The notes under the pieces are model-generated. The model had not been told where the DNA came from. It searched no databases and saw only the letters and a program-made list of their open reading frames with translations. Shown here piece by piece: positions 1 to 26,561 of a stretch of 26,561 bases of DNA. The stretch is from Thermoplasmata archaeon (GTDB taxonomy: Archaea > Thermoplasmatota > Thermoplasmata > Lutacidiplasmatales > UBA184): NCBI GenBank assembly GCA_028864975.1, contig JAGWLG010000042.1, positions 1-26,561 on the forward strand, given 5' to 3'. Made by a program: the position numbers and the translations under genes. Positions within the stretch are counted from its first letter, which is position 1, and every line of letters starts with the position of its first letter.

Positions 1-636
1 GAGGGGTCGGCCCAGGCCCTCTCGGACCTCTCCCGCCACTCGCGCCACACGAAGACGGGACTGACGCTGATCTCGCAGACCGCCGAGGACTTCATCGGTG
101 ACAGGCGGGGCGAAGTGATCCTCCAGAACTCGGCCATCACGGCGCTGTTCCGGCACAAGAGCGTCGGGCAGGCTATGCAGGAGCGCTTCGGCCTCACCCG
201 GGACGAGGTCCACCGGGTCAAGTTCGCGAGGACGGGCAAGGAGATCGGGTACTCGACCGCGCTCTTCCTCACCCAGAACACGCGGACCCCGATCCGGGTC
301 GAGGCCGCCGACTTCGAGCACCTGCTCATCACGAGCGACCCGGACGAGGTCAAGGCGAGGTTGCGCGAGGAGGGGCCATCGGCAGTTTCGGCCGGCGGAC
401 CAGCGACCGCTGAGCCAGCATCCGCTCCGCGAGAGCCCTCCGTTCCGGCGGGGCGACCGACCTCGGCACCTCCTCCCCCCGCCGTCGCCGCGAGGAAGGG
501 CCCCTCGGACGGCTACCCGTCCTACTTCGCTTCGCCTCCGCCGAGCGAACCGGGTCGAGCCTCAGCCCGGGTCCGTCTGCTGGCTTCGCTCGCGCCCGTC
601 TCCCGCTCCGTTCTCGATACGAAGGAGAAGGTATGA
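1..636 (+). CDS. VirB4/TraC-like conjugation ATPase, C-terminal fragment (5' end outside window)
   Basis: Frame 1 is open from base 1: ALSDLSRHSRHTKTGLTLISQTAEDFIGDRRGEVILQNSAITALFRH, then IRVEAADFEHLLITSDPDEV. This resembles the post-Walker-B RxxRK/H-ISQ-DF region and terminal ITxDP motif of VirB4-type ATPases. A Pro/Ala-rich tail follows. The Walker motifs are not in the window. Confidence 0.7.
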   Translation, partial: EGSAQALSDLSRHSRHTKTGLTLISQTAEDFIGDRRGEVILQNSAITALFRHKSVGQAMQERFGLTRDEVHRVKFARTGKEIGYSTALFLTQNTRTPIRVEAADFEHLLITSDPDEVKARLREEGPSAVSAGGPATAEPASAPREPSVPAGRPTSAPPPPAVAARKGPSDGYPSYFASPPPSEPGRASARVRLLASLAPVSRSVLDTKEKV

Positions 637-1178
637 CCGCAAGAACGAACCTGGTGCACCCGACGCCCATCGCCGACCTCGTCTCGATGCGCCCTGCCCT
701 GGTCCACGGGGTCGTGGTGCACTACGGCAGCGTCTACGAGCGACCGAGCGCAGAAGGAGGGGTTCTCCCCGTCCGCACGGTTCACCTCAGAGACGCCACG
801 GGCGAGGTTCGGCTCACCCTCTGGGGCGACCAGATCTGCCAGGTCCAAGACGCGGACCGGGTCGTGCTGACCGAGGTCTGGGTCAAGGAGTACCGGGGCC
901 GGCCCGAGCTGGTGGTCGGAAAGAAGGGGAAGATCATCAACCTCGGACCCGCCAGCGGGAGAGGACCGGTCTGGCACCCTGGGCCCCGGGAAAGCCTCTA
1001 CGTCTGGGGGCTCGTCCGCCGACGCGTCCGGGAGCGGGACCTTCGGTCGAGGGTCGAAGGAGGGAGCACCACCTCGTCCCCCCGCGACGTCGATTCCCGT
1101 GCCGCTGCCATCCCCGCTCTTCCCTCTCGGGCCGCCACGCCCGCTGCCGGGGAAGCCCCCTCGCAGGGAGGTGGCTGA
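633..1178 (+). CDS. OB-fold single-stranded DNA-binding protein (archaeal SSB/RPA-like) with C-terminal extension
   Basis: LRDATGEVRLTLWGDQICQVQDADRVVLTEVWVKEYRGRPELVVGKKGKI matches the archaeal RPA/SSB OB pattern (DxTGxIxxTLW...V.E/NyrG..EL.vG..G.I). ATGA overlap with the upstream stop; GGAG upstream. Confidence 0.85.
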   Translation: MTARTNLVHPTPIADLVSMRPALVHGVVVHYGSVYERPSAEGGVLPVRTVHLRDATGEVRLTLWGDQICQVQDADRVVLTEVWVKEYRGRPELVVGKKGKIINLGPASGRGPVWHPGPRESLYVWGLVRRRVRERDLRSRVEGGSTTSSPRDVDSRAAAIPALPSRAATPAAGEAPSQGGG

Positions 1179-1735
1179 TGTCGCGGGATCTCTCCGCCCT
1201 GTCGTCCAAGGGGAACCCCTCGACCGTGGGCCGGGAGACGCTCGCCGACCTGGTCGAGGAGTTGGAGATCTCCGTGGGCGTCAGGGCTCCGACGGAGGCC
1301 GAGTGGCTCCGGCGGATCTGCTCCATCGTGTGGCAGAACGCGGACCGGACGTGGGTCGTGAACGCCCGCGGGAACGTATGGGAGATCACGAACCGGCTCC
1401 GACGGACCCCCCCGCGCAAGCCGCTCGCCGTCTCCGCCCACCTCTTCCCCGCGCCCACCATGCGGCTTCCCCTCGTACCCCGCCTGACGCACGCGTCGGC
1501 CGTGAGCGGCTACCCAGAGGACGGCACCCTCCTGGACCATCTCTGCTCCTTCGTGTGCGAGCAAGACGGGCGAACGTGGGTCGTCGGGCCGCGTGGCTCC
1601 ATCGAGGAGATCACCGGGAGGGCTGCGCCGAGACCTCCCGTAGGTGCCTTGGCCCTCGCTCCGAGCCTGCCGATGGCGCCGACACTCCTGGCCCCAACCC
1701 TCACCGCGCCCGCGGAGGCTGCCCATGCTGCATAG
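1178..1735 (+). CDS. Hypothetical protein with two copies of a 31-aa domain
   Basis: TGATG stop/start overlap with the SSB gene and GGAGGTGG upstream. Residues 43-73 and 118-148 are homologous (CS.V...RTWVV..RG...EIT.R). Confidence 0.7.
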   Translation: MSRDLSALSSKGNPSTVGRETLADLVEELEISVGVRAPTEAEWLRRICSIVWQNADRTWVVNARGNVWEITNRLRRTPPRKPLAVSAHLFPAPTMRLPLVPRLTHASAVSGYPEDGTLLDHLCSFVCEQDGRTWVVGPRGSIEEITGRAAPRPPVGALALAPSLPMAPTLLAPTLTAPAEAAHAA

Positions 1736-4700
1736 GTGGCTCCAGGTCGGCCGCCCCGAGCGCGACCCCAAGGACCCGGGCCCTGACCTCTCTCCCCTCG
1801 CGAACCTCCCCATCGCGTCGTGGGGGATGGAGGTCTCCAGGTCCGCCAAGGGCTCGGTCGACCTCCGGGTGCTGGCGCCGGACGGCGACTCGATGGGCCG
1901 GGTCGCCAGGGTCCTGGGGCTCACCTTCCCCCACGTCTCCGTCCTGGGGAACGCTCCCTGCGCCGCCCCGCCCGTGAGCGAGCTCAGGATGTGGAGGTTC
2001 GCCCGCGCCCGTCCTTCCCTGGGCCACCACTGTTGGCCCCTCAACATCCCCGAGAAGAACGATCGGTGGATGACCGACTACCAGGAGACGCTCATCTCGA
2101 CCCTGGGAGGACCGTCCCTCCGGGACGCCGAGGTCCGCATCCAGCTCCTCGCTCGAAAGGTGGGGGCATGGGAGTGCGGGCTCTTCTCCTCCCGCTACGA
2201 GAAGCTCACCCTGGGCCTGCAAGGACAGCACAACACCCTCTTCAACGGCTCATGGAAGACCACCCCGACCCCGTTCGACCTGGAGAAGCTCCGGAGGGTC
2301 GAGCAGCGGCGGGCGAAGGTCCCGTTCCACGTCGAGGTCCGGGCTGCGTGGAAGGGCTCGGGCGACCAGAACGTCCTCGCGTCCCTTCGACCCTGGCTCG
2401 CGCAGTGGACGACGCTGAACAACGGGGGCACCTGGCGATGGCTTGACGAAGTTCACCCGTGGCCTCTCGTCGCGCCTCACCGGGTCGAAGGGTTCTGGAG
2501 GGCATTCGCCAACGATGACCTCAGTCGCTACCGGGTGAAGGCCGAGGCGAGGGACGTCTCGGGGGAGGAGCTCGCGACGATGCTCGCGCCCACCTGGAGG
2601 AGGGCCCACTCCGCCCTGTCACCCTCGCCGGTGGAGACGACCCCGCGGCGTGGCTCCTCTCCGGCCCGCTTCATGATCGGGCCGGGAGGGAAACCCATGC
2701 CCTACGACTACGAGGAGGACATGGCCTACCTTGACGAGGTACGGAGGAGGGTGGGGCTGCCGCCCGCCAAACGCCTGCCACCGGCCCCGGTTAGGGCCCC
2801 GGCTCCCCAGAACGTTCGGTCCACGCCACCCGAGAACCCGCACGACCTCCCGGGATGGGTCCTCGGCTCGCTCGCCGACGTCGAGCTGCGCCTCCCGGGA
2901 GATTGGCGGCACATGGGGGTCATCGGAGGGACAGGGACCGGGAAGTCCACCCTCCTGCTGAACCTCGTGCTCCAGGCGATCGCCGACCCGGGCGCCGGCA
3001 TCGTCGTGGTCCTGGATCCCACGGGGGCCCTCGTCAGGGACATCAAGACGCGTCTCCCGCTCTCCCTCGCCCGAGGGACTGTCGAGTTCGACCCCTCGCA
3101 GCTCTTCTTCAGCCAGAAGGGAGAGGAGTGGGTCGCTCCGGGGTTCAACTTCCTGGACCTTCCTCCTGACGTCCGGGACAGTCCTGCCGCCTTCGACCGG
3201 GCGACTAGCGTCGTCATCTCGGACCTCATCCGTTCGATCCACGACGCCTTCGGCACGGAGAGCGTCGGGGCCCGGGCGGGGTACTTCATGACGGCCCTGC
3301 TCAAGGGTCTCATGAAGCGCCCGGGGACCACGCTCCCCGACGTCCGCGACATCATCGTGAACAAGGACGCGCGGGAGCGGTACTCGCGGTGGCTGCCCCC
3401 GGGCTCGGTCTTCGAAGGTTCCTTCGCCAAGGAGGAGCTCCCGAAGTACCGGATCGATGACTTCGTAAGCACCCTCGACAAGACCGGCTGGTTCAGCGGC
3501 TCGCACCTCCTGCGGGGGGCCCTCTGCCAGCGGGACAAGCCGGCGAGCTTCCGGGAGTTCCTGAACCACCGGGTGGTCCTCCTGAACGTCTCCCGGGGGC
3601 TGGTCGGGGACCAGAACTGCCGTATCCTGGGCTCCGCGTTCCTCTCGATGCTCTGGTCCGAGAGGCTCGCGCGCGGCGAGGGAGCGCCCCCCCTCACGCT
3701 CGTCATCGACGAGGCCCAGACGTTCGCCGTTCCCTCGCTCTCCCAGATGCTGAGCGAGGGGAGGAAGTACGGGGTGCGGGTCGTCCTGGCGAACCAGTAC
3801 TTCGCCCAGCTTCCCGAGAGCCTCCGCGCGGCCATGGAGGGCAACCTAAACGTCTGGTGCTGCTTCCGGACAGGGCCCGAGGACTCGAGGGCGGCCCACA
3901 AGGTCACTCAGGCGCGTCAGTGGGAGTACGCCGAGGAGCGGTTCACGTGGCTCCCCGACCACCAGTTCGTCTGCAACATCCTCACGCACTCGAACCAGGG
4001 GTTCTGGCAGACGGCGCCGCCACCCCCTGCGAGCTCCGAGGCGCTCGCTTCCGAGAAGGCGATCCGCGAGACCCTGCAGAAGGAGTTCGCAGCGCGCGAG
4101 AGCTCGGAGCAGTCGCCGTTCCTCGTGGACCAGGAGACGTTGGGACCGGTCTGCTTCGCCGTTTCTGAGGGGACCACCCTCCGGGAGGAGATTGCCGAGG
4201 AGCTTGATCTCCCGAAGGGGGAGGTCTTCGCGGCCCTCCGACGGGCCGAGGATCTCGGGTACGTCACGTGGGCCTCCAAGACGAAGGAGAACCGGATTAC
4301 GCCCCTCGGGCAGTCGTTCGTCGACGCCTGGGGTGCCCGAAATGCGAGCGAGTCCGAGGGAGAGCTCCACATGGACCTCCAGGCCAGGGCCATCGACCAC
4401 GTCCAGACGACATGGGGAGCTGAGGTCGAGATACATTCTCAGGGAGCCAACGCGGGTCCCGTCCCTGACGGGACGTTTGTGAAGGATGGGATCACGTGCA
4501 ACCTGGAGGTCGAGTGCTCGACCCTGGCCACTAAGAAGGCGCAGGTCGCGAGAAACATCCGGAAGGCCCTCGAGGATCACCACCGCTACCTCGGAGTGGT
4601 CCGTTCGATGGAGGCTGCCGACCGCCTCCTCGACGTCGCCCGAGAACTCGTACCCGAAGCGAAGCTCGGGAGGGAGTTCGCCGTCCTCGCCTGGGGTGAG

Positions 4701-5162
4701 ACGAAGTTCTCCGTCATACCGAGCGGGGTCTCCTCCGATGGATTCCCCTTCGTCCGCGATGATCCGGGGAGGGTCGGTGCGGGTCAGGAGGGGAAGCCGG
4801 GCGCTCCTCCCCCTTCGTCGACCGTGACGGGCCTCAGCCAGCGCGGCCAGAGGAAACCCGATGTCGAGGTCGTCCGGGACGCGGTCGAATCCCTGCGCGC
4901 ACAAGGGAAGTTCACCGCCACGAGCACGGAGATCGTCGAATCGATGGCGGAGACCGAACGTGGCCGGTTCGTGAGCCCGAAGACAGGTCGTATCACGACC
5001 AAGCTTGGCTCAGTCCTGAAGAGGCTGGGCATCACGTGGGACAAGCAGTGGGACAAGGAGACAGGGAACGCGGTCAAGGTCTACGACCTGCGACCGCAGC
5101 CAACGGCGCCCTGCGAGAACCTGGTTGCAGCAGAGAAGGAGACCTCCCGCGAGGGGGCGTGA
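1725..5162 (+). CDS. VirD4/TraG-HerA-like coupling ATPase (1145 aa) with C-terminal wHTH, PD-(D/E)xK-like domain and a second helical/winged domain
   Basis: ATG at 1725 is preceded by GGAGG, so it is preferred over the ORF-track start at 1644. Walker A is GGTGTGKS (2925-2948). Walker B is LVIDEAQ (3699-3719), followed by EGRKYGVRVVLANQYFAQL and CCFRTGPEDS, typical of type IV coupling proteins. Then come LREEIAEELDLPKGEVFAALRRAEDLGYV (HTH) and VPDGTFVKDGITCNLEVECS. Confidence 0.85.
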   Translation: MLHRWLQVGRPERDPKDPGPDLSPLANLPIASWGMEVSRSAKGSVDLRVLAPDGDSMGRVARVLGLTFPHVSVLGNAPCAAPPVSELRMWRFARARPSLGHHCWPLNIPEKNDRWMTDYQETLISTLGGPSLRDAEVRIQLLARKVGAWECGLFSSRYEKLTLGLQGQHNTLFNGSWKTTPTPFDLEKLRRVEQRRAKVPFHVEVRAAWKGSGDQNVLASLRPWLAQWTTLNNGGTWRWLDEVHPWPLVAPHRVEGFWRAFANDDLSRYRVKAEARDVSGEELATMLAPTWRRAHSALSPSPVETTPRRGSSPARFMIGPGGKPMPYDYEEDMAYLDEVRRRVGLPPAKRLPPAPVRAPAPQNVRSTPPENPHDLPGWVLGSLADVELRLPGDWRHMGVIGGTGTGKSTLLLNLVLQAIADPGAGIVVVLDPTGALVRDIKTRLPLSLARGTVEFDPSQLFFSQKGEEWVAPGFNFLDLPPDVRDSPAAFDRATSVVISDLIRSIHDAFGTESVGARAGYFMTALLKGLMKRPGTTLPDVRDIIVNKDARERYSRWLPPGSVFEGSFAKEELPKYRIDDFVSTLDKTGWFSGSHLLRGALCQRDKPASFREFLNHRVVLLNVSRGLVGDQNCRILGSAFLSMLWSERLARGEGAPPLTLVIDEAQTFAVPSLSQMLSEGRKYGVRVVLANQYFAQLPESLRAAMEGNLNVWCCFRTGPEDSRAAHKVTQARQWEYAEERFTWLPDHQFVCNILTHSNQGFWQTAPPPPASSEALASEKAIRETLQKEFAARESSEQSPFLVDQETLGPVCFAVSEGTTLREEIAEELDLPKGEVFAALRRAEDLGYVTWASKTKENRITPLGQSFVDAWGARNASESEGELHMDLQARAIDHVQTTWGAEVEIHSQGANAGPVPDGTFVKDGITCNLEVECSTLATKKAQVARNIRKALEDHHRYLGVVRSMEAADRLLDVARELVPEAKLGREFAVLAWGETKFSVIPSGVSSDGFPFVRDDPGRVGAGQEGKPGAPPPSSTVTGLSQRGQRKPDVEVVRDAVESLRAQGKFTATSTEIVESMAETERGRFVSPKTGRITTKLGSVLKRLGITWDKQWDKETGNAVKVYDLRPQPTAPCENLVAAEKETSREGA

Positions 5163-5770
5163 CCAAGTTGGTGGCTGCGGCGCTCGAGTCCCCGAGGGCT
5201 CCACGGGAGCCTTCCCGAACGGTTCAGATGGTCTTCGATCACGACGGGCGGGACGAGGACCTTGTCCCCCCCGTTCGACTCGGACCCGCGACCCCGCTGT
5301 TGCACGAGGGAGGAATCCGACAGCAGAGGCCGAGGAGGAGACAAACCACACAGGCGTCCGGGACGGAGGACATCTCGAGGGTGCCAAGCGCCTACGCCGT
5401 CCCGCCCGGAATGGCACTGGTCCTTGTGCCCGTCAGCGCGGCACCGCCCTCTCCGGCTCTCGAGCAGATGACTCCCTCTCCCCTAACGAAAGGGAGGCCG
5501 GGGATGCTCAGCGTTGGGGACCTGTCGGGGCTTCAGGGGACGAGGCCGCAGCCCGACGAGCCGCGTTCTCTTCCCACAGCGCATGCGCCCGTCGTGCCAG
5601 AGCCCGAGGAGGTAGCGGACCTTGCTCATCTGAAGCTGCTTGTCGCACGCCTTCCGCGGGGCCATCCGCTGAAGATGGCGATGGAGGGGGAACCCCAACA
5701 GCTGTCCCGTTCGGAACTTGTGCCGAAGCTGCGAGAGTGGGCGAAGTACCTGCCGTGGCAGGAGCGGTGA
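5159..5770 (+). CDS. Hypothetical protein with a helical C-terminal domain (alternative start at ATG 5504)
   Basis: GTGA overlap with the upstream stop and GAGGGG upstream. The C-terminus LAHLKLLVARLPRGHPLKMAMEGEPQQLSRSELVPKLREWAKYL looks like an ordered amphipathic domain. The last 263 nt overlap the integrase antisense. Confidence 0.55.
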   Translation: MTKLVAAALESPRAPREPSRTVQMVFDHDGRDEDLVPPVRLGPATPLLHEGGIRQQRPRRRQTTQASGTEDISRVPSAYAVPPGMALVLVPVSAAPPSPALEQMTPSPLTKGRPGMLSVGDLSGLQGTRPQPDEPRSLPTAHAPVVPEPEEVADLAHLKLLVARLPRGHPLKMAMEGEPQQLSRSELVPKLREWAKYLPWQER

Positions 5771-7025
5771 GGACGGCCTTGTTGCCACCCACCGCCGCGA
5801 CGAACTGCCATCCCTGCGCGAGCCGACCGGGAATCTCCTCTATGGAAACGACTTCCTGGTGGGGGACCATGCTCGCCGCGAGGCGGTCCCGGACCATGTC
5901 CCGGACCTTGGCGAGGTCGGTCAGGTCCAGCTTCTCGATCTCCGCCTCCTTGTATCCCGCCAATTGGAGCATAGCACGCGCGACCTCCTTCGGGACATCG
6001 GCGCTTGACTCCACGGGGGTAGTCGACAGGAACGGTTCGCAGCGCTCGTACGCCTCCCGCATATCCTCGATGAAGTGCTGGGGGAGGCGCCCCTTGTTCG
6101 TGGTGTACCTCGCCTCCATGGAACCCTTGTGACCCATCCAGAAGACGCGGTAGTCATGCGCGACCTTCCCCTTGCTCTCGGCCAGCAGGAGCTGAGTGTC
6201 GAAGTAGGCCCGAAGGATGTACGGGCGCCAGTGGAACCCTGCCGAGCGGATGGCATTCCGAAGGCCCGTGCTCACCTTGACCGTGGTGATGAAGTCCTTC
6301 TTCCACCCCGTTGGAGAGATAAGGTCGGAGCCGGGGCCGAGGTCTTCGCCAGCGCGCAGTCTCTCTTCGAGATAGTCCCTGACGTAGCCGCAGCCCTCCG
6401 AGCCGAGGAACGTGAGGTACTTGTGGCGCGCCTTCGAGAGCTCGGGACGGATGGCGACGGTCGTCGGGACTCGCTTGAACTCGACCTTCTTCTTGTCAAT
6501 CTCGAGCTCAGGGAAGTCGCGAAGCCGCAACCCATCGTTCCCAGCATAGTTCCCAAGGACCTCGGGTCGGAGCCCCGAGTGCGCCATCAGCACGCAGCAG
6601 ACCCGTTCCTTGAGGTAGGCCGCGAGGAAGATCTTCCTCAGCTCCTCTTGGGTGGGAACCCGCTCTTCCGCGAGCGTGGGGGTTGCGTTGGACCCCGCGA
6701 TCTTGAGGGGGCGGTTGATCCGGACCCCGTGGTGTCCCAGCCAGGAGCGGACCGCCTTCACGGTGCTGTGGATGAAGGATCCCGTCTTCCTCCTCTTGGT
6801 CTCTTCATCGATGAAGTCAAGGAGCAAGGCGTGGAGGTCGGCCTCCTTCTTCTTCGGGAGAGCATCGGGCGCGATGCCCGTTCGGAGACAGAACGCGCCG
6901 AGGCGGCGGAGATAGACGTCAGCGGTGATCCTCGACCCCTGGGCGACGTTGGCATGCCATCGCCGGATGTCAGGATTCTCGAGGAGACGGGCGTGATTGG
7001 GCCTGGGCCCCCGGAGGGTCATCAT
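5508..7025 (-). CDS. Tyrosine recombinase/integrase (Thermoplasmata type)
   Basis: N-terminus is NPDIRRWHANVAQGSRITADVYLRRLGAFC. Catalytic segments are HSGLRPE (Arg), LSKARH (Lys), PYILRAYF (YxxR), WMGH and EARYTTNK (Tyr). Start is ATG 7025 or 7022 after GGGGT. It lies next to a tRNA 3' end. Confidence 0.92.
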   Translation of the reverse strand: MMTLRGPRPNHARLLENPDIRRWHANVAQGSRITADVYLRRLGAFCLRTGIAPDALPKKKEADLHALLLDFIDEETKRRKTGSFIHSTVKAVRSWLGHHGVRINRPLKIAGSNATPTLAEERVPTQEELRKIFLAAYLKERVCCVLMAHSGLRPEVLGNYAGNDGLRLRDFPELEIDKKKVEFKRVPTTVAIRPELSKARHKYLTFLGSEGCGYVRDYLEERLRAGEDLGPGSDLISPTGWKKDFITTVKVSTGLRNAIRSAGFHWRPYILRAYFDTQLLLAESKGKVAHDYRVFWMGHKGSMEARYTTNKGRLPQHFIEDMREAYERCEPFLSTTPVESSADVPKEVARAMLQLAGYKEAEIEKLDLTDLAKVRDMVRDRLAASMVPHQEVVSIEEIPGRLAQGWQFVAAVGGNKAVLTAPATAGTSPTLAASAQVPNGTAVGVPPPSPSSADGPAEGVRQAASDEQGPLPPRALARRAHALWEENAARRAAASSPEAPTGPQR

Positions 7026-7062
7026 TACCCCTATGGCGCATGGGTTCAAACCCTTTTGGGTA

Positions 7063-7135
7063 CGGGCCTGCAGGGATTCGAACCCTGGACCTTGCGGTTA
7101 AGAGCCGCCTGCTCTACCGACTGAGCTACAGGCCC
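7063..7135 (-). tRNA. tRNA-Lys: tRNA-Lys (anticodon CTT), no encoded CCA; probable integration site
   Basis: The reverse complement folds as GGGCCTG TA GCTC-AGTCGGTA-GAGC A GGCGG-CTCTTAA-CCGCA AGGTC CAGGG-TTCGAAT-CCCTG CAGGCCC G. Length is 73 nt, with a canonical T-loop and one G:A pair at the top of the anticodon stem. Confidence 0.96.
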
Positions 7136-7160
7136 GCGAGGCGGCGGACCACGCTTCCAG

Positions 7161-7166
7161 CTTAAA
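7161..7166 (-). promoter_or_regulatory. Probable archaeal TATA box of the tRNA-Lys gene
   Basis: TTTAAG on the minus strand, 26 nt upstream of the mature tRNA 5' end, in otherwise very GC-rich DNA. Confidence 0.55.
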
Positions 7167-7199
7167 GGGTACGCTCACGAAATCCTTGGGACCACCCCG

Positions 7200-7256
7200 A
7201 GGTTGAGAGGAAGGGGTGGGGGAAGGGGTTCGCCGGCGAGGGCCCGACGGCCCCCG
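7200..7256 (-). terminator. Candidate terminator after the micro-ORF (GGGCC-GTCG-GGCCC hairpin plus C/T-rich tract)
   Basis: The minus strand reads GGGGGCCGTCGGGCCCTCGCCGGCGAACCCCTTCCCCCACCCCTTCCTCTCAACC directly after the TGA. Confidence 0.35.
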
Positions 7257-7257
7257 A

Positions 7258-7299
7258 TCAGGGCTTCTTCTTCGACTTGCACCCGCAGGTGTCGCACAC
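7258..7299 (-). CDS. 13-aa Cys-rich micropeptide MCDTCGCKSKKKP (CxxCGC metal-binding motif)
   Basis: GTG TGC GAC ACC TGC GGG TGC AAG TCG AAG AAG AAG CCC TGA. A perfect GGAGGTGA Shine-Dalgarno (7305-7312) sits 5 nt upstream. A hairpin and a pyrimidine-rich tract follow. Not in the supplied ORF track. Confidence 0.6.
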   Translation of the reverse strand: MCDTCGCKSKKKP

Positions 7300-7433
7300 G
7301 TGCCTCACCTCCCCGACGTGCGTGAGCGCTCGAGCCACGGCACGGTCGCATATCAGTGGTAGCGGGCACCTGGGCTAGTACGAGGACGTTGGTGCCAGTT
7401 GCTTACCTCGAGGAAAGTCCCTACGAGGGCCCT

Positions 7434-7856
7434 TCACTGAAGGGCCTTCCCCTCGAAGATCGCCCGCAGCTGCGCGTCGCGTCGTTCCCATCTGGGCATC
7501 ACACGCCGCTCCCCCCAGGCCCGGAGCTCCTCGATCACGGGTCCAAGTGCCCGACCATCGGCGGTCAGGGAGTAGACGACTTGCACAGGCCGCTCCGTGA
7601 TCACGTGTCGCTCGAGCACCCTGGCTCTCTCGAGGAACTTCAGGGCGGAGCTCAACGTCTTTGCATTGAGCCCTGGGTTCGCGCGGAGGAGTTCGTTGTA
7701 GCGCTTCGGACCTTGCAAGAGGTGTCGCACGACCATCAGACGCCACTTCGTGCCGATGATTTCGACGCTGGCGAAGATGGGACAGATCGAGCTGGAGGAG
7801 AGCGTGGCCCCCCGGGGAGCGCCAGCAGGGGAGACCAGGGCCCGGTTCGCTACCAT
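7434..7856 (-). CDS. HxlR-family (MarR/DUF24) winged-helix regulator with N-terminal CP redox Cys
   Basis: ICPIFASVEIIGTKWRLMVVRHLLQGPKRYNELLRANPGLNAKTLSSALKFLE...VQVVYSLTADGRALGPVIEELRAWGE is the HxlR signature. Confidence 0.93.
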   Translation of the reverse strand: MVANRALVSPAGAPRGATLSSSSICPIFASVEIIGTKWRLMVVRHLLQGPKRYNELLRANPGLNAKTLSSALKFLERARVLERHVITERPVQVVYSLTADGRALGPVIEELRAWGERRVMPRWERRDAQLRAIFEGKALQ

Positions 7857-7866
7857 GAAAGTACGA

Positions 7867-7978
7867 TACTAAGGGAAGTAGATAGACATTATCTATTTTG
7901 TTGCGTGAATAGGCAGCCCCGGCGAAGCGCTTACCTTTGGGCGCCCAACGGAGGCCCGCGCGCGTGCGACATTATCTA
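7867..7978. promoter_or_regulatory. Divergent promoter region with dyads and an 11-bp direct repeat (candidate HxlR operator/TATA elements)
   Basis: AT-rich island containing TACT-N6-AGTA (7867-7880), ATAGA-N5-TCTAT (7882-7896) and GACATTATCTA at both 7885-7895 and 7968-7978. Confidence 0.45.
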
Positions 7979-8007
7979 GACAGCTCGCTCCCGACTCTCG
8001 CATTGCC

Positions 8008-8343
8008 ATGACGTGGAAGCCGACGGGGGTCCCTCTGGGCTCCCTGAAGTCCGGAACGATGCGAGAGGTGGAGGTCGACGGAGAGAGCGTCCTGCTGGTT
8101 CGACTCGTCGACGGGGTCTACGCCACGCAAGCCCGATGCACTCACGAGGCCGGCGCTCTGGCCGACGGAGGGCTCACCGGGGAGAAGGTCCAGTGCCCGG
8201 AGCACGGGGCAACCTTCGATGTGCGCGACGGCAAGGTCCTCGTCGACCCTGACGGGGTCGAGCCGCCTCAGGGCGGGGCGGGCCCCCTCGCGGTGTACGC
8301 GACCCGGGTCCACGAGGGTCAGGTCGAGGTCGACCTCCCTTAG
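8008..8343 (+). CDS. Rieske [2Fe-2S] ferredoxin
   Basis: Ligand motifs RCTHE and QCPEHGATFDVRDGKV (CxH...CxxH); 111 aa. Confidence 0.93.
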   Translation: MTWKPTGVPLGSLKSGTMREVEVDGESVLLVRLVDGVYATQARCTHEAGALADGGLTGEKVQCPEHGATFDVRDGKVLVDPDGVEPPQGGAGPLAVYATRVHEGQVEVDLP

Positions 8344-8388
8344 CTCCCGCTCTCGATGCCCAGGATCGGGACACGTTGGAGGTGGTCG

Positions 8389-10233
8389 ATGACGATCGCG
8401 GTCCTGGTCAAGGTCGTCCCTGACCTCGACAAACTGACCTTCGACCCGCAGACCCGTACCGTCCGTCGCGCGGGCGCCAAGCTGTACATGAACCCTTTTG
8501 ACCAGCGCGCGGTCCTCGCCGCCGTCGATTTTCGGGCCCCCGAAGAGAGGGTCGCCGTGGTCAGCATGGGCCCTCCGGACGCCCGACCCGCGCTTACGGA
8601 AGCCCTGGCCCTCGGCGCCGACAGGGTGTTGCTCGTCAGCGACCGCACCCTCGCTGGGTCGGACACCTGGGTCACCTCGCAGGTCCTCGCAGCAGCCCTC
8701 CGCCGCATCTCCCCCGACCTCGTCCTCGCGGGCCACTACTCCACCGATAGCGAAACGGGGCAAGTTCCCGCCCAGGTCGCGGAACAGCTTGGCCTCCCCC
8801 TCGTCGACGCGGCCCGCAGGATCGAGCGGGGCGGACCCGGCCAACTCTCGGTTCTCGGCGAGACGGCCTCCGGTTCCGCGCGCTACCACGTCGCCCGACC
8901 TTGCCTTGTCACGGTCGGGGAGAAGATCACCAAATCGCGGAAACCGACGCCTGAGGCGCTGGCGCAGGCCCAAGAGAAGCCCTTCGAGGTCCTCTCGGCG
9001 AAGGACCTCGGGCTGGAACCGAACTCCCTCGGTCTTCAGGGATCTCCCACGCAGATCCTCGGCCTGGAGAACGAGGAGCCTGCCCGCCGGCCCTTCGTCG
9101 TTACGAATGGGAACGTCGAGGAACGGGTCCAGCGAGCCGTCGCCAGGATCGTCGAGCTCCTCGGTCGCCCTCGCGATGCGGCTCCTCCTCTGAGAGAAGC
9201 CGTGAGGCCGGAGAACCAAGACGGCGAGGTCATGGTCCTGGCTTCGGGTCCAGAGGGTGGAGTGGACCCCGACGCCCTTCCGCTCATCGCCGAGGTTCGT
9301 CGTCTCCCTCAGCCCCTTTGGCCTTCGGCGATCGTGACCGGGCCTCTCTCGTCGGACGACCGCAGGCGGCTCGCGTCGGTCGGAGCTCTGCGCGTCTACG
9401 CGAAGGCTGGTGGGCCCTGCGAGCTCTCCGCCGAGCAGGCCACGGCCTTGTGCGCGCAAGTTCTTCGAGCCCGCCCGCGATGTGCAGCAGCCCTCTTCCT
9501 CTCCACGTCTTGGTCGCGCGAGATCGCGGGCCGGCTTTCGGGTCGGCTTCAGCTCGGACTGACAGGAGATGCAGTCGGAGTGCGATGGGACGCCGCGCAC
9601 GGGTTGGTCTTTCACAAGCCCTCGTTCGGGGGTGGGCTCGTCGCGCTCGTCGTCTCGCGGCGGCAACCATCGCTTGCGACGGTGCGGCCCGGGGCGCTTG
9701 CTCGGGGGGCTCTCGCGAGTCCCTCGGAGCTCGAGGTGGTCCCCGTCGAAGGGGACCTGCCTCTCTCCAGGGTCGACCGCTCGGACGTTCGCATCGAACG
9801 CGAAGAACGCTTTGGGGAGTTGGACCACGCCCGCACCGTGGTCGCGATCGGTATGGGTATCGGAGGGGCGGATAAGGTGCCGAAGGTTCTGGAGACCGTT
9901 CTCCCGCTCGGTGCGGCCCTCGGGGCCACTCGACGTGTGGTGGATGCAGGGTGGGTGCCAACCCAGCTCCAGATAGGGCTCACGGGGAGATCCCTCGCGC
10001 CGGACCTCTACCTGGGGGTGGGAGTGAGCGGACAGGTGAACCACCTGATCGGGGTCAAACGGGCGAGGGTCTCGGTCGGGATCAATCCCAAGACGACCGA
10101 GCCCCTGTTCCAGCGGGTGGACGTTGGCATCGTGGGAACGTGGCAGGAGGTCTTGGGACCCCTCGTCGAAGAACTTCGACGGTCGGCCCCGCCGGGCCTC
10201 CTCGGTCGCTCGGGTTCCTTCGCGCCCTCGTAG
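8389..10233 (+). CDS. etfB-etfA: Fused electron transfer flavoprotein beta-alpha (EtfB-EtfA/FixAB)
   Basis: ATG 8389 follows GGAGGTGG. The beta part has IAVLVKVVPD...MNPFD, VSMGPP, ALALGADRVLLVSD and STDSETGQV. The alpha FAD domain has LGATRRVVDAGWVPTQLQIGLTGRSLAPDLYLGVGVSGQVNHLIG. Confidence 0.93.
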   Translation: MTIAVLVKVVPDLDKLTFDPQTRTVRRAGAKLYMNPFDQRAVLAAVDFRAPEERVAVVSMGPPDARPALTEALALGADRVLLVSDRTLAGSDTWVTSQVLAAALRRISPDLVLAGHYSTDSETGQVPAQVAEQLGLPLVDAARRIERGGPGQLSVLGETASGSARYHVARPCLVTVGEKITKSRKPTPEALAQAQEKPFEVLSAKDLGLEPNSLGLQGSPTQILGLENEEPARRPFVVTNGNVEERVQRAVARIVELLGRPRDAAPPLREAVRPENQDGEVMVLASGPEGGVDPDALPLIAEVRRLPQPLWPSAIVTGPLSSDDRRRLASVGALRVYAKAGGPCELSAEQATALCAQVLRARPRCAAALFLSTSWSREIAGRLSGRLQLGLTGDAVGVRWDAAHGLVFHKPSFGGGLVALVVSRRQPSLATVRPGALARGALASPSELEVVPVEGDLPLSRVDRSDVRIEREERFGELDHARTVVAIGMGIGGADKVPKVLETVLPLGAALGATRRVVDAGWVPTQLQIGLTGRSLAPDLYLGVGVSGQVNHLIGVKRARVSVGINPKTTEPLFQRVDVGIVGTWQEVLGPLVEELRRSAPPGLLGRSGSFAPS

Positions 10234-10299
10234 CTTCCTTGCACCCGCCGCTAGGACGCTTGCGTCCCACGAGGCACGGCACCTTCTGACCATCCTTAT

Positions 10300-12423
10300 T
10301 TGACCTCGGGGCACGCTTGGGTCGTGGAGCCGCAGGCGCGGGCCCGCGCCGACGTGGAGACACAACCTCTCCCCCCGGGAACCTCGCTCCTTGACCTGGG
10401 CCGTTCGCTCGCTCGCGCGGGGCACGTCGTCGGTCTCTTGGAGACCCTGGGGGCGCCCGGGCCCTCGCTCCTGGTGTGGGACCCGGTCGTGACCTTGAGC
10501 GCTCATGACGGAGGGGTCAGGGTCGAAGACCCCAAGGGGTTCCTTGGGGCATGCGGGCCGTCCCACCCCCGCGACGCTCCGCGGCTCCTCCAGCAACTCT
10601 CCGCCCCCTATCGGACGGAGGAGAACGGGTCGAGCCCACCGGGACTCCCTTTCGTCGGAGGATGGATGGGATTCTGCGGCTACGAGTGGTCGGCCGCGCA
10701 GGAAGGCCCGACCCGTGCGGGCGAAGACGGGGTCCCCGATCTTTGGTTCGGGCTCTTCGACCATGCGGCCGTCCGCCCTTCCGACGGAGAGCCCCTCGTT
10801 CTTGCCGTCCCCTCCTTCCGTGGTACCCGAGTGCGAACCCTGCTGAGGGAGTTGGGCCGCCTCCCACGATCTTCCACCTTCCACCGCGGCCGACCGAGCC
10901 CCCTCCCTTCACCTCGGTCCGACCTTTCTCGGTCCCGCTTTGAGAGCATGGTCCGTGATGTTCGCCGCAGGATCCGACAAGGGGAGGTCTATCAGGTCGA
11001 CATCGCGCGTCGGGTCCGGGCTCCGGATGTTGATCCGTGGGACCTCTATATGCGGCTCCGGGAGGGGAACCCGAGCCCGTTCGTCGGCGTGCTGGACACC
11101 GGGAAGTTCACCATTGTCTCCGGGTCACCCGAGGAACTGGTACGCGTGCGTCAAGGGCCCCGCGGGGACCGATGGGTCTCGACGCGTCCCATCGCGGGGA
11201 CCCGCCCACGGGGAAGGGGGCCGCAGGACCTGCGGAACGAGCGGGCGCTCCGCCGTTCGGCCAAGGAGGTCGCGGAGCACACGATGATCGTCGACCTCGA
11301 GCGTAACGACCTGGGACGCATCTGCGAGCCGGGGAGCGTCGAGGTGGACGAATGGTTGACCGTGGAGCGCTACTCCCACGTCATGCACTTGGTCTCGAAC
11401 GTGCGGGGTCGCCTCCTCCGGGACGTGGGGACCCCTCAGCTCTTCCGAGCGATGATGCCCGGAGGGTCCATCAGCGGGACGCCGAAGATCCGAGCCACCG
11501 AGGTGATCTCCGAGGTGGAGGATGTCCCCCGCGGGGCGTACACCGGTTCGCTCGGATATCTCTCGTTGGACGGGCAGGTGAGCATGAACCTGCTCATCCG
11601 AAGCGCGTTCTTCCCTCACGGAGGGCGAGAGGCCCACCTCTACGCGGGGGCCGGGATCGTCCAGGACTCGCGCTCGGACCGCGAGTGGAACGAGATCGAG
11701 CGCAAGTTCTCCGCGCTCTTTCGAGCCCTCGGGAACGGAGGGCCCCCCACCAGCTCGGGGTTCGCCTGGGCCCCCCCACACCTCTGGGAGGCGTGGAAGG
11801 CCCCCCGACCCGCACGACGCTTCCCCGACCGAAGGGTGCTGCTCGTCGACAACTACGACTCGTTCACCTTCAATCTGGCCCAGTACTTCTCGGCGCTCGG
11901 AGCGCGCGTGCGCGTGGTACGGAACGATGAGCTCCCCCTGGAAGAGCTCCGGGCCTGGGCCCCGAGCCATGTGGTGCTCGCGCCCGGCCCGGGTCGCCCC
12001 CGGGACGCGGGAGTGACCCTGGAAGCGGTCCGCGCGTTCGAGGGGACACCCCTCCTGGGGGTCTGCCTAGGGCACGAATCGATCGTGGAAGCGTACGGCG
12101 GGACCTTGGGACCTGCCCGTCGCCCGGTCCACGGGAAGGCCTCTCCGATCCGACATCGGTCGACCCGGGGCCGACCCGACCTCCTTGGCGACCTTCCGAG
12201 CCGCTTCTCGGGCGCCCGCTACCACTCGCTCGTCGCCTGCAAGGTACCCCCTCAGCTCGAAGTGACCGCGAGGACGCTCCAAGGGGAGGTCATGGCCGTC
12301 CAGCACCGTGACGCCCCGAGCTTCGGGGTACAGTTCCATCCCGAGTCGATCCGGACCCCCGGCGGGATGAGCATCCTCTCCCGCTTCCTGGCCATCGAGC
12401 CGTACCGAGAGAAGCGCGCGTAG
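10300..12423 (+). CDS. Chorismate-utilising MST enzyme fused to class I glutamine amidotransferase; probable aminodeoxychorismate synthase (PabB-PabA order)
   Basis: Synthase motifs are GEVYQV, NPSPF, SPEELV, TRPIAGTRPRG, EHTMIVDLERNDLGR and SGTPKIRA. GATase motifs are LVDNYDSFTFNLAQY, PGPGRP, GVCLGHE and QFHPES. The true start may be GTG 10324 (TTATTT at 10296-10301). Confidence 0.88.
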   Translation: MTSGHAWVVEPQARARADVETQPLPPGTSLLDLGRSLARAGHVVGLLETLGAPGPSLLVWDPVVTLSAHDGGVRVEDPKGFLGACGPSHPRDAPRLLQQLSAPYRTEENGSSPPGLPFVGGWMGFCGYEWSAAQEGPTRAGEDGVPDLWFGLFDHAAVRPSDGEPLVLAVPSFRGTRVRTLLRELGRLPRSSTFHRGRPSPLPSPRSDLSRSRFESMVRDVRRRIRQGEVYQVDIARRVRAPDVDPWDLYMRLREGNPSPFVGVLDTGKFTIVSGSPEELVRVRQGPRGDRWVSTRPIAGTRPRGRGPQDLRNERALRRSAKEVAEHTMIVDLERNDLGRICEPGSVEVDEWLTVERYSHVMHLVSNVRGRLLRDVGTPQLFRAMMPGGSISGTPKIRATEVISEVEDVPRGAYTGSLGYLSLDGQVSMNLLIRSAFFPHGGREAHLYAGAGIVQDSRSDREWNEIERKFSALFRALGNGGPPTSSGFAWAPPHLWEAWKAPRPARRFPDRRVLLVDNYDSFTFNLAQYFSALGARVRVVRNDELPLEELRAWAPSHVVLAPGPGRPRDAGVTLEAVRAFEGTPLLGVCLGHESIVEAYGGTLGPARRPVHGKASPIRHRSTRGRPDLLGDLPSRFSGARYHSLVACKVPPQLEVTARTLQGEVMAVQHRDAPSFGVQFHPESIRTPGGMSILSRFLAIEPYREKRA

Positions 12424-12431
12424 GGGGAGGC

Positions 12432-13280
12432 GTGTCCCGGGTCTGGTGGAACGGGCACGAGATGCCCCAGCAGAAGCTGCCCACAACCCCTGGCTCCCGG
12501 CTCGGCGACGGGGTCCTTGAGACGCTGCGAACCTACGAGGGGGTCCCGTTCCTCCTCGATGCCCACCTTGAGCGGTTGTTCTCCGGGGCACGGTCGATCC
12601 GTTTGGTCGGACTCCCTTCCCGTCGCTCGCTGGATGCGAGGATCCGCGACATCCTTGGCGCCTCACGACGACGGGACCGCATCGACCACGTCGTTCGGAT
12701 CTTGCTCACGGAGGGAGGGGCCCGGACGGATGTCACGGTCGTGCTCGACCCGCTCCCGACCGGGGCGGCCTACCAGGGAACTCGCGGTCTTCGGGTCGGC
12801 ACCTCCGCCTACTCCCACCCGGGACCCTTCTTCCTACCTGCAGGAGCGAAGGGACCCGCGAAGTGGGTCGGCCGCGGTCCGCTGGTCCATGCGCTGCGCG
12901 AGGCACAGAGGCGAGGCTGGGACGAAGCGATCCTGGCGAACGCGCGGGGAGCCTTCGTGGAAGGGACCCGTTCGAACCTCTTCGCGGTGGTGGGAGGTCG
13001 GCTCGTCGCGCCTGGCCCCCGCGCGATGGCGCTGCAGGGGGTCACTCGCAACCTCGTCCTCGTCGCGGCGCGTCGGAAGGGCTGGCGCGTCGAGGACCGC
13101 CCGGTGACCGTCGGCGAGCTTCGGCGGGCCTCCGAGGCGTTCCTCACCTCCTCCCTCCTGGGCGTCGTCCCCATCGTCCGTTGGGGCCGCTGGCACTGGG
13201 GAAGCGAGGGCCCGGTGGTTCGGACCCTGCGTGCAGCCCACTCCAACGAGGTTCGGCGGGCGAACGAACGCTCCGACTAG
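12432..13280 (+). CDS. pabC: PLP-dependent aminotransferase class IV; probable 4-amino-4-deoxychorismate lyase
   Basis: GDGVLETLRTYEGVPFLLDAHLERL, AKW (PLP Lys), EAQRRGWDEAILANARGAFVEGTRSNLF, LQGVTR and EAFLTSSLLGVVPI. GGAGG precedes the GTG. It lies 8 nt after the synthase gene. Confidence 0.8.
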   Translation: MSRVWWNGHEMPQQKLPTTPGSRLGDGVLETLRTYEGVPFLLDAHLERLFSGARSIRLVGLPSRRSLDARIRDILGASRRRDRIDHVVRILLTEGGARTDVTVVLDPLPTGAAYQGTRGLRVGTSAYSHPGPFFLPAGAKGPAKWVGRGPLVHALREAQRRGWDEAILANARGAFVEGTRSNLFAVVGGRLVAPGPRAMALQGVTRNLVLVAARRKGWRVEDRPVTVGELRRASEAFLTSSLLGVVPIVRWGRWHWGSEGPVVRTLRAAHSNEVRRANERSD

Positions 13281-13341
13281 ACTTCGCCAAGAGGGCCTTC
13301 GGAGCGACCGTCCTCCTTATGGACGGGGGCCCTCCGGGGCG

Positions 13342-14166
13342 ATGTTGGCGCCATCCGGATCCTCCCCTCCATCCGCGGAAGGCCTCTCCTCCTTCCGTCG
13401 CGCGGGTCGCGTCACGGAGGTACTCTTCCTGTACGAGGTCGCCCTCCACCGACATGCTCGGCTGCGGCCGATCGCACGAGAGCTAGGGATCACGGTCCAG
13501 GCCGCCTCCCAGCTTAATCGTGCGCTCGAACAGAGGGGCTGGACCCAGCTCGTCGAAGGGAACTACGTGCCCACCGTCCGGGGGATCGCCGCCCTGCACG
13601 AGGCGCTGATCTCCCTGCGGACGGACCTCGACGATCGTCTCGGCAGGCTGCGGGTCGTCACTCGGTGTCGTGCGGTGGCCGCCCGTCCCCTGCGGAAGGG
13701 GCAGCGGGTCGTGCTCCGTCTGGAGGATGGACTCCTCGTCGCGGTCCCGGGGGACCGCGGCCCCTCTCGGGGTCGGACGATGCTGGCGGCGCGGAGGGGG
13801 GACCTGGTCGAAGTGGAAGAGCTCGAGGGCATCCTTCCGCTGCGTCCCCATCCCGTCCGCTGCCTCGTCCTCCCGACCCGCCCTCTGCCCACGAGGCGGG
13901 CTGGGCAGGAGGTCGCCCAAGAGCTGCGAAGAAGCCGCTACGGTCTAGTGGCCGCGGAAGGCCTCGAGGCCTACCACCTGCTCCAGAGGGCCACTGCGCT
14001 TCCCGTCGTCCGTTTCGGGGTGGCCTCGGTCTGCCGCGAGGCCGCTCAGATGGGCGTGCCCGTGCTCGTCGTCGTGGCCGAGGAACGCCTCCCGGCCTTC
14101 CTCCAGAAGCTCTCCGACCCGACCCCCGTCGCCGAGGTCGAGGTGGAGACCCTGGGGGAGGCGTAG
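13342..14166 (+). CDS. Archaeal wHTH transcriptional regulator, COG1497/MJ0558-like
   Basis: TEVLFLYEVALHRHARLRPIARELGITVQAASQLNRALEQRGW...YVPTVRG, then LRKGQRVVLRLEDGLL, RGDLVEV and VAAEGLEA...VVRFGVASVCREAAQMGVPVLVV. ATG 13342 has TTAT about 22-25 nt upstream. Confidence 0.75.
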   Translation: MLAPSGSSPPSAEGLSSFRRAGRVTEVLFLYEVALHRHARLRPIARELGITVQAASQLNRALEQRGWTQLVEGNYVPTVRGIAALHEALISLRTDLDDRLGRLRVVTRCRAVAARPLRKGQRVVLRLEDGLLVAVPGDRGPSRGRTMLAARRGDLVEVEELEGILPLRPHPVRCLVLPTRPLPTRRAGQEVAQELRRSRYGLVAAEGLEAYHLLQRATALPVVRFGVASVCREAAQMGVPVLVVVAEERLPAFLQKLSDPTPVAEVEVETLGEA

Positions 14167-14277
14167 TCGGGTGCCCTCGGCTTTGGCACGCAACCCTCGA
14201 ACACGAGTATGGGATACTAGCGCCGGTCGGAGCAACTCGGGTCCAACCCTATATTATCAAGGAGTGCTCGAACCGGC

Positions 14278-15021
14278 ATGACCCATATCCCTCAGGTCTC
14301 TCCCATCCGTCTCAACCTTGGGAGCGGCGCCAATGGGATCGACGGGTGGATCAACGTCGATGCAGATCCCAAGCTGCGGATGCGCTGGGCGCTCCCCCTC
14401 CTTCGTCTGATGAGGAAGCTCGGGGTGATGTCGGCGGGCACCCTTGCGATGTACGAGGGCGTCCAAGCACCCCCCAACTTGCTGGCCTGGAACTTCGGGC
14501 GCAAGCCGTTGCCGTTCGCGGACGGAACCGTGGATGCGGTGTTCACTTCCCACACCCTAGAACACTTCCCGAGATGGCAGGCCGAGCAAGTGGCCCGCGA
14601 AGCATTCCGGGTGCTGCGTCCGGGAGGGATCCTTCGGGTGACCGTACCGGACCTAGAGGTGATCGCCCGTCGCTATTTGATCAGCAAAGGTGGAGCCTTG
14701 GACTTGCTGGCTCCCGAGCAAAGGGAACCGATGAGCGCACGCGAGGTCAACATGATCTTCTACACCAAGGACCACGTTCAGAAGGGGTCCCGGTTGGATT
14801 CTGTGGACTTCCGACTTGCGGGGATCGCTCCCCACATGTACATCTTCGACACGGCGGACATGTCCGACCTGCTGCATCGTGCCGGATTCCAGGACGTCGA
14901 GAAGTGCTCCTTCCGCGTCGGAAAATGCCCGGACGTGGGGAAGCTTGACAACCGGCCCGCTGAAACGCTCTACCTCGAGGGCCACAAGCCTGCCAACGTC
15001 GATGGCCGCGACCGGGGCTAG
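14278..15021 (+). CDS. Class I SAM-dependent methyltransferase (Methyltransf_11 type, common in glycan loci)
   Basis: RLNLGSGANGIDGWINVD, LPFADGTVDAVFTSHTLEHF and RVLRPGGILRVTVPDL. TATATTAT at 14250-14257. Confidence 0.9.
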   Translation: MTHIPQVSPIRLNLGSGANGIDGWINVDADPKLRMRWALPLLRLMRKLGVMSAGTLAMYEGVQAPPNLLAWNFGRKPLPFADGTVDAVFTSHTLEHFPRWQAEQVAREAFRVLRPGGILRVTVPDLEVIARRYLISKGGALDLLAPEQREPMSAREVNMIFYTKDHVQKGSRLDSVDFRLAGIAPHMYIFDTADMSDLLHRAGFQDVEKCSFRVGKCPDVGKLDNRPAETLYLEGHKPANVDGRDRG

Positions 15022-15091
15022 TGAACCTCGGCCAAGCATGGCCGGTCGCGAGCTCAGGGGCCGCCGCCCATTCGGTGGAGGTGCTGGCCAC

Positions 15092-17266
15092 TCAAGGCTT
15101 GGACCAGCGATCGAAGCGGGAGCGCCAGAAGCTCCCGTGCGCCCGACGGTTCGATAGGAGCGGATAACCGAACCCCGCACCAAGCCCAGCGAGCGAGCCC
15201 AGGCCCACCGAGACGACGGGTCCGGACCCACCGAGCGACCCTGTTGCGGTGCTCGAGCTCGCGTCGGAGTGCACCTGTATCTCGAGCAGCTGGGAGGCCA
15301 CATAGTGACCTGCGGTGTCGGTGACCGTGACCTGAGCATAGTACGTTCCGGGGCTCGAATAGGTGTGGCTCGCGGTCTCGGCAACGAGACTGGTCCTGTC
15401 ACCAAAGGCCCAGACAAAGAGGTAGGGCGCCCGTCCGCCGCTAGCGCTGGCCGCGAACGAGACCGAGAGCGGAGGGACCCCGGTTTGGGCGCTCGCCGTG
15501 GCGCGCAGGACCACTGAGGAGCCCATGTCGCCGTTCACATCGGAGCCAAGTATCGTAACCTGAATCGATGGGGCGTTGTAGCTCCCACCCGAGCCATCAG
15601 AGACCGACACCGAGAGCACGAAGTTTCCCGCTTCGCTGTAGGTGTGAGACACCACGAGACCCGTGGCCAGAGTCCCATCTCCGAAGTTCCAGTCGACCAC
15701 ATACGGCGACACACCCCCCGATGGTGTGGCGCCGATGGACACCGTGAGAGGTGCGGGTCCGGTGATCGAGCTGAGCGAGACCGACAACGTCAGCGGCAAC
15801 GACTGGTTCTCGCCCTGAACGTAGACCGTCAATGACGACGCTTGGGCGGTAGTCCCCGCGGAGTCGGTGACCGTGAGGGAGACGATGTACGCACCGTGAT
15901 TGACATAGGTGTGCGTCGGCGAGGCAGAGCTGCCCGACGTACCGTCCCCGAAGGACCAACCGTAGGTGTACGGAGCCACGCCCCCAGAGGCAGACGACGT
16001 GAAGTTCACGACCAGCGGAGCTGTTCCCCAGCTAGGGGTTGCGGTGTCGGACACCAGGAGAGTCGGGGGCGGGGGTGGGGTCGAGCCGGAGCACACTGAG
16101 GCTGCCTTGCTGACATCGAAGAGGTCGAGAGAGCCCGTCCCGTTGGACGTGGAACTCCATGCCGTGACCCCCAGCAGGTCGAGCGCGGGATCGAAGGCGA
16201 TCTGCATCGGGGAGGCGACGGGGTAGGGCAGGGGGCTCATGGCGGTGAGGTTCGAAGCGCAGTAGACCTCCCCCTGCTGCGAGAATCCCGTGGTGGCCAG
16301 AAGGTCGTGGACAGGGTCGAGCGCGACGCCGAAGACCTGGCCCACCGTGGGGAGGGTCGTGAGGACCTTGAGCGGGTTCTCTTCGATCACGGTGATCACC
16401 GACCCCTGCGAGCCGGAGACGTAGACCAGGTGGTGGATCGGATCCAGAGCCTCGGTCGAGTAGGTGAGGTCGCTCACCGCGAGGTTGGCGACAAGGGTGT
16501 CCGTGGAGGTGTTGACCACATGCACGGTGTTGGAGCCGGTGTCGGTGACGAAGGCCAGCTGGGTGGAGGGGTCGAGGGTGATCCAGTAGGGCCAGCTGCC
16601 CGCACCGGTGGAGACGTTGGCGACGACATGCCCGGTAGGGCGGTCGACAACGGACAGCTCCGAGTTGAAGAAGTCGGTGACCCAGAGCTGGTTGGTCTGG
16701 GGGTCGAACGCGACAGAGTAGGGGGCCGCCTGGCGTCCAGAGAGACCGACCTGGACGTTCTGGAGGAGGTTGCCGTTGGAGGTATCGAACTTGCCGAGGT
16801 TGGAGTCGAGGTAAGGGACCCACAGGTCGTTGGTGGAGTTGTCGAACCAGCTGCCACGAGCCTCGCCGTTGCCCCCAACGGACCAGGTGAGGAGGGCGCT
16901 CTTCGAGAGGAGGTCCACAGAGGTGACATGGTCGGTGGGGGCGTTGGAGGCGTCAATGACGAAGGCGCGATGGGTGGCCGGATCGATGGTCAACCCCCAC
17001 GGGTAGGGCCCCGTCGGAACACTGCCCGCCGCAGATACCAGCGCCGAGCCAGCGGGCACCCCCCCGGCCGCGGAACCCACCGTCCCGACCGGGAGGTCCG
17101 CCCCAGCTGCAACCGCTCCTCTAGGAAGCCCACCCAAGGAGAGCCCCGCCACGAGGGCCAGCAACCCAACCACCAGGCCAAGAAGGAACAAGTGCACCGA
17201 GGATGGTCTCGGGGAGGTCACGGTAAGACGGGGTGGGGCTCGCATGTGTGGCGCGGTGCGCGTCAT
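15092..17266 (-). CDS. Surface protein: signal peptide, YVTN/YncE-type beta-propeller, 3 PKD domains, C-terminal membrane anchor
   Basis: Hydrophobic leader LFLLGLVVGLLALVAGLSLGG. Repeats of the type PYSVAFDPQTNQLWVTD and PYWITLDPSTQLAFVTD. Three PKD repeats (WSFGDG/WNFGDG/WAFGDR...SHTY..G.Y.V...V.D). Gly-rich hydrophobic C-terminus followed by Arg. ATG 17266 lies about 27 nt after TATATG. Confidence 0.88.
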   Translation of the reverse strand: MTRTAPHMRAPPRLTVTSPRPSSVHLFLLGLVVGLLALVAGLSLGGLPRGAVAAGADLPVGTVGSAAGGVPAGSALVSAAGSVPTGPYPWGLTIDPATHRAFVIDASNAPTDHVTSVDLLSKSALLTWSVGGNGEARGSWFDNSTNDLWVPYLDSNLGKFDTSNGNLLQNVQVGLSGRQAAPYSVAFDPQTNQLWVTDFFNSELSVVDRPTGHVVANVSTGAGSWPYWITLDPSTQLAFVTDTGSNTVHVVNTSTDTLVANLAVSDLTYSTEALDPIHHLVYVSGSQGSVITVIEENPLKVLTTLPTVGQVFGVALDPVHDLLATTGFSQQGEVYCASNLTAMSPLPYPVASPMQIAFDPALDLLGVTAWSSTSNGTGSLDLFDVSKAASVCSGSTPPPPPTLLVSDTATPSWGTAPLVVNFTSSASGGVAPYTYGWSFGDGTSGSSASPTHTYVNHGAYIVSLTVTDSAGTTAQASSLTVYVQGENQSLPLTLSVSLSSITGPAPLTVSIGATPSGGVSPYVVDWNFGDGTLATGLVVSHTYSEAGNFVLSVSVSDGSGGSYNAPSIQVTILGSDVNGDMGSSVVLRATASAQTGVPPLSVSFAASASGGRAPYLFVWAFGDRTSLVAETASHTYSSPGTYYAQVTVTDTAGHYVASQLLEIQVHSDASSSTATGSLGGSGPVVSVGLGSLAGLGAGFGYPLLSNRRAHGSFWRSRFDRWSKP

Positions 17267-17462
17267 CGCCCTTTGGTGGTGTGCTCCAGCCTCATATACG
17301 TCCCCCGGAGATTCGACGTGAATCCGACGGTCCGCACACCTCCACAAAGATCCAGGTGTTGAACTCAACAGGCGCGAGCATGCGCGCCCGACGCCCCAAG
17401 GTCGGGACGGCCCGAGAGGTTTATGACGGGGGGATGCCCCTATCGAGCCTACGGCAGACCGG

Positions 17463-20400
17463 ATGTTTCTTTCAACGTGGCCGGGCCAAGTGGCGGTGGC
17501 GGGCGCGCTCTGCCTGCTGTTTCTGGGGTCCCTGTTGGTGGATCCCTCGGCCAGCGGGGGCTTCGCTCCCCTCCCTCGTGCCGACGCGTCGGTGCCTGCG
17601 GCCCCTTCGCTCCCCGCCCTCCCCGCCCTGGCACCTGCCTACGTCCAGTATCGGTACGTCTCGCTGCCGGCGGTTTCCGGGGGTGGCTATGGAGTTGCCT
17701 TTGACGCCCTCCACCGGACCTACGACGTCGTGGGGACCACGGGGCTTACGGCAGTGGCCGAAGGGTCCTGGTCGGTGGTCGGGTCATTGAGCCTCAGTTT
17801 GGGCTCGTACACCCGTGTTGCCGTGGACCCAGGACGCGAGCGCGCCTTCGTGAGCGGTGGCACGGTCACGAATGTGGTCGAGGTCAACACTTCCACCCTA
17901 TCGGTCATGTCGACGTTGAGGACCTCGGCCGACGTCGAAGGTCTAGCGGTCGACCCCACCTTGGCGTTGCTTGTCTATTGCAACGGCACCGACGTCTCAT
18001 TCTACGACTATGTCACCGGCGCCCCGCCGGTCGACATCCCCACGGTGGGTTGTTCGCGGGTGGCCATTGACACGGATCATCGCCTGGTCGCCGGTACCGA
18101 GCCGGGAACCAGCGTTGTTGCCATCCTCAACGAGACCACGCATCGGTGGTTCTCCAATGCCACGGTGTACTCCGCTCCGCTCCCTGTGGTCTACGATCCA
18201 GCGTCCCACGAGTTCATTTCGGGGAGCAACGGGGCGAGCGAGATCTCGATCTTTCTCGCCACCCACCCGGGAGTCGTCACCAACCTCAGCGTCCCGGGGA
18301 TCTCCCTCGTCCAAGATGAGTCGATGGTGGGGGTCGGGGCCGACGAGCTCCTGGTCTGGGGGAACTCCCAGATGGACGTCTTCGACGTGCCATCGCAGAC
18401 GTTCCTCCAGCAAGTGACCCCGTCCTCGGCCCCAGGTTTTCCCTACGGGATCGCGACCGACCCGGTCACACACGTGGCCGTGGGCATAGATCCCGTGAAC
18501 CAGATCGACCTCCCGTTCGCCCCGATCACACCCTTGAAGACCGTGCTCTTCTCCGCTGGAACCGCCTTTTCCGGTGGAGGGTACGGCGTTGCCTTCGACG
18601 CGTTCCATGACACGTTCGACGTGGTGGGCTCTGCTGGAGTCCAAGTCGTCCAGGAAGGGACCTGGTCTGGGGCGGGCTCGATCCCTATTTCGCTTGGGAA
18701 CTACGATCGCATCGCGATCGACAGCGGGCGGCAGCTCGGATTCTTCTCGGGCGGGACCGCTGGGAACGTCCGGGTGTTCAACACGACCACGCTATCGGTG
18801 GTGCTCACGCTAAAGACCGGGTCCAACGCAGCGCAGGGACTTGCCGTGGATCCGATCCGGCATCTGCTCGTGTACGCGAACGGCTCAGGTATTTCCTTCT
18901 TCAACTACGCGACCCTCGCCGCGCCGATCACCATCCCCGCGAGCGCGGGCGGACGAGTGGCCATCGATCCGGATCATCAGATCGTGGCGGTGTCAGAAGG
19001 TAGCATGGTGGCCCTGCTCAACGAGACCACCCGCAAGTGGATCACCAACGTCACGATCACTCAGGTCCTGCCCGTCGGATATGACAACCTGACGGGGGAG
19101 GCCGTTCTCGGCAGCAACGGAGGAAATGCCCTCAGTCACTTCCAGATGGTCCGGAGCAACCCCGTCACGAACGTCACCATAGGATCGTTGACGACGACGC
19201 AGGACCTGTGCATGGTCGGAGGAGGCTCGGACGAGGCGTTGCTGTGGGGTACGTCTTCGTTGGTGGTCTATGCGGTCAATAACGATACCATCCTCCAGAC
19301 CCTGAGCGGGTCCGGCAACTTCCCCTACGGTATCGCCGAGGACCCTGCCACCTTCACCGCTCTCGGCGTGGACCCCGTGAACGGGTATGATTCCCCCTAC
19401 TACGGAACCGTACAATCTCCGACACCACCGACGGGCGTCACAGCGTCTCCGGGTAATGGGACGTTCACCGTCAGATGGAGCGCCAGCAGCTCGACGGGAC
19501 TGACGAACTACTCCGTCTCCTACGGGGCATCACCCTCCTCCCTCACTTCGTCCTATTCTGTCGGGAGTGCAAGCACATTGTCCGCGACCCTCCCTTGGGT
19601 GAATGGAGCAAAGGTCTACGCGGACGTGGTGGCCTGGGTCGGGACACAGCCGAGCGCACCCTCCTCGCCTGTGGTCAGTACGACACCCGGCAGCATCCCG
19701 TACCCTCCCGAAGCGGTGAGCGTCACGCCCTCGAACCGCTCGTTGCTCGTCTCCTGGGGCGCTCCTGCCTCCAACGGCGGATGGAGTCTCCTGAACTTCA
19801 GCGTCGGAGTCGGTGCGACCCCCACGTCTCTGAGATGGTCTTGGAGCGCCGGGGGGCCCGCGAGTTCCCTGTGGGTCTACGGGTTCACGGACGGAGTCCC
19901 AGAGTTCGTCGCCGTGCGTGCCTGGAACGTCATCGGTGGAAGCAACCCTTCCGGGGTGACCTCCGCGACACCCGCCGGTGCTCCCTTCCCGGTTCAAGGG
20001 CTCGGCGTTACCTCGGGCAACGGCACGCTCACCGCGAGCTGGAACGCGCCCGTATCCGACGATGGGTCGCCGATCGACAACTATAGCCTGGGATTGGGCG
20101 CGTCTCCCACGTCCCTTCTATGGTCTTACTCCACAGGGACGGGCTCTCAGCTGAGCTACACCTTCGCTCCCCTCCTGGACGGGGCCATCCAGTACGTGTC
20201 GGTCCGTGCGTGGAACGCTATCGGCGGTTCCAACGCATCCCTCCCTGTCGCCGGAACCCCGGTAGGTGTTCCGTACCCCGTTCGGGCGCTAGTGCTGCTC
20301 CCGTCGAACCACACCCTGACGGTCCATTGGCAAGCACCCTTGAGCGACGAGGGAGCACCGGTCGTGAACTACAGCGTAGGGTGGGGCTCGTCGCCTCAAT

Positions 20401-22622
20401 CCCTCATATGGTCCGGCTCGACCGGCTCTGGCTCGAACTTCTGGTTCAATGTCACAGGTCTCCCCGACGGCGCCCGAGTTTACGTGGCGGTTCGTGCCTG
20501 GAACGCGGTGGGCGGCAGCACACTCTCCAGTCCAGTCTCAGGAACGCCCGCGGGGGTGCCCTACCCGGTGCGCTCCGTCTACGTCGCGGGCGCCAACAAC
20601 TCTCTCCTGATCAACTGGACCGCGCCCTACTCGGACGATGGCTCCCCCGTGGTGAACTTCAGCATTGGGATGGGGACTTCGGGGGGCGGCCTGATCTGGA
20701 ATAATGCGACGGGTAGCGGATCGGTCGTTTCCTTCCGAATCGGAGGGCTCACGAACGGCGTTGTTCTCTTTGTCTCAGTTCGCGCCTGGAACGCCCTAGG
20801 GGGAAGCGCACCGTCGACACCGACCGGGGGGACCCCGGGCGGTGCGCCTTTCCCGGTGGTCGGTCTTTCCGTCACCTCATACAACACCACCTTGTCCGTC
20901 GGCTGGAGCGCCCCGGTCTCCGACGGTGGAGTTCCGATCGACCATTTCTGGGTCACCTCCGCGACCTCACCTGGTGGACCGAATACGACTACCGAGGTTT
21001 CCGGCTCCTGCCCTTGTTCGATGGCCCTCCAGGGTCTGGTGGACGGCCAGGCCTACTACGTCAGCGTCCGCGCGCACAATCCTAGGGGTAACAGCACGGC
21101 TACGACCCCACGCGTGGGCATCCCAGCGGGGGTCCCCTACCCGCCCGAAGCGATCTCTGTCGATCTCGTCGGACCTACCGATGCCGTCGCGTCTTGGTCA
21201 GCGCCCTTCTCCATCGACGGGAACGCCCTCACGGGCTACGTGCTGGAGTACCAGGTTGGGCAAGGTCCGGTCCAGAACGTTAGCCTAGGGCCAGCCATCC
21301 TCACCTATCGACTGAGCGGGCTCCCCTCGGGTACATCCCTTGCTTTGCGGGTCTTGGCCGAGAACGCAGTGGGAGCAGGAAATGCGACGGGCTGGGTGAC
21401 CATCCAGACCCCACAGCCGTCGGTCGGGGGGATCCAGCTTCTCGGGACCTCGTGGGGATGGCTGCTTGCCCTTGTGGGCGCATTCGTCCTCGCCATCGTT
21501 TTGATCATTCTCTACCGTCGTCGGCGCAAGGACTCCTCCTCTCGCTCGCCGCCCACGGGGTCCGGCCGCGCCTCGAGCCCAGATGCCGTTGCACCCACCC
21601 CTCCAAAGCTCTGGGCGGGTGCCCCCGGTGGTTCGAGCTCGGACGAAGTAGCCCCATCTTATGGCACGTACCCCTTGGCGTCGATGCCGGAATGGTCCGA
21701 AGAGAGCCCTCCCGATGAAGAACGGGGGCATGGACCAACGACCAGCGCATTCTCTCCTCTCTCCCCGTATGTCATGACCGTCCGCCCGGAAGGGATCCGC
21801 GTCGAACAGATCCTTCCTGGAGGGCAGCTCGCGCCGGTTCGCTCCGGGGAAGCCAGCGGAGCTTCGCCGGCCCCTGTCGCCTCGGAAGAGGAATACGACG
21901 AGGAGGGGGAGGTGGAGGTAGCTGAGACCGGGGTCACGCCCGTCGCGCACCCTGCACCGACGGCTCATGTTCCCCAGCTCACGGGGGCCGACGCCTATTC
22001 GGTTCTGGGGTCTCTCTCCTCTCAAGCGCGCAGCTTGGACGGGATCAAGCAAGCGACCCGGCTCGAGGATGATGGGCTGCTGCTGCTTCTCGGTGCTTTC
22101 GTGCGCGCGAAATTGGTCACCCGGTCCGCCGCAACGACCTCCGGAGCCCCCGGTGGCACCTTCGCCCTTACGCCTGCTGGTCGCTCCGTTCTGCGGCGGG
22201 GACTACCTTCACCCTCCCAGCCATCCCCTCCGAGCGCCGCTACTCCCGCACCTAACGCGGGCACTCCCTCACCCACCTATGTCCCGTCTGGAAGTCTCCC
22301 CCCGCCCCTCGGCTTGACGCAACTCCCCGCCAGCCACGCCGTCGTCTTGCACCTATCGGCCTTCCACGGGCACAGAGATGAGGCCGTCGTCCCGTCCGAG
22401 GTCTCGCAAGCGGGGATCGCTCAAGCACTTGCGACGACTCCCAACTCGGTCGCGGTGACCCTGAAGCGGCTGGAGGACGGCGGACTGGTCCAACACGACC
22501 TTCGCCACGTCAAGGGGGCACGACGACGGCTGAAGACCTACTTCTTGACCGAGAAAGGGCTGAGCTTCCGACGCGAGCTGCTCAAGAGCCGGGAAAAGGA
22601 GAATCGGCAGGGACCACAGTAG
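17463..22622 (+). CDS. 1719-aa single-pass membrane protein: signal peptide, 2 beta-propeller-like domains, 7 FN3 repeats, TM, Pro/acidic linker, 2 winged-helix domains
   Basis: Two GGGYGVAFD-initiated domains of about 290 aa. Seven FN3 repeats of about 96 aa (P.P.....W.AP.SD.G....NYS......V.VRAWN..G.S). TM WGWLLALVGAFVLAIVLIILY followed by RRRRK (21453-21530). wHTH motifs at 21981-22199 and 22320-22583. Confidence 0.9.
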   Translation: MFLSTWPGQVAVAGALCLLFLGSLLVDPSASGGFAPLPRADASVPAAPSLPALPALAPAYVQYRYVSLPAVSGGGYGVAFDALHRTYDVVGTTGLTAVAEGSWSVVGSLSLSLGSYTRVAVDPGRERAFVSGGTVTNVVEVNTSTLSVMSTLRTSADVEGLAVDPTLALLVYCNGTDVSFYDYVTGAPPVDIPTVGCSRVAIDTDHRLVAGTEPGTSVVAILNETTHRWFSNATVYSAPLPVVYDPASHEFISGSNGASEISIFLATHPGVVTNLSVPGISLVQDESMVGVGADELLVWGNSQMDVFDVPSQTFLQQVTPSSAPGFPYGIATDPVTHVAVGIDPVNQIDLPFAPITPLKTVLFSAGTAFSGGGYGVAFDAFHDTFDVVGSAGVQVVQEGTWSGAGSIPISLGNYDRIAIDSGRQLGFFSGGTAGNVRVFNTTTLSVVLTLKTGSNAAQGLAVDPIRHLLVYANGSGISFFNYATLAAPITIPASAGGRVAIDPDHQIVAVSEGSMVALLNETTRKWITNVTITQVLPVGYDNLTGEAVLGSNGGNALSHFQMVRSNPVTNVTIGSLTTTQDLCMVGGGSDEALLWGTSSLVVYAVNNDTILQTLSGSGNFPYGIAEDPATFTALGVDPVNGYDSPYYGTVQSPTPPTGVTASPGNGTFTVRWSASSSTGLTNYSVSYGASPSSLTSSYSVGSASTLSATLPWVNGAKVYADVVAWVGTQPSAPSSPVVSTTPGSIPYPPEAVSVTPSNRSLLVSWGAPASNGGWSLLNFSVGVGATPTSLRWSWSAGGPASSLWVYGFTDGVPEFVAVRAWNVIGGSNPSGVTSATPAGAPFPVQGLGVTSGNGTLTASWNAPVSDDGSPIDNYSLGLGASPTSLLWSYSTGTGSQLSYTFAPLLDGAIQYVSVRAWNAIGGSNASLPVAGTPVGVPYPVRALVLLPSNHTLTVHWQAPLSDEGAPVVNYSVGWGSSPQSLIWSGSTGSGSNFWFNVTGLPDGARVYVAVRAWNAVGGSTLSSPVSGTPAGVPYPVRSVYVAGANNSLLINWTAPYSDDGSPVVNFSIGMGTSGGGLIWNNATGSGSVVSFRIGGLTNGVVLFVSVRAWNALGGSAPSTPTGGTPGGAPFPVVGLSVTSYNTTLSVGWSAPVSDGGVPIDHFWVTSATSPGGPNTTTEVSGSCPCSMALQGLVDGQAYYVSVRAHNPRGNSTATTPRVGIPAGVPYPPEAISVDLVGPTDAVASWSAPFSIDGNALTGYVLEYQVGQGPVQNVSLGPAILTYRLSGLPSGTSLALRVLAENAVGAGNATGWVTIQTPQPSVGGIQLLGTSWGWLLALVGAFVLAIVLIILYRRRRKDSSSRSPPTGSGRASSPDAVAPTPPKLWAGAPGGSSSDEVAPSYGTYPLASMPEWSEESPPDEERGHGPTTSAFSPLSPYVMTVRPEGIRVEQILPGGQLAPVRSGEASGASPAPVASEEEYDEEGEVEVAETGVTPVAHPAPTAHVPQLTGADAYSVLGSLSSQARSLDGIKQATRLEDDGLLLLLGAFVRAKLVTRSAATTSGAPGGTFALTPAGRSVLRRGLPSPSQPSPPSAATPAPNAGTPSPTYVPSGSLPPPLGLTQLPASHAVVLHLSAFHGHRDEAVVPSEVSQAGIAQALATTPNSVAVTLKRLEDGGLVQHDLRHVKGARRRLKTYFLTEKGLSFRRELLKSREKENRQGPQ
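19410..21415 (+). repeat. Seven tandem fibronectin type III coding repeats (about 288 nt period, diverged at DNA level)
   Basis: Recurring VRAWN (GTCCGTGCGTGGAAC-like) and PYP/PFP motifs at about 96-codon spacing. Confidence 0.85.
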
Positions 22623-22692
22623 GACGCCTTACATCCTTGACGGCTGGAAGATCCTCCGCGCGAAGCATTCTCCCGCGCACGGCCGGCATTCC

Positions 22693-24618
22693 CTACGGGG
22701 GGTGAGGGGGGAGGTACGATGGTGGAGCTGGGTACGGTGGCGGCGGCTCAGGGTAGGGTTGCGGGCCCTGAGAGGAGTAAGGAAACTGGCTCGAGGGCCC
22801 CCAGCCGGTGGCACTCGGCGGAGCGCCGAGCGCGCCACCTCGCATCCGCCCCTTCCTCCTACGTACCAGGAGGATGACGGTGACCGCCAGTACGGCTAGC
22901 AGGATCAGGGCCATCACAGTGAGTCCTTCGAAAGTCACGAGCCAGTCGGCCAACGTGGACGTGGGAGGTGCCGAGAGCACCACGGTAACGACCCCGCTGG
23001 AGTTCCCGTAGCCTACGCTGTTCCGCGCGCTGACATTCAGGTTGTAGGTGTCCCCCGTCGTGAGGTTTCCGAGGGTGGCATGGTCTGCAGTCGCACCCAG
23101 GACTTCGTAGGTCCAGGTCGGGCTGGTCTCGTCGCGCCACCCCACACGGAACGCCGTGATGACGCTACCGTCGTTCGATCGAGGTAGACTCCACTGCAGC
23201 CCGATGACAGTTGCCCCTTGAGCGGAAGCGGAGACGTTCTGAGGTGGGAATGGGATCCCGACTGGAATGGTCTCGACCGCTGGAGAGGAGGGACCACTCG
23301 AGACAGAGCCGTTCCAAGCCGTCACGGCGGCGTACACTGGTGAGCCGTCGGGCCAGGAGAGGCTCACGGTGGAGGGTGAGGAGCTCCCTGTCGAGATAGT
23401 ACGCGTGAGGGTCGCCGCGGAGCTTCCGTACTCGATGGAATAGTTTGTGATCCTGTAGGCCACGGATGCACTCCAAGTGACACTTGCGCTGTTGTTCCCT
23501 CCCCTCAGGGACACGAACGCGGGAGGGGAGGGGACCGTGGAGACGGAGGTGAGGAATGGCGTGTCTTGCGAAGCCGCAGGATCAACCCCTAGGGCCACCT
23601 CGGTCGACGGGTCAACTGCGATTCCGTAGGGGAAGCTTCCGCCCCCGGGAATCGCGATCGATTGGAGCACCGACATATTATTCGCAGCGACGACCGAGAG
23701 TCGGTTGTTCCCCCAAACGAGAACCTCGCTCGTCCCTCCACCAACAGGCGCCATGTCTTGGAGGTTCGTCATAAGCGAGATCGTGCTGTTCGTCGAGCGT
23801 CCCAGGGTCGCCGGCGAAAGAGTGCTCCACTGGTTGTTGCCATTGCTCCCCGCCACGAACTGGTCCGTAGCGGGGACGAAGGTGAGTGGGAGGATCGAGG
23901 GGACCACCGAGACGTTCCCGAACCAGCGGTGCGTGGTTTCGTTGATCAGCCACACGACACCAGGAGTGGTGGGTTGGCTTGCGGCCACGACCTGGTGGAC
24001 CGGGTCCAACGCCACGCGTGTGGGGGTCCCTACTGCGACCGCAGCGAGGTGCGTCGAGGTGACGTAATTGTAGAAGGAGACCCCCGTGCCATCCGTGTAG
24101 ACGAGGAGGGCGCGGCCCGGGTCGAGCGCCATCCCCTCGGCCCCTCCCGAGGTAGGAATCGAGCCTGTTACGGTGAGGGTCGTGGTGTTCACGATCGAGA
24201 TACCCGTCGCGGTACCGCCCGAGACGAACGCCAACTGGCGTCCTCCGTCCACGACCACTCTGCAGTAGTTCCCCAAGGAGAGGGAGACGTTTCCCGCGTA
24301 GGTCCAAGTTCCTTCTCGGACCACCTGGAGGCCCCTTGTGGTGCTCGCGACATCGAAAGTCTGGTGGAGTGGGTCGAAGGCGACTCCGTAGCCCCCTCCC
24401 GAGAACGGAGTGCCCGCATGGTACGAGACCATGTTGAGGGGGGCGGGGGGAATCCCGAGTGCCGGGCTTCCCGATGCGGCAGCCGCACGGGGCAAGACCC
24501 CTTCGAGCCCGGAAGTGGGGCGTAGTACCGAGGGGAGAACGAGAATGGCGACCACGATCAGGGTGGACGTCAGCCAGAACCTTTGGACACCCCTACTCCA
24601 TCGAACTCTCGCTACCAT
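22693..24618 (-). CDS. Shorter paralogue: signal peptide, 1 propeller, 2 FN3, TM, Pro/Tyr-rich tail
   Basis: GGGYGVAFDPLHQTFDV...SLSLGNYCRVVVDGGRQLAFVSGGTA closely parallels both propellers of 17463..22622. TM LTVMALILLAVLAVTVILLV is followed by RRRKGR. The tail is PQPYPEPPPPYPAPPSYLPPHPP. An alternative GTG start lies at 24687. Confidence 0.88.
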   Translation of the reverse strand: MVARVRWSRGVQRFWLTSTLIVVAILVLPSVLRPTSGLEGVLPRAAAASGSPALGIPPAPLNMVSYHAGTPFSGGGYGVAFDPLHQTFDVASTTRGLQVVREGTWTYAGNVSLSLGNYCRVVVDGGRQLAFVSGGTATGISIVNTTTLTVTGSIPTSGGAEGMALDPGRALLVYTDGTGVSFYNYVTSTHLAAVAVGTPTRVALDPVHQVVAASQPTTPGVVWLINETTHRWFGNVSVVPSILPLTFVPATDQFVAGSNGNNQWSTLSPATLGRSTNSTISLMTNLQDMAPVGGGTSEVLVWGNNRLSVVAANNMSVLQSIAIPGGGSFPYGIAVDPSTEVALGVDPAASQDTPFLTSVSTVPSPPAFVSLRGGNNSASVTWSASVAYRITNYSIEYGSSAATLTRTISTGSSSPSTVSLSWPDGSPVYAAVTAWNGSVSSGPSSPAVETIPVGIPFPPQNVSASAQGATVIGLQWSLPRSNDGSVITAFRVGWRDETSPTWTYEVLGATADHATLGNLTTGDTYNLNVSARNSVGYGNSSGVVTVVLSAPPTSTLADWLVTFEGLTVMALILLAVLAVTVILLVRRRKGRMRGGALGAPPSATGWGPSSQFPYSSQGPQPYPEPPPPYPAPPSYLPPHPP

Positions 24619-24780
24619 GCTTCGATGTCCTACGACGTTCCGGCTTCTTGAACGATTGCCCGCGCGGATCAGCGTTTGGAGCACCACGGCGGGGTATGTT
24701 CGCGGAGGCTCTGACCCACTTTTTCGGGCAAGAATTGGCCCGCCCTCTTTCTACGGGTGTCCCCGCCTCTGTCCGGCCTT

Positions 24781-24801
24781 CGAGGGGGAACGCCCCCCTC
24801 G
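24781..24801 (-). terminator. Hairpin CGAGGGGG-N5-CCCCCTCG, probable former terminator of the ABC ATPase gene
   Basis: Perfect 8-bp stem. With the IS removed it lies about 10 nt downstream of that gene's stop codon. Confidence 0.5.
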
Positions 24802-24864
24802 GGACTCGGTCTAAACAGAGCGTCATAAATAATTGCGAGTACATGGGTGGGGTGAGGCCCCACC

Positions 24865-25371
24865 ATGAGACCGCTCACCGTACCTGATGCCGAGAACGTG
24901 ATCCTCGCCCTCCAAGATGAGATCCGCCGCTCCGACGAGTCCCGCTACGACCACCGCCTCCACGGCCTTCTCCTTGTGGCCCAGGGAATGACCGCCCCCG
25001 AGGTGAGTCGAATGCTCGGCGACTCCCCGCGGATGGTCCAGTACTGGGTCCACCGCTTCGAGGAGGAGGGGCTCTCCGGCCTCGCGGAGGGCGACCGTCC
25101 TGGTCGCCCACGTCGCCTGACCGGACTCCAGATGAAAGCCGTGGAGTCCGCGCTCCGGAAGACTCCGGAGGACGCTGGGCTCACCGGTCATCTCTGGGAC
25201 GGGAAGACCCTCTCCGCCTTCCTCGAACAGAAGTTCGAGGTCGATCTCGGGGTGCGCCAGTGCCAGCGCCTCTTCCGTCAGCTCGGGTTCCGTCTACGGA
25301 AGCCTCGTCCCGAGCTTCACCACACTGACCCCATCGTTCAGGCGGCCCACAAAAAAAACTCCAAGCGCTGA
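24865..25371 (+). CDS. IS630 transposase, N-terminal HTH part (orfA)
   Basis: RLHGLLLVAQGMTAPEVSRMLGDSPRMVQYWVHRFEEEGLSGLAEGDRPGRPRRL and WDGKTLSAFLEQKFEVDLGVRQCQRLFRQLGFRLRKPR, ending AAHKKNSKR. Confidence 0.92.
   Translation: MRPLTVPDAENVILALQDEIRRSDESRYDHRLHGLLLVAQGMTAPEVSRMLGDSPRMVQYWVHRFEEEGLSGLAEGDRPGRPRRLTGLQMKAVESALRKTPEDAGLTGHLWDGKTLSAFLEQKFEVDLGVRQCQRLFRQLGFRLRKPRPELHHTDPIVQAAHKKNSKR
25351..25359 (+). other. Programmed -1 ribosomal frameshift/slippage site AAAAAAAAC
   Basis: A AAA AAC in the orfA frame. orfB is in the -1 frame, giving a full transposase of about 348 aa. Confidence 0.8.
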
Positions 25372-25910
25372 ACCGGGATCCGGCGGTGGACCTCTGGGCC
25401 ATGGACGAGGTCCACTTCCAACAGCACGGTTCCCGGTGCCGCATGTGGGTCCCGCCCGAAGTCCGGGACCCCGTACTCTACCATGCCTGGACCCACAAGT
25501 CCGTGGGCTACTGGGGAGCAGTACGATTGCGCGACGGGAAGATGATCTACCGTCGGGAGGAGGGGATGTTCAACAAGGAGACCTGCACGGAGTTCCTTCA
25601 CCAGTTCCACCGCGAGAGCACCCGAGGCCCTAGAAAGGTCGTGGTAATCAGCGACAACGCGGGGTACCACCACTCCCGCCTCCACAAGGACTGGAGGTCT
25701 GAGGTGGCGGGCGAGTTCGAGCTCTCGTTCCTCCCCGCCGCAAGTCCCCAACTCAACCCCATCGAGAGGGTGTGGAAGCTCACCCGGCGACTCTGCGTCC
25801 ACAATCGATACTTCCCCAAGCTCGAAGATGTGCCCAAGGCGGTCGAGCCGATCTTCGAGGATTGGAGGCGAGGCAACCAGACCCTGCGAAGGCTATGCGC
25901 AATTACTTAG
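25353..25910 (+). CDS. IS630 transposase, DDE catalytic part (orfB), joined to orfA by -1 frameshift
   Basis: The -1 frame is open from the A8 run: KKLQALNRDPAVDLWAMDEVHF...VISDNAGYH...LNPIERVW (D, D, E). The stop lies inside the right TIR. Confidence 0.9.
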   Translation, partial: KKLQALNRDPAVDLWAMDEVHFQQHGSRCRMWVPPEVRDPVLYHAWTHKSVGYWGAVRLRDGKMIYRREEGMFNKETCTEFLHQFHRESTRGPRKVVVISDNAGYHHSRLHKDWRSEVAGEFELSFLPAASPQLNPIERVWKLTRRLCVHNRYFPKLEDVPKAVEPIFEDWRRGNQTLRRLCAIT

Positions 25911-25920
25911 GACGCGCTGT

Positions 25921-26561
25921 TTAGTGGGTCAGACCCTCTCCCTCCTGCGCCGGCGCCCTCGCCTCGGAAAGCGCTCCCACGAGCTCGCGGACACCCCTCA
26001 CCTCTCGCGCTCCCGCCCGCAGAAGCCGCGCGCGCACCTCGGACGCACGGCCCCCCGTGTAGTCCCAGGGGGGCTCCCCCTGCTGAGCCAGGAGGAGTAC
26101 CCGACCGGCATCCCCCTTCCGCTCGACCTCCTCGAGGTTGGCCAGGTTGGTGGGACCCACCGGGAAGGCGGCGACCACGACGAAGTCTGCGGTTGAGAGA
26201 AGCGACCCCAACTTCACCAGGGTCTCCGGGGAAAGGGGCGCGAAGGGAACCTCGAGCACGCGCGGGAGGCCGAGCTCCTCAGCGAGCTCGCTGTCGGAAT
26301 CGAAGAGTGGAAGCGCCCCGACCGTGAGATCGTATCCGGCGTCGAACAGCCTCCGGAGGATCTCCTGGCCAGACCCGCCTCCGGCCACGACGTGGACCCG
26401 CCGACCGCGGGCGCCCTTCTCCGGTGTTGGCCCCTCGAGGGGCGGAAGTCGGGGGATGAGGTAGGGGACCCGTTCGCGAGTTCCCCGCCGAAGCTCGGCC
26501 TCCACCCCCCAGACCTGCCGGAGGAGGCTCGTGGAGAGCACCGCGTCGGGGACCCCATCAG
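25921..26561 (-). CDS. ABC transporter ATP-binding protein (cobalamin/iron-siderophore/heme type), C-terminal part; 5' end outside window
   Basis: The frame is open to the window edge. DGVPDAVLSTSLLRQVWGVEAE matches the FepC/BtuD-type C-terminus. It is followed by the archaeal extension RVHVVAGGGSGQEILRRLFDAGYDLTVGALPLFDSDSELAEELG...VPFAPLS. Confidence 0.78.
   Translation of the reverse strand, partial: DGVPDAVLSTSLLRQVWGVEAELRRGTRERVPYLIPRLPPLEGPTPEKGARGRRVHVVAGGGSGQEILRRLFDAGYDLTVGALPLFDSDSELAEELGLPRVLEVPFAPLSPETLVKLGSLLSTADFVVVAAFPVGPTNLANLEEVERKGDAGRVLLLAQQGEPPWDYTGGRASEVRARLLRAGAREVRGVRELVGALSEARAPAQEGEGLTH

Follow-up and report, generated by a model that had tools for sequence, protein, structure and literature searches.

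A single-pass surface protein with a double winged-helix tail, a putative membrane-tethered transcription regulator, from an uncultured Thermoplasmata archaeon

The window, which is the whole stretch of 26,561 nucleotides that was analysed, encodes a 1719-residue single-pass surface protein of an uncultured Thermoplasmata archaeon whose cytoplasmic tail carries two winged helices. We read this protein as a membrane-tethered one-component transcription regulator built as a type-I membrane glycoprotein, and the probability assigned to this reading is slightly above one half (about 0.55). It keeps the one-component surface receptor of the original prediction as the best reading; the analysis shows the architecture, folds, conservation pattern, family membership and synteny, and the receptor role is inferred. 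Little is understood of how archaea pass signals across the membrane, and in many Thermoplasmata classical two-component systems are few.

Architecture and topology of the protein

The gene and the parts of its product are laid out as follows.
17463..22622, + strand: whole gene, an open frame for the 1719-residue single-pass surface protein with a double winged-helix tail
17463..17552, + strand: hydrophobic N-terminus (aa 1-30), a putative signal or signal-anchor whose Kyte-Doolittle peak spans aa 7-26
17670..18518, + strand: propeller-like domain 1 (aa ~70-352), which shares 50% identity with domain 2 and matches beta-propeller families only weakly
18564..19400, + strand: propeller-like domain 2 (aa ~368-646), the copy common to the orthologues and the neighbouring short paralogue
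19437..21395, + strand: seven FN3 repeats (aa 659-1311, 96-residue period), from Pfam fn3 (1.3e-33) and repeat mapping
21453..21530, + strand: TM helix (aa 1331-1351) with RRRRK on its inner side, Kyte-Doolittle maximum 2.9, positive-inside residues read from the translation
21636..21710, + strand: conserved cytoplasmic motif SSD[ED]VAPxYGxYPLA..PEW (aa 1392-1416), 63-67% identical to orthologues against 20-31% in its flanks
21750..21818, + strand: conserved motif PYVxTVRPEGIRVEQ (aa 1430-1452), a predicted beta-hairpin, 74% identical to orthologues
21975..22208, + strand: wHTH-1 (aa 1505-1582), AlphaFold2 core pLDDT 87-93, H-b-H-H-b-b-H topology, 64% identical to orthologues
22320..22580, + strand: wHTH-2 (aa 1620-1706), PadR/MarR-like with the basic wing HVKGARRRLKTY, from the model (pLDDT 94-98), profile and Foldseek

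No in-frame start was found upstream of the gene's ATG, where a stop ends at 17426, and other gene callers place the start at Val10 or Val12 of the 1719-residue protein. A Kyte-Doolittle scan of the whole protein yields just two strong hydrophobic segments, at aa ~7-26 and aa 1331-1351; the N-terminal signal has no basic n-region, and the orthologues start MRGP. Based on simple hydropathy, positive-inside residues and sequon counts, the protein would be oriented as type-I, N-out/C-in, with a cytoplasmic tail of 368 residues. The original prediction had counted 31 N-x-S/T sequons ahead of the TM helix and none past it, and had taken both figures as support for this topology. The counts are correct and the ectodomain is enriched (31 vs 11.6 ± 3.1 in 2000 shuffles, 0 of 2000 reaching 31), whereas the tail's zero is uninformative by itself since the expectation is 0.5. 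The tail is depleted in Asn (0.8% vs 4.6%). Over 78 family members with an ectodomain and a TM helix, 607 sequons lie before the helix and 24 after it.

The two propeller-like halves of the ectodomain (aa ~70-352 vs ~368-646) are homologous, with 50% identity at E 5e-92, and a sequence search of solved structures found no relative of either; the orthologue P0157 is without copy 1. Pfam fn3 reports five FN3 stretches, and phmmer gives five significant and two weak repeats in a first round and all seven after one profile iteration. The earlier description of a signal peptide, a single TM helix at aa 1331-1351 with RRRRK, two homologous propellers and seven FN3 repeats thus agrees with the hydropathy scan, the self-comparison and the repeat mapping, with RRRRK following the helix. 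Across the orthologues the ectodomain is ~50% identical and the TM helix only 29%. The linkers (153 residues of Pro/Ser/acidic sequence, 1352-1504, ahead of wHTH-1 and 37 residues ahead of wHTH-2) are 19-28% identical. The Pro/acidic linker of about 150 residues described earlier does exist, but it is not featureless: 1352-1504 holds the two conserved motifs listed above. The first of these also occurs in a paralogue that has wHTH-1 only (contig C4). The second is modelled by AlphaFold2 as two strands (pLDDT 67-79), and P-E-G-I-x-V is common to all proteins with the wHTH-1 module.

The two winged helices of the tail

The fold of the tail had been set as a test by the original prediction, and structure models, profile matches and Foldseek matches agree that both domains are winged helices. 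The two are not equivalent, however, since they belong to distinct modules that differ in distribution. No other part of the protein is as conserved as wHTH-2 (83% identity with orthologues), which is modelled by AlphaFold2 at pLDDT 94-98 as H-H-H-beta-hairpin-H (in tail-model numbering H184-193, H210-216, H221-233, E237-244, E250-256 and H258-276), so that the model presents the long beta-hairpin wing and following C-terminal helix that characterize PadR proteins. The wHTH-2 family profile matches PadR Rv3488 at 5e-5 as well as many MarR chains, and Foldseek matches the model to DNA-bound MepR, to Rv3488 and other PadR chains, and to AspA. In the window protein wHTH-2 does not reach the Pfam cutoffs of PadR, Crp, MarR_2 or Fe_dep_repress, nor the NCBIfam thresholds; for PadR PF03551 the score is 19.2 bits with the whole protein and 24.5 bits with the tail alone, against a gathering threshold of 27 bits, which the family member P0044 exceeds at 29.9 bits. 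The domain has a pI of ~10 and the family a median net charge of +6, and 84 members show two near-invariant features, paired arginines in the wing and polar residues where helix 3 begins. Taken together, its fold, profile matches and charge suggest that wHTH-2 binds DNA. The N- and C-terminal dimer-interface helices of MarR proteins are absent from both tail domains, each of which has one helix before and one after the HTH-wing core and is flanked by Pro-rich disordered linkers. A homodimer prediction with two copies of aa 1615-1719 and an 84-row alignment scored 0.00 and was counted neither way.

For wHTH-1 the AlphaFold2 model was of low confidence with four aligned sequences and a canonical winged helix with a nine-sequence alignment. 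Its profile matches OhrR at 3e-5, its Foldseek matches are MarR/PadR/ArsR regulators with TubR among them, and its pI is 10.8. All nine aligned members have an acidic, hydrophobic helix 3 that lacks the polar or basic side chains typical of recognition helices, and for this reason protein contacts, either self-association or an adaptor function, are more likely than base reading. wHTH-1 may thus bind protein rather than DNA. The module usually ends in the conserved peptide NPFEG..EDVNPN..LQPMEMRV and not in a DNA-binding domain, and a word-based search for wider relatives returned orthologues only. The ESM Atlas feature search gave only leads below 0.85, to small HTH proteins. wHTH-1 is a separate and narrowly distributed tail module with a different distribution from wHTH-2. 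Winged helices also serve as protein-binding modules, a general point that stands against the regulator reading.

Family, gene neighbourhood and proposed mechanism

The wHTH-2 family was defined by profile searches (profile A1/A3) over the C-terminal ~100 residues, with the pattern LHL...TQxG...QN...L+RL..xG.V...+HV.G..RR.K.Y.LT..G, and comprises 1459 clusters at E<=1e-10. Of 301 Thermoplasmatota genomes sampled, 177 carry it, in 1-13 copies per genome. Roughly every second protein among the best hits has the order ectodomain-TM-linker-wHTH, and hundreds of family members have the ectodomain-TM-wHTH plan. Other members are MalT-like AAA-TPR proteins with wHTH-2 as their C-terminal end, and because wHTH-2 ends these soluble AAA_16 and MalT-type TPR proteins at the place where MalT/LAL proteins carry their DNA-binding domain, this arrangement counts in favour of the regulator reading. 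Small stand-alone wHTH-2 proteins also exist, named PadR regulators in their sources, and some family members are already auto-annotated as PadR/HxlR/HTH regulators. The window protein matches the profile at 7e-46, being one of the six sequences that built it, and the orthologue P0005 matches at 7.6e-30 in a library search. Colinear orthologues of 1334-1524 residues with the same TM-tail junction, across which the conserved blocks extend, are found in assemblies from ENA, Logan and NCBI, and nine members of 1514-1524 residues, on contigs of up to 218 kb, fall into a single 90% cluster. The search of Thermoplasmata MAGs proposed with the original prediction finds both full-length orthologues and a phylum-wide family. 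The accompanying statement that no described example was known needs correcting, since the broad class of transmembrane regulators, archaea included, is already defined and the protein belongs to a family of more than 1400 clusters, some of them labelled regulators. No published description of the wHTH-2 family itself was found in the literature searched. This large, uncharacterized family probably forms a direct link between the cell surface and the control of genes.

The genes and the upstream element surrounding the gene are the following.
14278..15021, + strand: class I methyltransferase gene (Pfam Methyltransf_11/25/23), syntenic with the cluster
15092..17368, − strand: divergent gene for a surface protein with an NHL-like propeller, three PKD domains and a C-terminal TM helix (Pfam PKD_4 1.9e-41)
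17413..17426, + strand: BRE/TATA-like box CGAGAGGTTTATGA, ~37-50 nt upstream of the ATG
22693..24687, − strand: convergent gene for a short paralogue with one propeller, two FN3, a TM helix and a Pro-rich tail that lacks winged helices

The real starts of the divergent and convergent genes are probably near 17266 and at 24618, respectively. Both genes keep their positions at the orthologous loci L020 and L022, the neighbourhood of three genes recurs at L020, L021 and L022, and the methyltransferase gene also flanks the PKD gene in L020. Compared with the propellers and FN3 repeats of the large protein, the short paralogue shows 44-48% identity. The two other membrane-tethered paralogues in the genome lie within surface-protein clusters, each beside a STAND/TPR protein, and on contig C115 membrane-tethered and STAND-fused wHTH-2 genes adjoin. 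When the sequences upstream of the window gene and of two orthologues with ~50% protein identity are aligned, CGAGAG[G/A]TTTAT[G/C]A is the sole conserved block, and this BRE/TATA-like box is a candidate promoter. No operator was found: the upstream inverted repeats GGCGCG-N6-CGCGCC and CCCGAC-N8-GTCGGG occur at chance frequency genome-wide, those near the neighbours are also at chance level with no spacer preference, and no palindrome is enriched near the gene. Sigma-70 promoter and terminator scans are uninformative for an archaeon.

How might such a protein carry a signal from the cell surface to the chromosome? We infer DNA binding, targets, ligand and mode of coupling along the following lines. 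The glycosylated ectodomain, in which seven FN3 repeats form a stalk for the two propellers, would bind an external polymer or a partner on the cell's own surface or on a neighbouring cell, and occupancy or clustering outside would alter the oligomeric state or availability of the tail. The unconserved TM helix fits coupling by clustering and not by a sequence-specific helix switch. wHTH-2, on a ~270-residue and mostly disordered Pro/acidic tail, would bind DNA while tethered and so control transcription, the likeliest targets being the protein's own surface-protein cluster, namely the divergent PKD/propeller gene and the convergent short paralogue. Together with the upstream PEW/YGxY and PEGIxVE motifs, wHTH-1 would form a separate protein-contact module.

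An alternative hypothesis, which we regard as unlikely, is that the winged helices are protein-binding adaptors and that the tail links an adhesin or S-layer-associated protein to cytoplasmic partners such as MalT-like STAND, cytoskeletal or division proteins. The acidic and hydrophobic helix 3 of wHTH-1, its conserved short linear motifs and usual terminal peptide, and the adjoining tethered and STAND-fused genes on contig C115 are consistent with this. However, wHTH-2 has the hallmarks of DNA-binding PadR/MarR proteins, namely the near-invariant RR wing, the polar helix 3 start and the high pI, and it takes the DNA-binding output place of MalT-like regulators. Improbable too is a latent transcription factor of the Notch/ATF6/RsgI kind, in which a ligand or shedding would trigger cleavage at the membrane or linker to release a soluble wHTH that acts on DNA. 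The long, poorly conserved Pro/Ser/acidic linkers would be open to proteases, and the stand-alone wHTH-2 proteins indicate that the domain can work untethered, but the orthologue comparison shows no conserved cleavage motif, no protease gene is conserved in the cluster, and the TM helix is just 29% identical between orthologues, whose helices have no helix-breaking residues. Moreover, tethered action requires no extra component in a cell that has no nucleus (PMC10269533).

The tail could also anchor a chromosome or mobile element to the membrane for segregation, uptake or nucleoid organisation with no regulatory role, in the manner of centromere-binding winged-helix proteins. The compact wHTH-2 model superposes well on AspA, the centromere-binding PadR-like protein of pNOB8 (4rs8; TM-score by target 0.82), TubR is among the fold matches of wHTH-1, and the window also contains a gene for a TrwB/TraG-like ATPase (1644-5162). 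We nevertheless consider such an anchor quite improbable, as 1-13 copies per genome, diverse sensor-like ectodomains and surface-protein clusters fit signalling better, no partition ATPase stands beside the gene, and the TrwB-like gene is 12 kb away and missing from the syntenic loci. Finally, a misassembly or one-off stop-codon loss fusing a surface-protein gene to a regulator gene, raised at the outset as what would undo the prediction and conceivable in that the window is an entire MAG contig of 26.5 kb and the protein's own cluster is known from a single contig, is ruled out by the colinear full-length orthologues with the same TM-tail junction in independent assemblies, including the 218-kb contig, and by the hundreds of members with the same plan.

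A wider model, which we consider less likely than not, is a phylum-wide, kinase-free receptor-transcription factor system in Thermoplasmatota, in which glycosylated adhesion-type ectodomains (propeller, FN3, PKD, Kelch) would report surface contact or polymer binding to DNA through a tethered PadR-like winged helix, possibly together with MalT-like STAND proteins bearing the same output domain, and in which the protein-binding wHTH-1 of the window protein would add an adaptor input. Such a system, if true, would be a new mode of archaeal transmembrane signalling with a logic like that of eukaryotic single-pass receptors. The wHTH-2 family, which occurs in over half of the genomes sampled from the phylum, connects adhesion-type ectodomains by a single membrane helix to a domain of DNA-binding type, and would, if the proposal is right, provide abundant uncultured archaea with a major and simple route from surface to gene expression. 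The window protein is a good test case, as its tail is strongly conserved, its conserved three-gene neighbourhood points to possible targets, and it can be compared with soluble paralogues.

Comparison with known systems

Regulators that sit in the membrane and act on DNA from there form a well-recognised class, bacterial as well as archaeal; these transmembrane transcription regulators (TTRs) were defined and counted, archaea included, by Demey, Gumerov, Xing, Zhulin and DiRita in 2023, who found 56% of them to be single-pass and most members to be uncharacterized (PMC10269533). The window protein resembles a TTR in being single-pass, with at least one predicted TM region, and in having a predicted DNA-binding domain in the same chain, though one under the Pfam gathering cutoffs. 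The census used recognised DNA-binding domain models, so proteins with a sub-threshold wHTH-2 were probably uncounted, and censuses by Pfam threshold probably undercount regulators of this type. That work makes no mention of Thermoplasmata or of large glycosylated propeller/FN3/PKD ectodomains (PMC10269533).

ToxR, TcpP and CadC likewise join an external sensor to a cytoplasmic winged helix through one TM helix, and they act from the membrane. Some ToxR-type regulators have a partner membrane protein encoded alongside (PMC10269533), which is paralleled here by the conserved adjacent short paralogue. In contrast to the N-in/C-out arrangement of ToxR and CadC, the window protein would be N-out/C-in with its DNA-binding domain at the C-terminus. 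It has no Trans_reg_C match, its winged helices are PadR/MarR-like and not OmpR-type, and it adds a 1300-residue sequon-rich ectodomain and a second winged helix.

Soluble PadR/MarR regulators (Rv3488, MepR, OhrR, SlyA) are similar in fold and profile to both tail domains, including the long basic wing and post-wing helix, but they are small proteins that dimerise through dedicated helices and often have a pocket for a ligand, whereas here a single domain ends a membrane protein. The MalT/LAL STAND proteins are approached by paralogues in this genome and elsewhere that have AAA_16, a MalT-like TPR and a C-terminal wHTH-2. The window protein, in contrast, has neither NTPase nor TPR and shares the output domain alone. 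The output domain of MalT is a LuxR-type HTH.

In ArnR the HTH is N-terminal and the TM helices are C-terminal, and the protein is not known to have a large ectodomain. ArnR and ArnR1 of Sulfolobus are membrane-anchored HTH regulators of surface-structure genes, cited as TTRs (PMC10269533), and an archaeal HTH regulator anchored in the membrane is likewise what we propose the window protein to be.

Gene model, topology and conservation

The large gene is an intact open reading frame of 1719 aa, and because an upstream in-frame stop ends at 17426, the ATG at 17463 is its first possible start; other gene callers place the start at Val10 or Val12. Hydropathy identifies only two strongly hydrophobic segments (aa 7-26 and aa 1331-1351), and RRRRK directly follows the second, in agreement with the original prediction of a single transmembrane (TM) segment with this motif on its inner flank. 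The N-x-S/T sequons had also been taken to support this topology. All 31 lie before the TM, where they are enriched (11.6 ± 3.1 in shuffles, 0 of 2000 of which reach 31), and this part of the argument stands; the sequon-free tail is expected from composition (0.5 sequons), since the tail is Asn-poor. Repeat comparison recovers both proposed parts of the ectodomain, namely two propeller-like halves with 50% mutual identity (E 5e-92) and, after the second half, seven FN3 repeats with a 96-aa period. A sequence search of the propellers against solved structures returned no relative, and family searches gave only weak matches to beta-propellers.

One question is whether the joining of this ectodomain to its tail reflects a misassembly or a one-off stop-codon loss. 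Such an artefact is ruled out by colinear orthologues of 1334-1522 aa that carry the same tail in ENA, Logan and NCBI assemblies. Two of these are in named Thermoplasmata MAGs (JAJYEA010000073 and JAKAAX010000003), and the 90% cluster of one orthologue holds nine members of 1514-1524 aa on contigs of up to 218 kb. The feature is real and well conserved. The orthologues have one propeller where the window protein has two and share its tail, and therefore the ectodomain changes through duplication of domains, with the tail preserved. Gene order is kept at two orthologous loci, L020 and L022, as a divergent propeller/PKD surface-protein gene, the large gene and a convergent short paralogue without winged helices; of these two loci, only L020 shows the flanking methyltransferase gene.

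Alignment of the window protein with three orthologous tails resolves conserved blocks alternating with variable linkers. The identity of 82-83% in the second winged helix (wHTH-2), versus about 50% in the ectodomain and 19-74% elsewhere in the tail, marks wHTH-2 as the region of the protein under the tightest constraint.

Table. Identity of the tail to orthologues
TM: 29%
Juxtamembrane stretch: ~22%
SSD[ED]VAPxYGxYPLA..PEW motif: 63-67%
PYVxTVRPEGIRVEQ motif: 74%
Linker 1: 23-28%
wHTH-1 (aa 1505-1582): 64%
Linker 2: 19-24%
wHTH-2 (aa 1620-1706): 82-83%

The large gene and several other genes of the window are as follows.
1644-5162 (+): protein of 1172 aa bearing signatures of TrwB/TraG-type coupling proteins and of HerA/DUF87 ATPases
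8356-10233 (+): apparent one-polypeptide fusion (625 aa) of electron-transfer flavoprotein (ETF) domains, one beta-like and one alpha FAD-binding
10300-13280 (+): PabB/PabA- or TrpE/TrpG-like protein of 707 aa that fuses a chorismate-binding enzyme with a class-I glutamine amidotransferase, then a PabC-like class IV aminotransferase
13231-14166 (+): ORF with a C-terminal DUF7839 domain
17463-22622 (+): the large gene

The first may belong to an integrated element for conjugation or DNA transfer, and the small ORFs around it gave no Pfam matches. A 970-aa ORF on the strand opposite the ETF fusion (7972-10884) has no family match and is probably spurious. The genes at 10300-13280 suggest the p-aminobenzoate branch, and the gene model at 13231-14166 is uncertain because other long ORFs overlap it in a GC-rich stretch.

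Two predicted winged helices

Models, profiles and fold matches all back the two predicted C-terminal winged helices. The AlphaFold2 model of wHTH-2 from an 84-sequence alignment (pLDDT 94-98) places a long beta-hairpin wing between three leading helices and one C-terminal helix, and Foldseek matches it to MarR-family MepR (DNA complexes included), PadR Rv3488 and the pNOB8 centromere-binding AspA. A six-sequence profile likewise finds Rv3488 (5e-5) and many MarR/PadR chains; Pfam matches to PadR, HTH_Crp_2, MarR_2 and Fe_dep_repress are consistent, yet fall under the cutoffs. The first model of wHTH-1 was poor, and nine diverse sequences gave a canonical winged helix (core pLDDT 87-93) and a beta-hairpin at the upstream PEGI motif. 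The wHTH-1 profile finds OhrR at 3e-5, and by fold the domain matches MarR/PadR/ArsR regulators.

Both domains have a pI above 10, and linker 1 is strongly acidic. In wHTH-2, polar residues open helix 3 and the wing bears a near-invariant Arg-Arg pair, whereas all nine wHTH-1 members have an acidic and hydrophobic helix 3. For this reason, wHTH-2 is the putative DNA reader and wHTH-1 is more likely a protein-contact module.

Distribution of the two modules

At E<=1e-3 the wHTH-2 profile matches 2564 clusters (50% identity), and at E<=1e-10 it matches 1459; the domain is C-terminal in nearly every case. The stricter threshold is reached in 177 of 301 sampled phylum genomes, from 72 of 138 genera, and these genomes have 1-13 matches each. 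Among the best 149 representatives, 78 combine an ectodomain and an internal TM with a linker (median 77 aa) and wHTH-2; together these carry 607 sequons ahead of the TM and 24 behind it. A further 34 show no hydrophobic segment beyond an N-terminal one, and 37 lack a TM. The commonest ectodomain is two PKD domains (~380-470 aa), others being Kelch or NHL propellers, PKD arrays or FN3. Only three TM-less members reach at least 600 aa, the other 34 being small stand-alone proteins; long soluble members carry AAA_16 and TPR with wHTH-2 at the end (verified in the family member P0010 and two paralogues in this genome). In another family member, P0106 (1496 aa), wHTH-2 is non-terminal (aa ~1223-1316), with a DUF835 domain after it and a weak DprA_WH-like match upstream, so that here too the tail of a surface protein carries domains in tandem. 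Some members are auto-annotated as PadR, HxlR or HTH regulators. The window protein belongs to this large Thermoplasmata family, of which a literature search turned up no description.

This genome encodes three membrane-tethered, two AAA-TPR and one small wHTH-2 member. Both other tethered members lie in surface-protein gene clusters, each adjoining a STAND/TPR gene; on contig C115, this divergent neighbour is an AAA_16 and MalT-TPR protein with wHTH-2 at its end. There (C115:38000-52000), two Kelch and multi-PKD surface proteins (1185 and 1088 aa) flank the PKD-TM-wHTH gene. A run of co-oriented genes at C101:1-9700, convergent with an XPD-like helicase, encodes an AAA_16/TPR protein with no detected winged helix, a 744-aa protein with no Pfam match, a 2-PKD protein and a PKD-TM-wHTH protein.

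Among 201 class genomes, the wHTH-1 module (PEW/YGxY, PEGIxVE and wHTH-1) was detected only in this genome's taxonomic family, in its own genus and all three genomes of one sister genus, and there it is mostly followed by another conserved motif and a Lys/Arg-rich tail in place of wHTH-2. Since the modules are separately distributed, the window protein and its orthologues join two independent cytoplasmic modules. A separate single-pass surface-protein family (C4:1629-4772 in this genome; L010, L011, L013 and L014 in the sister genus) has tails with the PEW/YGxY motifs, the PEGIxVE beta-hairpin motif and wHTH-1, closing with the conserved motif NPFEG..EDVNPN..LQPMEMRV..DR and a C-terminus rich in Lys, Arg and Glu, without wHTH-2; in the same 201 genomes it too was detected only within this genome's taxonomic family. 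The window protein is distinguished by its largest-class ectodomain (two propellers, seven FN3) and the added wHTH-1 module.

Proposed function and known regulators

The best-supported reading, from sequence and structural models, is that the window protein would act as a membrane-tethered one-component regulator, with an adhesion-type ectodomain outside and a putative DNA-binding PadR/MarR-like domain inside on a long flexible tail. The rationale is that the strongest selection falls on wHTH-2, which bears DNA-binding hallmarks and is also the output of MalT-like regulators, and that family genes are embedded in surface-protein gene clusters. Counting against a regulator, no operator was identified around the large gene. 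The rival proposals are that the tail is released by proteolysis, that it serves as a protein adaptor, or that it tethers DNA without regulation.

ToxR and CadC have an N-terminal OmpR-type domain and N-in topology, defining features that the window protein lacks, and it falls under the Pfam thresholds of both PadR and MarR. Transmembrane transcription regulators are defined by the presence of a TM region and a DNA-binding domain in one protein; 1,384 are reported in 404 archaeal species, very few of them validated (Demey et al. 2023, PMC10269533). With its predicted DNA-binding domain the window protein falls under this definition, and it is a variant inside this known broad class.
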